Of a stretch of 64,000 bases of DNA, positions 1 to 64,000 are shown piece after piece. A program made the translations under genes and the position numbers. The stretch lies in the NCBI GenBank assembly GCA_963787125.1, contig CAWBBV010000001.1, forward strand, positions 640,001-704,000. The letters run 5' to 3'. The stretch is from an uncultured delta proteobacterium. Its GTDB lineage: Bacteria > Desulfobacterota > Desulfuromonadia > Geobacterales > DSM-12255. The notes under the pieces were generated by a model. That model did no database searches. It worked only from the letters and a program-made list of their open reading frames with translations, and was not told the origin of the DNA. The stretch's first letter is position 1, and each line of letters opens with the position of its first letter.

Positions 1-185
1 CTCTGTGGCCCGTTTTTAACTTCGTTGCGAAAGTCTATGTGCTGATGTTTGTCTGTATGTGGATTCGTGCTACCTACCCACGCTACCGCTATGATCAGTT
101 GATGAAGCTCGGTTGGAAGTGTTTCCTCCCGATAGCCCTGTTTCTGATTATGGGCAACGCAATCTGGATGACTCTGTTCAAATAA
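1..185 (+). CDS. nuoH: NADH-quinone oxidoreductase subunit H, C-terminal part (5' truncated by window)
   Basis: Frame 3 reads ...[25 protein letters not shown]...FK* (NuoH signature), stop TAA 183-185, directly before nuoI. Confidence 0.95.
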
Positions 186-231
186 TAAGTTTATTAAACT
201 TCCCGACTGAATCTGTGGAGAGGATACGCAA

Positions 232-630
232 ATGATAGTACCCCTGATCAAAGGCCTGCAAATAACATTCAGCCATCTCTTCAAGAAGGCGGTAACGCTT
301 CAGTATCCTGAGGAAAGGCCGAATGTTGCTCCTAATTTCCGTGGACTGCACACCCTCAAGGTTTCGCACGACAATGCAAAGTGTGTTGCCTGCTATCTCT
401 GCCCGACTGTCTGCCCTGCAAAGTGCATAATTGTCGAGGCAGGTGAGGATGAAAACCATGAGAAATTCGCAGCTAAATACGAAATTGACATGCTACGGTG
501 CATTTTTTGTGGCTTCTGTGTAGAAGCGTGTCCAGTTGATGCGCTCGGCATGACACAGAATTTTGAACTTGCCAATTACAAACGCGAAGATTTTATTTTT
601 TCCAAAGAACGACTGCTAGAAAAGAGATAA
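232..630 (+). CDS. nuoI: NADH-quinone oxidoreductase subunit I
   Basis: Two CxxCxxCxxxCP 4Fe-4S motifs, TLQYPEE...FRGLH; operon position. Confidence 0.97.
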   Translation: MIVPLIKGLQITFSHLFKKAVTLQYPEERPNVAPNFRGLHTLKVSHDNAKCVACYLCPTVCPAKCIIVEAGEDENHEKFAAKYEIDMLRCIFCGFCVEACPVDALGMTQNFELANYKREDFIFSKERLLEKR

Positions 631-640
631 AGGAGCAGCA

Positions 641-1144
641 ATGGAAACCCTGTTTTTCCTGATTGTCGCAGCAATAGCCGTAATCTCCGCAATCCTTGTG
701 ATTACGAATAAAAACCCGCTCAACAGTGCGCTATCGCTCATAATGACATTTTTCTGTCTTGCAACCCTGTACGTCATGCTTGAAGCACCTTTCATGGCAG
801 CAATCCAGATAATTGTTTATGCCGGTGCGATTATGGTTCTGTTTGTCTTTGTCATTATGCTTCTGAATGTCAGAACAGAGTCTGCCCGCAGAGGCAAGCA
901 TGCTCTCTTCCTTGGTACAATGACGGGATTACTGCTCCTTATTCAGACCTGGTATACAATCGGCAGAAGTTCACTGACCGGAATGAACGGCCCAGTTGAC
1001 TCAGCTCTCATTGCCAAGGTAGGTCACACCGAGCTCATAGGAAAATCACTCTTTACTGATTTCCTCTTGCCGTTTGAAATCACGTCTATTCTGCTTCTGG
1101 CTGCCATTGTCGGTGCAGTAATACTTTCCAAGAAAAAACTGTAA
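641..1144 (+). CDS. nuoJ: NADH-quinone oxidoreductase subunit J
   Basis: [20 protein letters not shown] and [11 protein letters not shown] motifs. Confidence 0.97.
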
Positions 1145-1161
1145 GAGTCAGGAGATATATA

Positions 1162-1464
1162 ATGGTTTCCCTAAACAGCTATCTTATTCTCAGCGCAATA
1201 CTCTTCGCAATCGGTACTATTGGTGTTCTGACTCGCAGAAATGCTATTGTAATTTTCATGTGCGTCGAACTGATGCTGAATGCAGTCAATCTGACCTTCA
1301 TCGCTTTTTCAAAGTTCCATGGCAATCTTGACGGGCAGATTTTCGTTTTTTTCGTCATGACAGTTGCAGCGGCTGAAGCTGCGGTCGGTCTTGCCTTGAT
1401 GATCGCCTTCTACAAAAATCGAGAATCGATTGATGTGGAAGATATGAATATGATGAAGTGGTAG
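1162..1464 (+). CDS. nuoK: NADH-quinone oxidoreductase subunit K
   Basis: ELMLNAVNL and [11 protein letters not shown] motifs. Confidence 0.98.
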
Positions 1465-1509
1465 TCCGATCCTGCTTAAAACGAATCATTTTACTCGAAG
1501 GAGTCCGTA

Positions 1510-3498
1510 ATGCTTGACAATGTATGGCTCATACCACTGTTCCCTCTCATTGGGTTTCTGATTAACGGCTTATTAGGCAAGAAGATCAAAAATGAGGCGA
1601 TTATAGGCGGAATTGGTACAGCAGCGATTTTTTGCTCCTTTCTGGTCTCTTGCGGAATATTGAAAGACCTGATTGCTCTTGATCCTGAACACCGCGTATT
1701 CGAGAAGGTTGTATTTCCATGGATTCAAGCCGGCGTTTTCAAAGCCGACATGGCTTTTTTGGTTGACCCCCTATCTGCTGTCATGATTATGGTGGTAACA
1801 GGTGTTGGCTCCCTGATTCACCTTTACTCAATCGGCTATATGCATGGCGAAGAGGGCTTTTACAGGTTTTTCGCTTACCTAAATCTTTTTTGCATGTCGA
1901 TGCTGCTTTTGGTTCTTGGCGCAAATATGCTTGTCATGTTTATCGGCTGGGAAGGTGTAGGTCTGTGCTCTTACCTTCTTATCGGGTATTACTTTGAGAA
2001 AAAATCTGCCGGTGATGCGGCCAAAAAAGCATTTGTTATGAACAGGGTGGGTGACTTCGGTTTCCTTATCGGTCTTTTTATCCTTTTCTGGTGGCTTGGC
2101 AGTAACCATGGCATCTGGACTGTCAACTTTACAGAGATCAAAGCAGCTTCCCACCTTCTCCCTTACGGTGGAGTAGTGACAATCGCGACTCTCTGCTTTT
2201 TCGTCGGCGCAACCGGTAAATCGGCCCAGATTCCACTCTATACATGGCTCCCTGACGCGATGGAAGGTCCTACACCTGTTTCCGCACTCATCCATGCTGC
2301 CACTATGGTAACTGCAGGTGTATACATGATCGGCCGGATGAGTTTTGTTTTCATCAAGGCGCCGGAAACAATGCTGGTAATAGCCGTGATAGGTGCTGCT
2401 ACTGCCATTTTTGCTGCGACAATCGGCACAGCACAAAATGACATCAAACGTGTCCTTGCCTATTCTACTGTGTCGCAGCTCGGATTCATGTTTCTTGCAA
2501 TGGGTGTCGGCGCATTCGGCGCGGGTATTTTCCACCTGATGACACACGCCTTCTTTAAAGCCTGTCTGTTCCTTGGTTCAGGTTCGGTTATACACGCCAT
2601 GCACCATGCTTTACATAAGGGGCATTTGAATGATGATGCTCAGGATATGAGAAATATGGGCGGACTGCGTAAGGCAATGCCAATTACGTTCGCTACATTC
2701 TTTGTGTCAACTATTGCTATTGCGGGTATCCCACCGCTTTCAGGTTTCTTTTCCAAGGATGAAATACTCTGGCAAGCATTTAGCAACCCTTTCCACGGTA
2801 GTGTTAACTTTTATTTATGGCTGGCTGGTGCAGTTGCTGCCTGCTTTACCGCGTTTTACATGTTCAGACTTGTCTTTATGACATTTTTCGGTGATTGCCG
2901 CATCAATCCGAAAGTAAAGGATCATCTGCACGAGTCACCTTTAGTCATTACTATCCCCTTGATGGTGCTTGCTTTCCTGGCTGCTGTCGGTGGATTTATT
3001 GGTGTCCCGAAGCTTCTGGGTGGGCTGAATCATTTTGAACATTGGCTTGATCCAGTATTTGAATTGGCAGGTGAATACAGTAAGCAGTATGCACATGTAC
3101 ATGAACATGGCCATTCTCTTGAAGTTGGGTTAATGGTCGGGTCAGTTATTATTGCCACTATCGGTATTTCACTTGCTTATACAATGTACATGGCAAACAG
3201 GACTCTTCCTGGGAAATTCACATCCACATTCCCTGCACTGCATAAAGCAGTTTATAACAAGTGGTATGTAGATGAGATTTATGATTTCCTTTTTGTGAAC
3301 CCGTGCAAGTCTTTTGGCAATCTTCTCTGGAGAGGGTTTGATGTAGTGATCGTAGATGGCATTGTCAATGGCACAGCAAAGTTAGTGATGGCTTTTTCTG
3401 CAGGACTTAAAGGCCTGCAGTCCGGTTATGTTCATAATTATGCCATGGGAATGGCGCTCGGTGTTGTCGGTATTCTGGCGTTTTACATATTCCGTTAA
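1510..3498 (+). CDS. nuoL: NADH-quinone oxidoreductase subunit L
   Basis: GKSAQIPLYTWLPDAMEGPTPVSALIHAATMV, HLMTHAFFKA. Confidence 0.98.
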   Translation: MLDNVWLIPLFPLIGFLINGLLGKKIKNEAIIGGIGTAAIFCSFLVSCGILKDLIALDPEHRVFEKVVFPWIQAGVFKADMAFLVDPLSAVMIMVVTGVGSLIHLYSIGYMHGEEGFYRFFAYLNLFCMSMLLLVLGANMLVMFIGWEGVGLCSYLLIGYYFEKKSAGDAAKKAFVMNRVGDFGFLIGLFILFWWLGSNHGIWTVNFTEIKAASHLLPYGGVVTIATLCFFVGATGKSAQIPLYTWLPDAMEGPTPVSALIHAATMVTAGVYMIGRMSFVFIKAPETMLVIAVIGAATAIFAATIGTAQNDIKRVLAYSTVSQLGFMFLAMGVGAFGAGIFHLMTHAFFKACLFLGSGSVIHAMHHALHKGHLNDDAQDMRNMGGLRKAMPITFATFFVSTIAIAGIPPLSGFFSKDEILWQAFSNPFHGSVNFYLWLAGAVAACFTAFYMFRLVFMTFFGDCRINPKVKDHLHESPLVITIPLMVLAFLAAVGGFIGVPKLLGGLNHFEHWLDPVFELAGEYSKQYAHVHEHGHSLEVGLMVGSVIIATIGISLAYTMYMANRTLPGKFTSTFPALHKAVYNKWYVDEIYDFLFVNPCKSFGNLLWRGFDVVIVDGIVNGTAKLVMAFSAGLKGLQSGYVHNYAMGMALGVVGILAFYIFR

Positions 3499-3537
3499 CA
3501 GATTCAAGACTGTTGAGATATTAAAGGAGCAGATTCA

Positions 3538-5142
3538 ATGAATGAAGTTATCCTGAGCCTGATCACCTTTTTGCCGCTTGCAGGGGTTATTCTTCTGCTG
3601 TTTATACCAAGCGGCAATCATGCCCTGTTGAGAGGGTTCACACTGGCGGTTACGGTCGTTACTTTTATAGCCTCTCTTCCGCTTGCGACCGGTTTTGTAA
3701 CCAATGCAGATTATCAGTTCGTCCTGAAAATGCCCTGGATCAGTGCCGGACCTTTTAAAATGAACTATCATGTCGGTATTGACGGTATCAGTCTCTGGCT
3801 GGTCATGCTTACTACCTTCATCATGCCAATTGCAGTTCTCTCAACATGGAATGCAGTTCATGAGAAAGTAAAAGGTTACATGTCCTGTCTCCTGCTTCTT
3901 CAGGTAGGTATGCTAGGAGCGTTCATTTCGCTTGACCTCTTTCTTTTTTATATCTTCTGGGAAGTCATGCTGATTCCGATGTACTTTATCATTGGTATAT
4001 GGGGCGGAAAGAACAGAATTTATGCCGCTGTCAAGTTCTTCATCTATACAATGGTTGGCTCACTCCTGATGCTTGTTGCGATAATCGCCCTTTATTTCAA
4101 GGGTCTTAGTGCCGGAGTAACAGATTTCAGCCTGTTGAATTTCTTCGGGCTGAATCTTGATCCTGTAACCCAAACATGGATGTTTCTGGCGTTTGCCCTT
4201 GCCTTTGCCATTAAGGTTCCGATGTTTCCTCTCCATACATGGTTGCCTGACGCACATACCGAAGCTCCTACAGCCGGTTCAGTTATTCTGGCTGCAGTTC
4301 TGCTGAAAATGGGTACCTACGGTTACGTTCGATTTGCTATGCCGCTCTTTCCAGATGCAGTTGATAAGTTTACACCGCTTATCGCCACTCTTTCAGTTAT
4401 CGGTGTTATCTATGCTTCCCTGGTGGCTATGGTTCAGGAGGATGTAAAGAAACTCGTTGCCTACTCATCTGTTGCTCACCTGGGATTTGTGATGCTCGGT
4501 GTTTTTTCTCTCAACCAGATGGGGCTTCAAGGTGGCATGCTGCAGATGCTTAATCATGGGGTTTCTACAGGTGCACTCTTCCTTATCGTCGGCTTTATTT
4601 ATGAACGCCGCCATACAAGGTTGATTACAGATTTTGGTGGACTTTCGAAGCAGATGCCGATCTTTGCAACAATATTTATGATTGTTACTTTTTCTTCCAT
4701 TGGCTTGCCAGGTACTAATGGTTTCGTCGGTGAATTTCTCGTTCTGCTTGGTGCTTTTGAGAGTAAGCTCCGCTGGTACACTGTTGTTGCTTCCAGCGGC
4801 GTTATCCTCTCTGCTGTGTATATGCTCTGGATGTTTCAACGTGTCATGTTCGGCAAGCTCGACAACCCTAAAAATCAGAAGCTTGAGGATTTGAACGGGC
4901 GTGAGATCGCTATTATGTTGCCTCTTGTATTTCTTATCTTCTTTATGGGGCTTTACCCTACGCCATTTATTAAAAAGATGGCCCCTGCTCTGGACAAGGT
5001 TATCGCTCAGAGCCGCGTTAACCAGCCAGCTCCACCGCAGGCAATGCAGATGATACCTCAGGGTATGATGCCGCAAAGTCATCCAGGTGTGCCAGCAGGG
5101 CATCCTGATATGCCGTCTGGTAAGCCAGCTGGGCATCCTTAA
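3538..5142 (+). CDS. nuoM: NADH-quinone oxidoreductase subunit M (with Pro/His/Met-rich C-terminal tail)
   Basis: AIKVPMFPLHTWLPDAHTEAPTAGSVILA, GLPGTNGFVGEF. Confidence 0.98.
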   Translation: MNEVILSLITFLPLAGVILLLFIPSGNHALLRGFTLAVTVVTFIASLPLATGFVTNADYQFVLKMPWISAGPFKMNYHVGIDGISLWLVMLTTFIMPIAVLSTWNAVHEKVKGYMSCLLLLQVGMLGAFISLDLFLFYIFWEVMLIPMYFIIGIWGGKNRIYAAVKFFIYTMVGSLLMLVAIIALYFKGLSAGVTDFSLLNFFGLNLDPVTQTWMFLAFALAFAIKVPMFPLHTWLPDAHTEAPTAGSVILAAVLLKMGTYGYVRFAMPLFPDAVDKFTPLIATLSVIGVIYASLVAMVQEDVKKLVAYSSVAHLGFVMLGVFSLNQMGLQGGMLQMLNHGVSTGALFLIVGFIYERRHTRLITDFGGLSKQMPIFATIFMIVTFSSIGLPGTNGFVGEFLVLLGAFESKLRWYTVVASSGVILSAVYMLWMFQRVMFGKLDNPKNQKLEDLNGREIAIMLPLVFLIFFMGLYPTPFIKKMAPALDKVIAQSRVNQPAPPQAMQMIPQGMMPQSHPGVPAGHPDMPSGKPAGHP

Positions 5143-5185
5143 TAGGTTTAAAACAGATCCGCTAAAAAGATACCGGAGGAGATAG

Positions 5186-6646
5186 ATGGTAGCAATTGAT
5201 ACTTCATTGATGATGATTAAGATGTCTGTGATAGCGCCTGAGGTGATACTTTCACTCTTTGCGATGGCGCTTCTCTTGATCAACGTTTTTGTTAAAAGCG
5301 AGACTAAGGGTTATCTTGGCTACCTAGGCATAGCGGGTATTGTCGTAAGTCTCTTAACCCTTTTGTCTGGATGGGGAAGCCCGACAGAAGCTTTTAGCGG
5401 GACTATTGTACAGGATAATTTTGCGATCTTCTTCAAAGGAATATTCCTGATTTCAGCGGCAATGAGCATTCTTATCACTGACAAGTATCTGGTGCGCGAA
5501 GAGTGCAATCAGGGTGAGATTTATCCACTGATTCTCTTTGCAACAGTCGGCATGATGCTGATGGCTGCAGGCACAGATCTGATGACTATTTTTCTCGGTC
5601 TTGAAGTTCTCTCAGTTTCTCTTTATATCTTGGCTGGTTTCAACCGTGCTTCTCTTAAATCCAATGAAGCAGGGCTTAAATATTTCCTCCTCGGCGCATT
5701 CTCTACCGGGTTCCTTCTCTACGGTATGGCCCTTATTTACGGCGCAACTGGTACAACCAAAGTTGCCAAAATCGCTGCGGTCATTTCACAAACAGGAATG
5801 GGAACATCTAATTTAGTGCTTGTTGCCGGCATGCTCCTAATGGCAACCGGGTTCGCATTCAAAATAGCAGCAGCACCATTTCATATGTGGACACCTGACG
5901 TTTACGAGGGTGCCCCAACACCGATGACTGCTTTTATGTCTGTCGGGCCAAAGGCTGCGGGTTTCGCTGCGTTCCTCCGGGTGTTTCTTGTCGCGCTTCC
6001 TGCACTTAAGCCGGAGTGGACTTGGCTTATATGGGGACTTGCTGTTTTGACAATGACGATTGGTAACATCACTGCTCTTTATCAACAGAATATCAAACGG
6101 ATGCTTGCATACTCTTCTATAGCTCATGCAGGCTATGTCCTTGTCGGTTTTACTGCTGGAAATGCAGTTGGAACGGCCGGCATTCTATTTTATATGCTTT
6201 CGTACGCCTTTATGAATATTGGTGCCTTTGCGATAATTATCCTTGTCGGTAAAAAGGGAGAAGAGAACAATAATGTTTCTGATTACGCAGGGTTTGGTTA
6301 TAAACACCCGATTCTCGCTATAGCAATGTGTATCTTCCTTTTTTCACTTGCCGGCATTCCCCCGGCAGCCGGTTTTATCGGCAAATTCTATCTATTCTCC
6401 GGTGCTATTCAGGCAGGTTATATCTGGCTTGCTATCATTGGTGTGCTAAACAGTGCAGCATCAGTTTATTATTATCTCAGGGTCATGGTTTTTATGTACT
6501 TCAAGGACCCTACGGAAGAGTTTGCGTGGGTTAAGTTGACACCAGCTTTTGTAGTCTGCCTCATTATCGCGGTTGCTGGTGTTCTCATCCCTGGCGTGCT
6601 ACCCGGCGTTTTCCTTGAGATTGCTCAGAAAGCAGTATTCATGTAA
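5186..6646 (+). CDS. nuoN: NADH-quinone oxidoreductase subunit N
   Basis: EAGLKYFLLG, FKIAAAPFHMWTPDVYEGAPTP, KRMLAYSSIAHAGY. Confidence 0.98.
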   Translation: MVAIDTSLMMIKMSVIAPEVILSLFAMALLLINVFVKSETKGYLGYLGIAGIVVSLLTLLSGWGSPTEAFSGTIVQDNFAIFFKGIFLISAAMSILITDKYLVREECNQGEIYPLILFATVGMMLMAAGTDLMTIFLGLEVLSVSLYILAGFNRASLKSNEAGLKYFLLGAFSTGFLLYGMALIYGATGTTKVAKIAAVISQTGMGTSNLVLVAGMLLMATGFAFKIAAAPFHMWTPDVYEGAPTPMTAFMSVGPKAAGFAAFLRVFLVALPALKPEWTWLIWGLAVLTMTIGNITALYQQNIKRMLAYSSIAHAGYVLVGFTAGNAVGTAGILFYMLSYAFMNIGAFAIIILVGKKGEENNNVSDYAGFGYKHPILAIAMCIFLFSLAGIPPAAGFIGKFYLFSGAIQAGYIWLAIIGVLNSAASVYYYLRVMVFMYFKDPTEEFAWVKLTPAFVVCLIIAVAGVLIPGVLPGVFLEIAQKAVFM

Positions 6647-6668
6647 TCCTCTTTATATACTCTTAAAG

Positions 6669-6701
6669 AACCCCTCTGTCCAACTACAGAGGGGTTTTTT
6701 T
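6669..6701 (+). terminator. Rho-independent terminator of the nuo operon
   Basis: Stem AACCCCTCTGT / ACAGAGGGGTT followed by a T run. Confidence 0.9.
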
Positions 6702-6769
6702 GTGTATGGCAATTGTCATCGCTGCTATATGATTGACAGAGATTTCTTCAGCTGTTAGGATTTTTAACT

Positions 6770-9447
<2,678 letters not shown>

Positions 9448-9450
9448 AGC

Positions 9451-9479
9451 TTGACGTGAAAAGTTCGATTTGATATAAA
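9451..9479 (+). promoter_or_regulatory. Sigma70 promoter of tRNA-Lys
   Basis: TTGACG (9451-9456), 17-bp spacer, TATAAA (9474-9479). Confidence 0.8.
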
Positions 9480-9496
9480 AATTAACTGGTCACGAC

Positions 9497-9572
9497 GAGC
9501 CGCTAGCTCAGTAGGTAGAGCACCTGACTTTTAATCAGGTGGTCGTTGGTTCGATCCCAACGCGGCTCACCA
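9497..9572 (+). tRNA. tRNA-Lys (anticodon UUU)
   Basis: Acceptor GAGCCGC/GCGGCTC, D-arm AGCTCAGTAGGTAGAGC, anticodon arm CCTGA-CTTTTAA-TCAGG, T-loop TTCGATC, encoded CCA; 76 nt. Confidence 0.98.
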
Positions 9573-9581
9573 TAAAAAATC

Positions 9582-9616
9582 AAGGGGTTACAGCAAATGC
9601 TGTAGCCCCTTTTTTT
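9582..9616 (+). terminator. Rho-independent terminator after tRNA-Lys
   Basis: AAGGGGTTACAGCA / TGCTGTAGCCCCTT stem followed by T run. Confidence 0.88.
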
Positions 9617-9691
9617 GCAAAGTTTTACCTGATAACCGGATAATGTAAAATCAGTTCGGATATAAAAATGCGAATGCTCAAATAAAGCCTT

Positions 9692-11248
9692 TCACCACCT
9701 TATTGTCAGTTCTAAAGCGCCTTCAGCCCCATCCGGAAGTTGCGGCAACTCCTGAATAACCCCGATTTTTTCAAGACGACTCATTAGTTCGAAAAATCTA
9801 TCAACTTCAACTCTTGTGTAGAGGAGATCATTCCCGCCGTTGTAGGCCCTTCCATTGACTTTTCCTCCTAGTGAGGTAACTGCATTTTCTATATCATGCC
9901 CTGCAGCAACAGGATCGACAGTTTTCAATGCAACAGCTAATTCACCGCTTCTGGTACGAGGTAAAGGAACCTTGTTGAGCTGGGAGCGACTTGGAGCGGG
10001 CGCATCACCCCACTCAGGCAGAACGGTAGGGGGTGCCCCGACCTTTTCATTTTTTTGAACTGAATCTATTTTGCTTGTCGGTATCAGCGGCGGTAATTTA
10101 GAAGTAATTGCCGCTTGTGGTGCTGGTTCAGAAGGCAGTATTGCTGGAGGAAGAGGAACGTTGCTGACTACTGTATCAGGCTTAGACACTGTATCAGCTC
10201 TATTGAAAGAACCTTTAAAAACGCCTTTGAACAGAGCTGTAAAGTCAGATCCAATCTGCTCCGGTCTCTTTTCGGCAGAGAGCGGCTGCGTTGGTTGACT
10301 TAGGTTTCGAGGGAGAACAGAATCGGACTTGGATTTGATTAGCAGCAGATAGGAAGAGATGCCGATAAATGAGGTAAGCAAGATAGCAACGGTAATCATA
10401 ATGCGCAACTGTGAAGGAGCCTGAACTCTGACAGTTTTACCGGGAGTGCTCTTAACCTTCTGCATTATTACGGCAGCAAGCCAATGAGGCGGCTCTGCAT
10501 CAGGGAGGCTTTTGATGTCCTCAATCATCCATTCAAGCTCTGCGAGAGCTTTACGACAACTACCACAGTTTTTCAGATGGTTTTTAATATGCTCTTTCTC
10601 GTCACTCTTTATTGAGCTGTCGAGGTAAGCCGAGAAGTTGCGCTGTATCTCGGGGTGAATGACAGCGTCATCGGTTTTCATGACTGAAAATTCTTCGGGG
10701 TTATCAGTCGTGCTCTTAAGCCAGATGGCAAGTGTGCACTGAGCTTCAAACAGCCTGGCGAGCAGCAGTTCACCGCTTATTTTAAGAATTTCCTCAATTC
10801 GCTCAAGAGAGTAACCCCTTACGTAACGGAGCAAGATGAGCTCGCCTAATTCGACAGGAAGCGCCCTTATGCAGAGTGCAAGTTTCTTGTTCATCGCTGC
10901 GGAATAATTGGATTCGTCGGGGGTAGGTTCAGCTAAACCAGCTTGAAAGTCTGACCCTTCAGGTCGATAATCATTAAACTCTCTGCACTCGTTAAGTGCA
11001 ATGGTAACGAGCCATGAAGAAAAGCGGACAGAACCTTTTTGAGTTCTTATGTTCTGAAATGCGGTCAGAAATGAGTTTTCAGTGGCTTCGCATGCACTCT
11101 TCTGCGCGCCAGTGAGCAGCAGAGTGAGATTGAAAATCCTTTTCTGGTATTTCCAGATAAGAGTTTCAAAAGCAGAAAGATCGCCACGATGCCATGATAT
11201 CAGCAGCGGTGCGTCTTCATCAGGGGTAAAGTGGCGGAAATTTCGCAT
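9692..11248 (-). CDS. ECF sigma-like domain fused to zinc-finger (ZAS/zf-HC2) anti-sigma domain, TM helix and extracytoplasmic domain
   Basis: Region 2-like GDLSAFETLIWKYQKRIF...FSSWLVTIALNEC; region 4-like LPVELGELILLRYVRGYSLERI; HLKNCGSC (HxxxCxxC); TM IMITVAILLTSFIGISSYLLLI. Confidence 0.8.
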   Translation of the reverse strand: MRNFRHFTPDEDAPLLISWHRGDLSAFETLIWKYQKRIFNLTLLLTGAQKSACEATENSFLTAFQNIRTQKGSVRFSSWLVTIALNECREFNDYRPEGSDFQAGLAEPTPDESNYSAAMNKKLALCIRALPVELGELILLRYVRGYSLERIEEILKISGELLLARLFEAQCTLAIWLKSTTDNPEEFSVMKTDDAVIHPEIQRNFSAYLDSSIKSDEKEHIKNHLKNCGSCRKALAELEWMIEDIKSLPDAEPPHWLAAVIMQKVKSTPGKTVRVQAPSQLRIMITVAILLTSFIGISSYLLLIKSKSDSVLPRNLSQPTQPLSAEKRPEQIGSDFTALFKGVFKGSFNRADTVSKPDTVVSNVPLPPAILPSEPAPQAAITSKLPPLIPTSKIDSVQKNEKVGAPPTVLPEWGDAPAPSRSQLNKVPLPRTRSGELAVALKTVDPVAAGHDIENAVTSLGGKVNGRAYNGGNDLLYTRVEVDRFFELMSRLEKIGVIQELPQLPDGAEGALELTIRW

Positions 11249-11412
11249 TTTTCGCCCGTAATAATTAAGAGGTCGAAAGAGATATTCTGGCTGATTATAT
11301 CATTAATAAGATAAATAGGAAGAAGTGATCGTGCGTGGGGGATGAAAGACACTTGCTGTACAAAGACAAAAAGGCTATCTTCAAAAAAATTCACATTTCA
11401 AGAGGATTATTC

Positions 11413-12012
11413 ATGTATCGTTTTTTTGCAAGAGCAGTGTTTGTGATAATTCTTTCTTTACCGACATTAGTCTCTGCCGAAACAGTACCGGTTCCGACGG
11501 CTGCTGCAGCAGTTTCTCAAATTCCCGGTGAACAGAAAGCGTCGCCATCTTTGCCGGTTGAAAAACGCTTTCGGGTTGGCTATGCAGACTTAATGAAAAT
11601 AGCAGAACAGTCTGATGCGGGAAAGATCGCCAAGAGTCATTTTGAGGCTAAGGCAGATCGTTATAAAGCGCAACTTGATACAAAGCAGAAGCTGTTGGAA
11701 AAGCAAAAGGCGACACTTGAAGCAAAACTGCCTACGTATACTCCTGAGCAGCGGACAACAAAAATCAAGGAATACGAAAAGAAGGTAGATGAACTCAGAA
11801 AAATGCTGCAAAAGGCCGATAAAGAGATGCGGCCGATGCAGGAGGAGCTTGTCAAGGAGGTTTACGGCAAGATTGAAACAGCAGCGCGCGAGTATGGCGC
11901 AGCTAACGGGTTTTCGGTCATTCTTGAAAAAAAGGAGCTGCTCTATCTTGGCAAAGGAATTGATGCTGAGGACGTTACAGATGCATTGTTGAAGGAGCTA
12001 AATAAAAAGTAA
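11413..12012 (+). CDS. OmpH/Skp-family periplasmic chaperone
   Basis: Signal peptide, RVGYADLMKI, long coiled coil, DVTDALLKELN C-terminus; start moved to ATG 11413 behind AGAGGA. Confidence 0.88.
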   Translation: MYRFFARAVFVIILSLPTLVSAETVPVPTAAAAVSQIPGEQKASPSLPVEKRFRVGYADLMKIAEQSDAGKIAKSHFEAKADRYKAQLDTKQKLLEKQKATLEAKLPTYTPEQRTTKIKEYEKKVDELRKMLQKADKEMRPMQEELVKEVYGKIETAAREYGAANGFSVILEKKELLYLGKGIDAEDVTDALLKELNKK

Positions 12013-12028
12013 ATCGGTACTGAGGCGG

Positions 12029-12700
12029 TTAAATGCTTTCGGAGATAAATTTTTCGATCGAACTTTTGTGCTCTGGCAAAAGAGAAGTGAATCTGATTCC
12101 GCACTGGTGTTTTCCGTCCAGCGTAACCACGGTTCTTGCAATCTCGCCATCAACGGTTATATGTGCCGATCCCGGAAGAAAAAAGGAGCAGTTAAGCTGA
12201 TTGCCAACCAAGAGTTTACGATCAGTTTCGATAAGCATTCCAGAATCACTTATATTCTGCGATGTGCAGAAAAATACCGCATCATCCTTTGATCCCTTCA
12301 CTTTTGCTCTTAGAAGTACCCGATATCCTCTTCTCACCGCGATAGTCAGCAGTTTTTCTACATGTTCGAGTAGTACCCTGGCGCTAAACGGTTTTTTAAG
12401 GCAGATATTGGCGCCGCAGTTTTTGGCGCGTTGTAACTCTGCCGGCTTGTCGTGGCAGACAATGATGAAAGAGACTTCCCTGGATACGCTCTCTTCACGG
12501 AGGCGTGTGCAGAGGAGATCACCGCCCATCTCTGGCAGGTCCAGATCTGAGACAATGAGGTCTACGTTCTCCTGGCGATGAATTTGTAGGGCTACCATGG
12601 CGGACGGCGCCATCAAAACCTGAAACTCTTTTCTGTCAAGCAGGCTCTTGCCCTCATCAAAAAAATAGCGTGATGAATTAATTAGAAGAATTTTTTTCAT
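12029..12700 (-). CDS. Receiver domain + PilZ domain protein
   Basis: REC (DLIVSDLDLPEMGG, KPF) followed by PilZ motifs RRGYR and NISDSG. Confidence 0.88.
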   Translation of the reverse strand: MKKILLINSSRYFFDEGKSLLDRKEFQVLMAPSAMVALQIHRQENVDLIVSDLDLPEMGGDLLCTRLREESVSREVSFIIVCHDKPAELQRAKNCGANICLKKPFSARVLLEHVEKLLTIAVRRGYRVLLRAKVKGSKDDAVFFCTSQNISDSGMLIETDRKLLVGNQLNCSFFLPGSAHITVDGEIARTVVTLDGKHQCGIRFTSLLPEHKSSIEKFISESI

Positions 12701-12834
12701 ATGAGCTCAGTTATATCTGGAAGCTGTCAGCAAAGTCAAGCAGGCAGCAGATATTGAACAGGGCTTCACTTCATCAGGAAGCCCCTCAATTTAAATATTT
12801 TACGACAAGCTTGCATAAGCTTATCGGTCCAATG

Positions 12835-15342
12835 TTATTTGACGACAAAAGCCGGCGTTGGTTCAAGCCCCCAGATGTCGCTGTTGTATTCTGAAATAGT
12901 CCTGTCAGTTGAAAAGCGACCACTCTTGGCACTGTTGATAATGCTCATTTTTACCCAACGCTCCTCGTTCCGATACGCTTTTGCCACCTGTTCCTGAGCA
13001 GCAACGTATGAAGTGAAGTCAGCTGCAGTCAGCCAGGGATCGTAAGGACTTTTTATGGCGTTGATGATCGGGTCGAAAAGACCTGGCTCAAACATATTGA
13101 AATGTCTGCTCTGCAGAAGATTGAATACACGCTTGAGATTAAGGTCAGCAGCAATAATCTGTTCCGGATCGTAATGCCTTCTGGTATTTTCAACCTCTTC
13201 AGCAGTCAGGCCGAACATGAAGAAATTGTCATCTCCCACCTCTTCCAGAATCTCTATATTTGCTCCGTCCAGCGTCCCGATGGTGAGCGCGCCATTCATC
13301 ATGAATTTCATGTTGCCAGTGCCGGAAGCTTCTTTGCCGGCAGTTGAGATCTGCTCGGAGAGGTCAGTGCCGGGACAGATGATCTCCATGGCGCTCACCC
13401 GGTAGTTTGGCAGGAACGCCACCTTCAACCGATCCCCGACGTCCGGATCACTGTTCACCACTTGGGCGATATTGCTCACTAGCTTGATTATCAACTTTGC
13501 CATGAAGTAGCCAGGTGCAGCTTTGCCGCCGATAAGAACGCAGCGGTTGGTCCACTCCGCTGTATCGCCCCGTTTTATCCGGTCATAAAGGTGAATGACA
13601 TGAAGCGTGTTAAGTAATTGGCGTTTATACTCATGAATTCTTTTTACCTGTACGTCGAAAAGAGAATCCGGATTAAAAACAACACCGCAGTCATCGTAAA
13701 CGAGTGTGGCAAGCCGCTCCTTGTTCTTTCGCTTGACAGCCTGCCAGCGATTACGGAATTCAGGCTGCTCTGCGAGTGGAATTATGGCTGAGATCTCCTG
13801 GAGATCCTTTACCCAGCCACTGCCGATAGATTCGGCAAGCAGAGCCCGGAGCCCGGGATTGCACCACGAAAGCCAACGTCGTGGGGTTACACCGTTAGTC
13901 TTGTTGTTGAATTTATTTGGCCAGAGCTCATAGAAATCTCTGAAAAGCCCTTCCGCAAGGAGTTTCGAATGGAGCGCAGCGACTCCGTTCACCGAGAAAC
14001 TGCCGACTATTGCCAGGTACGCCATTCTCACCTGCGGGGAGGCACCCTCTTCAATGATCGACATTTTTCGCTGACGATCAATATCTCCGGGCCAATGGTT
14101 GGCAACTTCTGCCATAAAACGGGCGTTGAGCTCCAGGATTATGTCGAGGATTCGTGGCAGCAGCCTTCTGAAAAGCTCCAGGGGCCATTTTTCCAGCGCC
14201 TCTGGTAATAGCGTGTGATTGGTGTACGCCATCGTTTTGCTTGTAATTTTCCAGGCGTCGTCCCAACTTAACCTGTGTTCATCCATGAGCAACCGCATCA
14301 ATTCGGGCACCGCACAGCTTGGATGGGTATCATTGAGCTGAAAGACGTTTTTATCGGCGAATCCCGTGAAATCACCCTTTTTTACAATCAACCAGCGGGC
14401 AATGACATCCTGAAGGCTTGCTGAAGCTAGAAAATACTGTTGTTTGAGCCTGAGCTCCTTGCCGTTTTCGCTGGCATCATTTGGATAAAGAACCATGGTA
14501 ATGTTTTCAGCGGCATTCTTGGTGGCAACAGATTCAGGGTAGCTGCCCGCATTGAACTCGCCCAGGTCGAACTCGTCAGTTGCTGCCGCCTTCCAGAGCC
14601 TCAGCGTGTTGACAGTACCGTTCATGTAGCCAGGAACAGGGATGTCATAGGGGACTGCCAGAACATCAAGGGCGTCTACCCAGCGGACGCGAGTTTTGCC
14701 TTCAGCATCATTATAAAACTCGCTTCTACCGCCATAATGAATTTTCTGGCTGTATTCAGGGCGTGCAAGCTCCCATGGATTGCTGCCGCTGAGCCAGTGA
14801 TCAGGCTCTTCCACCTGCCTGCCATTCTCGATCTTCTGGCGAAACATGCCGTACTCATAGCGAATGCCATAACCGGTAACAGGGAGCTGAAGTGTGGCGC
14901 AACTATCGAGGAAGCAGGCCGCCAGTCTTCCCAGGCCGCCATTACCAAGCCCGGCATCATGTTCTGCCTCGACCAGATCTTCAAGATCAAGGCAGACAGA
15001 GTGGAGCGCAGCGCCTATCTCTTCTGTTATCCCCAGACTTAAGGCGGCATTGCCGAGAGTCCGTCCCATAAGGAATTCAAGTGACAGGTAGTAACCCCGC
15101 TTGCAATCACTCTCTTCGTAGGCGTAGCGGGTGTTTTTCCAACGCTCCATAAGCCGGTCGCGTATCGTCAGTGCCAAAGCAACATAGCGATAGTGAGCCG
15201 AGCAACAGTATTTGTCACGGCCGAGATTGTGAGTGTAGTAATGGCGAAACCCTCTGGTGATACCGGCAACATCCATTGCCAGTGCCGGGGCGTCGGTAAG
15301 TGAATGGCTGTAGATTTTCTTCCGAATTTTTATAGCGCTCAT
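12835..15342 (-). CDS. glgP: Glycogen/alpha-glucan phosphorylase
   Basis: GLGNGGLGRLAACF, QLNDTHP, EASGTGNMKFMMNG (PLP lysine). Confidence 0.98.
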   Translation of the reverse strand: MSAIKIRKKIYSHSLTDAPALAMDVAGITRGFRHYYTHNLGRDKYCCSAHYRYVALALTIRDRLMERWKNTRYAYEESDCKRGYYLSLEFLMGRTLGNAALSLGITEEIGAALHSVCLDLEDLVEAEHDAGLGNGGLGRLAACFLDSCATLQLPVTGYGIRYEYGMFRQKIENGRQVEEPDHWLSGSNPWELARPEYSQKIHYGGRSEFYNDAEGKTRVRWVDALDVLAVPYDIPVPGYMNGTVNTLRLWKAAATDEFDLGEFNAGSYPESVATKNAAENITMVLYPNDASENGKELRLKQQYFLASASLQDVIARWLIVKKGDFTGFADKNVFQLNDTHPSCAVPELMRLLMDEHRLSWDDAWKITSKTMAYTNHTLLPEALEKWPLELFRRLLPRILDIILELNARFMAEVANHWPGDIDRQRKMSIIEEGASPQVRMAYLAIVGSFSVNGVAALHSKLLAEGLFRDFYELWPNKFNNKTNGVTPRRWLSWCNPGLRALLAESIGSGWVKDLQEISAIIPLAEQPEFRNRWQAVKRKNKERLATLVYDDCGVVFNPDSLFDVQVKRIHEYKRQLLNTLHVIHLYDRIKRGDTAEWTNRCVLIGGKAAPGYFMAKLIIKLVSNIAQVVNSDPDVGDRLKVAFLPNYRVSAMEIICPGTDLSEQISTAGKEASGTGNMKFMMNGALTIGTLDGANIEILEEVGDDNFFMFGLTAEEVENTRRHYDPEQIIAADLNLKRVFNLLQSRHFNMFEPGLFDPIINAIKSPYDPWLTAADFTSYVAAQEQVAKAYRNEERWVKMSIINSAKSGRFSTDRTISEYNSDIWGLEPTPAFVVK

Positions 15343-15533
15343 CCGTTTTTGTCCTTTTTGGGTAAAATAGAAGTTATTTCAATAGTTTCCGACAGAAAAA
15401 ATAACCTAATTAATGTACGTATCCTGATTTTCAGGGTTAAGTCGCTGTTTTCTGATAGTATAACGCCACTGGCAAGATTTTCATCTTACATCTTTTTATT
15501 GTTTAGGGTAATTTTTACATCAAAGGAGTCACC

Positions 15534-16001
15534 GTGACTAATCTTATCACAGCTGAAGGGCTGAATAAATTGCAGGATGATTTCGATTATCTCTGGAAAG
15601 TGGAGCGGCCGAAAGTTGTCCAAGGAGTTTCTGACGCCGCTGCCGAAGGAGATCGTTCGGAAAATGCAGAATATATTTACGGCAAGAAGCGCTTGCGGGA
15701 GATAGACCGGAAACTGAAACATCTTAGCAGCAGGCTGAAACTGCTTAAAGTGGCTGCTCCGCCGGCAAACCCGCACTCAGTATCGTTTGGCTGCTGGGTC
15801 ACCTATGAAGAGGAAGATGGCACCGAACGCTGCTACCAACTGGTAGGCGCCGACGAGTTCGATGTGACCCTTGGCAGAATCAGCGTCGACTCCCCAGTCG
15901 GGCAGGCGCTTCTGCAAAAGAAGGTGGACGACGAAGTAACCATCCGTCGCCCTTCCGGCGAACTTGTGGTGGTAGTAACCGGGATCAGGGGCGCAGCTTA
16001 G
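15534..16001 (+). CDS. greB: Transcription elongation factor GreB
   Basis: GDRSENAEYIYGKKRLREIDR, ISVDSPVGQALL. Confidence 0.95.
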   Translation: MTNLITAEGLNKLQDDFDYLWKVERPKVVQGVSDAAAEGDRSENAEYIYGKKRLREIDRKLKHLSSRLKLLKVAAPPANPHSVSFGCWVTYEEEDGTERCYQLVGADEFDVTLGRISVDSPVGQALLQKKVDDEVTIRRPSGELVVVVTGIRGAA

Positions 16002-16075
16002 TCAAAAACACTTTCTCCGTGCACCTATAAGAGTCATGCACAGATATTAAGAGCAGGAATCAGGAAGATAGCCCC

Positions 16076-17827
16076 ATGACCATTTTGCTGCATAAATCAA
16101 GAATCGGCCAGATAGTTTCCCGAAAGGTAGTAACTGTTGCCCCGGAAACATCCCTGCAAGAAGCCATTACCCTCATGGCCAGTTCCCAAATCAGCTGTCT
16201 CGTTGTTGCCGAAAAGAAAAGGCCAATCGGTATTTTCACGGAACGGGATCTGGTCAGGGCGATTGCCCGGCGTGCCGAGATGGGCGCCAGGCCGATACGT
16301 GAACTGATGACCAGTCCGGTGGTTACCATTCATGGCAATCTGAGCCTGTATGAAGCGTACAGTATCATGCTTTCCAATAAAATCCGTCACCATGTAGTGG
16401 TTGATCATACCGGCAAGATTATGGGGGTCATGAGCCAGTCCGATCTGATCAACGTGCTCGGTCTGGAATATTTTGTGGAAATGCGTCTGATTGACCAGAT
16501 TATGACCAAAACCGTCATGACAATACCGCTGCAGCTACCACTCTGCGAAGCCCTGACGAGGATGGCCGCCGCCGGGATCAGCTGCGTCGTGGTCGTGAAC
16601 GGCAAATCTCCCGTCGGTATTCTGACCGAACGGGATGCAGTCAGGTTGGTGGCCGAGGGGGTCGATCCGGATTCGGTGCTGATTGGTTCGCTCATGAGCA
16701 GGCCGGTACTGACAGTGCCTCTAGGTGCAACACTCCACAGGGTCGCTCTGCTCATGAAGCAGGAGCGAATCCGTCACATAGTGGTAGTAGATGCCAAAGG
16801 CGAAATCAACGGCATTGTCACTCAGACTGATATCGTCAAGGGTTTGGAAGGGAAATACATCGAGGCGCTGAAGGAGATCATCCGGGAAAAGGAGGATATC
16901 TTCCGCCAGACCGCCCAGGAGCTGCTCGACAAGACCTTTTACCTGGACAACATTCTCAACTCCTCCATCGACATGGCTATTGTTGCCACTGATAGTGATT
17001 TCCACATTAAATATTTCAACCCGGTTGCGGAAAAAGTGTTCAATAGAAGTCCGGCGAGCGCCATCGGTCGTTCTGCCCTGGAACTGAATGACCTGAAGGG
17101 TGCTGCCGGTTCCTATCTGGAACGGGCTTTGAAGATTGTTCGCCGCCGGGGCAAGCACGATTTTGCCACGGAAATCACGCGCAAAGGTCAGACCCGTTAC
17201 TACCAGGGCTCCCTCTCCAGCATTCTCGACCGGCAGAAAAAACTGGTCGGTTACGTCCTGATGCTGCAAGACGTCTCAGAGCGGCGGCAGCAGGAGCGAA
17301 CCATTCATCATATGGCCTATCACGATTCCCTGACCGGCCTCCCCAACCGGGTTCTGCTGGCTGATCGCCTCAATCAGTCACTGGCAGCGGCAAAACGGAA
17401 CTCCGCTGCCGGGGCGCTGATGATTCTCGACCTTGATCGGTTCAAAGATATCAACGACACACTTGGTCACAGTACTGGCGACGAACTGCTTAAAGCTGTC
17501 AGCACCAGACTGACAGAACTGCTGCGCAAGAGTGATACCGTCTCGCGCATGGGCGGCGACGAGTTTGTGCTGCTACTGCCGATAATTGCCAGCAGTGAAA
17601 GTTCGGCACTGATTGCTGCCAAGATCGTCCGGGCCTTCCGCAAACCGTTTTTCTGTGACGGCCATACCCTGAATGTGACGACCAGTATCGGCATTGCCAA
17701 TTTTCCTGCGGATGGCGAGGACGCGGGGACCGTCCTGAAAAATGCCGATATCGCACTCTACCGGGTCAAAGAGACCGGCCGGGACAATTTTCAGCGGTAT
17801 ACGCAAACCGGGTTAAATGGAGAATAA
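16076..17827 (+). CDS. Diguanylate cyclase with four CBS repeats and a PAS domain
   Basis: Two CBS pairs (GIFTERD, GILTERD), [18 protein letters not shown]-site and intact GGDEF. Confidence 0.93.
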
Positions 17828-17831
17828 TTGC

Positions 17832-19238
17832 ATGACAGAACAGCCTGTGAGGTTAAAGTTGCGCAGCGAATCCGACAGTATGGGTGAAATAGAAGTTCCG
17901 GCGGATGTCTACTGGGGTGCCCAGACCCAACGAGCGCTCGTTCATTTCAGGATAGGTAACCAGCAAATGCCGCTGGAAGTGGTTCGGGCTATGGGAATCC
18001 TGAAGAAGGCTGCCGCGATCGTAAACATGGAGCTTGGACTCCTTCCGGCGGACAAAGGCGAACTGATAATCCAGGCTGCTGAGGAGGTCATCTCCGGTCT
18101 GCTTGACGATCATTTCCCGCTGCCGGTCTGGCAGACAGGCAGCGGCACCCAGAGTAACATGAATGTCAACGAAGTCATCTCCAACCGTGCCATTGAACTC
18201 TCCGGCGGCATCATGGGGAGTAAAGCCCCGATCCATCCGAACGATCATGTCAACCTGTCCCAATCCTCCAACGACACTTTCCCGACTGCCATGCATATCG
18301 CTGCCGCCCAAAGGGTTGTGAGCAGCCTGATCCCGGCTGTTACCAGGGTTCACGCTGCCATAACCTCGAAAGCAGAAGAGTTTAGCGACGTTGTCAAGAT
18401 AGGGCGGACTCACCTCCAGGATGCGGTCCCCCTGACGGTCGGCCAAGAGATGTCAGGCTGGGCCAGCCTGCTGGAGCGGGACATCAACCGCCTGCAGCTG
18501 TCAGTCGCTGGCCTGTATGACCTCGCCATCGGCGGCACCGCTGTCGGCACCGGACTGAATGCACCACCAGGTTTTGCTGAAAAGACCGCCGCCAGGATCG
18601 CCGAACTGACCGCGCTGCCTTTCCGCTCCCATCCGAACAAATTTGCCGCGCTCTCAGCTCATGACGAGCTCCTCTTTGCTCATGGAGCGGTCACCACTCT
18701 CTCTGCCTCACTGATGAAGATTGCCAATGATATTCGCTGGCTCGCTTCCGGCCCCCGGTGCGGCCTGGGAGAGCTGCTGCTTCCGGAAAACGAGCCGGGC
18801 TCATCCATCATGCCCGGAAAGATAAACCCGACCCAGTGTGAAGCCCAGACCATGGTCTGCGTTCAGGTACATGGCAACAATTCCGCAATTGCCTTTGCCG
18901 GCAGTCAGGGGAATTTCGAGCTGAACGTCTTCAAGCCGGTTATCATTCATAACTTTCTCCAGTCGGTAAACCTGCTGACCGACGCCTGTCACTCCTTTGT
19001 CGAGCATCTTCTGGAAGGTCTGACCATCAACCGGGAGCAGATACAAAATCATCTTGATAATTCACTGATGCTCGTTACCGCACTGTCCCCAAAACTTGGC
19101 TATGACCGGGCGGCAAAAATCGCCCATACCGCTCTGCACGCCGGCCTGACGCTCCGTGAGGCCTGTTTGCAGCTGGGTTTTCTGACGGGAGAGGCGTTTG
19201 ATGAGTTAGTGAAGCCGGAGGAGATGACAGGCCGCTAA
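17832..19238 (+). CDS. fumC: Class II fumarate hydratase
   Basis: [35 protein letters not shown]; start at ATG 17832 (ORF track starts 17817). Confidence 0.97.
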
Positions 19239-19279
19239 AAATAGCTGTAACGCTGTTGCAGCAATCGTTACAGCTATTT
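19239..19279. terminator. Hairpin/terminator after fumC
   Basis: 14-bp perfect inverted repeat AAATAGCTGTAACG / CGTTACAGCTATTT. Confidence 0.75.
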
Positions 19280-19286
19280 ATTGCTA

Positions 19287-19320
19287 ATGACACAATATTG
19301 TAACATTTTTCTGTCAGCAT
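19287..19320 (+). promoter_or_regulatory. Putative Pho box and -10 of phoBR
   Basis: 11-bp-period repeat ATGACACAATA TTGTAACATTT, then CAGCAT 17 bp after the start of the second half-site. Confidence 0.7.
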
Positions 19321-19340
19321 GACTGCTGAGGTCCGAACTG

Positions 19341-20018
19341 ATGAAAGTCGTTATTATTGAAGATGAAAAAGATCTGGCCGAACTGCTTGCGTTCAATCTT
19401 GAAAAAGAGGGTTGGCAGACGCTCATAGCCCTTGACGGTAAATCCGGCTTGGAGCGAGTCTCAGCTGAACTTCCTGACATTGTAATTCTGGATCTGATGT
19501 TGCCGGAGATAAGCGGCACAGAGGTCTGCAAGCAGCTCAGGAAGCAGGCAAGCACCGCTGCAATCCCGATCATTATGGTTACCGCCAAGGGGGAAGAGAT
19601 TGACAGGGTCGTCGGCTTTGAGGTCGGCGCCGATGATTATCTGGTCAAGCCATTTTCTTCTCGGGAGCTTTTGCTCAGGATTAAAGCCATTCTGCGTCGT
19701 TCAACCGCAGAAATAAAAACTGAAAAAAATCTTGTCCTTGGGTGCGTAGAAATTGATCCTTCGCGGCACACGGTCCTGGTAAGCAGGGAAGAAATCGTAC
19801 TTACTTCAACGGAATACAAACTGCTGGTTACCCTGGCAGAGCGCCCCGGCAGGGTTCAGAGCCGTGAACGCCTGCTGCAGGACGTTTGGGGGTACAGCAG
19901 TGACGCCGATACCCGCACGGTGGATACCCACATAACCCGCTTGCGGGGCAAACTTGGCGAGGCCGGCGAGATGATAATAACCGTGCGCGGCTTCGGCTAC
20001 AAAATGGAATGCCGATGA
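19341..20018 (+). CDS. phoB: Phosphate regulon response regulator (OmpR/PhoB family)
   Basis: REC + winged helix, TRTVDTHITRLR, TVRGFGY; adjacent to PhoR and pst genes. Confidence 0.88.
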   Translation: MKVVIIEDEKDLAELLAFNLEKEGWQTLIALDGKSGLERVSAELPDIVILDLMLPEISGTEVCKQLRKQASTAAIPIIMVTAKGEEIDRVVGFEVGADDYLVKPFSSRELLLRIKAILRRSTAEIKTEKNLVLGCVEIDPSRHTVLVSREEIVLTSTEYKLLVTLAERPGRVQSRERLLQDVWGYSSDADTRTVDTHITRLRGKLGEAGEMIITVRGFGYKMECR

Positions 20019-21793
20019 GAATATCTTTCCGCTTCAAGCTGATGATCTCTTATCTTCTTATCCTTCTGGTGATGGGGGGATCGGTTTATTTTTATCTCAA
20101 CCGCACTCTGCAGAGCTCTTTTGTCACCTCGCTGACAGATAATCTTTTAAGCCAGACCAGGCTGGCAGCGTTAATGTTGGGCCGGAACCTGAATAGTCTG
20201 GAAACGGATGCGCCCCCCCTGGCCGCTCAACTGGGGAAAACTCTTACCGCACGAGTCACGATAATTGCAGCGAATGGCACCGTTGCCGGTGATTCGGAAG
20301 TCGCTCCGGCCCAGCTGCACGAGCTGGAAAATCATCTGGGCAGACCCGAGGTTCAAGATGCCTTGATGCACGGTACAGGTAGAGCCGTCCGCTACTCCGC
20401 GACACTTAGACATGAAATGCTCTACACCGCTGCCACCTTCGGCAATAACGGTCATGTTGCCGGTATTGTCAGACTGGCACTGCCACTTTCGGCCCTGCAA
20501 AGCGTTCGCAGCGGCTTGCACCAGACGCTCGGCAGCGCCCTCCTGTTATCTTTTCTTTTGACGCTGATCTTCAGCTATATTCTTTCCCGCCTCACTTCGC
20601 GCCCGTTGCAGCAGGTTGCGGCCATTGCCAAAGAGATCGGCAAGGGTAACTTCAACCGGCGCCTGCCGGCAGAATGGCATGATGAACTTGGGGATCTTGC
20701 CGGCATCATGAATGATATGGCGGCCAAGCTGGATGAACAACTTTCACGGTTGACCGCCGAGCGTAACCGGCTTGATGCGATTCTTTCCGGTATGGGCGAA
20801 GGATTGATGGTGACGGACAAGAGCGGCAGGGTGGCGCTGGTTAATCCGGCGTTCTGTGAGTTGTTCAGAGTGAATGAGGGGGTGGTCGGCACCCCTTTAA
20901 GTCATATTTCCCGGCACCCGGCGCTGCTCGCAGCGTATGATCTAGTCAGGAGCGACAAACGCGAGCTGCAGCAGGAGATGACCGTCCAGACCCCTGAGGA
21001 GAGGTTTCTCAGCACCCACTGGGTTCCGCTATTGGCTGAAAGCGGCATGCAGGGAGTCGTCGCGGTTTTCCATGATGTGACGGATCTGAAACGGCTGGAA
21101 AATATCCGCCGGGATTTTGTTGCTAATGTTTCTCACGAACTCCGCACCCCGGTTACCGTTATCAAGGGTTATTCAGAAACCCTCCTTGACGGGCTTATAA
21201 TTGAGCAACCGGAAAAAGCGACAGAGTTTGTCAGAATAATCCTCAGCCACTCCGAAAGACTGGCCGCACTCTTGAACGATCTCTTAAGTCTCTCTGAGAT
21301 GGAGTCCCCGGCTTTTTCATTCCAGATGAACTCGATCTCTATTGAAGGGACCGTCCGTAAGGTTTGTACGCTGTTGCAAAGCAAGGCAGCCGCCAAAGAG
21401 GTCAGCATCAGCAGCTCTGGTCTTGGGTCACTTTCGTCTGTCATGGCCGATCAGGGGAGACTTGAACAGGTACTGGTCAATTTACTCGATAATGCTGTCA
21501 AGTACTCAGCAGTAGGTGGAAGGATCTTTATAGCCGCCCATGAAGAAGCCGATCATGTTCGGATTTCAGTTAGCGATACCGGTCCGGGAATCCCGGCTGC
21601 CAGTATTCCCCGACTATTTGAGCGGTTCTACCGGGTCGATTCGGGCAGAAGTCGCAACGAGGGTGGAACCGGGCTTGGACTTGCAATCGTCAAGCATATT
21701 GTCCAGTTGCATGGCGGGACAGTCTGGGTTGAAAACAATGTCGCGGGGCCAGGCGCTACCTTCAATTTCACCTTGAAAAAAGTGATCACGTAA
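20015..21793 (+). CDS. phoR: Phosphate regulon sensor histidine kinase (HAMP-PAS-HisKA-HATPase)
   Basis: ENHLGRPEV, RRDFVANVSHELRTPVT, RLFERFYRVD...[16 protein letters not shown] overlap with phoB stop. Confidence 0.92.
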   Translation: MRISFRFKLMISYLLILLVMGGSVYFYLNRTLQSSFVTSLTDNLLSQTRLAALMLGRNLNSLETDAPPLAAQLGKTLTARVTIIAANGTVAGDSEVAPAQLHELENHLGRPEVQDALMHGTGRAVRYSATLRHEMLYTAATFGNNGHVAGIVRLALPLSALQSVRSGLHQTLGSALLLSFLLTLIFSYILSRLTSRPLQQVAAIAKEIGKGNFNRRLPAEWHDELGDLAGIMNDMAAKLDEQLSRLTAERNRLDAILSGMGEGLMVTDKSGRVALVNPAFCELFRVNEGVVGTPLSHISRHPALLAAYDLVRSDKRELQQEMTVQTPEERFLSTHWVPLLAESGMQGVVAVFHDVTDLKRLENIRRDFVANVSHELRTPVTVIKGYSETLLDGLIIEQPEKATEFVRIILSHSERLAALLNDLLSLSEMESPAFSFQMNSISIEGTVRKVCTLLQSKAAAKEVSISSSGLGSLSSVMADQGRLEQVLVNLLDNAVKYSAVGGRIFIAAHEEADHVRISVSDTGPGIPAASIPRLFERFYRVDSGRSRNEGGTGLGLAIVKHIVQLHGGTVWVENNVAGPGATFNFTLKKVIT

Positions 21794-21882
21794 CCCGGAT
21801 AAACTTGATAAGTGGGATAGCAACGTTATTTTCTGCCAGAAAAGCGCAGTAAAAACGGCTAGATCACTAAAAGCGGGTTAAA

Positions 21883-22164
21883 TCAGCTCTCTTCTTCATA
21901 GATATCGATAAAAACTTTCTTGTCGATCCGGTCGAGTCCTTTTGCCATCAACCGCAGGCCGAACATTATCAGTACCAGTCCGAAAAATGCGAACACCGGG
22001 TCTCTCCAGGCAAGTGCCATTATACCGATAACGGTGTAGCCTATCCCGAGTTTCTGGCAACGATCCTGCTTGTCTTCCCCTTTACGGCTGGAGCTGAACC
22101 GGTAAATCTGGTAGCAGATAATTAGCAGCGGGATAATAACGAGCAACTGAAAGAAAAGTACCAT
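21883..22164 (-). CDS. Small membrane protein, unknown function (about 93 aa, three hydrophobic segments)
   Basis: ATG at 22164 behind GGAGA; MVLFFQLLVIIPLL... Confidence 0.7.
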   Translation of the reverse strand: MVLFFQLLVIIPLLIICYQIYRFSSSRKGEDKQDRCQKLGIGYTVIGIMALAWRDPVFAFFGLVLIMFGLRLMAKGLDRIDKKVFIDIYEEES

Positions 22165-22376
22165 AATGCTTCTCCGATATATTTTGTTGATTGTTAAAAT
22201 ATAACTATCAGTTTTTAATCTAGTGTAGCCTTTATACTCCCCACTGCGAGGCAATGCAAGTGTAAGTTGCTGATTTCATGTATTTTGCATGTGTGAGGCG
22301 ACAGTTATCTCAGCTTCCCGCCTATCCCAAGCTCCAATTGATCCGCACCAGCACTCTTTGCATAATTTTTTAAAAC

Positions 22377-22410
22377 CTGTAACTGATCCGCAACATCTCC
22401 ATTCTATGCT
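22377..22410 (+). promoter_or_regulatory. Putative Pho box and -10 upstream of small Cys protein/psiE
   Basis: CTGTAACTGAT CCGCAACATCT then TATGCT at the same +17 offset. Confidence 0.65.
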
Positions 22411-22443
22411 GCCTATAACACGAACAATATGAATGGAGGCGAT

Positions 22444-22647
22444 ATGAAACTGATTCCGTTGGGCGATTATTACGTTTGGCACTGCGACTGGTGCGATAGC
22501 ACCAACTACACGATCTGGACACGCATGGAGCTGGATGGTCTTGCCTGCGCCGCCTGTCACAAAAAAGCCACTGCTTTTAGCGAAAGCTCAGCGGCATTCA
22601 GCCGCCAGCATGGTGCTGACAGAAGCGCTAATAATCTGACACTGTAA
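22444..22647 (+). CDS. Small Cys-rich (CxxC...CxxC) zinc-ribbon-like protein, 67 aa
   Basis: GGAGG RBS, ATG 22444, motifs CDWC and CAACH, no signal peptide. Confidence 0.7.
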   Translation: MKLIPLGDYYVWHCDWCDSTNYTIWTRMELDGLACAACHKKATAFSESSAAFSRQHGADRSANNLTL

Positions 22648-22681
22648 ATCTGGTGACTCTTTAGTTGTAACGGGAGGTCTT

Positions 22682-23119
22682 ATTTTTACTGCAGCCGTTG
22701 ACGACCTGAAAGTAACGCGGTTTTTTGAAACATCTGCCAGGGTACTCCTGTCGTTTCTGATTATGGCGATCATGTGCGCCATTCTCATCGGCATAGGTTT
22801 CACCTTTTACGATCTGCGCCTGGTATTCCGGAGCGAATTCCACGATTTTTTCAGGAAAATTCTGGTCGATACCCTGACGGTCCTTGCCATGGTTGAAGTG
22901 CTGCGAACTGCTTTGGCCTATTTTAGCGAAGGGAGGGTGAAGGTTACCTACATCATCGACACGGTCATTGTCACCGTGCTAACGGAAGTTATGGCATTCT
23001 GGTATCAGGAGATGGAATGGCAGCAGATCGGCATGGTGATTGCGCTGGTACTATCGCTGGCGGGAGTTAGAATCGTCGCCGTCCGCTTCTCGCCGCGCAA
23101 AGCTCGGGAAGAGTTGTAA
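22682..23119 (+). CDS. Phosphate-starvation-inducible PsiE-family membrane protein (first ATG at 22763; frame open to ATT 22682)
   Basis: LTVLAMVEVLRT...EGRVKVTYIIDTVIVTVLTEVM resembles PsiE; located before pstS. Confidence 0.8.
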   Translation: MFTAAVDDLKVTRFFETSARVLLSFLIMAIMCAILIGIGFTFYDLRLVFRSEFHDFFRKILVDTLTVLAMVEVLRTALAYFSEGRVKVTYIIDTVIVTVLTEVMAFWYQEMEWQQIGMVIALVLSLAGVRIVAVRFSPRKAREEL

Positions 23120-23143
23120 AGAGTTATCTGAACTTTAGCAGGG

Positions 23144-23177
23144 TTGTAACAAGATTGTAACATCCGCCTGCTACCTT
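23144..23177 (+). promoter_or_regulatory. Pho box and -10 of pstS
   Basis: Direct repeat TTGTAACAAGA TTGTAACATCC, TACCTT at +17. Confidence 0.85.
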
Positions 23178-23210
23178 GAAATCAGCTGAAAAAGTCAATT
23201 CCAAGGAGAA

Positions 23211-24233
23211 ATGCTGATGTTCAAAAAAATTGTTATTTTAGTAAGTGCCTGCCTTATGGCAACCGCCTCACTGGCAGGAGCCGAAACGCTCGTAAACGGC
23301 GCCGGTGCGACTTTCCCTTATCCCCTTTACTCGAAATGGTTCAGCGAGTACGCCAAGATCGATAAATCGGTCAAGTTCAATTACCAGTCCATCGGCAGCG
23401 GCGGCGGCGTCAAGCAGATTACCGCCCAGACCGTTGATTTCGGCGCCTCAGACGCCTTTCTCTCCGATGCGCAGCTGAACGCCGCCCCGGGCAAGCTGCT
23501 CCATATCCCGACTGTCATGGGGGCGGTTGTCGTTACCTATAATCTTCCGGGCGTAGCCAAAGGGCTGAAGCTTAACTCGGAAGATGTAGCCAATATTTTT
23601 CTCGGCAAGATCACCAAATGGAATGACAAGCGAATTGCCGATGACAACCCTGGAGTGAATCTTCCGGACAAGGCAATCATCGTTGTCCACCGCTCTGACG
23701 GTAGCGGCACTACCAGTATCTTCACCGATTATCTTTCGGGTGTAAGCAACGAATGGACCCAGAAAGTAGGCAAGGGAACCGCTGTCAAGTGGCCGGTCGG
23801 TCTTGGCGGCAAAGGAAACGAAGGGGTAGCCGGACAGGTAAAGACCACCCAGTACACTATTGGCTATGTAGAGCTTGCCTATGCCTTTGAAAACAAACTC
23901 CCTTTTGCCACCCTGAAGAACGTGGCAGGCAGTTGGGTCGAACCATCCATCCAGAGCACCAGCTCTGCTGCCGCTGCTGCTATCAAGCATATGCCTGCTG
24001 ACTACCGGATCTCCCTCGTCAACCAGCCGGCAAAAGATGCCTACCCGATTGTCGGTTTTACCTGGTTGCTGGTGTATCAGGATCAGAAAGACAAGGTTAA
24101 AGGTAAAAAGATTGTCGAGTTCCTCAACTGGAGCCTCCATAAAGGCCAGAAGATGGCAGCACCGATGCTGTATGCGCCGCTGCCGGAAAGTGTTCTGAAA
24201 ATGGTTGAAAAGACAATCAAGACGATCAACTAG
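23211..24233 (+). CDS. pstS: Phosphate ABC transporter substrate-binding protein
   Basis: GAGATFPYPLY, NYQSIGSGGG, VHRSDGSGTT, GGKGNEGV. Confidence 0.98.
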   Translation: MLMFKKIVILVSACLMATASLAGAETLVNGAGATFPYPLYSKWFSEYAKIDKSVKFNYQSIGSGGGVKQITAQTVDFGASDAFLSDAQLNAAPGKLLHIPTVMGAVVVTYNLPGVAKGLKLNSEDVANIFLGKITKWNDKRIADDNPGVNLPDKAIIVVHRSDGSGTTSIFTDYLSGVSNEWTQKVGKGTAVKWPVGLGGKGNEGVAGQVKTTQYTIGYVELAYAFENKLPFATLKNVAGSWVEPSIQSTSSAAAAAIKHMPADYRISLVNQPAKDAYPIVGFTWLLVYQDQKDKVKGKKIVEFLNWSLHKGQKMAAPMLYAPLPESVLKMVEKTIKTIN

Positions 24234-24253
24234 AAGTTTTTTCAAATAAGGTC

Positions 24254-24290
24254 AGCCCGGACGGATGCAGCCATCGTCCGGGCTTTTTTT
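24254..24290 (+). terminator. Intra-operon hairpin + U tract between pstS and pstC
   Basis: AGCCCGGACG / CGTCCGGGCT followed by T run; would bias expression towards pstS. Confidence 0.8.
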
Positions 24291-24312
24291 CGCTAAATGG
24301 AGTGTTACAGCC

Positions 24313-25305
24313 ATGCAACAACATGATTCTGCCGGTTCGGGAAAAGCTTTGGCTACGGGTAGCGACTCTGCCGCGGCAAATCGCAGAGGAGTTGACGGCG
24401 ATCGGCTTTACCGTTGGCTGACCGCTGCGTTTGCCGCGGCTATTCTGCTGATCCTTGCTCTGATGATCTATGAGATGACCAGGGAGAGTCTCCCTTCCAT
24501 CGCCAAATCCGGCTGGAGTTTTCTTTCGGGAAGTAACTGGGATGCCGTGCAGGAAGACTTTGCCGCACTGCCGTTTCTCTACGGTTCGGTCGTCTCATCC
24601 ATCCTGGCCATCCTCCTTGCTACCCCCTTAAGCGTTGCTACGGCCCTGTTTATAACAGAAGTGGCCCCGCAGAAATTTGGCGGAATTGTTGCGACACTGA
24701 TCGAGCTATTGGCGGCGATTCCCAGCGTTATCTACGGTCTCTGGGGGATTCTGGTGATGGCGCCCTGGCTGCAGAAGAGTGTTCAGCCCTGGCTTGTGGA
24801 CCACTTTGGTTTTCTCCCGTTTTTCAACGGCGCTCCGTACGGGGTCAGCATGATGGCCGGAGTGCTGATTCTGGCGATCATGATTGTGCCCATTATCACC
24901 GCTATCAGCCGGGAAGTGCTGCTGGCTGTGCCCCAAAGCCAGCGGGAGGCGGCAGTCGCCCTTGGCGCCACCAAGTGGGAAACGATCAAGATAGCGGTAC
25001 TCCCCTATGGCCGCTCCGGGATTCTTGGCGGAGTCATTCTCGGTCTGGGAAGAGCAATCGGCGAAACCATGGCTGTAACCATGGTGATCGGTAATACCCC
25101 GCAGATCTCACTATCGCTCCTTTCGCCTGCCTATACTATGCCGAGTGTTATCGCCAATGAATTTGCCGAAGCCACTAACAAGCTGCACTCCTCAGCCCTG
25201 ATGGAAATCGGCCTGATGCTGCTGGTGATGACTTTGATCATTAATGCCTTTGCCAGGATTCTTATCTGGAAAGTAACCAAGGGTCATAAGGGGGGGATGG
25301 TCTAA
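24313..25305 (+). CDS. pstC: Phosphate ABC transporter permease PstC
   Basis: ELLAAIPSVIYGLWG, LGLGRAIGETMAV; start placed at ATG 24313. Confidence 0.97.
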   Translation: MQQHDSAGSGKALATGSDSAAANRRGVDGDRLYRWLTAAFAAAILLILALMIYEMTRESLPSIAKSGWSFLSGSNWDAVQEDFAALPFLYGSVVSSILAILLATPLSVATALFITEVAPQKFGGIVATLIELLAAIPSVIYGLWGILVMAPWLQKSVQPWLVDHFGFLPFFNGAPYGVSMMAGVLILAIMIVPIITAISREVLLAVPQSQREAAVALGATKWETIKIAVLPYGRSGILGGVILGLGRAIGETMAVTMVIGNTPQISLSLLSPAYTMPSVIANEFAEATNKLHSSALMEIGLMLLVMTLIINAFARILIWKVTKGHKGGMV

Positions 25306-26144
25306 TGCAGAATCTTTCCTTTCGGCACGGCAAGAGTTACACCGCAACAGCGTTGATGCTTTTGGCGACTTTTATTGTTCTAACGCCGTTGTGTCTCATT
25401 TTTATTCACATTTTGAAGATGGGGTTCAGTTCACTTTCGCTCGATTTTTTTACCCAGATTCCCAAGCCTACCGGTGAAAGTGGCGGCGGCATGGCTAACG
25501 GACTTTTCGGCTCGGCTTTATTGATAGCGCTTGCTTCCTGTCTCGGTCTGCCGATAGGGATTCTGGGAGCGATCTATCTTACCGAGTTTGCCGGCGGTCG
25601 GCTGGCTACAGTTATCAGATTCAGCGCTGACGTCCTCGCCGGGATTCCGTCCATAATCACCGGCATGGTTGCCTACACAATGCTGGTGCTCCCCATGAAA
25701 GGTTTTTCGGCTCTTGCCGGAGCTGTCGCCTTGTCGCTGATAATGATTCCGATTGTCCTGCGGACAACTGAGGAACAGCTAAAAATGGTGCCGGGAACGC
25801 TGCGCGAAGCATCACTGGCACTGGGAGTGCCCTTGTGGCGAACCAGCCTGAAGGTTATTCTGAAAAGTGCCAGTAAAGGGGTTGTTACCGGAATACTCCT
25901 GGCAGTTGCCAGAGTCGCCGGCGAAACAGCGCCGCTGCTCTTTACCGCCCTTGGCAACCAGTTCTGGAGTCGTAAACTTACCGAGCCGATAGCGGCGCTG
26001 CCGCTGCAGATTTTCAGCTTTGCCATTGCTCCGTACGACGACTGGCATAAGCTGGCCTGGGCAGGTGCGCTGGTTCTGGTGGTAATCATGTTTACCCTGA
26101 ATCTGGGTGCACGTCTCCTGGGCAGACAGAAGAAATATTCGTGA
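25305..26144 (+). CDS. pstA: Phosphate ABC transporter permease PstA
   Basis: [30 protein letters not shown]. Confidence 0.97.
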
Positions 26145-26151
26145 GGAAAAA

Positions 26152-26910
26152 ATGAACGCAATTATCAAACTTGAAAATATGAGTGTCCATTTCGGGACTA
26201 ATCATGCGGTAAATGATGTTTCCCTTGATTTTATCGAGAACAGTGTCACAGCGATAATCGGTCCTTCAGGCTGTGGTAAATCGACCCTGCTGCGCTCCAT
26301 AAACCGGATGCATGATCTTGTCCCTTCTGCCAAGGTTAGCGGGCGGATCCTTTTCGATGGCCGGGATCTTTATGATCGCTCCGTCGATCCGGTAGCGGTG
26401 CGGCGCAAGATCGGCATGGTTTTTCAGAAACCTAATCCGTTTCCGGCCATGAATATTTATGATAATGTTGTGGCCGGGTACAAATTAAATAACCGTATGA
26501 AGCGCAGTGATGCCGACGAGATCGTCGAAACCTGCCTGAAGCGGGTTGCTCTTTGGGATGAAGTCAAGGACCGGCTTAAAACCAGCGCTGTCGATCTCTC
26601 CGGCGGCCAGCAGCAAAGGCTCTGTATCGCCAGAACCATTGCCGTCCAGCCGGAAGTGATCCTGATGGACGAGCCCTGCTCGGCCCTTGATCCGATTGCC
26701 ACCCTCAAGATTGAGGAGTTGGTCGAAGAGCTTAAAGAGCGCTTCACCATCATCATCGTGACGCACAACATGCAGCAGGCCGCCAGAGTTTCTGACGCCA
26801 CCGCTTTTATGTATATGGGTGAGCTTATCGAAAGCGGGCCGACCAAGAAGATTTTTACTACTCCGGAGAGGAAGCAGACTGAAGATTATATTACCGGGCG
26901 TTTTGGCTAA
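26152..26910 (+). CDS. pstB: Phosphate ABC transporter ATPase PstB
   Basis: [43 protein letters not shown]. Confidence 0.98.
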
Positions 26911-26919
26911 AAAGGCGGG

Positions 26920-26954
26920 AACAGTGAACTGTAAACTGTGAACTGTGAACTGTA
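26920..26954. repeat. Heptamer tandem repeat (AACTGTR) x5
   Basis: AACAGTG AACTGTA AACTGTG AACTGTG AACTGTA. Confidence 0.9.
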
Positions 26955-26997
26955 ACATCTATAAAAACATCGGTTGGGTATGGTTTTAGCTTTTACT

Positions 26998-27025
26998 GAT
27001 TCCGGATCCCGGATCCCGATTCACG
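26998..27025. repeat. Heptamer tandem repeat (GATYCCG) x3-4
   Basis: GATTCCG GATCCCG GATCCCG ATTCACG immediately before the phoU RBS. Confidence 0.75.
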
Positions 27026-27036
27026 AGGTTCAATAA

Positions 27037-27708
27037 ATGGAAAGAGAACATTTCAGCAAACAGTATGACGCCGAGTTGAAAAACATCAGGGAAAAGCTTC
27101 TGGAGATGGGGGGCAAGGTCGAGCTGATGATCAATGATGCCCTTAAGGCGCTTGTGGAGCGGGATTCCGCCCTGGCTGACAGGGTTATTATCTATGACCA
27201 CGAGATTAACCGGCTGGAGATGCATATCGATGAGAAGTGTCTTGAGGTGCTGGCGCTGCGGCAGCCAGCAGCCCGGGATCTCCGTTTCATTACCCTGGCG
27301 CTGAAGATCGTCACCGATCTTGAGCGGATTGGCGATCAGTGCCGCAATATCGGCAAACGTGTCAAGGAGTTGAACGAAGAGCCCCCCTTGAAACCTTATA
27401 TCGATCTGCCGAGAATGGCCACCTGGGCCGGTGTTATGGTGAAAGAGGCGCTGGATGCCTTTGTGCGCGGCGACGCTGACCTGGCTATCAAGGTTTGCCG
27501 GGATGACGACTTTGTCGATCAACTCAACGAGCAGATTCAGCGGGAACTCCTGACCTTCATGAGCGAAGACGCCAGCACCATCAGCCGTTCCCTGAAAATC
27601 ATCTATGTCTCTAAATGTCTGGAGCGTATTGCCGATCATGCCACCAACGTGGCGGAGATGGTTATTTTCATGGTCAAAGGGAAGGATATCAGGCATACAG
27701 AGGTGTAG
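27037..27708 (+). CDS. phoU: Phosphate signalling protein PhoU
   Basis: RQPAARDLR, TDLERIGD, LERIADHATNVAE. Confidence 0.98.
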   Translation: MEREHFSKQYDAELKNIREKLLEMGGKVELMINDALKALVERDSALADRVIIYDHEINRLEMHIDEKCLEVLALRQPAARDLRFITLALKIVTDLERIGDQCRNIGKRVKELNEEPPLKPYIDLPRMATWAGVMVKEALDAFVRGDADLAIKVCRDDDFVDQLNEQIQRELLTFMSEDASTISRSLKIIYVSKCLERIADHATNVAEMVIFMVKGKDIRHTEV

Positions 27709-27716
27709 TCGCAGGG

Positions 27717-27758
27717 TTTAAATAGCTGGCTTTAAGTAGCTGGCTTTAAGTAGCTGGC
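27717..27758. repeat. 14-bp tandem repeat x3
   Basis: TTTAAATAGCTGGC TTTAAGTAGCTGGC TTTAAGTAGCTGGC. Confidence 0.92.
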
Positions 27759-27768
27759 TTGCCTTGAT

Positions 27769-27799
27769 AAGGTCTGAAAACGTTCTGTTTTCAGACCTT
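27769..27799. terminator. Probable bidirectional terminator between phoU and EAL gene
   Basis: AAGGTCTGAAAAC / GTTTTCAGACCTT perfect 13-bp stem between convergent genes. Confidence 0.8.
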
Positions 27800-27807
27800 G
27801 TTTTGTT

Positions 27808-29112
27808 TCAGCTGCAAAGGGGATTTGCTGATGGTTTGGCCAGCAGATACCCCTGGCCGAAATGGATGCCGATCGTTTGCAGATATGCCAGTTCTTCAGG
27901 CCGCTCTATCCCCTCGGCAATGACTTGCGCCCCGATTTTATTGCAGAAAGTTACCAGACATTCGACCAGCGCCTGTTTCGTAGAGGATTGATCGATATTG
28001 GCGATCAGGAATCTGGCCAGCTTCACGTACTCGGGTTCAAGACTTGCCAGCATCTGCAGGCCTGCATAGCCGGAACCCAGATCATCAATGGCGATTGAAT
28101 ACCCCTGCTCCCGGTAATGAGCCACTCCCCGCAGGAACAGATCATAATCTTCAATGACCGTTCTTTCCGTCAGTTCAAAGACAATCCGGGAACGCTCGAT
28201 CTGCAGCTCATCCAGAAGACTCGCCGTCAGGCCCCGTTCGTGGTCGCTGGACTGGAAAAGGGCCGGACTGACATTGAGGAATATCTTGCCGGGAATCTCC
28301 AGATTTCTGACATTGCCGAGCGCTTTTTTCCGACAGAGGATCTCCAGCGCCGAAGCGAGTCCATACGCTCCCGATTTGGCGAACAGCTCTTCGGTATTGT
28401 CGATGATGCCGGGCCGGCTGACGCGACTCAAGGCTTCATAACCATAGACTGTGCCGCTCTCCAGGTGTACGACCGGCTGATAGACCGGCGTGATCAGCTC
28501 GCAGCTGATGATCTTTTCAATGGCGGCCAGTTCGCTATTGTGGCCGCTTTCGGGCTGAACCGGCGCGCCGAAGAGTTCCTGAAACGCCCTGAAGAGGGCG
28601 TTATCACTGCTCTCACCGATCCGGTTGGTGAGGTAGACCCCCTCAACCTTGATGGAGACTTCGCGGTCGCTGCCAAGGGGGAGAATCTGTCTGGCCATGA
28701 GCGTATGCTCGTCAAGCAGCGCGAGTTCGGCCTGCATCAGGGCAAGGTCCTGGCGAAACAGCCGGTCATCGTAGACGCTAACAGGCACCAAGAGGAGAAA
28801 AAAGTCCTTCATCCCTGACTTGTAAGCCCCCGCAACCCGTCCGGACAGTTGGCGTCCCAGTTTACGGAGCAGAATTGCTACCCTGCTCATAAGGTCGTCG
28901 GGGAGAAATTCACCATAGTTAAGATGGATGGCGACAATGCCGGCATGGCCTGATTTTTCCAGAGTGGCTTTAAAGGTGGTAAACAGGTGCGTACAGTCGC
29001 CGATGGACTCTTCAAGCCGCGGTTGCCGTACCGACGCTAGCGGAAGTGACGGCAGGGGAGGCAGGACGTGACTACTCCCCCCCGGGTAGCCTACCATCTG
29101 CATAGCCATCAT
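27808..29112 (-). CDS. EAL-domain c-di-GMP phosphodiesterase with unassigned (possibly degenerate GGDEF-like) N-terminal region
   Basis: YQPVV, GYEALSR, FLNVSP, FELTE, IAIDDLGSGY, IAEGIE, GQGY. Confidence 0.9.
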   Translation of the reverse strand: MMAMQMVGYPGGSSHVLPPLPSLPLASVRQPRLEESIGDCTHLFTTFKATLEKSGHAGIVAIHLNYGEFLPDDLMSRVAILLRKLGRQLSGRVAGAYKSGMKDFFLLLVPVSVYDDRLFRQDLALMQAELALLDEHTLMARQILPLGSDREVSIKVEGVYLTNRIGESSDNALFRAFQELFGAPVQPESGHNSELAAIEKIISCELITPVYQPVVHLESGTVYGYEALSRVSRPGIIDNTEELFAKSGAYGLASALEILCRKKALGNVRNLEIPGKIFLNVSPALFQSSDHERGLTASLLDELQIERSRIVFELTERTVIEDYDLFLRGVAHYREQGYSIAIDDLGSGYAGLQMLASLEPEYVKLARFLIANIDQSSTKQALVECLVTFCNKIGAQVIAEGIERPEELAYLQTIGIHFGQGYLLAKPSANPLCS

Positions 29113-29276
29113 TTTTCATCCAGCAGGGCAAAAAGATGCTCGCCGAAATATTCCCTGTTGGCCTGGCGATATTCATCGCGCAGTTCACGGAATTTGGCTA
29201 TGGATGAGTCCAGGTCTTTCAGTCCGGAAGCTTCGGAAAATGTGACTTTTTTGAAGTTGAAAAATAATAACTTCAT
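29109..29276 (-). CDS. Unannotated 55-aa protein (below ORF-track cutoff)
   Basis: AAGGAG RBS, ATG 29276, MKLLFFNFKKVTFSEASGLKDLDSSIAKFRELRDEYRQANREYFGEHLFALLDEK*, ATGA overlap with EAL start. Confidence 0.72.
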   Translation of the reverse strand: MKLLFFNFKKVTFSEASGLKDLDSSIAKFRELRDEYRQANREYFGEHLFALLDEK

Positions 29277-29288
29277 TTTTGGATCTCC

Positions 29289-29600
29289 TTATTTTTCGTG
29301 ACTGGCCAGCATGAAGATGCCGGTCATTTTGAAAAGTATCGTGTTGGTCGGATTCAACTGCCGCAGAAAAATCTCGGCCTTTTTTTCGTCGCGAATATTC
29401 TTGAAGCAGCGGAGCAGTAGAGCTATTCCCATGGAATTTATCCGCCCGGCCTGACTGAAATCGATGCGGACAACCTGATTGCTCACCATGGCGGGAAGTC
29501 CCTGCAGCTCTTTTTCGGCAGCAGCATCGATGTTGCCGTGCAGCTCAATGTGGTCAATTAGCTCCGCAGAGCGGGCGGTGATTTTGAATAAATCAGCCAT
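29289..29600 (-). CDS. STAS-domain anti-anti-sigma-like protein
   Basis: LHGNID, IDFSQAGRINSMGIALL (phosphoacceptor Ser), LFKMTG. Confidence 0.88.
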   Translation of the reverse strand: MADLFKITARSAELIDHIELHGNIDAAAEKELQGLPAMVSNQVVRIDFSQAGRINSMGIALLLRCFKNIRDEKKAEIFLRQLNPTNTILFKMTGIFMLASHEK

Positions 29601-29614
29601 GAAACCTCCTTTTG

Positions 29615-30589
29615 TTACAGGTAGTTGTAGTCGGTGGAAATGGAAAACCCTTTGGGGCTTTCACAGTCGAGTGGCGAAGAGGCTTTGAGATGCCCGCCGA
29701 GCACTGTCTGCATGCCGGGGAGGATATTCACATGCAGATGGTCCAGAAATCGCCAGATAATGAAAAGTCCGCGGCCGCCGACTTCTTCCTGCGCCGTCTC
29801 CATGCCATCTTGATTACGCGCCAGAAAATCGACGACCATCCCCGGCGCCAGGGTTCCCCAGCCGTCGGTAATTTCCATGGCCAGAGTCTCGCCGTCAAAG
29901 GCGAAGCGAAATTTTATCTTTTCGTCGGCGTCTATGGCCCGATTCTCTCCCTTACTGTAAAGCTTTCTGCCGTCATCACCCTGAGGCGCCCCGTAAAGAG
30001 CGTTTTCCACCATTTCGTCTGCCAGCAATGCTGCCCTTTGCCGGAGTAATTCCATCTCCTCGGAATCACCGCTGATAGTGGTTACCAGGGCAGCGATGAG
30101 AGACTCTTTCTCGTTGGACGATGTCAGCGAAAACTCATGAACCGGACTGCCCGCGCTGACATAGTCATGCAACTCCCAGGGAGATCTCACCAGTAGTCTG
30201 GTTATGGCCTCATGCAGAGAAGCAATTCCGCTCTCATCGTCTGCGGTCGGGGTAACAAGCAGATGTCTGATACTGTCGGCTGCGAGCTGTTGGAGTGGCG
30301 GCAATGGGTCTGTTGCCAAGGTAACCAGCAGTATTTCGGCTCCAGGGTATAATTTATTGATTTCTCTGACCAGCTCCGGGCGCGACTCGGGATAAAGCCT
30401 GCTGGAGAGGATCACCAGCGCCGGCTGCAGCTGTAACAGGGCCATTTTTTCACCGAACAGCTTTTGCTCCGGAGGATTGCCAATACATAGCAGCCCGGGA
30501 AGCCCTGTTAACAGGGGCAGGAACGCATCTTCATCAATTACGCTGTTAAATAGTGCCAGGACGAGGTGACGGTCCGTAATGCCCTTCAT
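29615..30589 (-). CDS. RsbW/SpoIIAB-like Ser kinase (HATPase_c) with receiver-like N-terminal domain
   Basis: N box ADEMVENALY, G1 ITDGWG, G2 GGRGLFII; start ATG 30589 behind AAGGAGG. Confidence 0.8.
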   Translation of the reverse strand: MKGITDRHLVLALFNSVIDEDAFLPLLTGLPGLLCIGNPPEQKLFGEKMALLQLQPALVILSSRLYPESRPELVREINKLYPGAEILLVTLATDPLPPLQQLAADSIRHLLVTPTADDESGIASLHEAITRLLVRSPWELHDYVSAGSPVHEFSLTSSNEKESLIAALVTTISGDSEEMELLRQRAALLADEMVENALYGAPQGDDGRKLYSKGENRAIDADEKIKFRFAFDGETLAMEITDGWGTLAPGMVVDFLARNQDGMETAQEEVGGRGLFIIWRFLDHLHVNILPGMQTVLGGHLKASSPLDCESPKGFSISTDYNYL

Positions 30590-30602
30590 AGTGCCTCCTT
30601 GG

Positions 30603-30722
30603 TCCAATCCTAAATCAAAGCGCTATCTTCGTTGGCTCGTCTTCGGCTCCTCAGCGTACTGATGTACTGCTTCGTTGCCTCAATCCTCGCCGCCTTGATT
30701 TCATCTTTGATTTAGAATCGGA
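30603..30722. repeat. About 120-bp MITE/REP-like element with 18-bp terminal inverted repeats
   Basis: TCCAATCCTAAATCAAAG vs reverse complement of CTTTGATTTAGAATCGGA (16/18 identical); fills an intergenic gap. Confidence 0.6.
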
Positions 30723-30723
30723 A

Positions 30724-31917
30724 TTAAATCTCTGTTGCCGCAATCAGCAGGGTTACATCATCTTCAAAGGCCGTGGTTTCCGTAAAGAGTTCCGCTGATC
30801 TCCGTAATAGATTACGCAATTCCAGCGGTGAGTAATCCCCGGCTTTGGCCAGAATCCTCTCCAGGCGCTCATAACCGAATTCTTCTCCTTGCGGGTTTGT
30901 GCATTCCACGATGCCATCGCTGTAAAGAAAAAGGGTATCACCGGGATGGAAATCACAGGTCAACTCCTGGTAAGAACAGTTTTCCTCAAAGCCGAGCGGA
31001 AAGCCGGCCACCTCCTGGATCATTTCAGGAGCAAAATCCCTCCGGCGGATGATGTAGGGGAAGTTATGGCCGGCGTTGGCCAGAATTATTTTATTGGCAG
31101 TGCGATCAATGACAATGATCAGGCAGGTCATCAGCAGGCTCTGGCGGGCGGTGGCCAGGATGGCGTTATTCATGCCGTAGAGCAGCTCTGCCGGAGTTTT
31201 TACTCCAAGGCCTATCAGTGAGTGGAGGCTGGCTTTGGCAGCGGTGGTCACCATGCCTGCCTGCACCCCATGACCGCTGACATCGGCAACTACCAGTCCC
31301 AAAAGATCTTCGCCAAGGGGAAAATAATCATAAAAGTCGCCGCCGATTTCCGATGAAGTAACCACCCCGGCACTGATGCTGATGTCGCCATGACGACACT
31401 CTGCCGGGGGGAGAAGGTCCCGCTGGATCTTGCTCGCCTTGTCAACTTCCGCAGAAATTCTTGCACTGAGTAGTTGCAGAGTGTTGAAAAGCTTCACCTG
31501 GGTTTCCGAGATTTTCATCATCAGATCGGAAACGGCGACGATACCGAGACAGGCGTCAGCCCCAACAACGGGAAAAGAGTCGATCGTCAAGCCGGGGTCA
31601 ACCTCAAGCAGTCTGACCAGGGCGGCGTTGATATCAAGCTCTGCTGCCAGCGCCAGCTGGCTTTCTGCCAACAGCACCCGGATTGCTTTTTTGCCATACA
31701 GGTCAACGGCAAAAGGACGGCCCAGCTGTTCGAAGAAGAGCACCTTGCGGTTGATTACCCCGATGAATTTCCCCTCCGCGCTCACCGGCAGGGCAAGCAG
31801 GGACTGATCCCTCTGGAAGAGCTCCATAACATCTTTTACCTGGGTTGTTGCAACGATCTCCGGCGCAGTGCGCATGATATCGAACAGCGTCGGGACAACT
31901 TGAAGCAGATGATTCAT
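30724..31917 (-). CDS. CBS-pair + SpoIIE/PP2C Ser phosphatase (RsbU-like)
   Basis: N-terminal CBS pair; IQRDLLP, EIGGDFYD, VADVSGHG, ANAGH, LYSDGIVE, DDVTL. Confidence 0.92.
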   Translation of the reverse strand: MNHLLQVVPTLFDIMRTAPEIVATTQVKDVMELFQRDQSLLALPVSAEGKFIGVINRKVLFFEQLGRPFAVDLYGKKAIRVLLAESQLALAAELDINAALVRLLEVDPGLTIDSFPVVGADACLGIVAVSDLMMKISETQVKLFNTLQLLSARISAEVDKASKIQRDLLPPAECRHGDISISAGVVTSSEIGGDFYDYFPLGEDLLGLVVADVSGHGVQAGMVTTAAKASLHSLIGLGVKTPAELLYGMNNAILATARQSLLMTCLIIVIDRTANKIILANAGHNFPYIIRRRDFAPEMIQEVAGFPLGFEENCSYQELTCDFHPGDTLFLYSDGIVECTNPQGEEFGYERLERILAKAGDYSPLELRNLLRRSAELFTETTAFEDDVTLLIAATEI

Positions 31918-31971
31918 ATATCCCCCATTTGTATGACGGGCGGCCGCAGAATGCCCTTTGCAACCCCTAAG

Positions 31972-32027
31972 AAATTAACAGCGCCATGTTGCAGGGAAGT
32001 CTCATTAAAGACAAAATCTCGTGACAA
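31972..32027 (-). promoter_or_regulatory. Putative Pho box array and -10 for the CBS-SpoIIE operon
   Basis: Minus strand TTGTCAC (32027), ATGAGAC (32005), CTGCAAC (31994) in 11-bp phase; TAATTT at +17. Confidence 0.65.
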
Positions 32028-32160
32028 AAAAAGTAAGTGGTGCGGCGCAGACTGGCGCTTGAGCTGCCCGGACGCTGGCTGGTTGCGGGGGTAGCGATTG
32101 TAACAAGAAATTTGCCTGCTCGTGCTGCTACTGTTGCAGAGTCGGTTTATAGTTAAGGGG

Positions 32161-33982
32161 GATAGTGTCAAAAGTTTCATGAAAAGCCGGGATATTGAAA
32201 TGGAAAGTACTCGAAAGTAAACGATGCCCTTCATCTGCATCTTTTCCGAGTCTGTCCAGACTGTGACTTCACTACTTTGTGGTTACTGGCTTGAATTTTG
32301 GGCAAGCCACTCTGTGACCAGGCACGTGAGATAGTTGGTCAGATTAAAACAACAATCAGTAAATTGATCTTTGAAGACGGGAAGTCAGGCAGCTAGCGAG
32401 AGGATCTTGGTCCATCTAGCCTGAATGGTCGGCAGTGCCTTCAACTCCTGCAAAGGCACCGGTGGTAGATATTTTAGCGACATGTGAGGCCTGAGGAAGT
32501 TGTAGTGGGTCACAAACAGCGTAGTTAAAGATACCGCACCGTTTGTGCTGTTGAATCCTGCTGCTGGCCTTACATGATACTTGAAGGTTCTGTTGAGCCG
32601 CTCAACGAGCTGCTTGAAGGATCTGTACTCTTCGGACTCGGCATCAAGGTTTTGGAGGCCAATAACCTTTTTGTGCTGAATCGTCTGGGAATCATCAGTC
32701 TGGGCATTGATGAAATGAATGCCAGCTGGATAAGAAGGGTTTCCGTCGCTGACAAGGGTTATTTGCTGATCGGCAGAAGCAGTCCTGATGGCTTCATTCA
32801 TAGCGATAATGGCAGGCTGAGTGCCCCTGTTATCGGCCACGTGATAGGCGGAGATTTTCAGGTTCTTTGCCGAGATAAAAAAGAAGACATAATGGTGCTT
32901 GCCCAGGATCTTGATGTAGGTCTCATCACCTGCAGAGATATTATCGATATGGCCTTTATGCTTGAGATTGAATCGGTGGCAGTGCCAGGCGGCGCCAGCG
33001 GCATAATTGAGAACTGTCTGATGAGAAACCTTGATACAGAAGACTTCGCGCAGGATTTGAGCAGTTTTTCTGGCCGGAACGGCGAATGAAACATAGAAAG
33101 TCAGAATCAGGCCAAGCACGTTTTCGCTGTTATGGATTCTCGCCAGTTCGACCGGCGGTTTGTCCGGAGAAGAGAGTTCCAACTCTTCCGGTTTGTAGTG
33201 ATATTCGCGGTACTGGTAGTTGATTTTGAACTGAGAACTTTTCTTTTTCATCAGCTCTTTCTCGGCTTTATTGAGCTTGGCAAGCGCCTGGATACGGTGA
33301 GGACAGTTATCATTTGGGCACTTGTGGATGGTCACTTCCTTTTGCGACTTCCACCTGAAGAGAGCCAGCCCGCAATGGGGACAGAAGAGCTTTGACTTTC
33401 TGTTGGTTCTGAAGCGCTGTTGGAGTTGGAAGAGTTGAGAGCAAACCTTGCAGAGAACTTGAGAGCGCTTCTTTCCGTCGTTGAAGTAGAGATAAGTATT
33501 TGGCGCTCCGCAGCAGGGACAGGTGACATGCACTGGAACCGGTGATGAACCCGCCCGGAGCTTGACCGGAGCAAGAGACTTTCCGTGAAGTGTTTCGTAC
33601 TCAATCAGGAGTTGCCGGTAGTCTTTTTGATCGAGGTCTTTTTTTTAAACTTTGGGGGCTCAGTCAGTGGCGGCTTGGGATCGACAATAAAGTTTCTGTA
33701 GTTCGGATGTTTCTCTTTGAAATCGTCCTTTGGCTTAACTTCAGGATTACGATTTTCGAGGACATCTGACAACCCGACGACGATCTGTTCAATCTCGGTC
33801 TTTGTAAACTTGGAGCAAATCCAGACAACAAACCGGGCAGTTTTGGATAGGTACGACATGAGCTAGCCCTCCATAACTGGCATTCTTAACCAGAATCACG
33901 GGGGGAGGCAAGACTTTGATTGGTAATGCATTGAAATTAGAACTGAAAAGCAAAAAGACATGTCAAGAAGTTTGACACAACG
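32161..33982 (-). mobile_element. Insertion sequence, DDE transposase of IS6/IS240-like type (about 1.82 kb)
   Basis: Imperfect TIRs (GATAGTGTCAAA / TTTGACACAACG); flanking duplication TTAAGGGG at 32153-32160 and 33983-33990 (a 10-bp reading GTTAAGGGGG also fits). Confidence 0.85.
32385..33859 (-). CDS. Transposase split over two frames (33605-33859 and 32385-33533), joinable by -1 shift at A8G
   Basis: Zn ribbons CPCC/CKVC/CPHC; catalytic GDETYIKI, VSDGNPSY, VERLNRTFK, HYNFLRPH. Confidence 0.85.
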
Positions 33983-34007
33983 TTAAGGGGGAAAAGGAGA
34001 AAATCAT

Positions 34008-34790
34008 ATGTTGACAAAGCTTAAGACTGACTATCGGCAGATGTTTGAAGTTGAAATGGCGGTATTTCTTGTCGTGCTGGCGATCCTTGCCTGCACAGTT
34101 GCCATTGCCAATGCGGCGGAAATTCGGGTTGGCGGCGCAGCTGAAGCCTGTAACGGCATGTTTGCCGTGATCAAAGAGCAGGTACGGGATGAAATCGGCA
34201 CCAGTCTGCTGGTAAGCCCGAACTCCTCGGCACAGGCGTTACTTGACCTCGACCGGGGAAACATTGACATTGCCACCACCGACGTCCCGCTGGATAGCCT
34301 CATATCTGACCTGGAGAAAACAGGCTATCTGATTGTCCCGGAAAGCTTCCAGGTGCAGGGGATCGGTACCAACAGAATCCTGGTTTACCTTAACAAGGAG
34401 ATCAAGGTGACGGCACTCTCCCAGGGGCAGTTAAGCGATATTTTTACCGGGAAAATCTCCAACTGGAAGCAGCTGGGTGGTGATAACCGGAAAATTGTTG
34501 TTGTCTGGGGGGATAATACGCCTGACCAGAACCGACTGTTTCGCTGGTACGTTATCGGCACCGGGCCGATTGCCAAAACAGCAGTCAGGGCAATGGATCA
34601 ACAGGATATAATTGAACGTGTCAGTAAAACACCGGGCGCAATCGGCATTGCCTCCTATGTATACGCCAGCGGTAGAACCCGCAATCCGAAAACCCCATTT
34701 GTTTCGGCCAAGGTAATTGCCATAACCAAGGGCGCTCCCAGTGGCGAAGTCCAAAAGCTGCTGGAAGTGGTGAAATCCTATGATTATTGA
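34008..34790 (+). CDS. PstS-like (PBP superfamily) substrate-binding protein, ligand uncertain
   Basis: Signal-like N-terminus; LSDIFTGKISNWKQLGG, VSKTPGAIG; phosphate-binding GS motifs degenerate. Confidence 0.8.
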   Translation: MLTKLKTDYRQMFEVEMAVFLVVLAILACTVAIANAAEIRVGGAAEACNGMFAVIKEQVRDEIGTSLLVSPNSSAQALLDLDRGNIDIATTDVPLDSLISDLEKTGYLIVPESFQVQGIGTNRILVYLNKEIKVTALSQGQLSDIFTGKISNWKQLGGDNRKIVVVWGDNTPDQNRLFRWYVIGTGPIAKTAVRAMDQQDIIERVSKTPGAIGIASYVYASGRTRNPKTPFVSAKVIAITKGAPSGEVQKLLEVVKSYDY

Positions 34791-34879
34791 GCGCGGTTAT
34801 TGTCGTAATAACTAGCTGAAAATTTGTTAGCAAAAGCATAAACTGAAACCCATGCAAACGGTTAGCAACTCAGACTTCA

Positions 34880-37450
34880 TTACATCCCAGCGCACTTTAC
34901 TCTTATCGCCTCAAAGTCCTTCCCTTTCGGCATGATGAAAAGGCATTTGCCGTTGCTCCGTTTTTCCCACAACTCGCCAAGTTTCCGTTTCTCATCATTC
35001 TCCGGCAAGATCCAGTCGCGGCTGTTTTTGTACTCAACCGCAAGGATTTTCCCGTTTTCAAGCTGGCAAAGAAAATCAGGATAAAAACGGTCACTGCCGG
35101 TTTGCAGTGAAAAGGACGTTTTCTTGCACTCGACGTTGCGGACCCAGAATTTTACCCCTTCAAGCTCCGTTGCCAGGAAGAGCGCACATTCGAATTCTTC
35201 CCCATCACCCTTCAGATTGCCAATCTGCGGGAAAAAGTGCTTGGGCAGCTCGGTAAAGCCGCAGTATATTGAGTCGTAAGCATAACGCCCGGCCTCAAAG
35301 ACAACCTGACTTCTGTCATTAACGGCAAATTCCTCGGGAGAGAGCAGCAGACATTGATGCACTTGCTGCATCGCCTGTCTTTTCCCCTCATTGATCTTTG
35401 TTTCCAAGGCGCTTCGCAGCCGGAACTTGGCATAAGCCAGCTCTTCCAGCGTAAAACCGCTCTGCGTCAGCCACTCAACACCCCTGTTCAAAAAGGCAGC
35501 TTTTTCGTCAGGCATAAGGTTTGCGTCATAGATATTTCCTTCCAGCCAGGAAACCAGCTGCACTTGATCCCAGCCGGAACGGTACTCGAACAGATAAGTT
35601 TCTGCCACACCCGGCGTAAAATTGATGAATTTCACCTTTTCTTTTTCCAGATACATTGTGCCGCCCTGGGGTGCCTGGTTTGCCTTGGTGAACGCTGACA
35701 GTTCGCTGGAATAGTCGAGCAGGCTCCATTCCCCTTGCAGCAGGTGGGTGGCTTCAAACGATTCCCATAGTTCCCCTTGGCGGAACTGCAACTGCGGCAC
35801 CTTGAACAGCTCGCCTTGTTCTGACGGTGTCTTTGGCGGTACCTTACGCGGTGAACGCAAGCGGGTTATGGCCTCCCGTACTGCCTGCTTTCCCTCCGGA
35901 GTCTGGAAAACCTCCTGCAAGGCTTTCACCTGGGGCTCGGTAAAAGAACCCTTCAGGGTGATGGAGCCGTTCTCCGGCGTGATCTCGATCTTTTTCAGCA
36001 GATTATCGGGAATATTCCCAGGCTCGGGCAGCTCCGGCGTGCTGTAGGTCAGGCTGGTCTGATGGCTGAAAAGGTCATCATCCAGTTCTTCATCCTGAAT
36101 ATTGATCAGCTCCTTTGTCTCCTGCCGCTCAAAACCGCTTCGCACCAAGCCATCCTTGAGACTCTCGACCGTGGCCGCAAAGTTGCTCGATGTCAAATAA
36201 GCATAGGCCATATTCAGGTCAGGGTGTTCATTGCGCTTTGCATAAGGAAGGCGCAGAATCCGCCCCAGCACCTGCTCTGCAGCCGTAGCCGAACTGGTGT
36301 TACGTAGCGAGCAGAGCACATAGGCAAAGGGGCAGTCCCACCCTTCACGTAACTTGTCCACAGTGATGATGAAACGGAACGGGCAATCCTCAGCTAGAAT
36401 ATTCTTTCCCGCTATCTCGTCCGTGGTGCCGGTGGCGATGGCGATTTCATGCGCCGGAATACTGAAGTCGTCCAGTAGCGCCTGCTTGACCCGTTCCGTC
36501 GTCAATGTTTCGTGGTCGGCGTCCTTGCGCTCCGCTTGCAACAGCATAATCGGCCTCAAGTAGTTGCCGCCCCCGGCCCGTTCAGCCTCTGCTGACACCT
36601 GCAACTTGTTCAGACGTCCAATCGCATCCCTCAGGGCGTCAAGCCAGTTGGGCCGCCGCACCAAAGTCAGTGGCATCTTGATCATATCTTCCGAATGCAG
36701 CACCGAGGCGGAGACACTGTAAAGCACGTTACTCGGCTGATAGGTGCGGTCCGGTGTCGCCGTCAGCTCCAGAATGGCGCATGGCTCAAAGCGGGCCAGG
36801 GTATCAAATGCCAGCAGAGTCCCTTGATTGTGGGCTTCATCGACGATGACAAACGGTTTGCGCAGTCGCAGCACATCTACCAGCGAACCGTTGCCGCGCA
36901 CGCTAGCGTCGCTGATCCCCTCGAAATGTTCCATCAGGCTGCCGTTCTGCTTATAGACGCTCAGGCGACCGGTCTCCTCCTGCTTGAATGCCTGCATGGT
37001 GGCGACAATGATCACATTGGAACCGTTCAGCAGATGCGGCGTCATCCGCAAGGCTTCCTCGATATCCAACACGGTCAACTCACCCAGCGCCGACGCCACC
37101 GACTGGCCGAGGATTGACGACTTGTCACGTAGAGCCTTCAAGGTCTGCTCGCGGATCGGTTCCGATGGCACCAGCCAGAGAGTCAGACTGCATGGGGAAT
37201 GCAGCAGACTGCGGTTCACCCGTTCGATAGCCATGCCTGCAACCAGAGTCTTGCCGCCACCAGTGGGGATGCGCAGGCAGACATACGGGACCGTTTCAAG
37301 ATTGCGCAAGGGCCGGTAGAAAAGCGCCATGCCCCGCCACTCCTTGGTGGTCTGGGCATAGCTTTCGCGGGGATAGCCGGTTTCGCGGCAACGTTTGAGG
37401 AACTTTTCAAACCATTCCAGCGCGTCAAACTGATATCTCTTCAGTATCAT
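34880..37450 (-). CDS. Type III restriction endonuclease Res subunit (SF2 helicase + PD-(D/E)xK nuclease)
   Basis: IPTGGGKT, VDEAH, LTAT, LREGWDCP, QVLGRILR, FYPDF...AVEYK. Confidence 0.9.
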   Translation of the reverse strand: MILKRYQFDALEWFEKFLKRCRETGYPRESYAQTTKEWRGMALFYRPLRNLETVPYVCLRIPTGGGKTLVAGMAIERVNRSLLHSPCSLTLWLVPSEPIREQTLKALRDKSSILGQSVASALGELTVLDIEEALRMTPHLLNGSNVIIVATMQAFKQEETGRLSVYKQNGSLMEHFEGISDASVRGNGSLVDVLRLRKPFVIVDEAHNQGTLLAFDTLARFEPCAILELTATPDRTYQPSNVLYSVSASVLHSEDMIKMPLTLVRRPNWLDALRDAIGRLNKLQVSAEAERAGGGNYLRPIMLLQAERKDADHETLTTERVKQALLDDFSIPAHEIAIATGTTDEIAGKNILAEDCPFRFIITVDKLREGWDCPFAYVLCSLRNTSSATAAEQVLGRILRLPYAKRNEHPDLNMAYAYLTSSNFAATVESLKDGLVRSGFERQETKELINIQDEELDDDLFSHQTSLTYSTPELPEPGNIPDNLLKKIEITPENGSITLKGSFTEPQVKALQEVFQTPEGKQAVREAITRLRSPRKVPPKTPSEQGELFKVPQLQFRQGELWESFEATHLLQGEWSLLDYSSELSAFTKANQAPQGGTMYLEKEKVKFINFTPGVAETYLFEYRSGWDQVQLVSWLEGNIYDANLMPDEKAAFLNRGVEWLTQSGFTLEELAYAKFRLRSALETKINEGKRQAMQQVHQCLLLSPEEFAVNDRSQVVFEAGRYAYDSIYCGFTELPKHFFPQIGNLKGDGEEFECALFLATELEGVKFWVRNVECKKTSFSLQTGSDRFYPDFLCQLENGKILAVEYKNSRDWILPENDEKRKLGELWEKRSNGKCLFIMPKGKDFEAIRVKCAGM

Positions 37451-39036
37451 GCAACCCCCACTTTCAGCTTGTATGGCAACTGCTTGAAGACAATCCCCTC
37501 GCGGCGCAGCCGCTCCTGATCAATGCGGCAAGCCGTGCCGTAGATGACCTTTGGCCCGGCGTGTCCGGGCAGCGCGGCCAAAATCATCGTGGTCAGCACA
37601 TTGCCCCCCTTTTGTGTCTTATCTTTGAGGATGCCGTTATAGAGGAGGTAGACCGCCGTGCCGTTGTGGATGCCGAGCAGCGGGCTATCCAAGGTGGCAG
37701 TGGCAGGCAGCGGTCCGCCGGTTTCGGTAAAATAGACATGCCGGGCGAGATCGGCAAATCGTACGGTGGAGCGGATGTTGCCCCGTTCGTCAAAGAGCGG
37801 TTCACCCAGTTCGCAGAAGCGGAAGCCGCCACCAAGAGCGGGAACTTTTTCGTAACCTTGAGATACCCGCAATAACCGTGTAGACGTAATGTTGCGGCAG
37901 ATGTTTTCGTCCATCTCAACTAGGATGAAGCGGCGGTTGCCACCGTCAGAGGCGTTCTGTGCCAGTACGGCGTGGCCGGTGGTGCCACTCCCGGCAAACG
38001 AATCAATAACAAGGGAATCCTTGTCAGTTGCAATCTGAAGTATGCGCTGAATCAATCGGGTAGGTTTGGGAGTATCGAAAACCTTGTCATCACCGCCCAA
38101 CAAATCTTTAATTTCCTGTTTTGCTTCTTGGCTATGACCAACCTCGCTATTTGCCCACCACGTCCATGGAGTAACTCCTGAAGACTCTTCAAGGAATGTC
38201 TTACGCCGAGGAACGCCATTACCGTCTTTTCCAAACCAAATACGATTATCCGCAATAAGTTCAAGAAAACCGCTCTCCACATTTTTCCAGCAATTGCCTG
38301 GTGGCGGAGCAACTTTTCTTCCTGAAGGTGTAACAATCTCGTACATTTGATTTGGCCTAAATCCTTGAGCTGCAAAATCAGTCGATACCCATGGGCCACG
38401 TGGGTCGTTGTCAGGGTTTTTAAACGTCGCACGCTGTTTTTCAGATTGTGGAATTTTATTCAAGTTCAAGTTTGTAATTGCTTTGCCATAGACAATTATA
38501 TGTTCATGTGCGTCGCTCAACATCAAACGTGCATCTGGTGAAGTTCTCTTCTGCCAAAGCACATTCGCAACAAAGTTATTCGCTCCGAAGATCTCATCCA
38601 ATAACATCCGCAAAAGATGCACCTCATTATCATCAATGCTGATAAAAATAGCTCCGTCATCCCGCAGAAACTCCCGCAGCAGCGCCAATCTTGGATACAT
38701 CATGCACAACCATTTGTCATGGCGCGACAGGTCTTCCGCTTCCTTCCCCACGGCTCTGCCCAGCCATTCGCGCATCTCGGGACTGTTGACGTTGTCGTTG
38801 TAGACCCAGCCCTCGTTGCCGGTGTTATATGGAGGATCGATATAGATGCACTTCACCTGCCCGGCGTAGTAGGGGAGCAATGCCTTGAGCGCCAGCAGAT
38901 TGTCTCCCTGCACCAGCAGGTTGCCGCTGCCTGGGTCGCCCACTGATAGCTCGGGGTTTTCCCTGAGCAGGTGAAACGGTACTTCGCGGTGATGGTTGAC
39001 AACGGCTTTTTTGCCTATCCAGTCGAGTTTGGGCAT
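37447..39036 (-). CDS. Type III RM Mod subunit (beta-class N6-adenine methyltransferase)
   Basis: IYIDPPYNTG, FDTPKP, DSFAGSGTTG; 4-bp overlap with res. Confidence 0.93.
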   Translation of the reverse strand: MPKLDWIGKKAVVNHHREVPFHLLRENPELSVGDPGSGNLLVQGDNLLALKALLPYYAGQVKCIYIDPPYNTGNEGWVYNDNVNSPEMREWLGRAVGKEAEDLSRHDKWLCMMYPRLALLREFLRDDGAIFISIDDNEVHLLRMLLDEIFGANNFVANVLWQKRTSPDARLMLSDAHEHIIVYGKAITNLNLNKIPQSEKQRATFKNPDNDPRGPWVSTDFAAQGFRPNQMYEIVTPSGRKVAPPPGNCWKNVESGFLELIADNRIWFGKDGNGVPRRKTFLEESSGVTPWTWWANSEVGHSQEAKQEIKDLLGGDDKVFDTPKPTRLIQRILQIATDKDSLVIDSFAGSGTTGHAVLAQNASDGGNRRFILVEMDENICRNITSTRLLRVSQGYEKVPALGGGFRFCELGEPLFDERGNIRSTVRFADLARHVYFTETGGPLPATATLDSPLLGIHNGTAVYLLYNGILKDKTQKGGNVLTTMILAALPGHAGPKVIYGTACRIDQERLRREGIVFKQLPYKLKVGVA

Positions 39037-39050
39037 GATCTCCTCATATA

Positions 39051-39079
39051 CAAAAGGCCGCCCATGCAGGAACGGCCTT
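39051..39079 (-). terminator. Hairpin between HicA-like gene and mod
   Basis: AAGGCCG / CGGCCTT stem with short T run on minus strand. Confidence 0.55.
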
Positions 39080-39111
39080 AGCTTTCAGTTACGTAGTTAT
39101 CCGAACAGCAG

Positions 39112-39396
39112 CTATAGAAGTTCTTGAGCGGCCAGCAGTTTTTCGTACCCCTGGCGGTCAAGTGGGCAATCGATCAACTCGATGAACTTCTGTTTGTTCA
39201 GCTTGCACTGCTTTGCCATTCTGCTCAGTAGTTCATCGGTAATAGTTTTCATCTTCGGGGTGTGGCTGGTTTTGGTGAAGGCCATTGTTTTCTTGCCGGT
39301 AGTTGCCCGGTAGCAAAAAAAATGGTGGTCGCCTTCCTGTAGTTCAAATCCCTTGGCGACTAGGCTCGTTTCTATCTGCCGCTTGTCACGCTGCAC
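39112..39396 (-). CDS. HicA-like small basic toxin candidate
   Basis: LVAKGF...GDHHFF...SHT...ITDELLSRMAKQCKL pattern resembles the HicA dsRBD-like fold. Confidence 0.6.
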   Translation of the reverse strand: MQRDKRQIETSLVAKGFELQEGDHHFFCYRATTGKKTMAFTKTSHTPKMKTITDELLSRMAKQCKLNKQKFIELIDCPLDRQGYEKLLAAQELL

Positions 39397-40450
39397 CGGC
39401 TACCTCCCGCAGTGCGGCAAGCAGGCTTTGCTTGACGGCAAGCGCCGCTCCGGTTAACTCCTCATCGGCAGCCATGGCGTAGGTGTCCCATAAAAAAGCT
39501 ATCTGCTCTCTAAGCTCCAGATCAAGTTGATCGCGGGTATAGGCGTAGACGTCAATTCCCAGTTCCGGCATTTCAAGACAGTATAACTGCTGGGTCTCGT
39601 CAAGCTCCGGCGTCAACTCAAGCGGTTTGCTGAACTCAAATGTTCTGCCGGCATATTCGATTGTCTGGAGGTAAAAGGTGGAGAAGTCAACCTCTTCGAT
39701 ACTCTCCACATTGATGATCTTTTTCGGCAGGTCGTTTTCATCCATGATGACTTCCCCCGTGACCTGAATCAATTCACGGGGGCGTTCCAGCAACATCTCT
39801 TCGAGAGCTTCGCTGTAGGTGCATTCAAGCTCTCTGCTATTGGCCGGGTAGACGATTTTTATCTTTCGTTCATCAAACTGAATCTCCGACAAACGACCGG
39901 TGACGGTGCGCACCTGTCGTTCAGTATCAGCGGCAGTGGAAAGGCACGCTTTGCCACGCTCGTGCAGCGTGTCCAGCGAAACATGGAACGACCCGGTTGG
40001 TTGCGAAATCCCGGCCTTGATACCGCTCCCCATGCTGGGAGTCATGGCCCTTATTGCCTCGATAAAGCGGTCACGACGAGCACTGTCAGGTATTTTAGCG
40101 GTAAGCCCGGAAAGTTCGCCGCATGAGATAAAGGTGCAGCAATCCGAGAAGAGCTTGCCGACAGATTCGACATCGTTGATTGCAAACAAGGTAACGGTAG
40201 GGTCGCCGATCTCCACCGGCACGATATAACTTCCTGGTTTAGGGAGTGAACAGAGGAGAGGATATTTTGCTTCGACGTTTTTGCTTAGCCGTTCGCGGAG
40301 CCGCACGGAGATGTTTTCATGCTGCATGGCAAGCAGATGAACCGCTCGCTGCATAGCGCCAAGAACTTGAGTCAAGGTAGCAACGGGCAGCATCTGGCCG
40401 TCGGCGAATCGCCCCTCAAACTTTATTTCAAACTGCCGCTTGTCACTCAT
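39386..40450 (-). CDS. 354-aa protein, possible OB-fold middle and HicB-like C-terminal domain
   Basis: C-terminal YCLEMPELGIDVYAYTRDQLDLELREQIAFLW resembles HicB; overlaps downstream HicA-like gene by 11 bp. Confidence 0.55.
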   Translation of the reverse strand: MSDKRQFEIKFEGRFADGQMLPVATLTQVLGAMQRAVHLLAMQHENISVRLRERLSKNVEAKYPLLCSLPKPGSYIVPVEIGDPTVTLFAINDVESVGKLFSDCCTFISCGELSGLTAKIPDSARRDRFIEAIRAMTPSMGSGIKAGISQPTGSFHVSLDTLHERGKACLSTAADTERQVRTVTGRLSEIQFDERKIKIVYPANSRELECTYSEALEEMLLERPRELIQVTGEVIMDENDLPKKIINVESIEEVDFSTFYLQTIEYAGRTFEFSKPLELTPELDETQQLYCLEMPELGIDVYAYTRDQLDLELREQIAFLWDTYAMAADEELTGAALAVKQSLLAALREVAGAA

Positions 40451-40741
40451 GAAAGCAAGCTCTCCAGATTAAATGCATTTAGTGGAGAATATTTCGCACA
40501 ACAAGAAGAAAATGTAAACAGTATTCTATGCTTATGAAGATATATACATCTTTATTTAGCTCTCATCGTTAGGCATTATTCGCTTTTACAAACAAGATGG
40601 CATTAATTTCAGGCAAACGTAAGGATCTGCTTGTGATCGGGCAAAAATCGGCAGGTTTTCCGCTAAACGCGAAAAATCTGCATAACAAGTTGAATGATAT
40701 CAGCCAACTAACAAAAATTCGGTGCACCGAACTTTTAATAA

Positions 40742-42277
40742 TCAGCTGATTACCGGTTCCAGAACCAGCTTCAGCTCAAACGCTTCCTTGAAAAGATCGC
40801 TTTTGGAGGTAGCGCCATAGATCTCGACGGCAAGATCGCCATTGCCTTGCAGGCGCAGTACGAGGCGGGAAGGGGAGAAGAGCGGTTCGACAATGCTGAC
40901 CATGCCGGTGCGGCTCCGGTCAAGACCGTCTGCCAGTCTCAAAATGCCGCCTAGCCTTGAGACAAGCAGGCGATCAGCTACGCTTAGCCGCATGAACTGC
41001 TCGTGCTTTTTTTTAGGGAGTGACTTGCGATGGTACCGGGCAACATTGGCGATCAATTCCCGCTCGCGAGGGGTGAAGCCGAAAAGGTCGGCGTGGCGAA
41101 TCAGGTGGTAGGAGTGTTTGTGATGACTGGAGTAGTTGATAAAATAGCCGACGTCATGGAGGATTGCCGCCGCTTCAAGAATCCGACCTTCCCGTTCCCC
41201 CAGGCTGTACGGCCTGGCAAGGGCTTTAAAGATCTGCTGCGCCAGATGCGCTACCTGGAGCGCATGGTTGGCGTCGAAGTGACATGATGCGGCAAAACCG
41301 AGTACGGACTCGCGCCAGGAGCGTGGCACATCCATAGCCGCAAGCATGCCGTGCTTCCTTAGTCCGCGCAGTATCAGCCCTTCCCGTATCCCCCGCTCGT
41401 TAACCTTGAGAAGATTAGTCTGGCAGAACTCCAGCAGCTCATCGATGACCATGACTCCGGCTACAATGATATCGGCACGATCCGGACTTAAGCCCGGAAT
41501 GGCGCGGAGCTCTTTGAGCGTTTTTCGCAGCAGCATTGCCAACAGGTGGACTACGTCACTGCGCAGGATTTCATAGCCATGGGCCGAGCCGTAACCCTCT
41601 TTGCGCCCGGCCAGAAGCATGGCAGCGATGGAGGTTACTGTGCCCCCTGAGCCGATGACCGCATTGATTGTCGCCATGCCGTCCGGAAAGGTCTGCTTGA
41701 GGGTTTTTCTGATATGGCGGCGCAGGCGGTTGTGAGCTTCTGCTGAAGATAGATCAACATTGAGAAAGGTTTCCGACAGATATACCGCCCCGAGCTCCAG
41801 GGAAAAAATCTCTTCAACATGTTGCCCGACGGTGGTGACCAATTCCAGACTGCCGCCGCCGATATCTATCAGCAGGTACCGGGCATCCTCAATGTCGAAG
41901 TTATTGAAGGCGCTTAAGGCGGCAAGTTCGGCTTCTTCCTCACCCTCAATGACACTGACTGCAATGCCGGTCTGTTCCTTGACCGCAGCGATAAACGCCT
42001 TGCCATTGGTTGCCTTGCGCACGGCACTGGTGGCAACAGCCTCAATCTCCCGGACACCATAGCCGTCAATGATCTTTTTCTGGCGGATAAGTGCCGTGAT
42101 CGCCCGGGCGCAGGCTTCAAGCGAGAGCGCTCCGGTTTTGTGCAGCCCTTCGCCAAGGCGGACTGTGGCTTTTTCATCATCAAGAACCCGGAACTTCCCG
42201 GAACTTTCAGCTTCAACGACAATGCTGCGAATGGAGTTGGTGCCGATATCAATGGCGGCCAGACGATTATTTGTCAC
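40742..42277 (-). CDS. ppx: Exopolyphosphatase Ppx/GppA with HD domain
   Basis: AAIDIGTNSIR, VATSAVR, IDIGGGSLE, GIREG, ILHDVGY. Confidence 0.93.
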   Translation of the reverse strand: MTNNRLAAIDIGTNSIRSIVVEAESSGKFRVLDDEKATVRLGEGLHKTGALSLEACARAITALIRQKKIIDGYGVREIEAVATSAVRKATNGKAFIAAVKEQTGIAVSVIEGEEEAELAALSAFNNFDIEDARYLLIDIGGGSLELVTTVGQHVEEIFSLELGAVYLSETFLNVDLSSAEAHNRLRRHIRKTLKQTFPDGMATINAVIGSGGTVTSIAAMLLAGRKEGYGSAHGYEILRSDVVHLLAMLLRKTLKELRAIPGLSPDRADIIVAGVMVIDELLEFCQTNLLKVNERGIREGLILRGLRKHGMLAAMDVPRSWRESVLGFAASCHFDANHALQVAHLAQQIFKALARPYSLGEREGRILEAAAILHDVGYFINYSSHHKHSYHLIRHADLFGFTPRERELIANVARYHRKSLPKKKHEQFMRLSVADRLLVSRLGGILRLADGLDRSRTGMVSIVEPLFSPSRLVLRLQGNGDLAVEIYGATSKSDLFKEAFELKLVLEPVIS

Positions 42278-43161
42278 AGGAGACCCCTTACACGCGTGCC
42301 CATTTCAGTCAGGGGCTCTCTAGCCTGGAGTTGCAGGAACTGAGTGAAAAGCTGATGGCGGCGGTCAGAGATGGTATTTTTTAGCAGCGGCTCAGCCGAA
42401 GGCTCGCTTGTCATCCTCCCGGTCATGCTGCAGAAAACATCCAGATCATGCAGCTGCCCGAGAACTTCCTGGTAAGCCTTGATTGAATTGTAAACATCCT
42501 TGTAATTATCTGCAGCCAGGGGCGCCAGAAATTCCAGCCGGTATCTGAAACGCTTGACGGCAATCCGCAGCCGGTGCTGGGCAGTGATATTCTCCTCCAT
42601 TAGAGCCTCGGGGTAGATCTCCAGCAGCGGCTTCTCCCGTTCCGTAACGGCTTCAAGAAGATACGCGCCGACCGGCTGGAAAAGATTGCTGGCGTTCGGG
42701 TTGAAAATGCGCGGATTGCTGCAGATTTCATCGATCCTGCCAAGGAGTGAGCCGGGATCAATTTTCTTCAGTTCACGCCTAAGTTTGCGCTCTTCCGTCA
42801 CCCTTTCCGCCTGTAAAGCCCTGACTATAGAGGTGATAGCCGCAGTTGAGCTCTCAGTGGATGTTTCCGACAAGGTGTTGAAATAGAGGAGCGCTTCATC
42901 AGTGTTGCGGATTGTTCCGAGCATGTCAGTCAGCCTCTTGAGCTCTTTGCGGAGTCTGGTGAGCTGGCGTTTCCTGAAGCAGTGGGCAAAGATAGCGATC
43001 CCTTCCCGCAGACGGCGCGAGGAGACCCGCAGGTCATGGAGGGCTTCAGGTTCGAAAGCCTCTCTGCTAAGGGTTAGCTGGAGAAAAAAATCGTCGCTGC
43101 GGTCCAGCAAAAAAGCCCGGGCGGCAAGCCAGGTTTGAGTGTCGGCAGTCACGTTTCTCAT
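42274..43161 (-). CDS. CHAD-domain (polyphosphate-binding) protein
   Basis: LHDLRVSSRRLR, HRLRIAVKRFRY, QEVLGQLHDLDV. Confidence 0.93.
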   Translation of the reverse strand: MRNVTADTQTWLAARAFLLDRSDDFFLQLTLSREAFEPEALHDLRVSSRRLREGIAIFAHCFRKRQLTRLRKELKRLTDMLGTIRNTDEALLYFNTLSETSTESSTAAITSIVRALQAERVTEERKLRRELKKIDPGSLLGRIDEICSNPRIFNPNASNLFQPVGAYLLEAVTEREKPLLEIYPEALMEENITAQHRLRIAVKRFRYRLEFLAPLAADNYKDVYNSIKAYQEVLGQLHDLDVFCSMTGRMTSEPSAEPLLKNTISDRRHQLFTQFLQLQAREPLTEMGTRVRGLL

Positions 43162-43553
43162 GAAGTCTTCTTCTCGGCTGAAAGGCTTTTATCGTTGCCT
43201 GCTGCCGCCCTGGTCTTTTTCCCGGCAGGTTTAGGCGCCCGTTCCGGATTGTCGGCTTCAATAGCGCTGTCGAGGAGATCATGCAACAGAACGTCGATTT
43301 TTTTCAGATCCTTGACACGTCCCTTGGCAGGTTTAATTTTGAGGCCATGAATTTCTTTTACCCAGGTGCGCGCAATAGTTTTAAGTCTTACCGGCGGCAT
43401 TTTCAGCAGATAATCGAGCAGTGCCTCTACCTCCCCCTCTTTGCAGAGGATGAAGCCCTCGGCCGTCTCGCGTACTGACGCCCGCAGAGACTTAAGTTCG
43501 GTGACGAGTTCGTGTTGCAGTAGTAGATGGCGGGATTCTTTCTTTTTTTCCAT
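43158..43553 (-). CDS. Hypothetical basic protein with Lys/Ala-rich tail
   Basis: In-operon ORF (2-bp gap upstream, 4-bp overlap downstream); LKIKPAKGRVKDLKKI. Confidence 0.8.
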   Translation of the reverse strand: MEKKKESRHLLLQHELVTELKSLRASVRETAEGFILCKEGEVEALLDYLLKMPPVRLKTIARTWVKEIHGLKIKPAKGRVKDLKKIDVLLHDLLDSAIEADNPERAPKPAGKKTRAAAGNDKSLSAEKKTS

Positions 43554-43555
43554 TC

Positions 43556-44236
43556 CTATATCCCCAGGCTGTCAGCAACCCGGCTGCTGATTTCTCGCGC
43601 CACGGCCTTTACTGACAGGTTGCCATTAACCATTGCAAAGTCGTACTCGGACTCCATCAGGGCAAACTCTTTCTGGATGAGACGTTGGTAGCGGATGAAG
43701 CTGTCAAAACTGTCGCGGGAAAATCCCAGGTCCATCCCTGATTCCCAGTAGTCCAGAGTTGCATTTTTACGCAGATTTCGCTCGACTAACTGAGTCGGGC
43801 TGACCTTGACATAAACCACCAGATCAGGAACCAGAGCAATGCCGTAGAGAGAGCGGACCCAGTCCCGGTCGGCGCCCCGGACGATATCCCTGGCCATGAG
43901 AGTATAGATATATCGATCTGCCAGCACAATAAAACCGGCTTTTAGTGCCGGAATGATCCGGTTCTCCAGTTGATCGGCAAAATCGGTTGCATAGAAAAGG
44001 CTGCGGGTTATCTCCCCCAGCACATTCCCCTGCTTGGCTTCTTTCAGCTCATCGGAAACCAGTGTCGAGCGCCGCAGTCCCACGTTTACCGTGGCATGCC
44101 CCTTGTTTTCCAGGGCATCACGCAGAAGCTCCATCTGAGTGGAGCGTCCGGAGCCGTCGGCCCCTTCGATGACAATCAGGCGACCGGTCAACTCTTCCGG
44201 ATTAATTCCGGGGATACCATCTCCGTAAAATTGCAT
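43556..44236 (-). CDS. Thymidylate-kinase-like protein, P-loop Lys replaced by Arg
   Basis: IEGADGSGRSTQ, TDFADQLE, LADRYIYT, DYWESGMDLG. Confidence 0.88.
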   Translation of the reverse strand: MQFYGDGIPGINPEELTGRLIVIEGADGSGRSTQMELLRDALENKGHATVNVGLRRSTLVSDELKEAKQGNVLGEITRSLFYATDFADQLENRIIPALKAGFIVLADRYIYTLMARDIVRGADRDWVRSLYGIALVPDLVVYVKVSPTQLVERNLRKNATLDYWESGMDLGFSRDSFDSFIRYQRLIQKEFALMESEYDFAMVNGNLSVKAVAREISSRVADSLGI

Positions 44237-44242
44237 AAACCC

Positions 44243-44932
44243 TTATCCTATTGTCCTTGAACGATAACGCGGCAGATCAATCTTTGTGGCAATGATATCT
44301 CTCACCGTCTGCTGTTGTGTTTCTATGGGAGACGAACCATCTACCTCGATAAAACTGAAGCGATCGCGCAGCGAAAGATACTCTTCATAAATCTTCCCCT
44401 GAAAAAGCCGGAAACTTTCATACGGATCGTTGGATAGACCAAGATCCATTCCTGCTTCATGGTATTTTAGCTGCGGTCTGCCGCTCAGAATTCTGCCGAG
44501 CGCAATCTTGAGCGGGGTATTGAAGAAAAGAGTGATATCCGGGTGGCAGGCAAAACCGTAAAGATTCTGGAGCCAGGATTGGGAACAACCCCGAACAGTG
44601 TCACGGGCAAAGGCGGTATAGATGTAACGGTCACAGAGCACCAGATAACCCGCTTTCAAAAGCGGCAGGATCTGCCGCTCGTAGCGATCGGCAAAATCGG
44701 TGCAGTGAATCAGGCTGAAGGTTGTCGGCGTAAGGAGTTGGCGTTTCTTCCCCTTGCTGGTAGCCTTTTTGATCAGCAGGGATGAATTCCACTCGGTGAA
44801 AAAAACCTTTAGCCCCTTCATCTCCAGCCAGCGTTTGAGGAGATAGAGCTGGGTAGATTTTCCTGAACCATCCAGTCCTTCGACAGCGATGAGTCTGCCG
44901 GGGTAGCGCTCAAGTTCACGGTGCAGCATCAT
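44243..44932 (-). CDS. Thymidylate-kinase-like protein, canonical P-loop
   Basis: VEGLDGSGKSTQ, TDFADRYE, LCDRYIYT, KYHEAGMDLG. Confidence 0.88.
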   Translation of the reverse strand: MMLHRELERYPGRLIAVEGLDGSGKSTQLYLLKRWLEMKGLKVFFTEWNSSLLIKKATSKGKKRQLLTPTTFSLIHCTDFADRYERQILPLLKAGYLVLCDRYIYTAFARDTVRGCSQSWLQNLYGFACHPDITLFFNTPLKIALGRILSGRPQLKYHEAGMDLGLSNDPYESFRLFQGKIYEEYLSLRDRFSFIEVDGSSPIETQQQTVRDIIATKIDLPRYRSRTIG

Positions 44933-45453
44933 GCATGTACCCTCTGAAGTGCTTTTCGTGCTTTTTTCAAGCCTGTGCGCAGCTCCTTCAGTCCGGCTTC
45001 GGCAAGCCCTTCAAGTTGCTCCTCGGCCTTTTTAACGACTTTACCGGATCGCTTGAGCTTTTTGCCGGTGTTTTCTTCCACACTCTCCAGCGCCTCGATA
45101 AAGCGAACAAGAGTTTCGGTGAGCTTTTTACCGGGCTTGCCGGCAAGCTCTTCACTGAAGCGGTCTTTTGCCGCTCTGGTCAACTCCTGCACTGACAAGC
45201 GTAACCCCTGGAGTGAATCTTTAAGCGCGGCCGCCCTGAGATCACGCTCGTTATTGTTGCTACCCGCGAAGCTGGCAGCCTGTTCGAGGATGTCGGGGAT
45301 AGTTTTCGGGTTGAGTCCCTTGATTTTTCTGAGACCACCGTCGCCAAGCTTGACGATCTTTTTAAAAGTGTCATGCCCGGCTTCAAGCAGGCGCAGCGCC
45401 AGTACCTCACCAATGCCCCTGATCTGCTGCAGCTCTTTGGCTGTTAAACTCAT
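44929..45453 (-). CDS. Helix-hairpin-helix protein with Lys-rich helical C-terminus
   Basis: LQQIRGIGEVLA and LRKIKGL HhH motifs. Confidence 0.8.
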   Translation of the reverse strand: MSLTAKELQQIRGIGEVLALRLLEAGHDTFKKIVKLGDGGLRKIKGLNPKTIPDILEQAASFAGSNNNERDLRAAALKDSLQGLRLSVQELTRAAKDRFSEELAGKPGKKLTETLVRFIEALESVEENTGKKLKRSGKVVKKAEEQLEGLAEAGLKELRTGLKKARKALQRVHA

Positions 45454-46001
45454 GGTGTAAACTCCTGTAAGTAGCTATGATTTTTGCCAAATAAACGTTC
45501 CAAGGCCTCAGACTGTTTACGGATCGCCTTGCCACTCCCGCTGATCAAGCTGGACAACTCACCGGAGAGTCCTGATTTATTGATCGAGATATCAATAGAC
45601 ACTACGCATCCTTTGGAGAGGTTGCAGGGTGGGGTTAGCCGGAGGAGGGTTCTGACAACCTCTCCAAGTTCCGGCTCGTGACCGACAATAACTATTTCGC
45701 TCGCTGAGCTTCTTGTTCGCAGAAGATTGCCGAGTGTTGCCATGTCGGGTCCGTCAGCCAGGCCAGGAAAAATTTGGAGTTCACCATTGAATCTGATTGT
45801 TTCGGCGAGAATTTCAGCTGTCTGCACAGCCCTGATCAGGGGACTGGAAATTATGAAGTCGGGATCGATCGCCATTTTTTTCAGGCAGGCCGCAACCTGT
45901 CGGAATCTTTTCCGTCCGCGGCAGGTGAGATTACGCTGTTCATCGAGCAGATCAGCCGAACGCTCAATGGCTTGAGCATGGCGGATAAAATGTACCATCA
46001 T
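45450..46001 (-). CDS. sixA: SixA-like histidine phosphatase
   Basis: FIRHAQA, RNLT, SSPLIRAVQTA, VGHEP; start at ATG 46001/45998 (TTG 46022 possible). Confidence 0.88.
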   Translation of the reverse strand: MMVHFIRHAQAIERSADLLDEQRNLTCRGRKRFRQVAACLKKMAIDPDFIISSPLIRAVQTAEILAETIRFNGELQIFPGLADGPDMATLGNLLRTRSSASEIVIVGHEPELGEVVRTLLRLTPPCNLSKGCVVSIDISINKSGLSGELSSLISGSGKAIRKQSEALERLFGKNHSYLQEFTP

Positions 46002-46093
46002 AAATTGATCCAATTGTGACAATTTTCGTGTAAACTATCCTATAAGCAGGCGTTGCTGCAATGCAGAAAATGGCATTAATGCCAATGTTTACG

Positions 46094-46117
46094 AAGTGTC
46101 ACAAAATTGTAACATGA
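46094..46117. promoter_or_regulatory. Pho-box-like repeat between divergent sixA operon and DUF1450-like gene
   Basis: Plus: GTGTCACAAAA TTGTAACATGA; minus: ATGTTACAATT TTGTGACACTT; no clear -10 at +17 in either direction. Confidence 0.6.
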
Positions 46118-46177
46118 CTTTAATGATTCGCAAGAGACTACATAGATTTAACAGCTGAATTGCCAGGAGAGATGACC

Positions 46178-46396
46178 ATGAAGATACGTTTCTGTGAACA
46201 GAACAAAGGTGTTGGGAAGGTGTTCAAGAAGCTGAAAGAGAACCATCCGGATTGGAACATAAAGCGCAAGGATTGTATTAAGAAGTGCGGGCCATGCGGG
46301 AAAATGCCCATTGCCGTGGTAGATGGCGAAACCGTCAAAGCTGATGACGGCGAAGAACTTTACTCCAAAATTGTCGATCTGCTGAAAAAATCATGA
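46178..46396 (+). CDS. Small Cys-containing DUF1450/YuzB-like protein
   Basis: IRFCxxN...CIKKCGPC...PIAVVDGE; AGGAG RBS. Confidence 0.75.
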   Translation: MKIRFCEQNKGVGKVFKKLKENHPDWNIKRKDCIKKCGPCGKMPIAVVDGETVKADDGEELYSKIVDLLKKS

Positions 46397-46408
46397 AATA
46401 GCAACCTT

Positions 46409-47884
46409 CTAAAGCGCCTTCTCGATGGCCTTGCAGAGGGTTTTCATGACCTTGATCCGGGCGTAGTATTTGTCATTGGCCTCAACCAGCGTCCAGGGCG
46501 CAATTTCAGTGCTCGTCCGGTCGATCATGTCACAGATTGCTATTTCGTACTCTTCCCACTTTTCCCGGTTGCGCCAGTCCTCGGCAGTTATTTTGAACCG
46601 TTTGAAACCGGTGCTCTCCCGCTCTTCAAAGCGCTTTAGCTGCTCATTCTTGCTGATGGTCAACCAGTACTTGACTATCACGGTCTTGTTGCGAACCAGC
46701 TGCTCTTCAAAGTCGTTGATCTCACCATAAGCACGCATCCAGTCGGCCTGCGAGCAGAAACCTTCGATGCGTTCAACCAGAACCCGCCCATACCAGGAAC
46801 GATCAAAGATGGCGAATTTCCCTTGTCTCGGGAGGTGTCGCCAGAATCGCCAGAGATATGGCTGCGCCCGCTCGTCTTCGGTCGGAGCTGCCACAGGAAT
46901 TATCCGGTACTGGCGCGCATCAAGGGCTGAGGTGACCCGGCGAATACTCCCCCCTTTGCCGGCGGCATCATTCCCTTCAAAGAGCGCAACAACCGACAAA
47001 TTCCGGAAATTATCGTGGCGGGTAAGTAGAGCGAGTTTGCGCTGATATTCAGCCAATTCATCCTCGTACTCTTTCTTGGAAATGCTTTTAGTCAGGTCAA
47101 TAGCGTGAATCAAGAGAAGATTGTCTATTGCCGGAATCAGTGGCGGCAGGGTCACTGATTGGTATTTCTTTACAGATGCGTCAAGTCGCTGCCTGAGAGC
47201 AGAGAGTACCGCTTTTCCCACGGTCAGGCTGCGATAGTTGGCATCCTCCCCTTCGACAATCGCCCAAGGAGCTTCTCCCGTACTTGTCTGGCGGAGGGCG
47301 TGCTCGGAGCTTCTCCGATAGCGGTCATACAGCTTGAAATCGGCCCAGTCTCTTTTAGTTACCCGCCAGCGGGTATCCTTGTCCTTTTCCAGACTCTTCA
47401 AGCGCTTGCGCTGTCTATCTGCTGACAGATGAAACCAGAACTTGAGTATCAGGGCCCCCTCATCGGCGAGCATTTTTTCAAAACGAATAACCCTTTCCAT
47501 GGACTGGTCAAGTTCGGAGTTTTTGGTCTTGCCGGTAACATGATCGATGATCGGTGCCGAGTACCAGGAGCCAAAAAAGATGCCGATCTTTCCCTTCGGT
47601 GGTAAAGCCCGCCAAAAACGCCACATGTAAGGACGCTCCAGCTCTTCATCGGTAGGGGTGTCAAGGGCGTTTGTCTGGATATGGCGGGGGTCCATCCATT
47701 CATTGAGGATGTTGACCGTTTCTCCTTTGCCGGCGCCATCGACTCCGCCAATGATGATAATTACCGGGAAATCAGCGACAAGCAGGTCGAGTTGGGCATT
47801 GAGCAGTGCTTCGCGCAACTCAGGCACCTCCTGCCGGTAGCGTTCCTTGTCAATTTTGTGACCCAGTTCAGCCGATTCAAACAT
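46409..47884 (-). CDS. pap: Two-domain PPK2, polyphosphate:AMP phosphotransferase type
   Basis: MFESAELGH start, GVDGAGKG and EGNDAAGKGG, FDRSWYGRVLVER. Confidence 0.92.
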   Translation of the reverse strand: MFESAELGHKIDKERYRQEVPELREALLNAQLDLLVADFPVIIIIGGVDGAGKGETVNILNEWMDPRHIQTNALDTPTDEELERPYMWRFWRALPPKGKIGIFFGSWYSAPIIDHVTGKTKNSELDQSMERVIRFEKMLADEGALILKFWFHLSADRQRKRLKSLEKDKDTRWRVTKRDWADFKLYDRYRRSSEHALRQTSTGEAPWAIVEGEDANYRSLTVGKAVLSALRQRLDASVKKYQSVTLPPLIPAIDNLLLIHAIDLTKSISKKEYEDELAEYQRKLALLTRHDNFRNLSVVALFEGNDAAGKGGSIRRVTSALDARQYRIIPVAAPTEDERAQPYLWRFWRHLPRQGKFAIFDRSWYGRVLVERIEGFCSQADWMRAYGEINDFEEQLVRNKTVIVKYWLTISKNEQLKRFEERESTGFKRFKITAEDWRNREKWEEYEIAICDMIDRTSTEIAPWTLVEANDKYYARIKVMKTLCKAIEKAL

Positions 47885-47905
47885 GAGCAGCCCCCTTCAG
47901 CGGTT

Positions 47906-48358
47906 TTATTGATTAAAAGTTTCCGGATCAGCTATGCGAGCCTTCAACTCTCTGACCTCTTGCATAGCCGCCCTGAGCTGGGCATTGAGACGTTCTTCAT
48001 TGAGGAGCATACTTCTGATGCGGGATACGGTGAGAGCCGTGGTGAGGAAGGAGATGAGCCGCATGAACACCTCCCAGTAAATAAAAAAAGCCTGTGAATA
48101 GGGGTGATAAGTGTACTTGTCGGAAAGATACCAGCAGAAGGCGGAAGCAAAGGCGATAAAAAGACCGGAACTTTTGCCGCAGAACCAGGCAGCGATAGAG
48201 ACCGGGATAAAGTAGAAGATGAAAAAACCGAACTCGTAGCCGGTGATATAGTCGAGCCAGCCGATAAGCAGCAGAACAAGCAGGCTGACAACATCGACAA
48301 CCGTGCAGTTTACCGGCTTCTCCAGCCGCGACATTTTCCGCAGATCTGCCAATGTCAT
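47906..48358 (-). CDS. Four-TM membrane protein (DUF4118-like) with short coiled coil, no output domain
   Basis: LDYITGYEFGFFIFYFIPVSIAAW; C-terminal coiled coil. Confidence 0.7.
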   Translation of the reverse strand: MTLADLRKMSRLEKPVNCTVVDVVSLLVLLLIGWLDYITGYEFGFFIFYFIPVSIAAWFCGKSSGLFIAFASAFCWYLSDKYTYHPYSQAFFIYWEVFMRLISFLTTALTVSRIRSMLLNEERLNAQLRAAMQEVRELKARIADPETFNQ

Positions 48359-48379
48359 AATGTATAACTCCTCGACCCC

Positions 48380-49927
48380 CTATTTATAGGGGTCTTCAGA
48401 CCCTTTGCCGTTTGCAGCCGGCTCCTTTAGCGGCGACCGATCCTTGACTGCAAAGACCTCTATTCCAGACTTCCCTTCGAGCGGGCAGACCTTTTCGCAG
48501 ATGCCGCAACCGTTACAAAGCTCTTCCACCACGTAGGGCGCTTTTACCTGGCGGCGAACGTCATCGAAACCGGTCATGGTGACAAGCTCTGATCTGATCG
48601 CTTTTTGTGGAATAGGGCAGTGTTCTTCGCAGACAATGCAGTCGATCCGCCGGGCGAACGGAATGCAATGGTTTTTGTCGAAGATTGCCTTGCCGATAAC
48701 CTGCCGTTTTTTCTCCGGGATCGGCAGATCGGGGATCGCCCCGGTCGGGCAGACCTGGCCGCAAAGGGTGCAGTTATACTCGCAGTAACCGAGTCTCGGT
48801 ATCAATACCGGCGTATAGAGACCTTCAATACCTGCCTGTGACAACGCCGGATAAAGGGCGCTGCGCAGACAGACCTTCATGCACTCACCGCATCTGACGC
48901 ACTTTTTGAGAAAATCCTCTTCATTCTTGACGCCGGGGGGGCGGAGCAGCTTAGACTCTTTTGCCGGATCACGAAAGCGCAATAGTCTTGCCAGCATAAA
49001 GCCGGAAAAAATCCCGCCAAGAAAGACCCGGCGTTCCATGAAGGCGGGTTTTTCAGGCTGAAAACCAAAGGAAAACTGCACCGTGTCGGCCGGACAGGCG
49101 GCTACGCAGCTCATGCAGGAGAAGCACTCCTCTTTCTGCATCAGTTCCCGGTCGAAGCCGGATGGGCAGGCGTCTGCACACTTCATGCAGGGTGAGCAGG
49201 GGGCTGGCGGAGTTCTGACCAGGGGGGAGAAACGGGCGGCAATTCCCAGCAGCGTGCCGAGAGGACAGAGCTGGCGGCACCAGCTCCGCTCACCGGAGCG
49301 TTCGAGGAGAATAATGACTGCCAACAGGGCCGCAGAGGTGAAGGCCAGCGGATAAAGGGCTTCGCGGAAGGGGAGCAGATAACCGGAGATGGCCAGATAA
49401 GCAGGGGCTATGCTGTCGCGCTGATCGCCGACGAGCTGATAGAGCCCACGCCAGGTTCCGCGTACCGTGTCGCCAAGGAGCGGATGAAGAAAGAAGGTCA
49501 TCCCCCTCAGGAGGATGGCAATCGGATCGAGCAGACCGGCAAGGTTAAGATTGAAAAGACTGGCAGAAAGGAGCGGCAGGAGCAGCCAGTACTTCAGGCT
49601 CCTGTTGAACAGCAGCGGTGAGGTTGATTTTTTTATCCGCTTTGTCATTAAGTCGAGGATTGTTCCCAGGGGGCAGAGCCAGCCGCAAAAAAATCTCCCG
49701 AGAAACAGAGAAAAGAGGAGGGTCAGCATTCCCGGTAAGAGGAGCGGTTGCCATGATTTTGCCGCCAAAAGCGTGCTGAGGCTGGTCAACGGGTCGGCGC
49801 GGAAAAAACCGTTGACCGCGGCAATGATCCGGTCGCTCCCCCGGTACTCCGTCATCAGGAAAAGGATGATGAAGAGAGCAAAAAAGATAAGTTGTGCTAT
49901 CCGATGTGCACGGTATTTTCTCAGAAT
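48380..49927 (-). CDS. Membrane polyferredoxin (NapH/MauN-like + NapG/MauM-like fusion); first ATG 49855, frame open to CTG 49924/ATT 49927
   Basis: GRFFCGWLCPLG, WCRQLCPLG, LRPPG...CVRCGECMKVC, multiple 4Fe-4S motifs. Confidence 0.88.
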   Translation of the reverse strand: MLRKYRAHRIAQLIFFALFIILFLMTEYRGSDRIIAAVNGFFRADPLTSLSTLLAAKSWQPLLLPGMLTLLFSLFLGRFFCGWLCPLGTILDLMTKRIKKSTSPLLFNRSLKYWLLLPLLSASLFNLNLAGLLDPIAILLRGMTFFLHPLLGDTVRGTWRGLYQLVGDQRDSIAPAYLAISGYLLPFREALYPLAFTSAALLAVIILLERSGERSWCRQLCPLGTLLGIAARFSPLVRTPPAPCSPCMKCADACPSGFDRELMQKEECFSCMSCVAACPADTVQFSFGFQPEKPAFMERRVFLGGIFSGFMLARLLRFRDPAKESKLLRPPGVKNEEDFLKKCVRCGECMKVCLRSALYPALSQAGIEGLYTPVLIPRLGYCEYNCTLCGQVCPTGAIPDLPIPEKKRQVIGKAIFDKNHCIPFARRIDCIVCEEHCPIPQKAIRSELVTMTGFDDVRRQVKAPYVVEELCNGCGICEKVCPLEGKSGIEVFAVKDRSPLKEPAANGKGSEDPYK

Positions 49928-50002
49928 CTGATACCTCGATATAAAAAGCCGTCATCAGGAATATTTGCCAGCTGCCGGCTTTATGTCAACTAAATCTCTC
50001 AG

Positions 50003-50563
50003 TTATCTGACTGAAGCGTAGCGCCCAGTTCCTGCCCCGGTTGGGGTGTAGAATGTTACGTTTTCCAGTGCTGTGCCGGAGTACTGATCTATCCGGTATT
50101 TATCAGCATCTTTACTGACCACATAAGCGCGAGCCTGACCGTCTTTATCTGTTGTTACGACAGACTTGCCGCTTGTGCTATCCCAGTTGATGAGGGTTGT
50201 ATCTGCCAGACCATTTTTATTGTAGTGCTTTATGGTGTAGTCGATCATGCCGCCGTCTTTGCGGGCGTGAATCTTGAAGGTGTCATCGTTTTTGACATAC
50301 TGAAAATCCTTTTCTCCGGAGACCACCGGATTACTGCCACTCCAGAACTCAATGGAGTTGAAAGCGACAAAATCGACGAGAGCCGCGATTCCGTAAACCG
50401 GCACAATTACAAACACCCATGTCAGGCCGCTGCGCAGAAATTTGTCGCTGATCTGGCCGTTGGCCTGATAAATTTTCCTGGTTAACGCAAACTTGCCATA
50501 ACAGCCGGTGAGTGTTGCGGTAGTAATAATCACCATCATTGCCATTAAAAGGAATCGTTTCAT
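50003..50563 (-). CDS. DUF3332-like lipoprotein
   Basis: Lipobox LTGC, GCYGKFALT, FNSIEFWSGSNP. Confidence 0.8.
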   Translation of the reverse strand: MKRFLLMAMMVIITTATLTGCYGKFALTRKIYQANGQISDKFLRSGLTWVFVIVPVYGIAALVDFVAFNSIEFWSGSNPVVSGEKDFQYVKNDDTFKIHARKDGGMIDYTIKHYNKNGLADTTLINWDSTSGKSVVTTDKDGQARAYVVSKDADKYRIDQYSGTALENVTFYTPTGAGTGRYASVR

Positions 50564-50787
50564 TTATTCACCGCCTCTTTTGAAATAGTCCTTGCTGGAC
50601 AAGTAAATACAGTAACAATCCAAGAGAGGGTGTCAAGCTAATCTTTAAATTTTGACTACTTGAGATTATCCCGTAAGAGCATGATCTCAAGAAAGGTCCA
50701 GCTGGCGACAATCCCCCGGAGGGCAGCTTCGCTGAAGAGTAAGTGTTGTGTTGACATTAGTTAATAATTCCAGAATAGTTACGGCCT

Positions 50788-51744
50788 ATGAACCGGCTGA
50801 GTGGCAACTCCTCCGGCAGGGCAATCGATAACATTCGGGAAGAGTCGGGAACAATCGGGAATATGCTTGGAGCAAACGGTAAAAAAGTGGGAAGTCCCCT
50901 TAGAAAATTAATGGTTCAGGTCTGTTACCTGCTCGCCGGCTCAATATTGCTGCTAACCGTCGGCTGCTCAGCGCTGTTGTTCTACCCCGAACGCCAACAT
51001 TCTCCCAATCCTGTCGCAGAGCGCTTTTCTCCACGAGATCTCTTTTTCCCCAGCGGTGACGGTGAAACCCTCCATGGCTGGTTCTTCAGCGCTACCAATC
51101 CCAAAGGAACAGTCCTGGTTTTTCACGGTAATGCCGGTAATCTCAGTACCCATGTCAACGGCGTTCTCTGGCTGGCGCAAGCAGGTTTTAATCTTTTTAT
51201 AGTAGACTGCCGCGGTTACGGCCGCTCGACAGGAACAGCGGATCTTGCCGGGGTACATCGTGACGGACTGGCAGCATTTCATTATCTGCTCACCCTTCCG
51301 GGAGTCGACAGGACGCGGATCGCCATTCTCGGTCAGAGTCTCGGCGGTTCGGTGGCAACTTATGTGGCCGCAGTAGCGCCGGAACGCCAGCGGCTGGATC
51401 TGCTTCTCCTGGACAGCAGTTTTTTCGGGTACCAGCAGATCGCCCGTGAAAAACTGGCCGATTTCTTCATTACCTGGCCTTTTCAGTATCCGCTTGCACT
51501 GTTGTTCAGCGACGCTTACAGCCCGGGAAAACGGATCGGTGCAGTCACCGCTCCATTGGTTATAATTCATGACAGGGATGATAAGATCGTCCCGTTTCAC
51601 CATGGCGAACAGCTCTATGCCGCCGGCAGAGAGCCGAAAGTGATGTTGTCGACCAATGGCCGAGGGCATATCTGCTCCTTCGCCGATGCGACTATCCGCC
51701 TCAGGGTAGCAGAATTGATTGCCGGGATCACGATTGTAAAGTAA
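50788..51744 (+). CDS. Alpha/beta hydrolase, probable lipoprotein (real start likely downstream, e.g. 50911)
   Basis: TVGC lipobox-like, FHGNAGN, GQSLGG nucleophile elbow, DKIVP, GRGH. Confidence 0.88.
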   Translation: MNRLSGNSSGRAIDNIREESGTIGNMLGANGKKVGSPLRKLMVQVCYLLAGSILLLTVGCSALLFYPERQHSPNPVAERFSPRDLFFPSGDGETLHGWFFSATNPKGTVLVFHGNAGNLSTHVNGVLWLAQAGFNLFIVDCRGYGRSTGTADLAGVHRDGLAAFHYLLTLPGVDRTRIAILGQSLGGSVATYVAAVAPERQRLDLLLLDSSFFGYQQIAREKLADFFITWPFQYPLALLFSDAYSPGKRIGAVTAPLVIIHDRDDKIVPFHHGEQLYAAGREPKVMLSTNGRGHICSFADATIRLRVAELIAGITIVK

Positions 51745-51760
51745 TTCGACAGGATAATTG

Positions 51761-51788
51761 TTGACAAACTTGCAAGGTAAAGTAAGAT
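51761..51788 (+). promoter_or_regulatory. Sigma70 promoter for DUF3015-DUF4105 pair
   Basis: TTGACA, 16-bp spacer, TAAGAT. Confidence 0.65.
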
Positions 51789-51831
51789 TTGAGCAGTTGG
51801 AATCCATTTAGTTGTAAAGGGGGAATCAATT

Positions 51832-52284
51832 ATGAAGAAAATTATGTTAGCTGCTGCCTTAACCGTGCTGTGTGCCAGTGCGGCCTATGCTGACCACAAC
51901 ACCGGCTGTGGTCTTGGTTCAACTCTCTGGGCGGGCAAAGCGGATTCTGTCGCTTCGCAGTCGCTGCAGGCTACTACGAACGGTACTTTCGGCAACCAGA
52001 CTTTCGGTATTACCTCCGGGACACTTGGCTGCACAACTCCGGCCAAAATGGTGAAAAACGAGCAGTTAAACCAGTTCGTCAAGACTAACATTGATAACCT
52101 GGCAAAAGATATTGCCCAGGGCCGTGGCGAAAACCTTGATGCCTTTGCTGAACTTCTTCAGGTGCCGGTCGAGAAGCGCGCTGAATTCGCTGCCAAACTG
52201 CAGGGTAATTTTGAAAAAGTATTTACCTCCAACCAGGTCGTCATGGCTGAAATCATCGACAATACTCTGACTGTAACCAATTAA
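51832..52284 (+). CDS. DUF3015-family exported protein
   Basis: Signal peptide, GCGLG, TTNGTFGNQTFGITSGTLGC, DIAQGRGE. Confidence 0.88.
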   Translation: MKKIMLAAALTVLCASAAYADHNTGCGLGSTLWAGKADSVASQSLQATTNGTFGNQTFGITSGTLGCTTPAKMVKNEQLNQFVKTNIDNLAKDIAQGRGENLDAFAELLQVPVEKRAEFAAKLQGNFEKVFTSNQVVMAEIIDNTLTVTN

Positions 52285-54227
52285 TGTTTCTGTATGGCAG
52301 TCGTTTTTTAAAGGTATACGGAGCCTTGAGCTCCGTATACCTTTTTTGTAGCCTGACGGGAACAGTGCCGAACCTTGTCTCCCCAGCAGCGGCTGCCAGT
52401 TACCAGCAACGGTTGCTGGATCAGGCAGGCAGCCTGGGGGTCAGCACGTCAAGGGAGTGGGATGTCCTGCTTCACTACCGCCATAAAGGTGACAAGCAGG
52501 AAAGCATCATCGACGATCGCCGTTTTTTCCTGGCCACAAACGGTAAAACCGACCCGGCAGCTGAATTGACAGCAACCATTAACAGTCTGTTTGACAGCGC
52601 AGAAGCCGGCGATGAGCACCCTCGCTGCCGTTTTCCGGCACGGTTTGAATTGCTGCAAAGCCGGCTCGGCATTGATAAAAGCCGCCTGCCTGACCCTGTC
52701 TGCGGCAAGCTTGACGAAGCTCTCAAGGCGGTAGACCCACGCTCGGCAGTTCTGGTCTTTCCGGCTGCCCACAATAATGGTCCGGCTTCCATGTTCGGCC
52801 ACACCCTGCTGCGAGTCGGCAGCTCCTATCAGAATGAACTGCTCTCCTATGCCGTCAACTATGCTGCTCATTCCAACGAGACAAACGGATTTCTCTTTGC
52901 TTTCAAGGGGATCTTCGGCTTTTATCCAGGCTATTTCTCTATTTTGCCCTACTATGAGAAAGTCAAGGAATACAATGACCTGGAACATCGCGATGTCTGG
53001 GAGTACGGCCTTAAACTGACCCCTGATGAAGTCCGGCGGATGGCGCTCCATATCTGGGAGTTGCAGGGAATCTCTTCCGAGTATTACTTCTTTGACGAAA
53101 ACTGCTCATTCATGCTGCTCTCCCTCTTGGAAGCCGCCCGGCCTGAGCTAAGGCTTTCTCAGGAGTATTGGGACCGCTGGAGTTTCTGGGTTATTCCGGC
53201 CGACACTATCAGTACTGTTCGCCGTGCCGGCTTGATCGATAAGGTAAATTATCGCCCTTCCCAGGCGACACGCATCCGCCACCTGGCCGCCCTGCAGACC
53301 GAGAGTGCTCAAAAGGCCGCGCTTGCTATTGCCATGCAAGAGCTTCCTGCCGCGACCGAAGCAGGCTCAGTCTCTCCTCTGGAAGAGCGCCGTCAGGTGC
53401 TCGATCTGGCGACTGAATACCTTCAGTATCGTTTTTCACGCAAGGATTTGACCCAGAAGGAATTTCAAAGCCAATTCCTGCCGATCCTTAAAGCAAGGAG
53501 CGGCCTTGGCACAGGCGACAAAAAGGCGGCCGAAACGCCTGTTCCGCCACAGCCTGAAGAGGGGCACCTACCCGGGAAAGTCTCTCTCGGCGCCGGAGTG
53601 CGTCGAGACCAACCTTACCAGTCGCTGACCTGGCAGGCGGCCTATCACGATCTTCTTGATCCTGATGCTGGATACACCAGGGGTGCTCAAATCAATTTCG
53701 CTGCTGTCAGCGGTCGCTACTATCCGCAGGAGCATCGATTCCAGTTGCAGAGTCTCCACCCGGTTGACATAATTTCTCTCGCCCCGAGGGACCTTTTTTT
53801 TCAGCCGTTTTCGTGGAAGGTCAGCGGCGGTTTCGATCGTAAAACTTTTGCCGACGGCACTGACCGCCTTTTTATGCGCCTTGACACCGGCGGAGGGATG
53901 GCATGGGATATCCCTCGAATGAACAACAGCATCGGCTACGTCATGGCCGAAGCCGATATCAATCTTTCTGACCATTTTGAGCACAAAACTGCGCTCGGCG
54001 GCGGAGCGACGGTCGGCGTTCTCTCCAATCTCACTGATACGTGGAAAGCCCACCTGTCATCCTCAGGACTCTTCTACGTTATTGAAAAGCATCAGCACTT
54101 CAACCTGGCTCTTGACCAGCATCTCAGTCTGTACAAGAATTCAGGTTTGCTCCTGCATACTCTCTGGGAGCGCTCTTTCAATTACAACAGGACCGAAGCC
54201 GGCGTGAGCTGGGTCAGATATTTCTGA
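52284..54227 (+). CDS. DUF4105 (Lnb-like) domain protein with probable C-terminal beta-barrel
   Basis: CRFPAR, SMFGHTLLR, YYFFDENCS; amphipathic beta strands ending WVRYF. Confidence 0.82.
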   Translation: MFLYGSRFLKVYGALSSVYLFCSLTGTVPNLVSPAAAASYQQRLLDQAGSLGVSTSREWDVLLHYRHKGDKQESIIDDRRFFLATNGKTDPAAELTATINSLFDSAEAGDEHPRCRFPARFELLQSRLGIDKSRLPDPVCGKLDEALKAVDPRSAVLVFPAAHNNGPASMFGHTLLRVGSSYQNELLSYAVNYAAHSNETNGFLFAFKGIFGFYPGYFSILPYYEKVKEYNDLEHRDVWEYGLKLTPDEVRRMALHIWELQGISSEYYFFDENCSFMLLSLLEAARPELRLSQEYWDRWSFWVIPADTISTVRRAGLIDKVNYRPSQATRIRHLAALQTESAQKAALAIAMQELPAATEAGSVSPLEERRQVLDLATEYLQYRFSRKDLTQKEFQSQFLPILKARSGLGTGDKKAAETPVPPQPEEGHLPGKVSLGAGVRRDQPYQSLTWQAAYHDLLDPDAGYTRGAQINFAAVSGRYYPQEHRFQLQSLHPVDIISLAPRDLFFQPFSWKVSGGFDRKTFADGTDRLFMRLDTGGGMAWDIPRMNNSIGYVMAEADINLSDHFEHKTALGGGATVGVLSNLTDTWKAHLSSSGLFYVIEKHQHFNLALDQHLSLYKNSGLLLHTLWERSFNYNRTEAGVSWVRYF

Positions 54228-54277
54228 ACCCTGCAACACCCCCCCCGCAGTGCAACTCCTGCAAGAAATTTCGACTA

Positions 54278-55549
54278 TCAGTTCTTAAGGAAATCCAGTA
54301 GCAGCATTATGTTCAGGAAGGTTACAATGGCAGCAATTCCCCAGAGGAGAGTTGCGCCAAAGAGGGTGTTTGCATGACTCCCCATGACTTTTGTTGACGA
54401 GGTGAGATAGATCTGCAAAAAAATAGTCCAGGGGAGCTGGATGCTGAGAAGTACCTGAGAGAAAATTAATCCTTTGAGCGTGTCGTTAATAAAGAAGATT
54501 GCCGCAGCGCCGATAACAAGAGTCAGCAGTATGCCGGTTTTGGTGTGTTGATCACTGCTGTTAAATGGTTCGGCGAAAATTCCCGCGAAAATGCTTCCAC
54601 CGGCCATACCGGCGGTGATTGATGAAGCGATGCCGGCCAGCAGGAGTGCCAGGGCAAAGACAATCGCGGCGCTGTTGCCCAGGAGCGGATGGAGCATCTC
54701 TTTAGCCTGCGCGAGCTCTGTGATGTTGAGTCTATTGACGTAAAAAGTCGCTGCTGCCAGGAGGATCATGGCGCTGTTTATCCCCCAACCGATAATCATT
54801 GATATGAGGGTGTCGAGAAACTCGAATTTCAGCTGATAGCGGATCGTTTCATCGCTTTCGAGATTCCACTGTCTGCTCTGGATAATCTCGGAGTGGAGAA
54901 AGAGGTTGTGCGGCATGACAACCGCGCCGAGAACGCTCATGATAATCGGTAGCGAGCCGACCGGGAAAGCGGGGGTGATCCAGCCAAACGTCGCAGCATG
55001 CCAGTCTGTCGGCACAAGCCAGAGTTCAAAAATGAAGGATAAGCCGATAAGAGAAACAAAGCCGATGATAAAGCGTTCGAGCTTTTTGTAGGCTGTGCCG
55101 AAAAGCAGCCAGATGGTAAGGGCAAGCAGCAGGAGTGCACCAACTTTCAGCGGTAGGCCAAAGAGCATTTGCAGTGCGATTGCCCCGCCAAGAATCTCGG
55201 CAGTGGCGGTGGCGCAGGCGGCAAGGCAGGCTGAACCGAGGATCGGCCGTGAAATAAATGCCGGTAGATGGTGAGTGGCCGCTTCGGACAGGCACTCGCC
55301 GGTGACGATGCCGAGATGGGCGGCGTTGTGTTGCAGGAGAATCAGCATGAGTGTGGATAGGGAGACCATCCAGAGGAGTTTGTAGCCGTAGATGGAGCCG
55401 GCAGCGACATTTGCCGCCCAGTTGCCTGGATCGATGAAGCCGACAGTTACCAGCAGGCCGGGGCCGATGTATTTCCTGATGTCCGAAAATACCGCCTTTG
55501 TCTGCTCATCCCACCTGAAAAGACCGGATAGCTTCATAATGCCGGGCAC
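54278..55549 (-). CDS. mntH: Nramp-family divalent metal transporter
   Basis: GFIDPGNW, AVVMPHNLFLHS. Confidence 0.92.
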   Translation of the reverse strand: MPGIMKLSGLFRWDEQTKAVFSDIRKYIGPGLLVTVGFIDPGNWAANVAAGSIYGYKLLWMVSLSTLMLILLQHNAAHLGIVTGECLSEAATHHLPAFISRPILGSACLAACATATAEILGGAIALQMLFGLPLKVGALLLLALTIWLLFGTAYKKLERFIIGFVSLIGLSFIFELWLVPTDWHAATFGWITPAFPVGSLPIIMSVLGAVVMPHNLFLHSEIIQSRQWNLESDETIRYQLKFEFLDTLISMIIGWGINSAMILLAAATFYVNRLNITELAQAKEMLHPLLGNSAAIVFALALLLAGIASSITAGMAGGSIFAGIFAEPFNSSDQHTKTGILLTLVIGAAAIFFINDTLKGLIFSQVLLSIQLPWTIFLQIYLTSSTKVMGSHANTLFGATLLWGIAAIVTFLNIMLLLDFLKN

Positions 55550-55558
55550 CTGTCAATT

Positions 55559-56440
55559 TCAGACCTTGAGAATTTTCATCCGTTCCACTTTGATTTCGCC
55601 AAGCCCTCTTTTGTAGGCTTCCACAGTCACAGCAATCTCCTCAGGCTTCAGGCCGAAAAGGGTGGTGGCATAAGCGTCTGCGGCAACAATATCGGTTGAG
55701 GCAATGACTTTGTTCAAGATTTTTACATCTTTAATATCGCCACCTTGCGGGCCATGGGCAATCAGTATCCTGGTTGCATCGACAACGACCAGGTGCGTTT
55801 TGAAAACAGCATTGATATCAGCAAGCGCAACATCGATGTTTTTATGGATTGAACCGCGATTCCCCCCCATTATCCCCATGATGTTTTTCATGCCGATGGT
55901 CAGTTTTGAAAGGCCGTGGTGTTTCAGCACCGGAACATTAATATAAACGTCAGCTGAAAGTGCTTCACCGTAAAGGTCCCACTCCTTCAGAGCTTTACCA
56001 TTGAGAGCGACTTTTTTGTAGCGCTCTTCTTCCAGGTATTTAACCTCTACCCCTTTCAAACCTTTTAAAGCAGCTTCGATGCCGCTGTTTTTGTAGCAGC
56101 GGCGTTCATCATTACAGGTCCGGTCAAATACCTTGACCTTTTTCGCCCCGGCCTGCAAGCACTCTGCGACAACAGCCCTGACTACCAGCGGATTTGTGTT
56201 GGCTGCCAGCTCAGGAGTCCTGTCCCACCCCATGTTGGGCTTGACGACAACGGTATTGCCCGGCTTCACAAAGCGTTTCATGCCGCCGAGTGCATTGATG
56301 GCATTTCTGGTGATCTGTGCAGCATCAATGCCATCGGCAACGGCCACGGTCGGGCCGGTAGCGGCAAAGAGATTCCGCAAAGGAAAACTCCAGAATAGCG
56401 AAGACAGTCCAAGTAGTCGTAAAAAACGTCGTCTTTCCAC
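55559..56440 (-). CDS. DUF362-family protein with twin-arginine signal
   Basis: ERRRFLR Tat-like motif, VVVKPN, INVPVLKHH, MKNIMG. Confidence 0.88.
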   Translation of the reverse strand: MERRRFLRLLGLSSLFWSFPLRNLFAATGPTVAVADGIDAAQITRNAINALGGMKRFVKPGNTVVVKPNMGWDRTPELAANTNPLVVRAVVAECLQAGAKKVKVFDRTCNDERRCYKNSGIEAALKGLKGVEVKYLEEERYKKVALNGKALKEWDLYGEALSADVYINVPVLKHHGLSKLTIGMKNIMGIMGGNRGSIHKNIDVALADINAVFKTHLVVVDATRILIAHGPQGGDIKDVKILNKVIASTDIVAADAYATTLFGLKPEEIAVTVEAYKRGLGEIKVERMKILKV

Positions 56441-56457
56441 CCCGTTACCTCCTGCAA

Positions 56458-57267
56458 CTATTTTTTAGGAGTTGTCTTTGCCGGCGGTTCTTCAATTTCC
56501 GGGCACTGGCTCTTATGCTGGATCCACTGGGTCTTTTTCGGGCTGATCTTGAGAATGTCCACCGGAGCGCTTACTTTCAGCGGTTCAGCTGTCGCTTCCG
56601 CCAGGATCCATTCGTTGATGTTTCTCACTTCGTCAAAATCGCTGAAAAAATCTTTCTTCTTCATGAGAGCATTGATGGCATCCTGCATGCCAAGAAAGAG
56701 AATTTTAGGTTGGTCCGAACCAGGCTTGGTCACGATGTTCTGCTTGATCGCCTCAAGCTTCACCGGCTCAGTTTTCTTGCTGGTAATCCGGTACTCCAGC
56801 ATGGCGAGAACCGTCCCCTTTTTTTCAGCTCCAGCGACCAGAACCTGCATGGCGATACGGTTTTGCACATCTTCTGTGTACCATCTGGAAAAAAGTTTAT
56901 CGTCAGTAGTGCGGAGTTTTTCAAAAGCCGCCTGCAGCTTCCCCTGAACGGCGGTGTCAAAGGCATCAAGCCGGGCGCTGATAGTCCCTTTACCGGCAAA
57001 ACTTTGCTCAGCGATTGTGTAGGCGCTGAAGCTGGAGGCCGGAAGCGCAGGAATGCCAGAGAAAACTAGGTAGACATCACTGATTTTCGAGAATTTGCAT
57101 TGGCTTATGGCGACATCTTTTTCGATGAGTACCCTGCTGTCAGCGCCGATGAAAATATCATCACCGGTTTTGATGGCAACGATACTTGTAGCCTGAGCTG
57201 CCGAGGTAGCAAGTGCTAGCGCTACAGCTACAACTGAAACACGGAATAGTGGTGAAATGCCGATCAT
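56458..57267 (-). CDS. Exported protein with proteasome-beta/HslV-like Ntn-hydrolase N-terminus
   Basis: Signal peptide ending AQA followed by TSIVAIKTGDDIFIGADSR. Confidence 0.65.
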   Translation of the reverse strand: MIGISPLFRVSVVAVALALATSAAQATSIVAIKTGDDIFIGADSRVLIEKDVAISQCKFSKISDVYLVFSGIPALPASSFSAYTIAEQSFAGKGTISARLDAFDTAVQGKLQAAFEKLRTTDDKLFSRWYTEDVQNRIAMQVLVAGAEKKGTVLAMLEYRITSKKTEPVKLEAIKQNIVTKPGSDQPKILFLGMQDAINALMKKKDFFSDFDEVRNINEWILAEATAEPLKVSAPVDILKISPKKTQWIQHKSQCPEIEEPPAKTTPKK

Positions 57268-57294
57268 GATGAGACGGTCTCCTTTACTTTGTAA

Positions 57295-57669
57295 TTATTC
57301 CAGTATCTTAATCTCTTTGACGAAATACTCTGTATCACCAAACCAGTTTGACGGCAGACCTTTGTGCTGCTCATAAACAACCGCTACTCGCCTGCCTACC
57401 GAGGTGTTGATCCTTTTGGCGAGGTCATCGGTTCGGACGGTGAAGAAGAATTTTTCCGGCATTGAACCCGGCACGGCAACGAGAGTAAGCTCACCTTCCC
57501 AGGTCTTTAACAACCACCCTTTTTCGGAAAACTTCTGTATGTAGCCGGCACGTTCACCCTTGGAGTAGCTCCAGTTGAGCGCAACCCAGAGATAACCTGC
57601 CAGTAGCGCTGCACTCAGTGCAAAGGGGGTGAATATCCAAAAGAAAACTTTTGTTTTGGTAACAGCCAT
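57295..57669 (-). CDS. Conserved membrane-anchored hypothetical protein
   Basis: One TM, YSKGERAGYIQKFSEKGW.KTWEGEL, GDTEYF; AGGAGGAG RBS and TTGACA-17-TAGCTT promoter (57698-57726). Confidence 0.85.
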   Translation of the reverse strand: MAVTKTKVFFWIFTPFALSAALLAGYLWVALNWSYSKGERAGYIQKFSEKGWLLKTWEGELTLVAVPGSMPEKFFFTVRTDDLAKRINTSVGRRVAVVYEQHKGLPSNWFGDTEYFVKEIKILE

Positions 57670-57819
57670 GATCTCCTCCTGTCATCAGTCTGGGATAAAG
57701 CTAACCTTGCGGTGAATTTATGTCAAGTTCCTTGACAGGGTAAAGGTTTAGATGGCATAGGATGTAAAAGTTTGACGAGTAAACCGCCGGTGGATTGCTG
57801 CCGGTATTTCAAGGGCCAC

Positions 57820-58428
57820 ATGAAATGTAACGGCGATAATATTTTTGAAGAGATTTCCTATCTTATCAAGCATCCCAGGCCGGTCATCCGTGACATCCCC
57901 GGGCATAGAAAAGCAGCGGTTGCACTGTTGATTGAGAGAAGCTGTGAGAGCTGCCGGATACTTTTTATCGAACGTGCCACGCATCCGGGTGACCCTTGGT
58001 CCGGGAATATCGGTTTTCCCGGAGGGAAGGTCGAGAAAAGTGATGTTGATACCCGTCATGCGGCGGAACGGGAGACAATGGAGGAACTCGGAGTTGATCT
58101 GGGCAAAGCTGAATATCTCGGCAGGCTATCGGATCTTGACGGCACACATCTGCCGGTGCTGCTTTCCTGTTTTGTTTACGGAGTTTTAGAGGAAAACGTT
58201 GAATTTACGCTCAGCGAGGAGGTCAAAGACGTCTTCTGGCTCACAATCGAAGAGCTGACCGATCCTGTCCGTCAGGGCATGCACGCCTTTACCTTTGCCG
58301 GGGATCGCTTTGAAAGCCCCTGCATCCGGCTTCCCTATGACGATAAGCCGGTGTTATGGGGACTTACCTATCGCCTTGTCAAGGAGTTTCTTGAGAAGAC
58401 GGGTAGATTTATGGGAGAAACAAAATGA
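57820..58428 (+). CDS. Nudix hydrolase, CoA pyrophosphatase type
   Basis: HPGDPWSGNIGFPGGKVE...AAERETMEELG, LWGLTY. Confidence 0.9.
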   Translation: MKCNGDNIFEEISYLIKHPRPVIRDIPGHRKAAVALLIERSCESCRILFIERATHPGDPWSGNIGFPGGKVEKSDVDTRHAAERETMEELGVDLGKAEYLGRLSDLDGTHLPVLLSCFVYGVLEENVEFTLSEEVKDVFWLTIEELTDPVRQGMHAFTFAGDRFESPCIRLPYDDKPVLWGLTYRLVKEFLEKTGRFMGETK

Positions 58429-58739
58429 AACCGCGAAGGCCGGTAAGTGTCAAGTTACCGACAGAGGAGGAGATCGCCGCGAAGCTGCGCAGCATGCGGG
58501 CGGCAATTGATGATAACGGCAATTACCGCCAGAAATCCCTGAGAATGTTCGGGCTCATCTGTGCCAGATGTGCCAGGGAGTTTGACCAGAGCAATGTTCA
58601 CCTCCTTACGGTGCATCATCGCGACGGTAATCATAACAATAATTCTCCGGACGGCTCAAACTGGGAAAATCTCTGCTCTCATTGTCATGATGATGTGCAT
58701 GCGCGCGGGGAGCTGGGGGAGTATCTGAATAAAAAATGA
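58425..58739 (+). CDS. YajD-like HNH nuclease
   Basis: CARC, LTVHHRDGNHNNNSPDGSNWENLCSHCHD. Confidence 0.88.
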   Translation: MKPRRPVSVKLPTEEEIAAKLRSMRAAIDDNGNYRQKSLRMFGLICARCAREFDQSNVHLLTVHHRDGNHNNNSPDGSNWENLCSHCHDDVHARGELGEYLNKK

Positions 58740-58826
58740 CTGGAGCGGCAGTGGGGCTGCTCTGATTACTTCGCGTGCGCAGTCGAATAGATGCAAGCCG
58801 TTGTCAATAGGCTATTCAAGGAGAAT

Positions 58827-59132
58827 ATGGAAGCTATAAAAACCAGAGATGAACTTGCGCTGAATATTGATGAGGCCCAGTGGCAGTGGCTGAAACCTAA
58901 TCTTGAGCGGGGGGCGCTGATAACTGTTGCAGCGGCACTTGATCTGGCCGAAGCCGGTGAGAGGATTGCAGCCGATGATTCAGTGATGTTGGCTGCCTGG
59001 ATAGCTGCCGGTACGGTCAGCAAGCCAACTGCGGAAGAAATCGGAGCGTGGGATAAGGAACCGGGGAAGAAGTTTCTCACTCTTATCATCAGCCCTTATG
59101 TGTTGATTCAGGAGTTAGGAACAATTAATTGA
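58827..59132 (+). CDS. DUF2288-like protein
   Basis: AQWQWLKP...RGALITV...LDL, LIISPYVLIQ; AAGGAG RBS. Confidence 0.8.
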   Translation: MEAIKTRDELALNIDEAQWQWLKPNLERGALITVAAALDLAEAGERIAADDSVMLAAWIAAGTVSKPTAEEIGAWDKEPGKKFLTLIISPYVLIQELGTIN

Positions 59133-59154
59133 GATCTTGAAAACGGGAGGGATC

Positions 59155-59877
59155 ATGTCCGAAAACAGCGAAAAGCTTTCATGCAGTTCTTGTAATAGTG
59201 TCTGGGCAAATAAAGGGACAACCAACTGCTGGAGTGGCGATCCCGCCACTGCCCCGCCCCGCCCCGGCTACTGCCCGACAGGGCACGGCGCCGAGATTAT
59301 TGAAAAATCCTTTGCCGAGTACACCAGTGACAGCGAGGATGCCCGGTTGGCAATGGTTGCCGCTAAGGTTGAGGGGCTCTGCTACCTGAAGGTTCCTGGC
59401 AGCACGACTGTAACTGCCCGCTGGACCAGGGTCGAGGATACAATTGCCCTTGCCAGGCTTATGGGGTGGAAGAGGATCGGTATTGCCACCTGTATCGGCC
59501 TTTTGGCGGAGACTGAGAGTCTGGCGGCAATTCTGACTGCACAAGGTCTTGAGCCGTTAACCGTCTGTTGCAAGGCGGGCAGCATCGACAAGAACGCTCT
59601 CGGTATCGCGGAAGATGACAAGGTACGGCCGAATACTTTCGAGCCCGCGTGCAATCCGATTGCCCAGGCTGAACTCTGCAACCGGGCGGAAACCGATATG
59701 AATATCATTGTCGGTCTCTGTGTGGGACACGATATGCTTTTTAATAAATATTCCAAAGCGCCGGTGACAACACTTGTCTGCAAGGACAGAGTGACCGGAC
59801 ATAATCCCGTGGCAGTACTCTATGGGCAGAGCTTCTATTATAAACGGCTGCAGAAGTTTCCATTGGACTTAAACTGA
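59155..59877 (+). CDS. DUF1847-like Cys-rich metal-binding protein
   Basis: TRVED, IGIATCIGL, CNPIAQA, GLCVGHD, KDRVTGHNP. Confidence 0.88.
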   Translation: MSENSEKLSCSSCNSVWANKGTTNCWSGDPATAPPRPGYCPTGHGAEIIEKSFAEYTSDSEDARLAMVAAKVEGLCYLKVPGSTTVTARWTRVEDTIALARLMGWKRIGIATCIGLLAETESLAAILTAQGLEPLTVCCKAGSIDKNALGIAEDDKVRPNTFEPACNPIAQAELCNRAETDMNIIVGLCVGHDMLFNKYSKAPVTTLVCKDRVTGHNPVAVLYGQSFYYKRLQKFPLDLN

Positions 59878-59947
59878 AAAATGACAGTTGTGTAATCTGT
59901 GATATGCTTAATCTCGATTGATAAAATTACATCAAAGAGAAATCACG

Positions 59948-61606
59948 ATGAGCAACATTCCCCCTCCTGAAAATAGAGCGGATATCCTGATAGTAGACGA
60001 TATCTCGCTGACACGTCGGCAGCTCACTGACATTCTGAGTGAAGCCGGTTACCAGATCGAGCAAGCTGACAGCGGTTTCAAGGCACTTGAACTCGCCGCG
60101 GCTACTCTACCACAGCTGATTCTTCTTGATGTTGTCATGCCGGATATGGATGGCTTTCAGACCTGTAAAGAACTGAAAGCTATTCATGCACTTGCCGATA
60201 TTCCGGTGATTTTTATAAGCGCTCTGGATGAGACAGCCACAAAGGTTAAGGGGTTTGAGGCCGGAGGTGTTGACTACATCTCAAAGCCTTATGAAAAAGA
60301 AGAAGTCCTTGCCAGGGTTAAGACCCATCTCTCAATCAGGCAGCTACAACTCTCCCTTATGGCAGTCAATGCCGAGATGGAGGATCGCGTCCACCAGCGC
60401 ACGGCCGAGTTGATGGCCAAGCACGAGCAGCTCTCCAATCTCTTTCAGCAGGTAAGGCATGCGAAAATACAGTGGGAACAGACAATGGACTGTATTGACG
60501 ATATTATCATGCTGGTTGGCGAAGATGGCTGCCTGCTAAGGTGCAACAAGGCGCTGCTGCAGTTTGCCAGGGTTGATGTTTATAAGGATCTGCTTGGCCT
60601 TGACTGGCTGAAGTTGCTTGCTTCTTGTGGGCTTAATCTGGGAAGCCAGCACAGCAGTTCTCAGGAGCTTTATCACGAAAGCTCCGGCAGATGGTTTACG
60701 GTCAACTGGTATAATTATGCAGATAAAAACGGAGCTGTCATAGCGTTACACGATATGACGGCAATAAAGAAAGTTTATGAAGAGCTTGGTGCGGCTTATG
60801 AAAAGCTCAAGACGACGCATCATCGGCTTGTACAACAAGAGAAGATGGCGTCGATCGGTCAGCTTGCAGCAGGCGTCGCACATGAAATAAATAATCCCAT
60901 GGGGTTTATTTCAAGCAACCTAGAGACGCTGGGCAAGTACGCCAGGCGATTGAGCCAGTTCATGGCAGTTCAGGATGAGGTGTTAAAAGGGGTCTCCGAT
61001 CCGGAAGCGGTAGGGATGCTTGCCGAAGCCAGGAAAAGACTAAAGATCGACTATTTGCTTGATGATATCCCGGCACTTGTCGCCGAGTCCAACGACGGCG
61101 CGGCCAGGGTCAGGACGATAGTTCAAAATTTGAAAGGTTTCTCGCGTACTGATCTTGCCGAGAAGGAGCCGGCAAATATCAATGAATGTCTGGAACGGGC
61201 GATCAGCATTGCCTGGAACGAGCTGAAGTACAAGGTGACTCTGGAGCGGGATTTTGGCGAGTTGCCGACGATAAACTGTTATCCGCAACAGCTCGGACAG
61301 GTGTTCCTCAATTTCCTGGTGAATGCGGCCCACGCAATCGAGCAGCATGGAGTAATAAAGGTTGCTACAAGATTTAATGACGAGAGCGTCTCCATCTCAG
61401 TAAGCGATACCGGTGGCGGTATCCCTGCAGAGAATCTTGACAGGATTTTTGAGCCATTTTTCACTACTAAAGAGATTGGCACCGGCACCGGCCTTGGGTT
61501 GGCAATCAGTTATGAGATTGTGCAGAGTCATGGTGGTACAATTGACGTTGAGAGTGAAGTTGGCAGAGGAACAACGTTTACTGTGCGTTTGCCGCTGGGA
61601 AATTAG
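59948..61606 (+). CDS. Hybrid REC-PAS histidine kinase
   Basis: ILIVDD...[41 protein letters not shown]. Confidence 0.93.
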
Positions 61607-61620
61607 CTATGGGAGGTTTT

Positions 61621-62172
61621 ATGAACAGTTCTATTTTGCTGGTTGATGATGAACAGAATGTCCTTTCCGCCTTGATACGGGAGTTTGCGGATGAGCCGTA
61701 TGATATTGTTACGGCATTAAACGGCGAGGAGGCGTTAAACTTTGTAGCCGGGCAGACTTTCAAGGTAATTATCTCAGATGAGCGGATGCCAGGTATGGAC
61801 GGGGCGTCATTCCTGGCAGCGGCAAAGGAGATCTCACCTACAAGTGTAAGGATGATGCTCACCGGTCACGCCAGTATCGATGCCACCATGAGGGCCGTCA
61901 ACAATGGCGAAATTTACCGCTTCTTCACGAAACCGTGGAATAGTCTGGAGCTGAAACAATCAATAAAAACGGCGATAGAGAGGTACGATCTTGAAGATGA
62001 AAACAGAAGACTGCTGAAGGTTGTCAAGCGGCAGTCACAGGAGCTGCGGGCTCTTGAAAACAATCACCCCGGGATCAGCAGGTTAAGAAAAGACAGAGAA
62101 GGGGCATTTGTCCTGCCCGAGATAAGTGATGATGAAGTCAAGCAGTTGCTGGAAGAGTATGGGCACAATTGA
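61621..62172 (+). CDS. Response regulator (receiver + short coiled coil)
   Basis: ILLVDDE, ISDERMP, LTGHA, KPW. Confidence 0.92.
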   Translation: MNSSILLVDDEQNVLSALIREFADEPYDIVTALNGEEALNFVAGQTFKVIISDERMPGMDGASFLAAAKEISPTSVRMMLTGHASIDATMRAVNNGEIYRFFTKPWNSLELKQSIKTAIERYDLEDENRRLLKVVKRQSQELRALENNHPGISRLRKDREGAFVLPEISDDEVKQLLEEYGHN

Positions 62173-62176
62173 AATA

Positions 62177-63199
62177 TTACTCGTCATCGTTCCGCTGGAG
62201 CAGGTAACGGCCATTCACCGCGGCAATTCTGCTTCCCATTATAGCTGACATGGTATCTACAGCTTTCACCGCCCTTTCAGCCGGCTTGCCTGAGAGCGGT
62301 TTTGGCTGGAAACCAACTTCGCTGTTAAGTACGTTCAGTGGGATAACCTCGACCTCTTTTACGCCGCCGTCAAACAGGATTCTTGCGATCATGCTTCGCT
62401 TTGAACTTCTGCTCATGCTGCCAAAGGTAAAATTCCCCAGACTGTAGAATATGACCCCGTTTTCATACTGTTCCACTCCTTGAAGGACGTGGGGATGATG
62501 GCCTATTACAATGTCTGCACCTGCATCAATTGCCTTGTGTGCAATCTTCACCTGGTAAGGCTTAGGCTTGTCGAGCCCTTCTCCTCCCCAGTGGAAGGAA
62601 ACAATGACGCAGTCAGCATTTTTTTTTGCTTGCTCAATGTCGGCAGTAAAGAGAGAAGCGTAACCTGGAGCAGTCCCTGCCCTTTCCGCTCCGGCAAAGA
62701 ACTCTTTTGGGTAGGTGAGGGAGTAGGCGAGAAAAGCAATTTTGATGCCCCTAATGGAAGTTACGTCCGACATCCTTGCCGAAAACAAGTCCTGACCGGC
62801 GCCAGCATGGGAAATAGCTTTGCTATCTAGAATCTCGATCGTATCTTTTAACCCCCTGGAGCCAAAGTCGAGAATGTGATTGTTGGCAAGGGAGAGATGG
62901 GTAAAACCGGCATTTTTAATCGCTTCAGCGGCCTTTGGGTCGGCTTTAAAGCGAAACGTCTTGGTAATAAGTTTTTCGGCTGATGTGGTGATTGGAGATT
63001 CAAGGTTTCCGATAACAAGGTCTCCCTGCTTCAGGATCTCCCTGGTTAAGTCAAATGGGTAGTCGTAACCGTATTTTTTGTAAGCCTTTTCACCGGATCC
63101 GGCGAGCATGATGTCGCCGACTGCAGTGATATTAAGAGGTTCTGTCATGGCTAGATGGGGCAAAAATAGTAGCAGTAAAGCGGTAATAATCCAGTTCAT
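62177..63199 (-). CDS. CapA-family metallophosphoesterase
   Basis: VGDIM, GNLE, LANNHILDFG, SFHWG, GHHPHV, YSLGNF. Confidence 0.92.
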   Translation of the reverse strand: MNWIITALLLLFLPHLAMTEPLNITAVGDIMLAGSGEKAYKKYGYDYPFDLTREILKQGDLVIGNLESPITTSAEKLITKTFRFKADPKAAEAIKNAGFTHLSLANNHILDFGSRGLKDTIEILDSKAISHAGAGQDLFSARMSDVTSIRGIKIAFLAYSLTYPKEFFAGAERAGTAPGYASLFTADIEQAKKNADCVIVSFHWGGEGLDKPKPYQVKIAHKAIDAGADIVIGHHPHVLQGVEQYENGVIFYSLGNFTFGSMSRSSKRSMIARILFDGGVKEVEVIPLNVLNSEVGFQPKPLSGKPAERAVKAVDTMSAIMGSRIAAVNGRYLLQRNDDE

Positions 63200-63290
63200 A
63201 AGGCAATGCCCTTTCGTCAGATGGTTGACTATGCTTTTAGCAAGTGCTACAAGATAAAACCTTATCTACCAATTAGCAAAGGATTTGAAA

Positions 63291-64000
63291 ATGCTTGACA
63301 TACGGTACATTCGTGAAAATCTGGAAAGTGTAGAAACCCGTCTTAAAAGTCGCGGCGCCAGTATATCACTTGCCGGTTTCAGGGACCTTGATGAAAGTAG
63401 AAGATCTCTTCAACAGGAAACTGAAACACTGAAGGCGCTTAGAAACAGAGTCTCTGACGAAATCAGCCGAGTGAAAGACAAAAGCCAGGTTCAGGGTCAG
63501 ATTGCGGAGATGCGTGAGGTCTCCCAGCGGATAAAGGGGCTTGATGATAAGCTTAAAGAGGTAGAAGATTCGCTTGAACAGTTCATGCTGACAGTTCCCA
63601 ATATCCCCTCAACCGAAACACCTCCAGGCGCAAATGAGTCAGATAATAGGGAAGTGAAGCTCTGGGGTGAAATCCCGCAAATGTCCTTTCAGGCAAGGCC
63701 TCACTGGGAAATCGGCGAGGCACTTAATATTCTGGATTTTGAAAGGGGTGCCAAAATTACCGGTGCGCGATTCACCCTTTACAAGGGAGCTGGTGCAAGG
63801 CTGGAGCGGGCTCTCATTAATTTCATGCTCGATCTGCATACAACCAGACATAATTATATTGAAATGCTGCCACCTTTTATGGTAAACAGGGAAAGTATGA
63901 CCGGAACCGGTCAGCTCCCCAAGTTTGAAGACGACCTCTTCCATCTGGAAGGGGTTGATTATTTCCTGATCCCGACGGCAGAAGTTCCGGTTACAAATAT
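63291..64000 (+). CDS. serS: Serine--tRNA ligase (3' truncated by window)
   Basis: [10 protein letters not shown]..., [40 protein letters not shown]; absent from ORF track because no stop in window. Confidence 0.97.

Follow-up and report, generated by a model that had tools for sequence, protein, structure and literature searches.

We propose, with slightly less than even confidence, that the operon described here encodes a four-gene, PhoB-induced switch that signals via a 55-aa protein, which we call S55, and not via a sigma factor, and that in this genome the signal probably reaches a co-translated GGDEF/EAL phosphodiesterase and would lower c-di-GMP. The conserved unit is the four genes for a CBS-phosphatase, a kinase, a STAS protein and S55. 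The operon lies in a window of 64,000 nucleotides, the whole stretch of DNA analysed, from an uncultured delta proteobacterium.

The operon and its conserved unit

The ORF list and Pfam recovered all five genes of the first-pass annotation on the minus strand, in the order phosphatase, kinase, STAS, 55-aa and EAL, and confirmed that they converge on phoU, whose stop lies at 27708. The statement that the operon contains no sigma factor was also borne out, as neither the ORF list nor Pfam gave a sigma-factor gene in it. The features are as follows.

31972..32027, minus strand: Pho-box-like array with extended -10 (half-site model, conservation in relatives)
30724..31917, minus strand: CBS pair, helical linker and PPM/PP2C phosphatase (RsbU/RssB-like), 397 aa (CBS and SpoIIE Pfam matches)
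30603..30720: dispersed repeat element of ~120 bp between the phosphatase and kinase genes (repeat search of the genome)
29615..30589, minus strand: pseudo-receiver and RsbW/SpoIIAB-type (Bergerat-fold) predicted Ser kinase, 324 aa (fold matches, conserved box residues)
29289..29600, minus strand: STAS-only protein (RsbV/SpoIIAA-like) with predicted phosphoacceptor S56 (Pfam, conserved S56)
29109..29276, minus strand: S55, 55 aa, an unnamed Geobacterales family (ribosome-binding site, selection, homologues)
27808..29112, minus strand: degenerate GGDEF-fold domain and EAL domain, a predicted c-di-GMP phosphodiesterase, 434 aa (Pfam, structure model)
27766..27802: terminator-like hairpin of 17 pairs in the gap where the phoU and EAL genes converge

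The ~120-bp repeat, which has 17 matches in the genome, 16 of them of at least 60 bp, has been inserted between the phosphatase and kinase genes; in close relatives such as L010 the two genes abut.

Our survey covered 301 genomes, 44 kinase-bearing and 257 kinase-negative. Full-length S55 was found in 40 kinase-bearing genomes but in no kinase-negative one, whereas the long EAL gene was present in only 13 of the 44 and absent from 31, so that the five-gene order, proposed earlier as the unit for a gene-neighbourhood survey, had to be rejected as a fixed unit. Where the long EAL gene is absent, S55 is followed by histidine kinases, EAL-CBS-GGDEF genes, GH3/lipid genes or unrelated genes, and other EAL/GGDEF genes lie near some further loci. 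Because most relatives do not have the EAL gene, the switch must act on something else as well, or on a target that can be exchanged.

The switch cycle and its promoter

The kinase, phosphatase and STAS protein very probably form a working cycle, since their catalytic motifs are intact and invariant in homologues, which supports in silico the RsbU/RsbW/RsbV-type module assigned in the first-pass annotation. The phosphatase has a SpoIIE Pfam match (E 7e-42), and D194, D212, D334 and D386, which we take from family knowledge of the motif positions to be the metal-binding Asp of PPM phosphatases, are present in 52/52 homologues; a SiaA-family profile scored 48.5 bits against a cut-off of 700. S56 of the STAS protein is present in all 53 homologues. 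The kinase, whose start is most likely 30589 according to its ribosome-binding site, stayed below the cut-off for Pfam HATPase_c_2, and its sequence search against the PDB returned nothing significant; its best Foldseek matches are LvrC (top, E 6.7e-9), RsbW and SpoIIAB, and E192, N196, D242, G245, G272 and G274 of the N, G1 and G2 boxes occur in 54/54 family members. The receiver-like domain is absent from 16 of these 54. Among the 38 that have it, the phospho-Asp position is occupied by Ser in 36, as here, by Thr in 1 and by Pro in 1; phosphorylation of this receiver by PhoR was therefore rejected. A separate protein, P0030, carries CBS, PP2C and the same kinase type fused in one chain.

The CBS pair bears on the position of S55 in the circuit. 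At position 68, 93% of 42 S55-bearing phosphatases have Pro, whereas all nine S55-less ones, which fall on three branches of a phosphatase tree built by a quick method, have Lys. S55 could thus be an input and not an output, an RsbT-like activator or inhibitor acting on the CBS/linker region of the phosphatase, and RsbU-type phosphatases are indeed described as becoming active when a partner makes their linker stiffer (PMC12143880). However, the Pro is also missing in several S55-bearing loci (e.g. L086, L090 and L092), and the gene order places S55 after STAS and couples it to the downstream gene; we regard this reading as quite improbable.

The operon is very probably under Pho control, judging from its upstream sequence. 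The three half-sites in 11-bp phase noted previously, TTGTCAC (32027), ATGAGAC (32005) and CTGCAAC (31994), were confirmed, together with a weak fourth, TTTTGTC, at 32016, and the -10 hexamer TAATTT begins at 31977, at an offset of +17 to the final half-site, within an extended -10, TG-n-TAATTT (31980-31972). The same +17 offset exists at pstS (half-site 23155 to TACCTT 23172) and at phoB (19298 to CAGCAT 19315), although the phoB hexamer is poor. A Pho-box model was built from 20 pstS/phoB sites in relatives, this genome left out; with it the operon array scored 15.7 bits, beat 100/100 shuffles and ranked 6 of 3,546 upstream regions in the genome. Arrays scoring at least 10 stand upstream of the operon in 32/54 loci, compared with 52/3,546 regions (1.5%) genome-wide, and this depends on the period: 32 loci reached that score at 11 bp, against 3, 8, 1 and 1 at 9, 10, 12 and 13 bp. 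Shuffles were beaten at p<=0.05 by 37/54 operon-upstream regions, and the 17 with no significant box include some inside longer operons. The promoter footprint is retained in L010, L011, L014, L015 and L016 despite diverging flanks, and canonical Pho genes lie at most ~8 kb away in 14/36 loci, in several different arrangements. This conserved, 11-bp-specific and high-ranking array supports in silico the PhoB control proposed earlier; the array may also be read by another OmpR-family regulator with a similar box. A generic sigma-70 promoter scan did not detect the operon promoter, as would be expected of a site with no -35. An insertion sequence was ruled out as the promoter source, as it ends at 32160, 133 bp upstream.

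S55 and the GGDEF/EAL protein

The 55-aa ORF was rejected as a chance frame, as it has its own ribosome-binding site, shows pN<pS in 15/15 pairs and has 168 homologous proteins. S55 consists of a hydrophobic/basic N-terminus, a conserved core and a C-terminal motif; Pfam and NCBIfam searches assigned it to no family, and it had no solved structural relative and no Atlas match at >=0.9. The switch occurs without full-length S55 in 4/44 genomes on at least three branches of the tree. Partial homologues from elsewhere have the core, under selection in 55/55 pairs among 11 tested, and all 19 fetched are without the C-terminal motif, indicating that the motif travels with the switch. Their genes adjoin phoBR or phoU in 17 of the 19 fetched loci, and S55 and EAL could therefore be mere co-regulated Pho-island genes. 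In the operon, the S55 stop and the EAL start overlap by 4 bases, and a gene of 48-55 aa occupies the sigma-gene position of sigB/sigF operons. Complex prediction of S55 with the kinase dimer, the CBS-linker dimer and STAS scored 0.00, with the partner fold uncertain, and this score speaks neither for nor against binding. On balance, we consider it somewhat more likely than not that S55 is a physical part of the switch.

The last gene had been described as an EAL protein. The EAL domain indeed appears catalytically intact, and the protein is a predicted c-di-GMP phosphodiesterase: E226, N280, E313, E316, D343, D344, K364, E400 and Q420, presumably the metal/catalysis set according to the EAL literature, are invariant in 10/10. 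However, that description overlooked an N-terminal GGDEF-fold domain, a call that rests on the structure model (pLDDT 65) and Atlas features. Pfam gave no GGDEF match in this protein, and a profile comparison of the N-domain with one GGDEF sequence of the window was not significant (E 0.16), with the degenerate motif aligned with GDEF. At the motif position the sequence is GMKDF, and orthologues vary freely there; by this reading the domain is degenerate and not an active diguanylate cyclase.

Control of the EAL activity by the module is, in our estimate, close to an even call and slightly on the doubtful side. The long form, GGDEF-fold plus EAL, is scattered over several branches of the phosphatase tree and exists in 13/301 genomes, in 13/13 directly after S55 and never outside the operon. 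Ten genomes carry a short orthologue without the GGDEF-fold domain, and eight of these lack the kinase; as 9/10 short forms come from one family, this pattern of domain loss may represent one or two events.

The short orthologues without a switch, like the 31 switches without a long EAL, would fit co-regulation only, in which a RapA-like EAL phosphodiesterase works once PhoB-induced and the switch on the Pho promoter has its target encoded elsewhere; candidates would be a distant sigma factor (RpoS/FliA), the Pho/Pst machinery and lipid remodelling. Next to the module, GH3, glycosyltransferase and LGT/decarboxylase genes are found repeatedly. Shewanella CrsR is an RsbW-type protein able to bind RpoS, and this genome encodes RpoS-like, RpoH-like and FliA-like sigma factors elsewhere. 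The closest solved structure to the kinase, LvrC, is a proposed anti-sigma factor (PMC13269768). Against this reading, which we think unlikely, the only EALs to retain the GGDEF-fold domain are operon-linked ones, and no SigB/F/G-family factor (TIGR02980) scored over the cut-off in any of the 44 module-bearing genomes. The latter result supports the sigma-less character of the switch in the earlier proposal, and the scarcity of the long EAL gene weakens c-di-GMP degradation as its sole output. LapG, the known RapA output, was not found in this genome.

STAS could also act directly, in phosphorylated or unphosphorylated form, by binding the dead GGDEF domain of the EAL protein itself, with S55 as an accessory or membrane anchor. 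This would follow the pattern published for SiaC, BgrV and HsbA (PMC8457831; PMC5085249; 10.1101/2024.11.25.625174), and L022, L027 and L028, which are among the S55-less loci, have a PAS-GGDEF(-EAL) gene right after STAS. Nevertheless, STAS is equally conserved in loci with and without any c-di-GMP enzyme, and the tracking of the switch by the S55 C-terminal motif would be left unexplained; direct STAS control therefore seems to us improbable.

Known systems, proposed mechanism and meaning

SiaABCD of P. aeruginosa, BgrSTUWV-BgrR of S. meliloti and HptB-HsbR-HsbA-HsbD/CfcR of Pseudomonas likewise use a PP2C phosphatase and a Ser/Thr kinase together with a STAS(-like) protein. Their reported target is a neighbouring c-di-GMP enzyme, which they control in place of a sigma factor or in addition to one (PMC8457831; PMC5085249; 10.1101/2024.11.25.625174). 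Their outputs are active cyclases, whereas the protein encoded here combines a degenerate GGDEF motif with an intact EAL domain; the module also differs from them in its cytoplasmic CBS pair as input, the pseudo-receiver of its kinase, its additional small protein and its promoter with Pho boxes. The Bacillus systems RsbU(P)/RsbV/RsbW-sigmaB and SpoIIE/SpoIIAA/SpoIIAB-sigmaF share the three catalytic parts, the folds and the conserved STAS serine, but their operons hold a sigma gene where this one has the 48-55-aa gene. LvrC of Leptospira shares the receiver and Bergerat-fold architecture, but it has a canonical phospho-Asp and is described as phosphorylated by LvrB (PMC13269768), in contrast to the Ser found here. 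RapA of P. fluorescens Pf0-1 is a c-di-GMP phosphodiesterase whose expression in low Pi is controlled by a Pho box (PMC3032545), and the EAL protein behind a Pho box is predicted from sequence to resemble it; the control of RapA is described as transcriptional, with no partner switch mentioned in the available text of that paper (PMC3032545), whereas here a switch lies in the same operon. In view of the published Sia/Bgr/Hsb switches (PMC8457831) and RapA (PMC3032545), the first-pass remark that no system with such wiring had been described was too strong. Our literature search found no partner switch with a phosphodiesterase output; this predicted output is new, as are the small protein and the connection to Pho. 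We infer the coupling of the switch to the EAL protein.

We envisage the proposed switch as follows. In low Pi, PhoB~P would transcribe the operon, as the conserved box array suggests. The kinase would use ATP to phosphorylate S56 of STAS and the phosphatase would reverse this, in keeping with the intact motifs and family knowledge. A nucleotide on the CBS pair would turn the phosphatase on via the helical linker; AMP/ADP, binding when ATP falls, is the most plausible one. Unphosphorylated STAS would then capture the kinase and free its client, which gene order and co-occurrence suggest is most likely S55. In the least certain step, the freed S55 would dock on the non-catalytic GGDEF domain and activate EAL. 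A bolder version, which we consider rather unlikely as a whole, is that S55 represents a new class of "sigma substitute", a tiny membrane-attracted adaptor held by an RsbW-type kinase and released when phosphate starvation drains ATP, which then activates a phosphodiesterase through its dead GGDEF domain, with other plug-in outputs taking that place in further lineages; this would be a two-key (PhoB and low energy) Geobacterales trigger for leaving mineral or electrode biofilms.

Each described switch on a c-di-GMP enzyme, among those we found, has a cyclase as its target, and for several switches without a sigma factor no target is reported to be known (PMC8256260). The five proteins described here form a compact system, all of it cytoplasmic, in which a gene for a candidate target occupies the sigma position, and this makes the question of the partner of a sigma-less RsbW directly testable. 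Even if co-regulation were the only link, the operon would still add to the Pho regulon a signalling module not described before, together with a new family of small proteins. Phosphate limitation is reported to be met by Geobacter in subsurface bioremediation (PMC3390588), and the proposed switch would tie phosphate limitation to biofilm control in metal-reducing, electrode-colonising bacteria.

Gene content and conserved unit

Gene calls and Pfam bear out the parts list of the first-pass annotation: the five genes, all on the minus strand, span 31917 to 27808, convergent with phoU, and directly adjoin the pstSCAB-phoU operon, psiE and phoBR in an organism that its named relatives place among Geobacteraceae-like bacteria.

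Operon genes in order (minus strand) and their Pfam matches
CBS-phosphatase: CBS and SpoIIE
RsbW-type kinase: HATPase_c_2 (weak)
STAS protein: STAS
55-aa ORF (family S55): none
EAL protein: EAL

Features around the operon
30603-30720: dispersed repeat of ~120 bp ending in short inverted sequences; separates the phosphatase gene from the kinase gene and gives 17 matches in the genome
32160-33982: 1,823-bp insertion sequence (DDE transposase, 84-aa ORF) between the operon's promoter region and the next gene; 12 other near-identical copies in the genome
34008-34790, divergent: PBP-family gene, the direct operon neighbour in two fetched loci (L014, L015)
34880-40450, minus: two genes resembling a type III restriction-modification pair (856 and 529 aa), plus two small neighbouring genes (by eye), between operon and polyphosphate cluster
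40742-47884, minus: polyphosphate-type cluster with ppx, one possible CHAD-like, two thymidylate-kinase-like, one helix-hairpin-helix-like, one histidine phosphatase and one ppk2-like gene (all but ppx and the histidine phosphatase named by eye)

The repeat could affect expression of the four genes downstream of it.

The feature is real and conserved, and its conserved unit is four genes, not the five-gene order proposed earlier. A sample of 301 genomes from the class yielded the kinase in 44, with identical gene order in all, and a phylum-wide sample added one further clear case beyond the class, without S55. Phosphatase, kinase and STAS protein occur together in all 36 fetched loci. Full-length S55, overlooked before as the constant fourth member, was found in 40 of the 44 kinase-bearing genomes versus 0 of the 257 others. 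The long EAL protein (a degenerate GGDEF-fold domain plus EAL) is present in 13 of the 44, each time directly after S55; its role as a fixed output of the switch was overstated, since 31 lack it. Among the full-length kinases of a quick tree, these 13 genomes lie on several branches, and one locus (L078) keeps only an EAL remnant, which fits an ancestral long EAL that was later lost.

Where the long EAL is absent, the gene after S55 encodes a histidine kinase, an EAL-CBS-GGDEF protein, GH3 or something unrelated; PAS-GGDEF(-EAL) genes are found at some loci that lack S55. By eye, a histidine kinase and two GGDEF proteins downstream of the module apparently share a short hydrophobic N-terminal segment (L020:9449-9700, L027:3482-3750, L028:1461-1700). 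A pair made up of a GH3-family enzyme and a ~360-aa protein that fits no clear family recurs in Pho loci after S55, EAL or partial S55 (L017:8928-11599, L079:3340-4971, L089:9069-11791, L107:1440-4132, L110:1487-4161, L117:1558-4211); together with glycosyltransferase, LGT-like and decarboxylase genes close by, the pair may form a phosphorus-free lipid pathway.

Candidate Pho boxes

The half-sites and -10 lie where the first-pass annotation placed them, in a stretch conserved in five close relatives, with diverging flanks. A half-site model trained on 20 sites upstream of pstS/phoB in relatives (excluding this genome and one broken phoB) ranked pstS 1, the operon 6 and phoB 13 among this genome's 3,546 upstream regions. 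Scores of at least 10 were reached by 32 of 54 operon-upstream regions versus 52 of 3,546 genome-wide, the 54 being non-redundant, counting the window's own, omitting those <200 bp and, as kin, not independent. In a shuffle test, 37 of the 54 exceeded shuffles at p<=0.05 and the other 17 failed; the signal depends on an 11-bp period. The promoter reading was right, and the operon is probably Pho-regulated. In 14 of the 36 fetched loci, canonical Pho genes are found no more than about 8 kb away, in varying orders and orientations. An earlier study of phosphate limitation in Geobacter is cited in PMC3390588.

A Pho-like box also precedes the histidine phosphatase gene of the polyphosphate cluster (rank 23 of 3,546). 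Upstream of psiE-pstS, a 72-aa Cys-rich ORF (22429-22647, plus strand) without a convincing Pfam family is preceded by a separate Pho-box-like pair (22377-22394) and a -10 at offset +17; many relatives have the gene at their Pho loci, often beside partial S55 genes.

Switch enzymes and possible targets

The switch enzymes look intact from their residues: excluding seven duplicate or broken loci (L018, L032, L066, L068, L069, L072, L082), the four metal-binding Asp residues of the phosphatase are kept in 52/52 homologs, the six ATP-box residues of the kinase in 54/54 and S56 of the STAS protein in 53/53. In the kinase model (pLDDT 84) a Bergerat fold comes after a receiver fold, and LvrC, RsbW and SpoIIAB match it best. 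The phospho-Asp position of the receiver is occupied by Ser, Thr or Pro in all 38 homologs having the domain, which 16 others lack wholly; the receiver is therefore ruled out as a PhoR substrate. The fusion of CBS, PP2C and the same kinase type in one unrelated protein (P0030) supports their joint function. The phosphatase CBS pair has an acidic residue at the position of the usual nucleotide site in 50/52. Related CBS pairs (E 1e-11 to 5e-14) occur in EAL/GGDEF proteins near the module (L066:11442-13580, L090:11541-14366, L092:9029-11725, L093:2058-4766), which suggests a common ligand.

No dedicated sigma factor was found: no SigB/F/G-family gene scored above cut-off in any of the 44 module-bearing genomes. 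A distant sigma target is possible because this genome encodes RpoD-, RpoS- and RpoH-like factors, a single ECF factor and, at the end of a contig, a fragment resembling FliA. One 518-aa ORF (9692-11248, minus) apparently fuses an ECF-type sigma domain to an anti-sigma-like zinc-finger region (by eye). GGDEF genes number 22 in this genome and EAL genes 5, with 9 matches to PilZ; LapG was not found in it.

Published papers describe Sia, Bgr and Hsb partner switches acting on c-di-GMP cyclases (PMC8457831; PMC5085249; 10.1101/2024.11.25.625174), and RapA as a Pho-induced phosphodiesterase (PMC3032545), so the first-pass annotation, which knew of no described system with such wiring, overstated its novelty. 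They also mention a stressosome kinase that targets a cyclase (PMC4976288), the receiver-Bergerat protein LvrC (PMC13269768), linker-activated phosphatases (PMC12143880) and STAS proteins whose targets are unknown (PMC8256260). Titles and abstracts from full-text literature searches, covering few subscription papers, described no such module, phosphodiesterase-output switch or S55-type small protein.

Possible coupling of S55 and the EAL protein to the switch

The last operon gene encodes more than an EAL domain, with a predicted GGDEF fold in addition: the protein model (pLDDT 65) matches GGDEF-EAL tandems over its full length and Atlas features indicate GGDEF, with a degenerate signature motif that varies among orthologs. 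Nine residues of the EAL catalytic set are invariant in 10/10. A short ortholog without the GGDEF-fold domain occurs in 10 further genomes, 8 of which lack the switch; 9 of the 10 belong to one family, and the pattern may thus reflect one or two events. Direct binding of the STAS protein to the EAL protein seems quite improbable to us.

In 27 genomes the only S55 matches are partial. The C-terminal motif is absent from all 19 fetched partial copies and thus travels with the switch. Since 17 of the 19 adjoin phoBR, phoU or the small Cys-rich Pho gene, and the core is under purifying selection in 55/55 pairs (11 partial copies tested), the S55 core has its own Pho-linked role. That S55 regulates the phosphatase is slightly less probable than direct STAS-EAL binding.

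The mostly switchless short EAL and the C-terminal motif of S55 hint at real coupling to the switch; the same asymmetries are also compatible with simple co-regulation of genes in a Pho island, and such co-regulation with the switch target encoded elsewhere is the next most likely reading, though less likely than not. Building on the observed gene content, motifs and conservation of the module, we tentatively favour a single chain, each interaction of which we infer: PhoB would induce the operon, a nucleotide-gated phosphatase/kinase cycle would act on S56 of the STAS protein, the kinase would release S55, and the phosphodiesterase would then be activated through its own dead GGDEF domain.

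Follow-up and report, generated by a model that had tools for sequence, protein, structure and literature searches.

Genes A and B, an adjacent pair in the genome of an uncultured deltaproteobacterium of the order Geobacterales, belong to the polyphosphate kinase 3 (PPK3) family, A to the lineage of its c subunits (cPPK3) and B to that of its r subunits (rPPK3). By analogy with the enzyme characterized from Sulfolobus, the pair likely constitutes a two-subunit polyphosphate (polyP) kinase, with catalysis predicted for A and the part of an activator predicted for B, and this kinase likely serves as the lineage's substitute for PPK1. The probability that this reading is correct is put at roughly 0.8.

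A ppx-adjacent, two-subunit PPK of Sulfolobus, which the sequence-only reading of this DNA had mentioned, does exist in the literature (PMC12995831; bioRxiv 10.1101/2024.08.28.610084). According to the accessible text of the first report, Saci_2019 (cPPK3) is a reversible polyP kinase that is activated ~6-fold by the inactive Saci_2020 (rPPK3), with which it forms an alpha2beta2 complex (PMC12995831). In vitro, the enzyme favours ATP regeneration ~50-fold, with a synthesis rate of 0.22–0.25 U/mg, a reverse activity of 12.4 U/mg, and a KM for polyP of 0.036 mM (PMC12995831). The same text assigns the archaeal members to a branch made up mainly of bacterial sequences, foresees operons in bacteria in which PPK3 is accompanied by PPX, SixA and CHAD, and names STK_15430 as a cPPK3 homologue (PMC12995831). 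The literature searched yielded no assay of any bacterial PPK3 and nothing on PPK3 in Geobacter, and the listed rows of Data S1 (to row 31,788, in a table covering 47,545 genomes) include none for Geobacter or Thermodesulfobacteriota (PMC12995831).

The Gene Pair and Its Host Genome

Both genes lie on the minus strand of the window, i.e., the entire 64,000-nucleotide stretch of DNA that was analysed. Gene A (44243–44932) encodes a cPPK3-type subunit of 229 aa with a pI of 9.4, and gene B (43556–44236) encodes its rPPK3-lineage partner of 226 aa with a pI of 5.1. They had been described as two adjacent, paralogous P-loop kinases, and the description is borne out by a 38% identity across 213 aa (E = 2e-52). 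The motifs of A are GLDGSGKST, TDFADR, CDRYIYT and YHEAGMDLG, with Lys25 in the P-loop, while those of B are GADGSGRST, TDFADQ, ADRYIYT and YWESGMDLG, with Arg31 in the P-loop and an intact DRY. The shared TDFAD and DRYIYT can be read directly in both translations. The motif reported as (Y/W)xExGMDLG is likewise present in both, but its first residue is Y in each protein, such that YxExGMDLG is the correct form. A also possesses DRY, together with EWNSS at the position where thymidylate kinase (Tmk) has its EP motif, and a basic helix at residues 52–65 with a net charge of +6; the equivalent helix of B has a net charge of −1.

The host genome is 99.96% complete. A separate canonical tmk, the search for which had been proposed as a check, adjoins holB on another contig (C19) and scores 183 against TIGR00041. 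There is also a fourth, degenerate Tmk-like gene (contig C1:457521–458069), which lacks a DRX motif and whose P-loop has decayed, adjoining a biotin-carboxylase-like gene, and weaker Tmk-like matches recur in many of the relatives. Close homologues of the pair that carry names are from Geobacteraceae, cultured members of which possess both genes. No relatives of A were found among viral contigs.

Assignment to the PPK3 Family

The best sequence match in the PDB is STK_15430 for both proteins, with E = 3e-58 for A (entry 5h70; 2.5e-12 for the best other Tmk) and E = 7e-42 for B. A Foldseek search with the predicted model of A (pLDDT 92.7) likewise returned 5h70 as its top match (E = 2.8e-21, TM 0.84, rmsd 1.9), as compared to 1.3e-11 for the best other Tmk. 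Phylogeny against true Tmks and the archaeal pairs had been suggested as a further check, and it agreed: a quick maximum-likelihood (ML) tree was built from 110 rows selected for the purpose (16 Tmk, some of them on long branches, and 47 each of c and r), in which the c and r sequences were set apart from the 16 Tmks with an SH-aLRT of 99, and B grouped with all r subunits, the eight from Sulfolobales included, in a clade with an SH-aLRT of 98. The c group by itself was weakly supported (71). A profile built strictly from Sulfolobales c sequences scored A at 220.6 bits and B at 163.9, and one built from Sulfolobales r sequences scored B at 146.6 bits and A at 87.2. In pairwise BLAST, B was nearer to Sulfolobales c (35–40%) than to Sulfolobales r (32–38%).

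Several of the characters given for PPK3 in the accessible text of PMC12995831 can be recognized here. Paralogous c and r subunits are encoded together, in a neighbourhood of the polyP genes PPX, SixA and CHAD; they form a clade apart from canonical dTMP kinases (in the quick tree); dTMP-binding residues are lost, as judged on the EP motif; and a basic cleft occurs in c only, if the net charge of helix 52–65 is accepted as a proxy.

A and B could still be redundant or specialized dTMP or deoxynucleotide kinases, as they are annotated, but this is highly improbable. The annotation follows from Pfam PF02223, from database entries named "dTMP kinase", and from the PDB titles of STK_15430. Against it, A and B score 81.9 and 77.5, respectively, under the TIGR00041 cut-off of 83.25, and both lie outside the Tmk clade. 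The EP motif is absent from each, with TEWNSS in A and VGLRRS in B in place of the REPGG of the host's Tmk on C19, and the LLYAAARAQH and TVAYQG segments that lie downstream in that Tmk are replaced in both as well. A true tmk resides elsewhere in the host genome, and a separate canonical tmk occurs in 29 of 29 pair-carrying relatives. Finally, Saci_2019/2020 produced no dTDP, according to the accessible text (PMC12995831), and the assay described for STK_15430 in the available part of the preprint followed ADP only (10.1101/2024.08.28.610084). The earlier inference that A and B are not true dTMP kinases is supported; they fall in the c and r lineages of PPK3.

Residue Pattern of the r Subunit

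The division into c and r was examined in an alignment of 77 c and 74 r sequences from loci with flanking DNA, omitting three ORFs of two frameshifted or duplicated loci and 40 loci that lacked flanks. Since the c set was picked by motif, its H-x-TDF-x-DR positions are circular, whereas the r set was not motif-picked. The contrast between GSGKST and GSGRST, proposed from this single pair as a catalytic/regulatory divide, holds across the family: this P-loop position is occupied by Lys in 75 of 77 c, with gaps in the other two, and by Arg in all 74 r. This Lys-to-Arg change is the near-universal mark of r; others found family-wide are EWNSS-to-GLxRS, His-to-Tyr, Arg-to-Gln, and loss of the basic helix, where the mean net charge of residues 52–65 is +3.8 in the 77 c versus −1.2 in the 74 r. 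A second set, independent of the first, comprised 150 representatives at 50% identity; counting only domains classified with a margin >30 bits, it gave Lys in 82 of 83 c and Arg in 34 of the 40 r having a residue at that position.

A different picture emerges for the DRX motif, the Arg of which persists in 73 of 74 r (Metallosphaera being the sole exception) and in 46 of 46 r of the independent set. Sulfolobales r subunits read DGY in eight of eight cases, i.e., the DRX Arg is lost, and their P-loop residue is Arg in four and Lys in four. Two of the Lys type begin, by eye, as the Saci_2020 primer reads and are close stand-ins for the tested protein. In the accessible text, the inactivity of rPPK3 is ascribed to loss of the DRX Arg and of the basic cleft (PMC12995831). 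Because the DRX Arg is retained family-wide but lost in Sulfolobales r, which also sit on a long stem of 2.76 changes per site in the quick ML tree, the tested Sulfolobus r subunit is the outlier within the family, and the explanation by DRX loss (PMC12995831) does not fit most of the family. B itself has DRY in place of the replaced DRX Arg of the Sulfolobus-type inactive rPPK3 (Saci_2020/STK_15420); on this alignment, it is filed in the r lineage and not as a DRX-dead type. Since B differs in this respect and is nearer to Sulfolobales c in BLAST, the designation "inactive regulatory subunit" may not transfer to it.

Could both subunits then be catalytically competent? B would in that case be a second active kinase, acting on another nucleotide acceptor or priming short polyP, and the Sulfolobus partner a degenerate offshoot. 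The retained DRX Arg and the very long Sulfolobales r stem both favour such an arrangement, as do the P-loop of r, which is near invariant as G-x-D-G-S-G-R-S-T, and the B orthologues, which are 78–90% identical across the order and thus about as conserved as A. On the other side, every r of the alignment has Arg where c has the P-loop Lys, a substitution that usually cripples catalysis but spares binding; r has other residues in place of c's basic helix, His76 and Arg83; and the r half's P-loop is often decayed in c–r fusion proteins. On balance, a second active kinase is considered unlikely. Because the basic helix is missing and Arg replaces the P-loop Lys, B is probably not a polyP kinase and would not bind polyP as A does. 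The intact DRX and invariant P-loop nevertheless suggest that B still binds a nucleotide or phosphate ligand at a site retained by selection.

Operon Structure and Neighbouring Genes

The seven genes sixA-HhH-A-B-hyp-CHAD-ppx are separated by −4, −4, 6, 2, −4 and −4 bases, which agrees with the tightly coupled operon that had been read from the sequence, and the gene labels are backed by Pfam and NCBIfam. All are on the minus strand. The first gene encodes a SixA phosphohistidine phosphatase (45450–46022; TIGR00249 above cut-off), the true start of which is probably the ATG at 46001, given an alignment of the upstream regions of relatives. It is followed by a gene for a basic helix-hairpin-helix (HhH) protein with an HHH_5 domain, a Lys-rich helical tail and a pI of 9.9 (44929–45453). 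This gene occurs in 25 of the 30 loci of the order, with three of the misses at contig ends, and in 0 of 79 loci outside it; among the loci examined, the HhH protein is thus an accessory gene confined to this order.

Downstream of B lies a gene for a basic hypothetical protein of 131 aa (43158–43553) that is kept directly after B in 29 of 30 loci of the order. Pfam, NCBIfam and atlas searches returned no family for it, and its own profile drifted, such that the labels it gave outside this order were disregarded. As a guess from their charge, the HhH and 131-aa proteins may bind polyP or DNA. The last two genes encode a CHAD-domain protein (42274–43161; PF05235, E = 3e-42), the family of which binds polyP, and a long-form Ppx/GppA exopolyphosphatase with a C-terminal HD-like domain (40742–42277; Pfam/NCBIfam). 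PPX and CHAD were each found in 18 of 20 relative regions.

The pair had also been placed next to a PPK2. A two-domain PPK2 of the polyP:AMP phosphotransferase type (46409–47884, minus; TIGR03708 at 761 bits, cut-off 548) does neighbour the operon but is located outside of its tightly coupled part, ending 386 bp from the longest sixA ORF with a divergent, opposite-strand ORF for a small DUF1450 protein (46172–46396, plus; Pfam) in between. Adjacency is also variable, as PPK2 fell inside the fetched region in just 5 of 20 relative loci. PPK2 was rejected as an operon member on these three grounds.

A Pho-Box-Like Repeat Upstream of sixA

A direct repeat with an 11-bp period (46097–46114, no strand assigned) lies ~95 bp upstream of the sixA ATG. 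It resembles a Pho box. The search pattern was derived from this site itself, and the window contains only two sites that fit it, the second (23145–23162) being directly upstream of pstS; 0.14 matches were expected by chance. When ≤1 mismatch was allowed, 12 of 16 relatives had the pattern upstream of sixA, the remaining 4 of the 20 being impossible to position. Shuffled sequences gave an expectation of 0.9, and among 400 background promoters 14 carried it. In its strict form, the pattern turned up close to the start of the operon in no more than 3 of 20 relatives, and 9 of its 15 sites genome-wide are inside ORFs. A sigma-70 promoter scan was at chance, with 5 found versus 5.5 expected, and the literature search found no usable paper on the Pho box of Geobacter. 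It is also possible that the repeat acts on the divergent DUF1450 gene, or that another OmpR-family regulator recognizes it.

Genes for PhoB-like and PhoR-like proteins (best matches, under NCBIfam cut-offs), pstSCAB and phoU occupy 19341–27708 on the plus strand, 13–21 kb from ppx. The DNA that separates these genes from the polyP operon (32385–40450) holds an IS, a type III restriction-modification pair and two unassigned ORFs. A 94-aa and a 354-aa ORF (39112–40450, minus) have no Pfam match at E 1e-5 and, by eye, resemble a HicA/HicB-type pair.

Distribution of the Pair and Near-Exclusion with PPK1

Among the 151 genomes of the order, 30 carry the A–B pair; its two genes adjoin each other in every case, and the carriers fall in two of five families. 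Two relatives (G039 and G124) carry two complete copies of the operon each. When GTDB was scanned with a motif, 120 loci were returned of ~1700 estimated in species genomes, from hosts that included Verrucomicrobiota, Nitrososphaerota, Thermoplasmatota, Chloroflexota and others. Of the 80 loci with flanks, 79 hold a PPK3-like gene, with both subunits in 74 of these 79 and with PPX, CHAD, SixA or a PPK within 4 kb in 54.

The sequence-only reading noted that the window has no PPK1. No PPK1 match was indeed found there, but as a statement about the genome the claim was rejected, since one intact copy is located on contig C6. The host carries PPK1, three PPK2s (one in the window and two elsewhere; subtypes TIGR03707, TIGR03708 and TIGR03709) and PPK3 among contigs C6 (45497–50785) and C14 and the window. 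PPK3 thus accounts for just one part of its complement of polyP kinases.

In this respect, the host is one of only six genomes having both PPK1 and PPK3. PPK1 is present in 109 of 151 genomes of the order versus 5 of 29 pair-carrying relatives, and none of 5 same-genus pair carriers gave a PPK1 match. With the host included, the counts are 6 of 30 carriers versus 103 of 121 non-carriers, and within the two pair-bearing families they are 5 of 29 versus 40 of 55; kin are not independent in either comparison, and carrier and PPK1 counts were joined on the assumption that they derive from the same sample of 151 genomes, as their matching handles indicate. Eighteen of the 151 genomes possess neither PPK1 nor the pair. 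PPK2, for its part, co-exists with the pair in 26 of 29 carriers (one being a fragment at a contig end). Taken together, exclusion of PPK1 and coexistence with PPK2 mean that PPK3 likely supplies polyP synthesis, the role of PPK1.

Fusions involving these domains occur naturally. Metagenomic proteins combine c and r in one chain, or c or c–r with a Ppx-type HD domain (P0121, P0174, P0261; P0123, P0128, P0138, P0259), with assembly errors being possible. Lone cPPK3-type domains are also embedded in large proteins, with the architectures MFS-cPPK3-APH/DUF2252 and SPX-cPPK3-APH/DUF2252 or as inorganic-pyrophosphatase-cPPK3 polyvalent proteins (P0183, P0209, P0222, P0223, P0226, P0235, P0241, P0258; P0181, P0184, P0224), which the accessible text of PMC12995831 does not describe.

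It has also been considered whether the pair acts on some other phosphate-related substrate, such as a small phospho-metabolite or a protein partner (e.g., SixA or HhH), with polyP turnover as a side activity. Such a role would accommodate c-type domains fused to MFS/APH/DUF2252, SPX or inorganic pyrophosphatase domains with no r domain in the same chain, as well as the low synthesis rate of the Sulfolobus enzyme (PMC12995831). It is given very little credence in view of that enzyme's reverse activity and KM for polyP (PMC12995831), the constant linkage to PPX and CHAD, and the exclusion of PPK1.

Proposed Mechanism and Implications

If the pair functions as a PPK3, as the analogy with the Sulfolobus enzyme suggests, A would use its P-loop to bind ATP or ADP and a basic cleft (helix 52–65) to bind polyP, and would move phosphate reversibly between ATP/ADP and polyP. 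B would oligomerize with A, in an alpha2beta2 complex if the Sulfolobus arrangement applies, and raise its activity; probably no polyP kinase itself, it likely retains a site for a nucleotide or phosphate ligand. The operon would be turned on by PhoB under phosphate limitation, the CHAD protein would sit on the polyP granule, and Ppx would release Pi from that same granule, with PPK3 taking the synthetic role of PPK1. The predicted activity rests by analogy on one archaeal enzyme, close relatives of which are ~47–50% identical to A, and the ~50-fold preference of that enzyme for ATP regeneration fits uneasily with a PPK1-like, synthetic role (PMC12995831). A tentative possibility is that the bacterial form, rather than the tested Sulfolobus one, is the typical PPK3. 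The partner's ligand site, with its invariant P-loop Arg and intact DRX, would then act as a switch that responds to nucleotides or phosphate, or as a further active site, and would tilt the enzyme in favour of polyP synthesis. If that were true, Geobacter-type bacteria, along with many other lineages, would have PPK1 replaced by a non-homologous enzyme under the control of PhoB.

Several consequences follow for annotation and experiment. Thousands of "dTMP kinase" annotations are probably polyP kinases. Many of the ~1700 stretches estimated by the GTDB scan belong to Verrucomicrobiota, Nitrososphaerota, Thermoplasmatota and Geobacter-type bacteria, so that genomes scored as PPK1-negative may still make polyP. 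The misfit of the published explanation for rPPK3 inactivity, as given in the accessible text (PMC12995831), raises a precise question as to the role of the r subunit, and cultured Geobacteraceae with the pair offer a mesophilic system for in vivo work on the family.

Comparison with Known Systems

A–B is a putative bacterial copy of an already published system, SaPPK3 (Saci_2019/Saci_2020 of S. acidocaldarius), from a family that was described in 2024–2026 and whose bacterial branch had been predicted (PMC12995831). Going by the accessible text of that report, the two have in common tandem dTMPK-fold paralogues of the same clade with c before r, an operon with sixA, ppx and CHAD, a separate canonical tmk, loss of the EP motif, and a basic patch on c only (PMC12995831). 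They differ in that the host here is bacterial, that B combines an Arg in its P-loop with a DRX motif that still has its own, that the operon is enlarged by the genes for the HhH protein and the basic hypothetical protein, and that a Pho-box-like site lies upstream; gene order is also distinct, being sixA-HhH-c-r-hyp-CHAD-ppx here and sixA-ppx-c-r-CHAD in SaPPK3 (PMC12995831). Whereas most PPK3 genomes are stated to lack both PPK1 and PPK2 (PMC12995831), the present host encodes PPK1 as well as three PPK2s, and PPK2 is common among its pair-carrying relatives too.

STK_15430 of Sulfurisphaera tokodaii (PDB 2plr, 4nzy, 4rzx, 5h70), to which A is 49–50% identical with a TM of 0.84, differs in having been deposited as a dTMP kinase and solved without an r partner. 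Canonical thymidylate kinase (TIGR00041), represented by the host's own tmk beside holB, shares the fold, P-loop and DRX motif, but is only 27% identical, has the EP motif, occupies a separate branch of the tree, and is encoded with holB and not with polyP genes. Two-domain class II PPK2 is comparable in being a polyP kinase with a P-loop, one half of which is active while the other is inactive and oligomerizes, an analogy drawn in the accessible text of PMC12995831; it differs in belonging to another family, consisting of a single chain, and using AMP. What is new in the present system is the residue pattern of the r subunit, the exclusion of PPK1 in this order, and the Pho-like box.
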